Positions 1-19,920 of a DNA stretch of 19,920 nucleotides are shown here, one piece after another (within the stretch, counting starts at the first letter, position 1; every line of letters begins with the position of its first letter). Location of the stretch: assembly GCA_038883775.1 (NCBI GenBank), contig JAVZLM010000012.1, positions 1 to 19,920 of the forward strand, given 5' to 3'. The translations under genes and the position numbers were made by a program. Source of the DNA: Candidatus Bathyarchaeia archaeon. GTDB taxonomy: Archaea > Thermoproteota > Bathyarchaeia > Bathyarchaeales > Bathycorpusculaceae. The notes below the pieces were generated by a model. It ran no database searches, had not been told where the DNA came from, and saw nothing but the letters and a program-made list of their open reading frames with translations.

Positions 1-530
1 AGCTTCTCTTTGATATTATTGGCTTCTCGGTAATAGTTATAGGCTGCTATGAAATTTCGCAGCTGTCCTTTAAAATCTGGCTTGGCAAATTCTCGGGCGA
101 CTGCTTGGACGTTGTCAAGGTCTCCATGCACCAAAACAGCGGTTCTTAAGAGGGCCTTCCGATACCCAATTGCCACCTTTTCCTTGAGCTTTCCGCGGTC
201 AACTTTCTGCTGCAAAAACACCGTAGTTCTTAAAATCTTCTCGTTAACGGCGGCGGGCAACATTGCCTCTAACGCCTTCCAATATTCCAGGCTCCTCTGC
301 TCCTGAAGTCGTTTTCCCCTTTCCCCAAACTCCACAATACTCTCAAGACGCGTCTTCTTAACCTTCAGAGGACACCGCTTCTTCTGCTGCACCGGAACCA
401 TGCAGCCTTCAAAAGGACAGCTCGCTTGAGGAACACATACGGCAGCACTTTCAGCGTCGGGGTCAAGACACTGTAGATGGGGCCGAGGCCGGGATTTGAA
501 CCCGGGCGCTAGGCTCCACAGGCCTATAGG
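1..530 (-). CDS. Probable tyrosine recombinase/integrase, partial (runs off the left edge). The frame is open from inside tRNA-His; first in-frame ATG at 401
   Basis: My translation shows no stop from 530 to the window edge: PIGLWSLAPGFKSRPRPHLQCLDP...MVPVQQKKRCP...KVAIGYRKALLRTAVLVHGDLDNVQAVAREFAKPDFKGQLRNFIAAYNYYREANNIKEK. The helical segment resembles the core-binding domain of archaeal tyrosine integrases, and the frame abuts a tRNA 3' end. The catalytic R-H-x-x-R-Y residues are not within the window. Confidence 0.6.
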
Positions 531-554
531 CTACCAGGCTACCTCACCTCGGCC
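478..554 (-). tRNA. tRNA-His(GUG), intronless, with genomically encoded G-1 and CCA
   Basis: The reverse complement is G-GCCGAGG TG AGGTAGCCTGGTAGCCT A TAGGC CTGTGGA GCCTA GCGC CCGGG TTCAAAT CCCGG CCTCGGC C CCA. It forms a full cloverleaf with a GTG anticodon and a C73 discriminator that can pair with G-1. Confidence 0.97.
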
Positions 555-750
555 ACTTTATTGGTTTTCCTAAATTTTGTTGCACTTGGGAATTATTTAC
601 GTTTACGGTGAAATGTAGAAAATCTATAGAGGGTAGGGTCTGTATTGGCGTGTTTTTGCGCCAAAAAATGTAGTTTTTCCTAAAAAGGTGGGTTTGGTGG
701 CGGAAGCTTTTATTTTGGAAGGTTTCGATCTTAAGTTAAGGCTTGGAATA

Positions 751-1917
751 ATGAGTGAATTGCAAAAGTCAAAAAAGAAAATTGCCCTTTTGGGTGCGGC
801 TCACTCTCTTAATCATTCATTGTTTGTTATTGCGCCGCCTTTGCTAAGTTTGATTATGGATGATTTAGGGGTTTCAAAATCCGTTATTGGGGCTGTGGCA
901 ACGATTTCTTCTATGCTTTATGGTGTTGGAGCTTTGGTTGGTGGTCCTTTAGGCGATAGAATTGGCGAAAATAAAACAATAGCGCTGTGTTTGATGTTTT
1001 CTGGACTTTCCACATTTATTATGCTTGCTGCTTCAGCCATGCAAAGCATCTACATTTATGCAGTTGCGCTGATTTTGATGGCTTCTTGGGCAAGCCTTTA
1101 CCATCCAACAGCAAACTCGCTAATTTCAAAAGCCTTTAGGGTGAGGGTTGCGGAAACCATGGGTTTGCATGGCGTGGGCGGAACATTAGGCGTTGTGTTA
1201 ACCCCTTACATAGCCTGGTTTTTGGGCGTAAATTTCGGATGGTCTTGGGCCTTCATTGCTTTTGGAGTATTATGCGTGCTGCTTGCACTAATATTTCTTA
1301 AAAACTTTAACAAAACTGAAAAAATAGAGGAAAAAGGCGGAACAATTATCGACGCCTTAAAAATCAGAGAGCTCTGGGCACTCTTAATTTTTAATATTGC
1401 AATAGGGCTTTTTATGAAAGGTGTGGAACTGTTTTTCCCAACATACCTAGAAGAAAACCGAGGAATAGGCTCCATGTGGGCTTCTATCGCTTACACCATG
1501 CTTTTGGCTGCCGGAGTCCCGGGACAATGGGTTGGAGGGAAAGCCGCCGACAAGATTGGTTCAAAAAAGGTTTTGATGGCCACATCCTTTGGCGTTTGCA
1601 CAAGTCTTTTATCCCTTCTGTTTCTTCCAGCATACAACATCGGAATAATAATTTTCATTATATTTTATGGCTTTTCCTTCTACGCCCACCAGCCCGCACT
1701 AAACTCGCTGACAGGCTTATTATCTCCGCAAAATCAACGGGGCGCAGTTTACGGCGTCTTCTTCTTTACATCTTTTGGCATAGGTTCCCTTTCACAGTTT
1801 ATAAGTGGATACTTAGCTGACATGTATGGTTTTGACGTCGCCTTCTATGCGCTAACAATTTTCGCTTTTATTGCGCTAATTCTTTCTTTCAAAATCCCAG
1901 AAATGAGAAGAAAATAG
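751..1917 (+). CDS. MFS transporter
   Basis: About 12 hydrophobic segments and MFS motif A twice (GPLGDRIG, GKAADKIGSK). ATG at 751 is preferred over the ORF-track start at 688. Confidence 0.92.
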   Translation: MSELQKSKKKIALLGAAHSLNHSLFVIAPPLLSLIMDDLGVSKSVIGAVATISSMLYGVGALVGGPLGDRIGENKTIALCLMFSGLSTFIMLAASAMQSIYIYAVALILMASWASLYHPTANSLISKAFRVRVAETMGLHGVGGTLGVVLTPYIAWFLGVNFGWSWAFIAFGVLCVLLALIFLKNFNKTEKIEEKGGTIIDALKIRELWALLIFNIAIGLFMKGVELFFPTYLEENRGIGSMWASIAYTMLLAAGVPGQWVGGKAADKIGSKKVLMATSFGVCTSLLSLLFLPAYNIGIIIFIIFYGFSFYAHQPALNSLTGLLSPQNQRGAVYGVFFFTSFGIGSLSQFISGYLADMYGFDVAFYALTIFAFIALILSFKIPEMRRK

Positions 1918-2248
1918 CGAATATACACGAACTTTATAAATAAGAAACAAGCAGATAGACGAACCGGTTAAATTATAAGTTTTTGACTTGTCTTAAAGGC
2001 AAAACTGTTCATTTTCATATGGGAAAATCCGAAAATGTAAGTCGCTTCTGTGGTCTTTTTGTCTGCTCTAAAGGCGAAAAATGAGCGAATGGATAATTTT
2101 TATAATAAAAAGTTAAAAAATCGAAATTATTAATACAGAAAAAGCGCCAAAAGTATAAATTTCATTATTTTGCTCAAGGAGTTACAATATGGAAAAGTGC
2201 GAAGTAGGCAAAAGTGCTAAAAGTTTCCTTTAAAAATAGGATACACTT

Positions 2249-2665
2249 TTATGTTTCGCCCAAGACTTGAATGAGGACTGTTCTTCTTCTTGGGTAAACA
2301 TCCGTTTCCACAAAGACTATGGATTGCCATGTTCCAAACTCCACCCTGCCATCAATTACTGGCAATGTTTTGTCTGGTGGAAGGAGCACGGATCTTAAAT
2401 GAGAGTGGGCGTTGGATGGATGCCTATACGCCTGATGTTTTGGAATTATTTTTTCAAGGAAAGCCCTAATGTCATTTAACAAGCCATATTCGTTTTCTGT
2501 CAAAATTAGTATACCAGTAGCATGAGGCGCAAAAACGTGGACCAAACCATTCTTTATCCCCGATTTTGAAACTGCCTCTTGAACCTTATCAGTCAAATCT
2601 ATGAAGTCTATTTCACCTTTTGTGGAAAAAGTGTGGCTCATATTGAAGACTTTAAAGTTTGACAT
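2249..2665 (-). CDS. yjbQ: YjbQ/UPF0047 family protein (secondary thiamine-phosphate synthase)
   Basis: Motifs HATG..LTENE, NAHSHLRS and GTWQSIVFVETD. ATG at 2665 follows a G-rich RBS. Confidence 0.92.
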   Translation of the reverse strand: MSNFKVFNMSHTFSTKGEIDFIDLTDKVQEAVSKSGIKNGLVHVFAPHATGILILTENEYGLLNDIRAFLEKIIPKHQAYRHPSNAHSHLRSVLLPPDKTLPVIDGRVEFGTWQSIVFVETDVYPRRRTVLIQVLGET

Positions 2666-2673
2666 CCCCCTTT

Positions 2674-3222
2674 TCACTCCAGCAATTTAGTCATTATAAT
2701 TTCATCTATGTACCTGCCGTCTTTGAAATGTTTTCTGGGAATAACCCCTGTCTGCACAAATCCAACCTTCTCGTAAACATGAATTGCGCGTTTGTTGGAT
2801 GCGAAAGCAGAGAGCGTTAAAACCTTTAAACCCATTTTAGAGGCTTGCTCCACTAAAGTTTTCATCATTTCAGTTCCAATGCCAACATCCCTAAACCCAC
2901 TTTTTACTATTATACCCAACACGCCAACATGCCGCTCAAAACCTCGCAGCGGACGAATGTCAGAAGAGGCTATAACCTTTCCCTCAACCTCAGCCACAAG
3001 AAAGAAGATTTCACCCTTCTCAAGGCTGGCAAGGGTTCTAGAAAGCCAGTCGATTTCCTCTTCTCTAGAAACCTTCGCGTTCCTAATTATTTCTGCGCCT
3101 TCATCAACAAGCGAATTAATAAGCTCAAGCAAATCATCCAAGTCTTCCCATTTAGGCGTCCTCAAAACAACCCTTCGCCCATCCCTAGCAGAAAAACTAC
3201 GAATAACCTTTCCAGTTTTCAT
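2674..3222 (-). CDS. GNAT family N-acetyltransferase
   Basis: Acetyl-CoA motif A (FRDVGIGTEMM) and NKRAIHVYEKVGF. Confidence 0.92.
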   Translation of the reverse strand: MKTGKVIRSFSARDGRRVVLRTPKWEDLDDLLELINSLVDEGAEIIRNAKVSREEEIDWLSRTLASLEKGEIFFLVAEVEGKVIASSDIRPLRGFERHVGVLGIIVKSGFRDVGIGTEMMKTLVEQASKMGLKVLTLSAFASNKRAIHVYEKVGFVQTGVIPRKHFKDGRYIDEIIMTKLLE

Positions 3223-3279
3223 AAAACAAACTATGCAAAAGAAGTTTATTTCATTTTTCCATTTCTGAAAAAGACTTAC

Positions 3280-3571
3280 GTTGATGCTTTTGTATACAGC
3301 GTTTTAAGCGACTCACTTCCGGAGAACACTGGTGAAACATAAAATCCAATGGTAATACCCAAATCACCAAAATTACCACAAAGTAAGAAATTAATCTAAA
3401 AGACACAAAAATATTAGCCATATAGCCTACACTAAACAAAACAACTTCCAGCACTCATTCAAAATAAGCCAGAAAAAAGCTCATCTCAAAATCAATCTTT
3501 GCCCGCTCCACACCTCGTGATAACCCCCTTCAGGAAGCTCAGTCAAATCATTTGTATACAAAAGCATAAAC
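3280..3571. repeat. 19-bp inverted repeat pair (18/19 identical) enclosing 254 bp
   Basis: GTTGATGCTTTTGTATACA at 3280-3298 and TGTATACAAAAGCATAAAC at 3553-3571, whose reverse complement is GTTTATGCTTTTGTATACA. Confidence 0.75.
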
Positions 3572-4035
3572 AGAAGCCGCCATCCATATGCAAAAACTTG
3601 CACATAAAAGAAGTAAGCTCATAAGAGATGTCTTATCATAACTAAGCCCATCTCTAAAGTTCATAAAACTCGAAGCATTAACGAAGGGTAACGGCAAATG
3701 CTTGGCATGGAGATTTTCGTCAGTTTTTGTATGAGGCCACGATTAAGTCCATATTTTGGGTTTGTGGGCTTTTTGGAAAAGGCTGAAATTGGCTTCTTTT
3801 TTGTTTTGGGGCTTGAATTTGGCTTAAAGGTTTTCTGTTTTAGAAGAGGGAAGTTGTCGCTTTTAGCCTTAAAACATATTCGATTTTTAACAGATTAGAA
3901 TTTAGTTTTTAATTGACAAAGAGGGCGAATTTTTGGTTAAAATTAGAAAATAAAACAAACGGGTTCTCTTCATTTTATTTCATGTTATTGGTTTTTTCAT
4001 ATTGCCAAATTTGAAATAACCTCTATAATAATTCG

Positions 4036-6324
4036 ATGCCATGTCTTGTGATAGAGGATACTGGAAGGCTGTCATGTTTGCAGGTTAACCCTTTTGGAAA
4101 CGATGTGGAAATAATTGAAAGAAACGTTAATGGAAGAAAAGTTAGGGTAAAGTGGGATTGGGGCAACTTCAAAAGCACCGAAGGCTTTCCAGTAGATGAC
4201 AATCTAATAAACTGGGTTATTGGGCAAGAGCAAGCATTAAAAGAATGCTTCCTATGCCTTGACGAGTGGGTTCATAAGCTTAAGTGGCTTGAAGAGACAA
4301 AATGGTATGAAAGCTGGAGCGACCCAGACAAGCCCAAACCCTCAGCTAAAACAGTCATAAGCCCTGGACCATACCTTCTCCTTTTAGGCGACCCTGGAAC
4401 AGGCAAATCCTTGATTGGTAGAGCCTTGGCTGAAAAGCTTACTCAAGTTTACAAGGAGAACGGCATAAAACTTTTCGACGTGCTCTGTTGGAGAAACCAG
4501 ACGCTGCCAAGCCAACCAAAGATTTCAATTCACAAAGCCGGTGAAGGGAAAAAAATTCTTCAGAGGGAGCAGCTTAAAGAGCTTAAAAGAAAGTTTATCA
4601 CAAAAGTTGGTCTTAAAACATTACAAATCTTTTTGGTTTTAATGGGTCTTTTTCTCATATCCTTAGGCTTTTACTTCCTCTATCAAGCTTGGGTAACTTG
4701 GCAAGCTAACCCCATGTTTTTGGGAGAACCCCTCCAAGAATATTACAATTACAGCTTCATAGACTATTTGATAGGGAAGTTTGTGGGTTTAGTGCCGCTC
4801 ACTTTTATTCCAGGCGGCAGCCTCATTTTCTTCGGAGTTTTCATATGGTGGTTCTCAAAACTTGGCGGCTTAGGCAACCTTAAGGGCATAGCTGGTTCCC
4901 AGCAGACAGACGTTCCAAAACTAATAGTTGACAACTGCTCTGGACATGCGCCTTTTGTGGATGCCACGGGGCATAGAAGCGCCCAACTTTTCGGCTCCAT
5001 AGCATGGGACCCATACCAGACTGGAGGGTTAGGCACCCCAGAACATCAGAGAGTGACAGCCGGAGACGTTCACAGAGCGTCCCTCGGAATCTTATATATA
5101 GATGAGATAAAAAATTTGGACCCAGAAGAGGCTGTAACGCTTTTAACTGTGCTTGAGGATGGGAGATTACCAATCACTATAAGGGGCAGATGGCACGGCG
5201 GAGACACAGCAGCAATGGCTGTTTCTACAGAACCCGTTCCCGCCATCACCTTCCTTGTGGGTGCTGGAAACTTTGACAGCATAAGCCAGATACATCCAGC
5301 CCTTATGGATAGGATTTATGGTTATGGAAAAGTTGTTAGAATGAATAATGACATGCCAAACACCATAGAAAACAGGAGGAAGTATGTACAGTTCATAGCG
5401 CAGGAAGTTAAGCGCTTCAACCTTATCCCTTTCGGCAGAGAAGCCTGCGAAGAAATTGTTGAGGAAGGAAGGCGCAGAAGCAACAAAAAAGATGCCTTAA
5501 CAACAAAGTTTAGACCCCTCATTTCAATCATTAAGACGGCTGCAACCCTAGCTATGAACGAAGGCTGCAAGGTTGTTGAGAGAAGGCATGTGCGAGAAGC
5601 CATAGAAAAACATTGCAAAACAATTCAAAGACAAATTTTGGAACATGAAATCAGCGAGAGAGGCAAACTTTTAGAAATAAAGCCTAAAGGAGCAAAACTT
5701 GGCCAAATTTATGGTTTGGTTGTAGTTAAAGACCCATACAGCGGAGAGATGACTGGAAGCGTCCTATGTGTGAAGGCTAATATGGCGAAGAGAAGCGAAC
5801 TTCCAAGAAATTATCCAATCAAGGGCTATTACAAAGTGACAGGCGTCGCAAAAGGACAAAGCTTCATTGCAGACAGCATAGCCAAAGTTAGAAGCGTCAT
5901 CCTACAAAAATACGGTGTTGACATAGCCCAAGATTATCTAACGCATATTGACTTCGCCCAATCCTATGGCGTGGATGGTCCATCCGCGGGAGTGACTATG
6001 GCTATACTTTTGTGCTCGCTTATTGAAGGCAAACCCATAAGGCAGGATGTGGCTGTCACTGGAGAAATAAACCTGGGCGTCGGCGATTCCATCCAAATTA
6101 CGGCTGTAGGCGGCGTTTATGAGAAGATTAAGGCAGCTGAAGCTTGGGGATTCAAGAAAGTGGTTATTCCCCAAAAGAATTTTGAGCATTCCATAGACGT
6201 TAGAGATTATAAGATTGAGGTTGTGCCAGCAGCTACGCTGGATGATTACTTGAGAGAATGTTTGGTTGAGAAGCCAGCCATAAAAGTTTGGATTCAAAAC
6301 GCTTACAAACGCAAAAAATCCTAA
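4036..6324 (+). CDS. lonB: Archaeal membrane-anchored ATP-dependent Lon protease (LonB); the true start may be slightly downstream (GTG 4048 or TTG 4078)
   Basis: Walker A GDPGTGKS, two TM helices inserted in the AAA+ domain, Walker B ILYIDE, and the Ser-Lys dyad (DGPSAG ... GGVYEKIKAA). Confidence 0.93.
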   Translation: MPCLVIEDTGRLSCLQVNPFGNDVEIIERNVNGRKVRVKWDWGNFKSTEGFPVDDNLINWVIGQEQALKECFLCLDEWVHKLKWLEETKWYESWSDPDKPKPSAKTVISPGPYLLLLGDPGTGKSLIGRALAEKLTQVYKENGIKLFDVLCWRNQTLPSQPKISIHKAGEGKKILQREQLKELKRKFITKVGLKTLQIFLVLMGLFLISLGFYFLYQAWVTWQANPMFLGEPLQEYYNYSFIDYLIGKFVGLVPLTFIPGGSLIFFGVFIWWFSKLGGLGNLKGIAGSQQTDVPKLIVDNCSGHAPFVDATGHRSAQLFGSIAWDPYQTGGLGTPEHQRVTAGDVHRASLGILYIDEIKNLDPEEAVTLLTVLEDGRLPITIRGRWHGGDTAAMAVSTEPVPAITFLVGAGNFDSISQIHPALMDRIYGYGKVVRMNNDMPNTIENRRKYVQFIAQEVKRFNLIPFGREACEEIVEEGRRRSNKKDALTTKFRPLISIIKTAATLAMNEGCKVVERRHVREAIEKHCKTIQRQILEHEISERGKLLEIKPKGAKLGQIYGLVVVKDPYSGEMTGSVLCVKANMAKRSELPRNYPIKGYYKVTGVAKGQSFIADSIAKVRSVILQKYGVDIAQDYLTHIDFAQSYGVDGPSAGVTMAILLCSLIEGKPIRQDVAVTGEINLGVGDSIQITAVGGVYEKIKAAEAWGFKKVVIPQKNFEHSIDVRDYKIEVVPAATLDDYLRECLVEKPAIKVWIQNAYKRKKS

Positions 6325-6408
6325 AATGGCCTTTGGATAATTCTTTTAGCCTTGTAATGTTAAAGAAGTCTATCGTCCATTTAAGATTAGGATAGTAGGG
6401 AATAGGCT

Positions 6409-6837
6409 ATGGTTAGGGAAGTTGATAAGATTGCGCTTCGCAAGTGGCGAAAAAGGGGCTTTTACAGCGAAAATGTTCTTGTAAAACTTTTAACAAAAAA
6501 GGGCTATCATGCAGTTCGGGTTCCAGTAAGCAATCCAAGCCTCAACCCATTGCCAGATGTTATTGCAAGAAAAAACTCTGAAATTTATGCTTTTGAGGTG
6601 AAAAACGCCAGCTATTACGCTTATTTTCCAAAACAGCAAATTGAAAAACTTTTTAGATTTCTTGAAGAATTGATTCCAATGGAAAAAGAGCATAAACATG
6701 CTGTGCTTGCGGCGCATCTTGGAAAAAGATGGATTTTTAAGGAGATTAGCTGGAAAGATTGGGAGAAGGGACGAATTCCTGAAAAGGCAAGAATCCTAAA
6801 AAGGGACAGGGGAAACTTTAACATGGAGGAAAGTTAG
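6409..6837 (+). CDS. hjc: Archaeal Holliday junction resolvase Hjc-family PD-(D/E)xK nuclease
   Basis: Hjc signature G..SE..L...L..KGY...R...S....PDVIA......AFEVK. Confidence 0.8.
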   Translation: MVREVDKIALRKWRKRGFYSENVLVKLLTKKGYHAVRVPVSNPSLNPLPDVIARKNSEIYAFEVKNASYYAYFPKQQIEKLFRFLEELIPMEKEHKHAVLAAHLGKRWIFKEISWKDWEKGRIPEKARILKRDRGNFNMEES

Positions 6838-6841
6838 GCGA

Positions 6842-7531
6842 ATGCCAACGGAAAAAATGGCTGTTTTAGCCTCTAATTTATGTAAGACTTATGAGATAGG
6901 TGATTTGAAAGTTGAAGCTTTAAAAAACGTGAATCTTAAAGTCAAGGATGGCGAATTCACCGTTATAAGCGGTCCTTCAGGTTCTGGAAAAACAACCCTC
7001 TTAAACATTATAGGCGGCATCGACAAACCAACAAACGGAAAGATTGTGGTTTTTGGAAAAAATTTAGGCGTTAAGGATGAAGATTTTTTGGCAAATTTTC
7101 GCAACCGCAAGGTTGGCTTTGTCTTTCAATCTTATAATCTCATTTCAACATTAACCGTTGCTGAGAACATTGCTTTCCCAATGGAGTGGGCAAGAAAACC
7201 AGAAGAACACATAAGAAAACGGGTTGAAGAACTTTTGAACATTGTAGGTTTACAGCATAGGGCAGAACATTTTCCCTCTCAGCTAAGTGGCGGAGAACAG
7301 CAACGCGTAGCCTTTGCCCGTGCCTTGGCAAATGATCCGCCATTGGTTCTTGCTGATGAGCCTACTGGAAATTTGGATTTAAAGACAAGCCTAAAAATTG
7401 TTGAAATACTCCAAAAATTGAAGGAAAGTGGGAAAACAATAATTGTCGCAACTCATGATGAATGCATATTGAAGTTGGCAGATCAAAGGTTATTTTTGGA
7501 AGATGGAAAGCTGGTAAACTCCGTTGAGTGA
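6842..7531 (+). CDS. ABC transporter ATP-binding protein (LolD/MacB family)
   Basis: [36 protein letters not shown] and ATHD. Confidence 0.95.
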
Positions 7532-9401
7532 AACTTTTTTCTCAATAAACGATTTATTTCGAAGAAAACTTCAAACAAGCTTAATAGTCATAAGTTTAAC
7601 ATTATGCGTTGCCTCAACACTTTTCCTGCTACTTTTCTGTGATAAAATAGGATTTGGAATATCTTTAATGGCTGAAGGAACATTGACCACGGGCTTATCG
7701 ATAGCCTTATCCCGCTTCATAATATTCATTGGAACCCTAATTTTCATTATTGGAGCCTTAATTGTTTCTTTCATGGTTTTTGTCATGATGTCTCAGAGAA
7801 TTAGAGATATTGGGTTAATGAAGGCTGCTGGCTGTCCAAACGACCTAATTTTCGGATATCTCATGACCGAACTCCTCATCGTAACCCTTCTCGGCTGTTT
7901 TCTAGGAGTTGTTTTGGGTATAGTGGCAGATTTTGCCATAACAAACATTTTAACCACTTCTACTTTCCAGATTTCGCAGAAGCCAATCAATTTTTGGATT
8001 GCTCTATTCGTGTTTGCAGTATACTTTATTCTCGCATTAATTTTCGGAACTAAGCCAATATTGGATACAACGAAAATTGAAACATCAAAAGCCTTGTCGC
8101 CAACCTACTATTTAGGCATGAGCAAAGAGCCCAGCTTCAAAATCGTTTCAAAAATAGGCTTAACCATAAAAATTGCCATGCGAAGCTTGTTCCGCCGTAA
8201 GTTGGCAACAATACGCATCCTATCATGCTTAACGGCAGCATTTATTCTAGTCACGGTGGCTGTTGCTGGTGGAATAATCGCTGACCAAACAACAAAAAGC
8301 TGGGTTGAAAGGGCAATTGGCAAAGACATAGTTGTTATCGCTCATCAAGAAATGTGCAATCAATATGGTTTGTTGCTTTCAAAGTTTCATAAAGCAGAAG
8401 AAACCGTCCAATTTGACTATACAGATAATAAATACCTGTTATCAGATGAGCTTCTCAACCAATTAAGTCAAACATCTGAAATTGCAAGTATTGACATGCG
8501 CCTAATCGTTGAGGCACGAATAAGAGAAGTTCCCGGTTACATTCTTAACCCTGAAACTGGTGGCGCAACTCCCATTGGTGACAGTCGTGAAGGCGTATCT
8601 TTAATAGTGGGTGTTGAACCAGAAAAAGTGCTCGCTGATTGGTTTTTAGATGGAGAATTCCTTAAAAAGGATAAATCATGGGAAGCTGTGATAGGTGATT
8701 CAATAGCCCATAAAATGTTCACTTTGCCATTAAAGCAAGAACTGCGACTGTTTGGCCAGTCAGATAGATTCTTTAACATTACCGGCGTTTGTGTAGATCC
8801 ATTAAACAATGGAAACGTTACATACGTGCCTTTAAAGGATTTACAAAATGTTACGGGCATACCAAAAATTAACATAATATTGGTCAGGATTGACGCTTTA
8901 AACAATCGAGCAGAAATTTTGAATAGGATAAGGGCGAATGTTACCAAAATAAATTCGAACTATGAGGTTTTTGAGCTTAACCTAATCTTAAGAGAGAACA
9001 TTGACTTTCTGGGTTATGTTTGGTCAATCATCCTCTTTTTGCCCTTCTTCTCTTTGGCATCCGCTTCTGTATGTTTAATATGTTATATGATGCTCATCTT
9101 AACTGAACAGCGCCAAGAATTCGGTGTTTTAAGAGCTTTAGGGGCGAAACCCAAAACCGTTTTAAAAATTGTTTCATGGCAAAGCCTTGCGGTCTTACTA
9201 TCCAGTTATGCTCTTGGAATAGCCTTTGGAATAATCATAACTCTGCTGATTTTGGTTCAAGAACCATTAGTCACAAGCCTAACCATAATCGAAATAGCAG
9301 GATGGCTTTCAGCGACCTTGGCTGTAATCTTCATTTTCAGTTTATACCCAGCCATAAAATTTTCAAAGAAATCCCTCATCGAAATTATGGCGCAATCCTA
9401 A
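7524..9401 (+). CDS. ABC transporter permease, FtsX/MacB-like, with two permease domains
   Basis: Two FtsX-domain motifs (QRIRDIGLMKAAG and EQRQEFGVLRALGA) and one large extracytoplasmic domain. The GTG start overlaps the end of the ATPase gene. Confidence 0.92.
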   Translation: MSETFFSINDLFRRKLQTSLIVISLTLCVASTLFLLLFCDKIGFGISLMAEGTLTTGLSIALSRFIIFIGTLIFIIGALIVSFMVFVMMSQRIRDIGLMKAAGCPNDLIFGYLMTELLIVTLLGCFLGVVLGIVADFAITNILTTSTFQISQKPINFWIALFVFAVYFILALIFGTKPILDTTKIETSKALSPTYYLGMSKEPSFKIVSKIGLTIKIAMRSLFRRKLATIRILSCLTAAFILVTVAVAGGIIADQTTKSWVERAIGKDIVVIAHQEMCNQYGLLLSKFHKAEETVQFDYTDNKYLLSDELLNQLSQTSEIASIDMRLIVEARIREVPGYILNPETGGATPIGDSREGVSLIVGVEPEKVLADWFLDGEFLKKDKSWEAVIGDSIAHKMFTLPLKQELRLFGQSDRFFNITGVCVDPLNNGNVTYVPLKDLQNVTGIPKINIILVRIDALNNRAEILNRIRANVTKINSNYEVFELNLILRENIDFLGYVWSIILFLPFFSLASASVCLICYMMLILTEQRQEFGVLRALGAKPKTVLKIVSWQSLAVLLSSYALGIAFGIIITLLILVQEPLVTSLTIIEIAGWLSATLAVIFIFSLYPAIKFSKKSLIEIMAQS

Positions 9402-9450
9402 AAAGGAAAAATTTCAACATATTTTGAAAGCTTGATGGAGGTGAAGGCTT

Positions 9451-9720
9451 ATGGCTCAGAAATTTCAAGGAACAATCTTGAACTATCGTGTTGGTCCAAA
9501 AACTCAAAAATCAAAGGAATGTATAATTCAATTCGACCACGTAAAATCTTTTTCTGAAGCAGGCAGGCTTATAGGACGTAAAGTTGTTTGGAGAAATGAG
9601 AAAAATAAGTTTGTTGGGAAAATAGTGGCGTTACACGGCAGGAAAGGGCTTGTGAGAGTAAGGTTTAGGAGGGGTTTGCCAGGTCAAGCTTTAGGAACAA
9701 AAGTTGAGTTAACTGGTTAA
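9451..9720 (+). CDS. rpl35ae: 50S ribosomal protein L35Ae (eL33)
   Basis: Basic 89-aa protein with G.I..YR.G..TQ and GKIVALHGRKGLVRVRFRRGLPGQALG. A GGAGGTGA RBS lies upstream. Confidence 0.95.
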   Translation: MAQKFQGTILNYRVGPKTQKSKECIIQFDHVKSFSEAGRLIGRKVVWRNEKNKFVGKIVALHGRKGLVRVRFRRGLPGQALGTKVELTG

Positions 9721-9731
9721 ATATGCCATTT

Positions 9732-10406
9732 TCACCAGTTTTTTAACAAAGTTTTATCAAACATGACAGCCATCCAAGAATTAACCATCATTATCGCTAT
9801 AGCCCTAAAGAAACCCCACTTAATCCAGCGCCTCGCAGAGGTTGGAACCACTTTTTTAGTGATGACTACAAACTTGCCAACTGAGGCTAATCTTTTGGCG
9901 ATATGCTGGTCTTCTGCTACGGGGTTTTCCCAATAACCGCCTATGCTGTTGAAGGCGCTTTTTCGCATAAAAATTATTGAACCCGAAACTCTGGGCTTGC
10001 AAGATATGGGTACTTTTTCAAATAATTTCGAAACTAAAGCTGTTGTTGTTAGAAACAGTGTATGATACCAAGAGCCATCATAAGGGTATAACCGAAATGT
10101 TCCGCCAGAAACCCGCTTGTCTTGCATAACTTTTTCAATTTCAGAAACCAAATCTTCAGTTAAGATTGTGTCTGCATCTAATTGTATGAGAATTTCATTA
10201 TTAGCCAATTTTGAACCAATATTTCTTGAAATTGGAATGTTCTTGTTAGAAATTATAACGGCAGCTCCAAAATTTTTCGCTATTTCCACAGTCTTATCCT
10301 TGCTCCCACCGTCAACCACTATAACTTCATACTTCCGCAAATGCCGCAATACGATAGGTAGTAACTTTTCCTCGTTTAATGTTGGAATAATGATGCTTAC
10401 GCCCAT
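9732..10406 (-). CDS. Glycosyltransferase family 2
   Basis: SIIIPTLNEE, VVDGGSKDKT, a DAD motif, AED and TSARRW. Confidence 0.92.
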   Translation of the reverse strand: MGVSIIIPTLNEEKLLPIVLRHLRKYEVIVVDGGSKDKTVEIAKNFGAAVIISNKNIPISRNIGSKLANNEILIQLDADTILTEDLVSEIEKVMQDKRVSGGTFRLYPYDGSWYHTLFLTTTALVSKLFEKVPISCKPRVSGSIIFMRKSAFNSIGGYWENPVAEDQHIAKRLASVGKFVVITKKVVPTSARRWIKWGFFRAIAIMMVNSWMAVMFDKTLLKNW

Positions 10407-10528
10407 TCACCCACTTCAAAATAAAGTTTTGGAAATCTAAAAATAAAATTTTAGCCAAATTCAAAAGATTTATGCATAAAACATCACAAATGTGTGATAT
10501 TTCCTTTCCATTTTTATTTTTACTAACT

Positions 10529-11569
10529 TTATTGTGTCACAACAATTCTTATAGGGTTTCCTATTTTCTTTTCTAGCATTTCCATTCCATAATTCACATC
10601 TTCAAGCTGCACTCTGTGAGTGATAGAAGTTGAAAGGTCTATTTTCTTAGAGTCAACAAGATTAACTAGCTGGATCATTTCTGATTCTAAATGGTCATTT
10701 ACACCGATTATCTCTATTTCCTTGCCTATTATGGTCTTATATGGTGAAACAGTTATTTCTTCAGAACCTATGCCTACGATTAGCATTCGGCCACCCTTTC
10801 CTACACAGTTGATAGCTTCTTCAATTGTGAACGTTGATCCTACAAAGTCTAAAGCGACATCAGAAAGTTTTCCATTAGTTATCTCTTTTATTCTCTCCAT
10901 GGGCTTCTCTTTAATGGCATTCACAACCTCGTCTGCACCTACTTTTTTTGCAATTTTTAGTTTCTCTTCTGAAATATCTACTGCAATCACTTTTCCAGCC
11001 CCAAAAACTTTCGCAGCCAATTGAACAGCGTGAATTCCAACTCCGCCAACACCATAGATAACAACTGTTTCCCCAATGTTTACTCTTCCCCTCCTTAAGG
11101 CATGGAAAGCTGTTGAAACAGCACATCCAATTATGGCTCCTTGTTCAAAAGGAATTGAGTTAGGTAATTTTAACACATTTCTAACTGGAACCTTTATAAA
11201 TTCAGCGAAACCTCCATCTACATCCTTTCCTATCATCTTGTAGTGTTCGCAGAGATTATCCTTTCCTGTTATGCAAAAACTACATTTCCCGCAACTTAAT
11301 ACATAGTGAACACAAACCCTGTCGCCTTTATCAACGGTCCACACATGGGGACCTACTTCGCTTATTATACCCGCTATTTCATGACCCAATATTATAGGCA
11401 GTTTCCCAACGGGGCTAATGCCTTCTCGGTAATTTATATCTGAATGGCATATGCCACTCGCTTTAACATTAACTAAGACGTCCTCCGCATCTAAGGTAGG
11501 AATCGGAACATAGTCTAAACGCAATTTCTCTCCTATCTTATGCAGCTGTGCTGCCTTCATCTTTGCCAT
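10529..11569 (-). CDS. Zinc-dependent medium-chain alcohol dehydrogenase
   Basis: GICHSD, GHE, structural-zinc motif CGKCSFC...C and Rossmann GVGGVG. ATG at 11569 is preferred. Confidence 0.93.
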   Translation of the reverse strand: MAKMKAAQLHKIGEKLRLDYVPIPTLDAEDVLVNVKASGICHSDINYREGISPVGKLPIILGHEIAGIISEVGPHVWTVDKGDRVCVHYVLSCGKCSFCITGKDNLCEHYKMIGKDVDGGFAEFIKVPVRNVLKLPNSIPFEQGAIIGCAVSTAFHALRRGRVNIGETVVIYGVGGVGIHAVQLAAKVFGAGKVIAVDISEEKLKIAKKVGADEVVNAIKEKPMERIKEITNGKLSDVALDFVGSTFTIEEAINCVGKGGRMLIVGIGSEEITVSPYKTIIGKEIEIIGVNDHLESEMIQLVNLVDSKKIDLSTSITHRVQLEDVNYGMEMLEKKIGNPIRIVVTQ

Positions 11570-11749
11570 CAATTCCACTAATCCCAATTGAATAAATGAG
11601 AGCAATACCTTAAATAATTATCCAAGCCCTAAAACCCTTGAAACGTTTTAAAAGCTTGTGGTTTACGCTTAACGCTTTAATAGAAAAATTATAGGTTAGT
11701 TGTTTGTAATATTCCATGGACCTTTTTAATTGCGTAAGTATTTAACAAC

Positions 11750-12404
11750 TTACGCGTAGGCTGGCAGCTGATTTATGAAATCTTGAAATTGAAGAATTGG
11801 AATTATAGGCACTTCATCATAAAACTTGAACTTTCCGGGAACAAGCGACAAAACTGCTGGAACAATTTTTGCATTATTCCAAGAGGCAAATTCAAATTTT
11901 CCAACAAGAGTTGACAAAGATTCAGCTAAAGCTGCTGTTCTTTTCTTTTGTTCTTGGGCAATTTTCTTTAAAGCGGATGAATACATTCCGTAACGCCAAT
12001 GTTTACAGTCAACGCATAGGATTATGGGCTTTTTGTAACCCACAACATCTATCTCCCACTTTTCACCAGAATGTCTAAACCACAAATTCTGTTTTACAAC
12101 ATAACCATTCCGTTCAAGAATTACAGAAGCTATACCTTCAAATTCTCTCCACTCAAGAAAACCGCATACTGTTTCAAAGTCGACGCCTAATTCTATGGCA
12201 TAAACAGTCAATTTAAGACGTTGAACGGCATCGGCCTCCACAAAGCTTTCTCTCAGATAAATAAGCCCTTGATTTTGCAGTTTTCTAAGCAATTTTCAGC
12301 TATTTGTGATGAATTTGTACATCATTTTTAACTATTTCTTTTGAAACTGAACCATTCTTAGTCAATTTTAATATGGAAATGATCAAATTCATTTCAACAT
12401 TCAA
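11750..12404 (-). pseudogene. Mrr-cat/NERD-like PD-(D/E)xK endonuclease with a frameshifted N-terminus (pseudogene or assembly error)
   Basis: The intact frame 12292-11750 has WREFE, EIDVVG and CVDCKHW. A TTG at 12404 after an AGGAGA RBS gives MNVEMNLIISILKLTKNGSVSKEIVKNDVQI, then reaches TAG at 12302-12300, out of frame with the rest. Confidence 0.7.
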
Positions 12405-12616
12405 TTAAGATTCTCCTAAAATATACAGAAAACAAACAAAAAAATTTTACATTTTACTAATGCTTAAAAATTTTTCCATAAACATAATAAATGCTTCCAT
12501 CGAGCTCTCTTTTCATTTAATTTTCATGTAAACCATAATAAGAAACTTCCGCAAAACTGAAACATACGGTAAGACTCAAATGGAAGGGTATCTTCATAAA
12601 ATTTGAAGGTGTAAAT

Positions 12617-13339
12617 TTGAAGGAAAAAGTTATTGGAATATTGGGTGGAATGGGTCCAGAAGCCACCGCTGACCTATTCTTTAGGATAATTAGGGAAACC
12701 CCAGCCAAAAAAGACCAGGAACACCTTAGAATAATTGTGGATAATAATCCAAAGATACCCGATAGAACCGCAGCAATATTAGGCCGAGGACCAAGCCCGA
12801 TGCCAGAGATCATTAAGACGGCTAAGAATTTGGAGAAGGCTGGGGCTGATTTTATAGCGATGCCTTGCATAACCGCTCATCACTACTATGAAGAAATAAA
12901 AAAGAGCGTAAAAATTCCCATATTAAACATGGTTGAGTTAACAGCGCAAACCATAAGCGAAAATTTTCCTAAAGCGAAAAAGGCTGGTCTTTTGGGGACA
13001 ACAGGAACTGTTAAGAGCAAAATGTTTGATAAATCACTAAACAAATTCAACATTAAAATGATTTATCCATCAGAAAATTTTCAAAAAATGGTTATGGAAG
13101 CCATATATGATTACATTAAAGCTGGAAAAATCATAGAAGGCAAAAAAATTGTGGTTAATGTGGCTAAACATCTTATTGATTTGGGTGCTGACGTAATAAT
13201 TTGTGGATGCACAGAAACGTCGCTTGTGTTAAAAAATGGAGACTTAACCAAGCCTGTGGTTGACCCTATGCAAATATTGGCTCAAACCGCCGTGAAAGTT
13301 GCCTTAGGAAAAATGCCAATTCCAAAAGATCAAGATTGA
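12617..13339 (+). CDS. Aspartate/glutamate racemase family (PLP-independent, two-cysteine)
   Basis: IGILGGMGPEAT, IPDRT, PCITAH and GCTE. Confidence 0.92.
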   Translation: MKEKVIGILGGMGPEATADLFFRIIRETPAKKDQEHLRIIVDNNPKIPDRTAAILGRGPSPMPEIIKTAKNLEKAGADFIAMPCITAHHYYEEIKKSVKIPILNMVELTAQTISENFPKAKKAGLLGTTGTVKSKMFDKSLNKFNIKMIYPSENFQKMVMEAIYDYIKAGKIIEGKKIVVNVAKHLIDLGADVIICGCTETSLVLKNGDLTKPVVDPMQILAQTAVKVALGKMPIPKDQD

Positions 13340-13430
13340 ATTTAACTGGCATAATGTAGACTGTTTAAATAAGGCTTATTGAAACCTAAATAACAATTTA
13401 ACAAACCCCAGAAGATGGAAGGAAACTCGA

Positions 13431-14720
13431 ATGTTTGAGGATTATATTTCAAAAACTCAGAAATCCAAAGCCCTCTACGAAAGAGCTAAAAGGGTTCTTC
13501 CAGCAGGCGTTTCATATGCCATAAGATATTTTGAGCCATACCCATTTTATGTTGCCAAAGCAAAAGGAAGCAAACTTTACGATGTTGATGGAAATTGCTA
13601 TATAGACTTTTGGCTTGGACACACAGCACTCATACTCGGTCACAGTCCACCAGCAGTGGTGAAAGCTGTTAAAAGGCAAATTGAAAATGGCACCCATTAT
13701 GGTGTGGCTCATGAGCTAGAAATTGCCTTGGCAGAACAAGTCACAAAAATGATTCCAAGCGCCGAAATGGTTCGCTTCACCAACTCGGGAACAGAAGCCA
13801 ACATGTACGCCATACGCCTAGCAAGGGCATACACCAGCAAAAACAAAATCGCAAAATTCGAGGGAGGATGGCATGGAGGCTACGATGCGCTTCACGTAGC
13901 TGTCAAACCACCCCTAGACGTTCCAGAATCTGCAGGTTTAACGAAGGGAGCACTTCAGGATACAATAATTTTGCCCTATAACAACCTTGAAGGAGTTAGA
14001 GAGAAACTCAAAAATGAAGAAGTTGCCGCCATCCTTATTGAACCAGTCCTCGGCGTTGGCGGAGGCGTATTCGCAGAAAAAGAATTCCTTAAAGGACTTA
14101 AGGAATTATGCGACGAAAAAGGAGCACTGCTTATCGTTGATGAGGTGATTACGGGATTCCGTTTGGCTCCAGGTGGAGTTGAACAATATTTTGGCGTAAA
14201 ACCTGACATAACGGTTCTTGGAAAAATTTTGGGAGGAGGCTTCCCAATAGGAGCCTTCTGCGGACCAACAGAAATAATGGAAAGGGTAGACACGCTTCGC
14301 TATCAAAGACCACAATACTCTTTTCACGGCGGAACTTTTGCTGCAAACCCAATAACTATGACCGCTGGTTTGGCAACACTGAAAATTCTGGAAGATGGCA
14401 AGTTAATAAATAGACTGAACAAGCTTGGAGACAAAATAAGAGCGCAACTAAGCGAAATCTTTGAGGCAAAAGGCATAACTGTACAAATTGCCGGAACGGG
14501 CTCCATCTTTAACGTTCATTTTACAAGAGAAGAATTGAAGGATGTTAGTGCTGTCTTTAGAGCTGACAGAAAGAAACTTGCAGATTACCACGCGAGGTTA
14601 ATTGCTAATGGCGTATTCTTTCTACAAACCCATAACGGCACATTGTCCACAGCCCACACGAAAGCCGACATAGAAAAACTGTTTTCTGAAACAGAAAAAT
14701 ACGCTAAAAGCATAGCATAA
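13431..14720 (+). CDS. Glutamate-1-semialdehyde 2,1-aminomutase-like class III aminotransferase
   Basis: FTNSGTEA, DEVITGFR, PLP lysine in LGKILGGGFPIGA, and GTFAANP. The closest family is HemL, but the substrate is not established. Confidence 0.85.
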   Translation: MFEDYISKTQKSKALYERAKRVLPAGVSYAIRYFEPYPFYVAKAKGSKLYDVDGNCYIDFWLGHTALILGHSPPAVVKAVKRQIENGTHYGVAHELEIALAEQVTKMIPSAEMVRFTNSGTEANMYAIRLARAYTSKNKIAKFEGGWHGGYDALHVAVKPPLDVPESAGLTKGALQDTIILPYNNLEGVREKLKNEEVAAILIEPVLGVGGGVFAEKEFLKGLKELCDEKGALLIVDEVITGFRLAPGGVEQYFGVKPDITVLGKILGGGFPIGAFCGPTEIMERVDTLRYQRPQYSFHGGTFAANPITMTAGLATLKILEDGKLINRLNKLGDKIRAQLSEIFEAKGITVQIAGTGSIFNVHFTREELKDVSAVFRADRKKLADYHARLIANGVFFLQTHNGTLSTAHTKADIEKLFSETEKYAKSIA

Positions 14721-14722
14721 AA

Positions 14723-15343
14723 TTAGCCCTTCTCTTTAAGCATCTTTTCAGCCCTTTTCAAATCCATGGGCGTATTCACATTGAAAAAACTCTTAAGCTC
14801 TGGATCCAACTGCTTCAAAACAAGGGTGGAAACATAGCGGATGCCGCGAAGCCTATCCACCATTGCCTGCATATTTAATTTTCCCTCTTTCAAAGCCTTT
14901 TCAGCAGCTTCCAAAGCTGGTTTTGTGTGATAAACTGCTTGTAATGGTTCTATGTAGCCGTTTGGCCATCGGGGGATAACAGCGTTTTTGTTTGGGCATA
15001 AATCTAACAGAAGCGAAAGAATCTCTCTAGAAAGTAGCGGCGTATCGCATGGAAGCAGAAGCGCATACTCGTTTCTCGCTTCTTTGAAGCCTTTTAAGGC
15101 GCCAACCAATGGACTTTGCACATCTCCTTCATCAACGGAAATCCTAACATTTGAGCCCACAATTTTTGCATAGCTTTCTACTTGCGTCTTAGAGCTGACA
15201 ACAACTATTTTTTCATCCACAACGTTGCCAACCGCGTCTATTACATGCCTTATGAGGGGTTTATTTGCCAAAAACAATAATCCCTTGTCTTGTCCAAATC
15301 TTCTGGAAAATCCGCCAGCAAGAATTATGGCTGACTTTTTCAA
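14723..15343 (-). CDS. mobA: Molybdenum cofactor guanylyltransferase
   Basis: ILAGGFSRRFGQDK, LPCDTP, EPLQAVY and FFNVNTPMDL. Confidence 0.9.
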   Translation of the reverse strand: MKKSAIILAGGFSRRFGQDKGLLFLANKPLIRHVIDAVGNVVDEKIVVVSSKTQVESYAKIVGSNVRISVDEGDVQSPLVGALKGFKEARNEYALLLPCDTPLLSREILSLLLDLCPNKNAVIPRWPNGYIEPLQAVYHTKPALEAAEKALKEGKLNMQAMVDRLRGIRYVSTLVLKQLDPELKSFFNVNTPMDLKRAEKMLKEKG

Positions 15344-15481
15344 TAATAATGCGTCTCCAATTTTACTTTTATTGAGAATCTCTTCTGTTCTATAAGTCTT
15401 ATGTATGAAATATTACAAAAAAGAAATACAGTATATTACTTTTATTCACCCAAAATCTCTTACGGAAGGTTGACTATAGCC

Positions 15482-15601
15482 ATGAACTCAGAGCTTAAAG
15501 AATTGAACCGCATAATATGCCGGCAATGCGACGAGAAAGATTATGAAAAATGCAAAAACTGCAAAGTCTATCGGCTCATAAACAAAATAGCAACGCAATA
15601 A
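15482..15601 (+). CDS. Small 39-aa CxxC-x7-CxxC putative zinc-binding protein
   Basis: MNSELKELNRIICRQCDEKDYEKCKNCKVYRLINKIATQ, with GGAAGG upstream. The longer ORF start at 15401 runs through AT-rich promoter-like DNA. Confidence 0.65.
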   Translation: MNSELKELNRIICRQCDEKDYEKCKNCKVYRLINKIATQ

Positions 15602-15603
15602 AT

Positions 15604-16380
15604 TTATGGCATGCTTTCTATTTTATTCGCCATATCATCCAGAATCTTCGTGAATGGATGTTCAGGCTTTTCGTTAACAAAGATCATGTTTCCTTCAGCC
15701 TTCAAAACATCACAGAAACAGGGTATCACACCCAAGAGGGGAGCCTTATACATTTCTTGAAGTTTGGCTTGAACTTCCTCCTTTTTCATCTTAGAAGAAA
15801 CATCCAACAAGGCTTTATTAAGAACTATCTCGGTTTTCTTCTCAAACAAGTCATAAAGTTCCACAAGCATACGCCTAGTTCCGTCCACGTCTGACCTATC
15901 CAAAGTTGTAGCAACAATAATCAAATCAGCACTGACAATGGCGTTTATGGATGAATATTGCAGCCCTGGACTGGTGTCAAATATTAGGTAGTCAAAACCT
16001 TTCTCGCCTAAAAGAGAATTTCTGAGAGCCAAAAGCCTCCCTAAGGCACGCATTTCCCATTTCCTATCCTTAGCAGAGATATCCCTTATGGCTTCAGTCG
16101 CTGGATTGGCTAATCCCACAAAAAGTTCGCCCTTATTTTGAAATCTTTCGCTTAAGTTTATCAAAACCTTCTCTATTCCGCAAGTGCCATTCAAATAATC
16201 ATTAAGCCAGCATTCTGCCTTCTCAATTTTGAGGATTGTGGCTAGGCTTGGGGCTCTAAAGTCGAGGTCTAATAAGCAGACTTTTTTGCCGCGTTTGATA
16301 AGAGTTGCGGCCAAGTTCAGGGAAAGGAGGGTTTTTCCTGTTCCACCTTTGTAGGAGTGGACGGCTATTATCTTACCCAA
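15604..16380 (-). CDS. MinD/ParA family ATPase
   Basis: Deviant Walker A KGGTGKT, A' motif DLDFRAPSL and Walker B DTSPG. There is no obvious C-terminal membrane-targeting tail. Confidence 0.92.
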   Translation of the reverse strand: MGKIIAVHSYKGGTGKTLLSLNLAATLIKRGKKVCLLDLDFRAPSLATILKIEKAECWLNDYLNGTCGIEKVLINLSERFQNKGELFVGLANPATEAIRDISAKDRKWEMRALGRLLALRNSLLGEKGFDYLIFDTSPGLQYSSINAIVSADLIIVATTLDRSDVDGTRRMLVELYDLFEKKTEIVLNKALLDVSSKMKKEEVQAKLQEMYKAPLLGVIPCFCDVLKAEGNMIFVNEKPEHPFTKILDDMANKIESMP

Positions 16381-16386
16381 AGTTTA

Positions 16387-16758
16387 TCACCCTTGACCTT
16401 CCCTATCCACAAAGAAATAGGCTTTCCTCCCCTTCCTCTCCTTCTTCAAATATCCCATAATAACAAGCTGGTTTAGGTAGGCACTCTCCACAGCCCTAGC
16501 CCTATGCGTTTGTTGGGCAATTTCTTCTGCCGTTGCTCTGCCAAGTCTACAAACTGTCATTGCGGTTTTTCTAAGATGGTCTGGCATGGAAAGTAACGTC
16601 ATAACATCTAAAGGGGCTTCAGGCATTATTTGCGTGTCTTTTTTGCTGTGTTTTTGAAGTTCAATCATAACCTCCATTTTCTCGTTTAGCCTTTCAAGAT
16701 TTTCTCTAATTTTCTCCAATATTTGAAGGGGTTTTTTCCCAAAAACTTGGTTATCCAC
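16387..16758 (-). CDS. Coiled-coil + winged-helix DNA-binding protein
   Basis: N-terminal heptad-like LEKIRENLERLNEKMEVMIELQK and C-terminal wHTH ATAEEIAQQTHRARAVESAYLNQLVIMGYLKKERKGRKAYF. It ends 6 bp before the ParA/MinD start. Confidence 0.85.
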   Translation of the reverse strand: MDNQVFGKKPLQILEKIRENLERLNEKMEVMIELQKHSKKDTQIMPEAPLDVMTLLSMPDHLRKTAMTVCRLGRATAEEIAQQTHRARAVESAYLNQLVIMGYLKKERKGRKAYFFVDREGQG

Positions 16759-17083
16759 TATTGTCCCCTTTTTAGTGTTTTACTTGTGTACAATAGTTTT
16801 AAGAAAAAAGCATTTATTAAGTCTTACGAAACACTTATAATGATTCACAAAACAAACACAAACTACTTACCATAAACACCATTCTTAACCCAAAAAACTC
16901 CTGAAAAAACAATAAACAATAACATAAAAGCGAACAATGCCAGATTGTATCCTGTGGCGCATAGTGCCATTTGCTCAAACATCTTGATCATTAGACTAGA
17001 TAAAGTTATGAAATAAAAAGCGTATTTCATTTCGAAAAATATTACAGAGTAAGAAAACATAACCTTAAAAAGTTAGAGGATTA

Positions 17084-17380
17084 TTAGTAGGGTACTGGCA
17101 TTTTGTTTCTGGCTTCTTCCACAATTGGCAAAACCTGTTTGAGCTCTCGGAAGTATTTGAGCACCGTTATGCCCCTTTGGGTTATGGCGTAAACGACTCT
17201 TCGCTTTCCAATAGTTCTTTCTTCCACCAAGTTCTGCTTTATCAGAAAATCTAAATATTCCTTTAAAACGCTGCAGTTAACATTAGCCTTATACATTATG
17301 TGCGTCAGCTTCAATGGACCACGGTGGGCTAACACTTTAAGAATGTCTATATACATTTCAAGTTTGGAACGTCTCATCAT
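17084..17380 (-). CDS. Winged-helix transcriptional regulator (HTH_45-like)
   Basis: RRSKLEMYIDIL...THIMYKANVN...YLDFLI...YAITQRG pattern. Confidence 0.9.
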   Translation of the reverse strand: MMRRSKLEMYIDILKVLAHRGPLKLTHIMYKANVNCSVLKEYLDFLIKQNLVEERTIGKRRVVYAITQRGITVLKYFRELKQVLPIVEEARNKMPVPY

Positions 17381-17411
17381 CCAAACCTCTTGGCGATATT
17401 TTCAACCTCTT

Positions 17412-17425
17412 TATATAAAGCTTTT
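17412..17425 (-). promoter_or_regulatory. BRE/TATA promoter of the HTH_45 gene
   Basis: The minus strand reads AAAAGC-TTTATATA about 30 bp upstream of the start codon. Confidence 0.65.
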
Positions 17426-17463
17426 ATGGATTCAAACTATGTCTTTTTCCTATTTACTCTGCG

Positions 17464-17646
17464 TTAGTAGCTCCTTTTCCTCTGTGCTCTTATTAACACG
17501 TTTATTCTATTTTGGAAAGCTGTGACCATGTCATCTAGCAATATTTTTTGCAATTCTGCCGAAAGCCCCTTAATGTTTTCCTTGAGCACCTTAGCCATCT
17601 TAACCTCCAAATCCTTCCTCTGTTTTAATGTTAAGTTTTGTTTCAA
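17464..17646 (-). CDS. Small basic helical hypothetical protein (60 aa)
   Basis: TTG at 17646 is preceded by GGAGGA. The product MKQNLTLKQRKDLEVKMAKVLKENIKGLSAELQKILLDDMVTAFQNRINVLIRAQRKRSY is amphipathic. Confidence 0.75.
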   Translation of the reverse strand: MKQNLTLKQRKDLEVKMAKVLKENIKGLSAELQKILLDDMVTAFQNRINVLIRAQRKRSY

Positions 17647-17873
17647 GGATTTTCCTCCAAGACACTGCAAAAGGAATAGTCATCTGCTATTTAACTAACT
17701 TATGAACCTAGAATATAGATTGAAAATCCATATCAAAAATTTCGTGTTTAGCTATTTTCGAAACTTTTCAAATGAGTTACTATGGTCAAATTAAGTTTTA
17801 TGAAAACATTTTATATTGAAAAATATCATAGTTTTATCCAAACCACCTATGTAATAGAGGAAGTCGATTGTAG

Positions 17874-18422
17874 GTGTATGCGAAATTAAAAGATCGCTTT
17901 AGAAAAACCTTAAACATAATTAAAACGAAGAAGACTACTTTATCAGTCTTTTTCATATGGAGCCTGACTATTGCATTCGTCGTAATTAAGTCATATTGGT
18001 TACTATATGTACAAAATCCTGTTCTTATCGAAAAAAGAATATGGGCGTTTAGTCCTTTAGGCTACAGCGTATGGCTTCCTCACCTTTTTATAGAGGATTA
18101 TATTATCATCATCATCGTAAGTTTCGCGGCCGGAGTTTTTCTAGAAGACCTAAGCGATATTTTCTATTCTTGGTTCGCGTCCAACATTTTGTCTTTTGTT
18201 TGTTCCACTCTTTATATTTTCTTTTACGTATGGATTTTCGTTGGGGTAGGAGATTACTTCTCTAGTTTAGGCATCGCAAATGAATTGATTCCTTGGGTTT
18301 TTCTTTACGTGATGATCAATATATTGTGGATGTACCTTCCGCTAGTCATATGTTTTACTTTGCTGGCCAGTTTTGTTGGTGCGCTTTTAGGGTCGAGATT
18401 TTTTCCTTTGCGGGATATTTAA
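17874..18422 (+). CDS. Hypothetical integral membrane protein (about 4-5 TM)
   Basis: 182-aa ORF with several long hydrophobic stretches and no motif that I recognise. Confidence 0.75.
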   Translation: MYAKLKDRFRKTLNIIKTKKTTLSVFFIWSLTIAFVVIKSYWLLYVQNPVLIEKRIWAFSPLGYSVWLPHLFIEDYIIIIIVSFAAGVFLEDLSDIFYSWFASNILSFVCSTLYIFFYVWIFVGVGDYFSSLGIANELIPWVFLYVMINILWMYLPLVICFTLLASFVGALLGSRFFPLRDI

Positions 18423-18580
18423 TCTCCCTAACCGTTTAGCTCCCTTTTTATAACCTCATGCTGAAATTCATTTTTGTTGATGTGCTTTTTGTACCTTACA
18501 AAAATTATGTCCACTACCAAATTTTAAAGCATTCAACTCTAATGGAGAACGTTTTTATTTTTGGTTTTACCTTATTTTTT

Positions 18581-18644
18581 TGCCGGATGATGAGAAGGCA
18601 TTAGCTTGACGTATGGATGAAATTTCAGAGTTACTCAGACGGCA
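18581..18644 (+). ncRNA. Box C/D guide sRNA (dual guide)
   Basis: Stem TGCCG; G; box C ATGATGA (18587-18593); guide GAAGGCATTAGC; D' TTGA (18606-18609); CGTA; C' TGGATGA (18614-18620); guide AATTTCAGAGTTACT; variant D box CAGA (18636-18639); stem CGGCA. The geometry is that of a K-turn. Confidence 0.8.
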
Positions 18645-18711
18645 TATGAATTTGGATGTTCTATTGGCTGACAAAAAGCGAAAATAAAAAGAGGGCTGAA
18701 GTTGGGTTGCT

Positions 18712-19920
18712 TTAAGAAGGCATCTTTTTTCCTAGCCTAAATAGTAGAGTTGCTGAGCATATTGCAGCAATTAATGATAAGATAACCGCAGCCACTGTGC
18801 CTAGGAAGTTCTGGAATGTTGTCTGTGGAAGACTTTCTACATAACCTTCGATGTCGTCAACATTAACTTTGAGTGTTCCAATGTCAGTTTTAATCGTGGT
18901 TACGTTGCCATCTATGCTTTCAATGATTCCTTCTAACTCTCCTAAGGCGGTTTTTATCAAAGTAATGTTGCCATCAATTAATGTAACTCTTAATCCTAAA
19001 GCGTCTATAGAGCCTTGAATTGGACCAAGCAAGGTTCTTATTTCTACGGTTGTTCCATTTATACTTGTCAATGTGGCGTTTATTGAAGTCAAGTTCGCAT
19101 TTATCATTCCAATGTCAGTTTTAATCGTGGCTATGTCGCCAGTTATGGTTTGAAGATATGCGTTCCAGTCGATTAGAGTCGAGCTTATGTCGAAACTGTC
19201 CATGGACGTCCCTCTATATAGAACGTTAATATCTTCAGAATATGATTCGATGGAAACTATTAGGCAACATGATGTGGCTTCTATTGGAATCTCAAATTGG
19301 GCAACATATAAACCCGAATCCAGTAGTATGGCATCAAAATTCATGAAGAGAAATTCCCCATCAGCTTTTCGATACCATAGCTTCAGTGGAATTGTATCGG
19401 TTAAGTTGATTGGTGCTCCTTTGTAAGAAAATTGCAGATAAACGTCAGCAATTTCGCCTGGAAAGTGGATTTCGCCTATATCTAATTTTACATCTAGCTT
19501 TTCAATGGTGGGAACATCAACATAAACATAAATTGGAATGCTCATTGGAAGCTCTGAAGCCATAAGATAAATAGCGCTGAAATATCTTCCCGGAGAAGCA
19601 TTGGAAGGCACATTTATTGTGACATTGATTGTCTGCATTCCCATTTCAGGTATTTCCTCTACCGTGACTGGTTCAATGTTCACAGGGAAGTAGAAAGCGC
19701 TGGAAAAGGTTACGTTTGTAAGTTTGACTCCTGTGGATAGGTTAAATGTTATGGAGTTTGATTTGCCTGCTGGAATCATGACGTGCGCTGGAGATGCTGG
19801 GTTAATATTGATCATTTTGACGTTGCATGATAGGTCTTCTGGGAATCTTGAGCCGTTAAATAGCACATTATGAAGCAAAACCGTGTACAGTTCGGGAAGG
19901 GGTGGAGCTTCGGGAATTGC
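18712..19920 (-). CDS. C-terminal part of a large cell-surface protein (beta-rich domains, TIKTDIG-repeat stalk, C-terminal TM anchor); 5' end lies outside the window
   Basis: The frame is open to 19920 (AIPEAPPLPELYTVLLHNVLFNG...). It has several NxT/S sequons, I.G...TIKT..G repeats, a hydrophobic helix and a basic tail RLGKKMPS. It may be the tail of an S8-type peptidase, but no catalytic domain is visible. Confidence 0.85.
   Translation of the reverse strand, partial: AIPEAPPLPELYTVLLHNVLFNGSRFPEDLSCNVKMININPASPAHVMIPAGKSNSITFNLSTGVKLTNVTFSSAFYFPVNIEPVTVEEIPEMGMQTINVTINVPSNASPGRYFSAIYLMASELPMSIPIYVYVDVPTIEKLDVKLDIGEIHFPGEIADVYLQFSYKGAPINLTDTIPLKLWYRKADGEFLFMNFDAILLDSGLYVAQFEIPIEATSCCLIVSIESYSEDINVLYRGTSMDSFDISSTLIDWNAYLQTITGDIATIKTDIGMINANLTSINATLTSINGTTVEIRTLLGPIQGSIDALGLRVTLIDGNITLIKTALGELEGIIESIDGNVTTIKTDIGTLKVNVDDIEGYVESLPQTTFQNFLGTVAAVILSLIAAICSATLLFRLGKKMPS
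18876..19130. repeat. Exact 24-bp direct repeat inside the CDS, 231 bp apart
   Basis: TTCCAATGTCAGTTTTAATCGTGG at 18876-18899 and 19107-19130, both encoding TIKTDIG. Confidence 0.9.

Follow-up and report, generated by a model that had tools for sequence, protein, structure and literature searches.

The window analysed here, a 19,920-nt stretch of contig C12 of a Bathyarchaeia MAG, contains at 18581..18644 (+) a 64-nt feature that we read, with a probability of about 85%, as an archaeal box C/D sRNA gene that is transcribed independently and has two predicted methylation targets in 23S rRNA. The feature, delimited by reading the sequence and by its homologues, is far beyond chance and, judged from sequence, is a genuine box C/D sRNA gene that would most likely direct two sugar methylations in the large rRNA. 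A first-pass annotation had already proposed a dual-guide box C/D sRNA at this position, and this identity is borne out by the conservation of the gene, the covariation of its stem, its promoter element and the presence of the core protein genes. The evidence consists of the anatomy of the gene, its conservation, the stem covariation, the promoter element, the complementarity of its guides to the 23S rRNA of relatives and three core protein genes.

The gene begins with the 5′ half of a terminal stem, TGCCG (UGCCG; 18581–18585), which pairs with the 3′ half, CGGCA (18640–18644), in a 5-bp stem (UGCCG/CGGCA) that is kept in the MFE fold. A single spacer base, G (18586), separates the stem from box C, ATGATGA (AUGAUGA, consensus RUGAUGA; 18587–18593). 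The 12-nt D′ guide, GAAGGCATTAGC (RNA: GAAGGCAUUAGC; 18594–18605), has its predicted target in the helix 70/71 region of 23S rRNA and is followed by box D′, TTGA (UUGA, consensus CUGA; 18606–18609), a variable D′–C′ loop, CGTATGG (CGUAUGG; 18610–18616), and a degenerate box C′, ATGAAAT (AUGAAAU; 18617–18623). The 12-nt D guide, TTCAGAGTTACT (RNA: UUCAGAGUUACU; 18624–18635), has its predicted target in the helix 69 loop of 23S rRNA and leads directly into box D, CAGA (18636–18639), a variant that keeps the C and GA of CUGA and does not match the exact consensus. All elements on the plus strand that characterize an archaeal box C/D sRNA, namely box C, box D, an internal D′/C′ pair and a terminal stem, are present. 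The off-consensus boxes D (CAGA) and D′ (UUGA) and the degenerate box C′ were weighed as points against the reading of the gene and its targets.

Guide spacers of about 12 nt are the archaeal norm, and with AUGAAAU taken as box C′ both spacers of the window copy measure exactly 12 nt. The first-pass annotation correctly described both guide cores, the terminal stem, a perfect box C and CAGA as a variant D box. It was also right that a D′/C′ pair exists, but its register for box C′ was 3 nt off, as AUGAAAU lies 3 nt downstream. The earlier register, ATGGATGA, was rejected: it leaves a 15-nt D spacer, and relatives with a D′–C′ loop of 3–4 nt (L043, L048, L106 and L121) fit the AUGAAAU register only. 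A canonical GUGAUGA in L082 and L132 occupies the same alignment columns as AUGAAAU in the window. Because the short-loop and canonical-C′ relatives fix the register in this way, box C′ is placed at 18617–18623.

A BRE/TATA-like promoter element (AGAACG + TTTTTATT) is located at 18546..18559 (+), its centre about 26 nt upstream of the sRNA's 5′-end. When 76 distinct Bathyarchaeia loci were aligned on the sRNA start, a block of this kind was found at a fixed position from −35 to −22, with T at −29 to −26 in 58–71 of the 76 loci and an A-rich stretch at −34 to −32. The sRNA lies between two convergent ORFs, 17874–18422 (+; 182 aa) and 18712–19878 (−; 388 aa), for which no Pfam family was matched and which tblastn placed beside none of 29 homologous sRNA loci. 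A search of Rfam at gathering threshold returned no C/D family for the sRNA. The sole Rfam match in the window at this threshold is a tRNA-His (GUG anticodon) at 478–553 (−). Elsewhere in the window, a 98-aa ORF at 17084–17380 (−) encodes a winged helix-turn-helix domain (PF14947, E = 1.2e-17).

A strict scan of the 1.69-Mb genome for four boxes, 12-nt spacers and a terminal stem retrieved only the window locus and a sister copy at C2:107545–107613, while the reversed-genome control gave 0 matches. With a 76-nt region as BLAST query and a threshold of E ≤ 1e-8, homologues were found in 41 of 60 family- and order-level relatives. Of 301 genomes from across the class, 114 contain an exact guide-plus-box pattern (UGA, 4 N, UCAKAGUUAC, N, CNGA), and the same pattern written backwards had 0 matches. 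BLAST, the pattern search and the matches listed in a scan of public genomes together provided at least 77 distinct Bathyarchaeia copies. All 77 parse to the layout of the window copy, with invariant or near-invariant boxes and guide cores; as the parse pattern fixed the spacer length at 12, the 12-nt spacers in 77/77 show only that the copies fit. The retention of the boxes in relatives, which the first-pass annotation had named as a check, is evident from these copies. The D guide core, TCAGAGTTA, is invariant in 77/77 copies, and positions 4–11 of the D′ guide are complementary to their target in every copy (one pair turns G-U). By contrast with these guides, the D′–C′ loop is free in sequence and ranges from 3 to 23 nt among the 77 homologues, L051 carrying a 23-nt hairpin insert there.

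The terminal stem covaries: GCCG/CGGC is replaced by GGCC/GGCC or AGCC/GGCU, and all five pairs have double-sided changes in some relatives. These compensatory changes come from about six sequences and therefore represent few events. In alignment A1, 97.2% of cells are paired (96.9% in helix 1) and six of the seven pairs show double-sided changes; none of 500 shuffles reaches the observed values, and slid controls pair at 5–57%. Contigs from two runs labelled metatranscriptomic, which are probably DNA, cover the conserved block 18575–18644 only. Two RNA runs contained 0 reads or contigs at the sRNA locus and are uninformative on expression either way. These data bear on the possibility that there is no functional RNA gene here at all, the boxes and the complementarity being due to chance or the block being a protein-coding or regulatory DNA element. 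A 48-codon ORF, 18458–18604 (+), overlaps the 5′ half of the sRNA and could be taken in favour of such a reading, but conservation ends exactly at the sRNA ends and the promoter block, indels in the loop are not multiples of three, the terminal stem covaries and the reversed genome yields no match. With flanking ORFs that lack a Pfam family and are absent beside homologues, this explanation is extremely improbable. A further point for a genuine sRNA gene is that the same two guides recur in swapped positions at at least six loci of other Thermoproteota among the matches listed, which was counted as independent recurrence.

The boxes that form the kink-turns vary among the 77 copies. Box C is ATGATGA in 57 of the 77 distinct homologues, and its variants differ at position 5 or 7 only. 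Box D is CGGA in 44 copies, CAGA in 17, CTGA in 12 and CCGA in 4, such that C and GA are invariant and position 2 alone varies (G 44, A 17, U 12, C 4; n = 77); 61 of the 77 copies have CGGA or CAGA instead of CUGA. The first C of box D pairs with G6 of box C in 77/77. Box D variation and the substitutions at position 5 of box C together give nine forms of the kink-turn 3b–3n pair, and the free variation at box D position 2 over 77 natural copies provides a useful data set on this pair. In the internal motif, box D′ is TTGA in 67/77 copies with an invariant GA, and UGA is invariant in box C′. Position 1 of D′ and position 6 of C′ covary (U-A 67, U-G 4, G-C 2, C-G 1, unpaired 3). In the window copy, the U of UUGA pairs with A at C′ position 6, replacing the consensus C-G pair.

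Neither the MAG assembly of the window nor any of four same-genus genomes (0/4) contains a 23S gene, and the guides were therefore checked on the rRNA of family- and order-level relatives. All eight full-length 23S genes from these relatives hold AGTAACTCTGA, followed 25 nt downstream by CCAAATGCCTTG. The complementarity that the first-pass annotation had proposed from a TACK 23S sequence is true of these actual 23S genes, both sites being present in 8/8. The D guide forms 11 contiguous Watson–Crick pairs with AGTAACTCTGA, flush to box D, in each of the eight. Five genomes have their own sRNA, 16S and 23S; in all of them the top site of the D guide in 16S + 23S is helix 69, and all ten of guide positions 2–11 form Watson–Crick pairs. 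Between 0 and 3 of 500 shuffled D guides performed as well in these five own-rRNA tests, which upholds helix 69 as the target of this guide. For the D guide, N+5 falls on the second A of GUAAC within the helix 69 loop.

For the D′ guide, the best site in the same five relatives is located 25 nt downstream of the D target, in agreement with the position first suggested for it, though the match is less complete. The duplex has 9 of 12 pairs, with 9 of 10 Watson–Crick at positions 2–11 and a conserved A–A mismatch at +3, and the third A of CCAAAUG lies at its N+5 position. Shuffled D′ guides reached the D′ score somewhere in 16S + 23S in 34–54 of 500 cases, and the D′ match alone is not significant; chance is nonetheless unlikely to account for it, because the site is so near the D target. 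Where the guide changes at +3 among the 77 copies, the change is mostly from A to U, gaining a pair.

It could be that the RNA is a genuine C/D sRNA in which only the D guide, at helix 69, methylates, while the D′ guide is an orphan or serves as a tether or chaperone arm, the +3 mismatch blocking methylation. The incomplete duplex would fit this, as its A–A mismatch is beside the target (two nt away) and is kept in most of the 77 copies; so would the rate at which shuffled guides equal the D′ score and the non-consensus sequences of box D′ (UUGA) and box C′ (AUGAAAU). However, the D′ core varies no more than the D guide over the 77 copies, its best site is just 25 nt from the D target in 5/5 genomes, and natural variants such as GGTATTTG and GCATTTAT restore the +3 pair. 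The D′ guide also adjoins the D box in the same register in permuted relatives. On balance, a single active guide seems unlikely, and two predicted targets remain the preferred reading.

Other targets were considered as well. None of the 36 tRNAs found overlaps a site with ≤2 mismatches to either guide. A possible mRNA target at window 11414–11427, with a 12/12 match to the guide, was judged to be chance; it is in the same sense as the guide and therefore cannot pair with it. Over its 14 nt, this stretch has the same sequence as the final part of box C together with the D′ guide, and is located within a minus-strand alcohol-dehydrogenase-like ORF, where it falls in codons for REGIS.

The mechanism envisaged for this RNA is that of the established archaeal C/D RNP. 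By analogy with it, we infer transcription of the sRNA, its assembly into an RNP and the two methylations. L7Ae would bind the terminal C/D kink-turn and the internal C′/D′ K-loop, and a Nop5 dimer with two copies of fibrillarin would assemble on the RNA. The 12-nt D guide would then base-pair with nascent 23S rRNA at the helix 69 loop, allowing fibrillarin to 2′-O-methylate the A1913-equivalent (yeast Am2256), and the 12-nt D′ guide would pair 25 nt downstream, on the helix 70/71 strand, leading to methylation of the A1938-equivalent (yeast Am2281). Given how near each other the two sites are, a further effect of the RNP may be to keep the intersubunit-bridge region together during folding. 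All three core proteins of box C/D sRNPs, L7Ae, Nop5 and fibrillarin, are encoded in the genome. The fibrillarin gene (C10:13826–14506; 329.6 bits) and the Nop5 gene (C10:14604–15278; 268.4 bits) are adjacent, and there are two L7Ae-family matches (C7:32215–32487 and C3:113689–113964).

The proximity of the two sites also raises the question of whether a C/D-type RNA of this kind acts mainly as an assembly chaperone that bridges helix 69 and helix 71, with methylation being incidental. Such a role would be in line with the fact that helix 69 and helix 71 guides are coupled, across lineages, in three arrangements (A1938-type, permuted and G1945-type), and with the case of Pyrobaculum, in which, according to excerpts of PMC6009581, about 45% of sRNAs target within 100 nt and a folding role has been argued. 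Against this, the register of the guides to the D/D′ box is strictly kept and the N+5 nucleotide is constant, and tethering alone needs no such register; in addition, the fibrillarin gene is intact. A chaperone in the first place is hence improbable, and we retain guided methylation as the main function of the predicted sRNA.

The predicted nucleotides can be related to E. coli and yeast positions through published numbers, with the rRNA stretch between the mapped yeast, E. coli and archaeal positions presumably free of indels. In PMC2794176, yeast Am2256 (snR63) lies two nucleotides ahead of Ψ2258 in the helix 69 loop, and Ψ2258 corresponds to E. coli 1915; yeast Am2256 therefore equates with E. 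coli A1913. Yeast A2280m and A2281m (snR13) and G2288m (snR75) are found in helices 70/71, as given in excerpts of PMC4174444. The two predicted archaeal sites are 25 nt apart, which is also the difference between 2281 and 2256. These positions support the D target as the probable equivalent of E. coli A1913 and yeast Am2256, and the D′ target as that of A1938 and Am2281. The first-pass annotation had named the same four positions, and the N+5 sites and the 25-nt offset agree with the published yeast numbers.

Compared with the sites of yeast snR63, snR13 and snR75, the predicted archaeal nucleotides coincide at offsets of 0, +25 and +32, that is 2256, 2281 and 2288, the +32 site being that of Desulfurococcales and Asgard relatives. 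The mechanism is shared, since both systems use a fibrillarin/Nop1 C/D RNP, whereas yeast employs three separate snoRNAs and single dual-guide RNAs would cover such sites here. Common descent with snR63/snR13 and convergence on conserved rRNA predict the same guide sequence, because this sequence is dictated by the target, and the two are not separable on that basis. Among Rfam families, SNORD45 (RF00279) is the only one that aligns with the sRNA end to end, sharing box positions and the overall C/D layout. Membership in this family was rejected, as the score of 24 bits (E = 0.018) falls short of the gathering score, 42, and the likeness stems from the boxes plus a handful of guide letters.

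Relatives of the guide pair are found beyond the Bathyarchaeia. The 81 matches at the 80 loci listed from the scan of public genomes were sorted into four groups. At least 42 of the matches listed have the layout of the window copy and belong to Bathyarchaeia or to entries named 'uncultured archaeon'. The guides are swapped, with the helix 69 guide at D′ and the AAGGCAUU guide at D, in at least six matches (Thermofilaceae, Conexivisphaera, Ca. Geocrenenecus and Ca. Nitrosomirales). In at least six others (Desulfurococcales, Nitrososphaerota, Njord-, Baldr- and Odinarchaeota), the helix 69 guide at D is accompanied by a CCGGCAA-type guide at D′. The remaining group, at least 27 matches among those listed, comprises mostly bacterial chance matches and a few archaeal variants. 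When compared with the 23S rRNA of their own genomes, the CCGGCAA-type guides of two genomes pair over 13/13 nt in Baldrarchaeum and over 9 nt in Desulfurococcaceae. The N+5 nucleotide of this guide is a G, 32 nt past the helix 69 target, and 2256 + 32 = 2288. Of 151 Asgard genomes sampled, 11 have the exact pattern (control 0); nine of these 11 carry a G1945-type partner guide and one an A1938-type partner.

The presence of the helix 69 guide together with a helix 71 guide, sometimes permuted, in other Thermoproteota and some Asgard archaea is the less expected part of these results. Guides for helix 69 and for helix 70/71 occur together repeatedly, in several arrangements and lineages, and all three nucleotides specified coincide with methylated positions of yeast. 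One could speculate that the helix 69 guide marks an ancient lineage of dual-guide C/D RNAs that always couples helix 69 to helix 70/71 (A1938/G1945), is older than the split between Thermoproteota and Asgard, was rearranged through circular permutation and the replacement of guides, and gave rise to the three eukaryotic guides (Am2256, Am2281 and Gm2288). As the sole fully canonical four-box locus here, the gene could then be one of the guide RNAs that make up a minimal core set. This scenario is tentative, and we regard it as rather unlikely. For the wider question of ancient versus convergent guide RNAs, the helix 69 case offers one concrete, testable instance, because guides from Bathyarchaeia, other Thermoproteota and some Asgard archaea all single out one helix 69 nucleotide, and their partner sites coincide with Am2281 or Gm2288.

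Helices 68, 69 and 71 are archaeal 2′-O-methylation hotspots, and predicted sites of hyperthermophiles are dense in helix 69 around E. coli A1912 (excerpts of Dennis et al., 2015, PMC4644070); the same hotspot list is repeated in a review (excerpts of PMC7994747). With these hotspots already in print (PMC4644070), the first-pass annotation rated the novelty of the targets too highly. In pan-archaeal comparisons, exact sites of methylation are rarely conserved between orders and, a few exceptions aside, not shared beyond a genus, according to the excerpts of Lui et al. (2018; PMC6009581), where about 45% of Pyrobaculum sRNAs are also reported to aim both guides within 100 nt, a role in folding is argued and circular permutation of sRNA genes is described. 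The window sRNA shares with the archaeal hotspot dual-guide sRNAs, as far as the excerpts of PMC4644070 and PMC6009581 describe them, a length of about 60 nt, the C/D′/C′/D order, 12-nt guides and the N+5 rule, as well as neighbouring target sites (helix 69 near A1912 and helix 71), an independent promoter and guide permutation. It differs from those described in these excerpts in its Bathyarchaeia host, a box D that is mostly CGGA or CAGA, a C′ box AUGAAAU and a D′ box UUGA. Since elements of this kind, their target region and their way of evolving are all established, the sRNA belongs to a well-known class of genes, and an identical guide pair may already have been catalogued for Pyrobaculum, Sulfolobus or other model species. 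No paper was retrieved when the full-text literature was searched for Bathyarchaeota in combination with sRNA, fibrillarin or box C D. The present analysis adds a confidently predicted, previously unannotated guide RNA gene to the Bathyarchaeia and predicts two specific ribose methylations in the region of intersubunit bridge B2a.

The contig of the window, C12, is 86–87% identical over about 16 kb to C2:107680–123628 of the same MAG, with an sRNA at the syntenic place. Window 465–17733 plus 18546–18644 correspond to C2:107545–123628; past window position 17733, only the promoter block and the sRNA match C2 (93% over 18546–18644). Two segments are specific to the window relative to C2, namely ~10450–11742, with the alcohol-dehydrogenase-like ORF, and ~17734–18545, with the 182-aa ORF. 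The sister sRNA, L040 at C2:107545–107613 (−), has two differences, at guide position 12 (C for U) and in box D (CGGA for CAGA), and carries the same promoter block as the window copy. As the two contigs are syntenic twins at 86–87% identity and the estimated contamination of the MAG is 5.1%, C12 may derive from a co-binned sister population, to which the window copy of the sRNA may then belong, or may represent a large diverged duplication.

Additional partial copies, in which only the C′–guide–D–stem half is kept, were found in the Bathyarchaeia loci L075, L078 (second match) and L083. They are joined on the upstream side to GTTAYTCATCC; its reverse complement, GGATGARTAAC, is a motif that is often located 3′ of the full-length sRNA gene at other loci. 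These partial copies may be rearranged or decayed duplicates. The idea that the gene (with its sister copy) is the only C/D sRNA in the genome was discarded, as a looser guide-to-rRNA scan gave 27 matches against 11 in the control; other, less canonical sRNAs therefore probably exist in this genome. One candidate from the loose scan, at C8 ~108,090–108,170 (−), has degenerate boxes (GAUGACG ... AUGA ... GAUGAUU ... CUGA), a terminal GGAC/GUCC and one guide with a 10-nt match to the 23S rRNA of a relative near position 2624.
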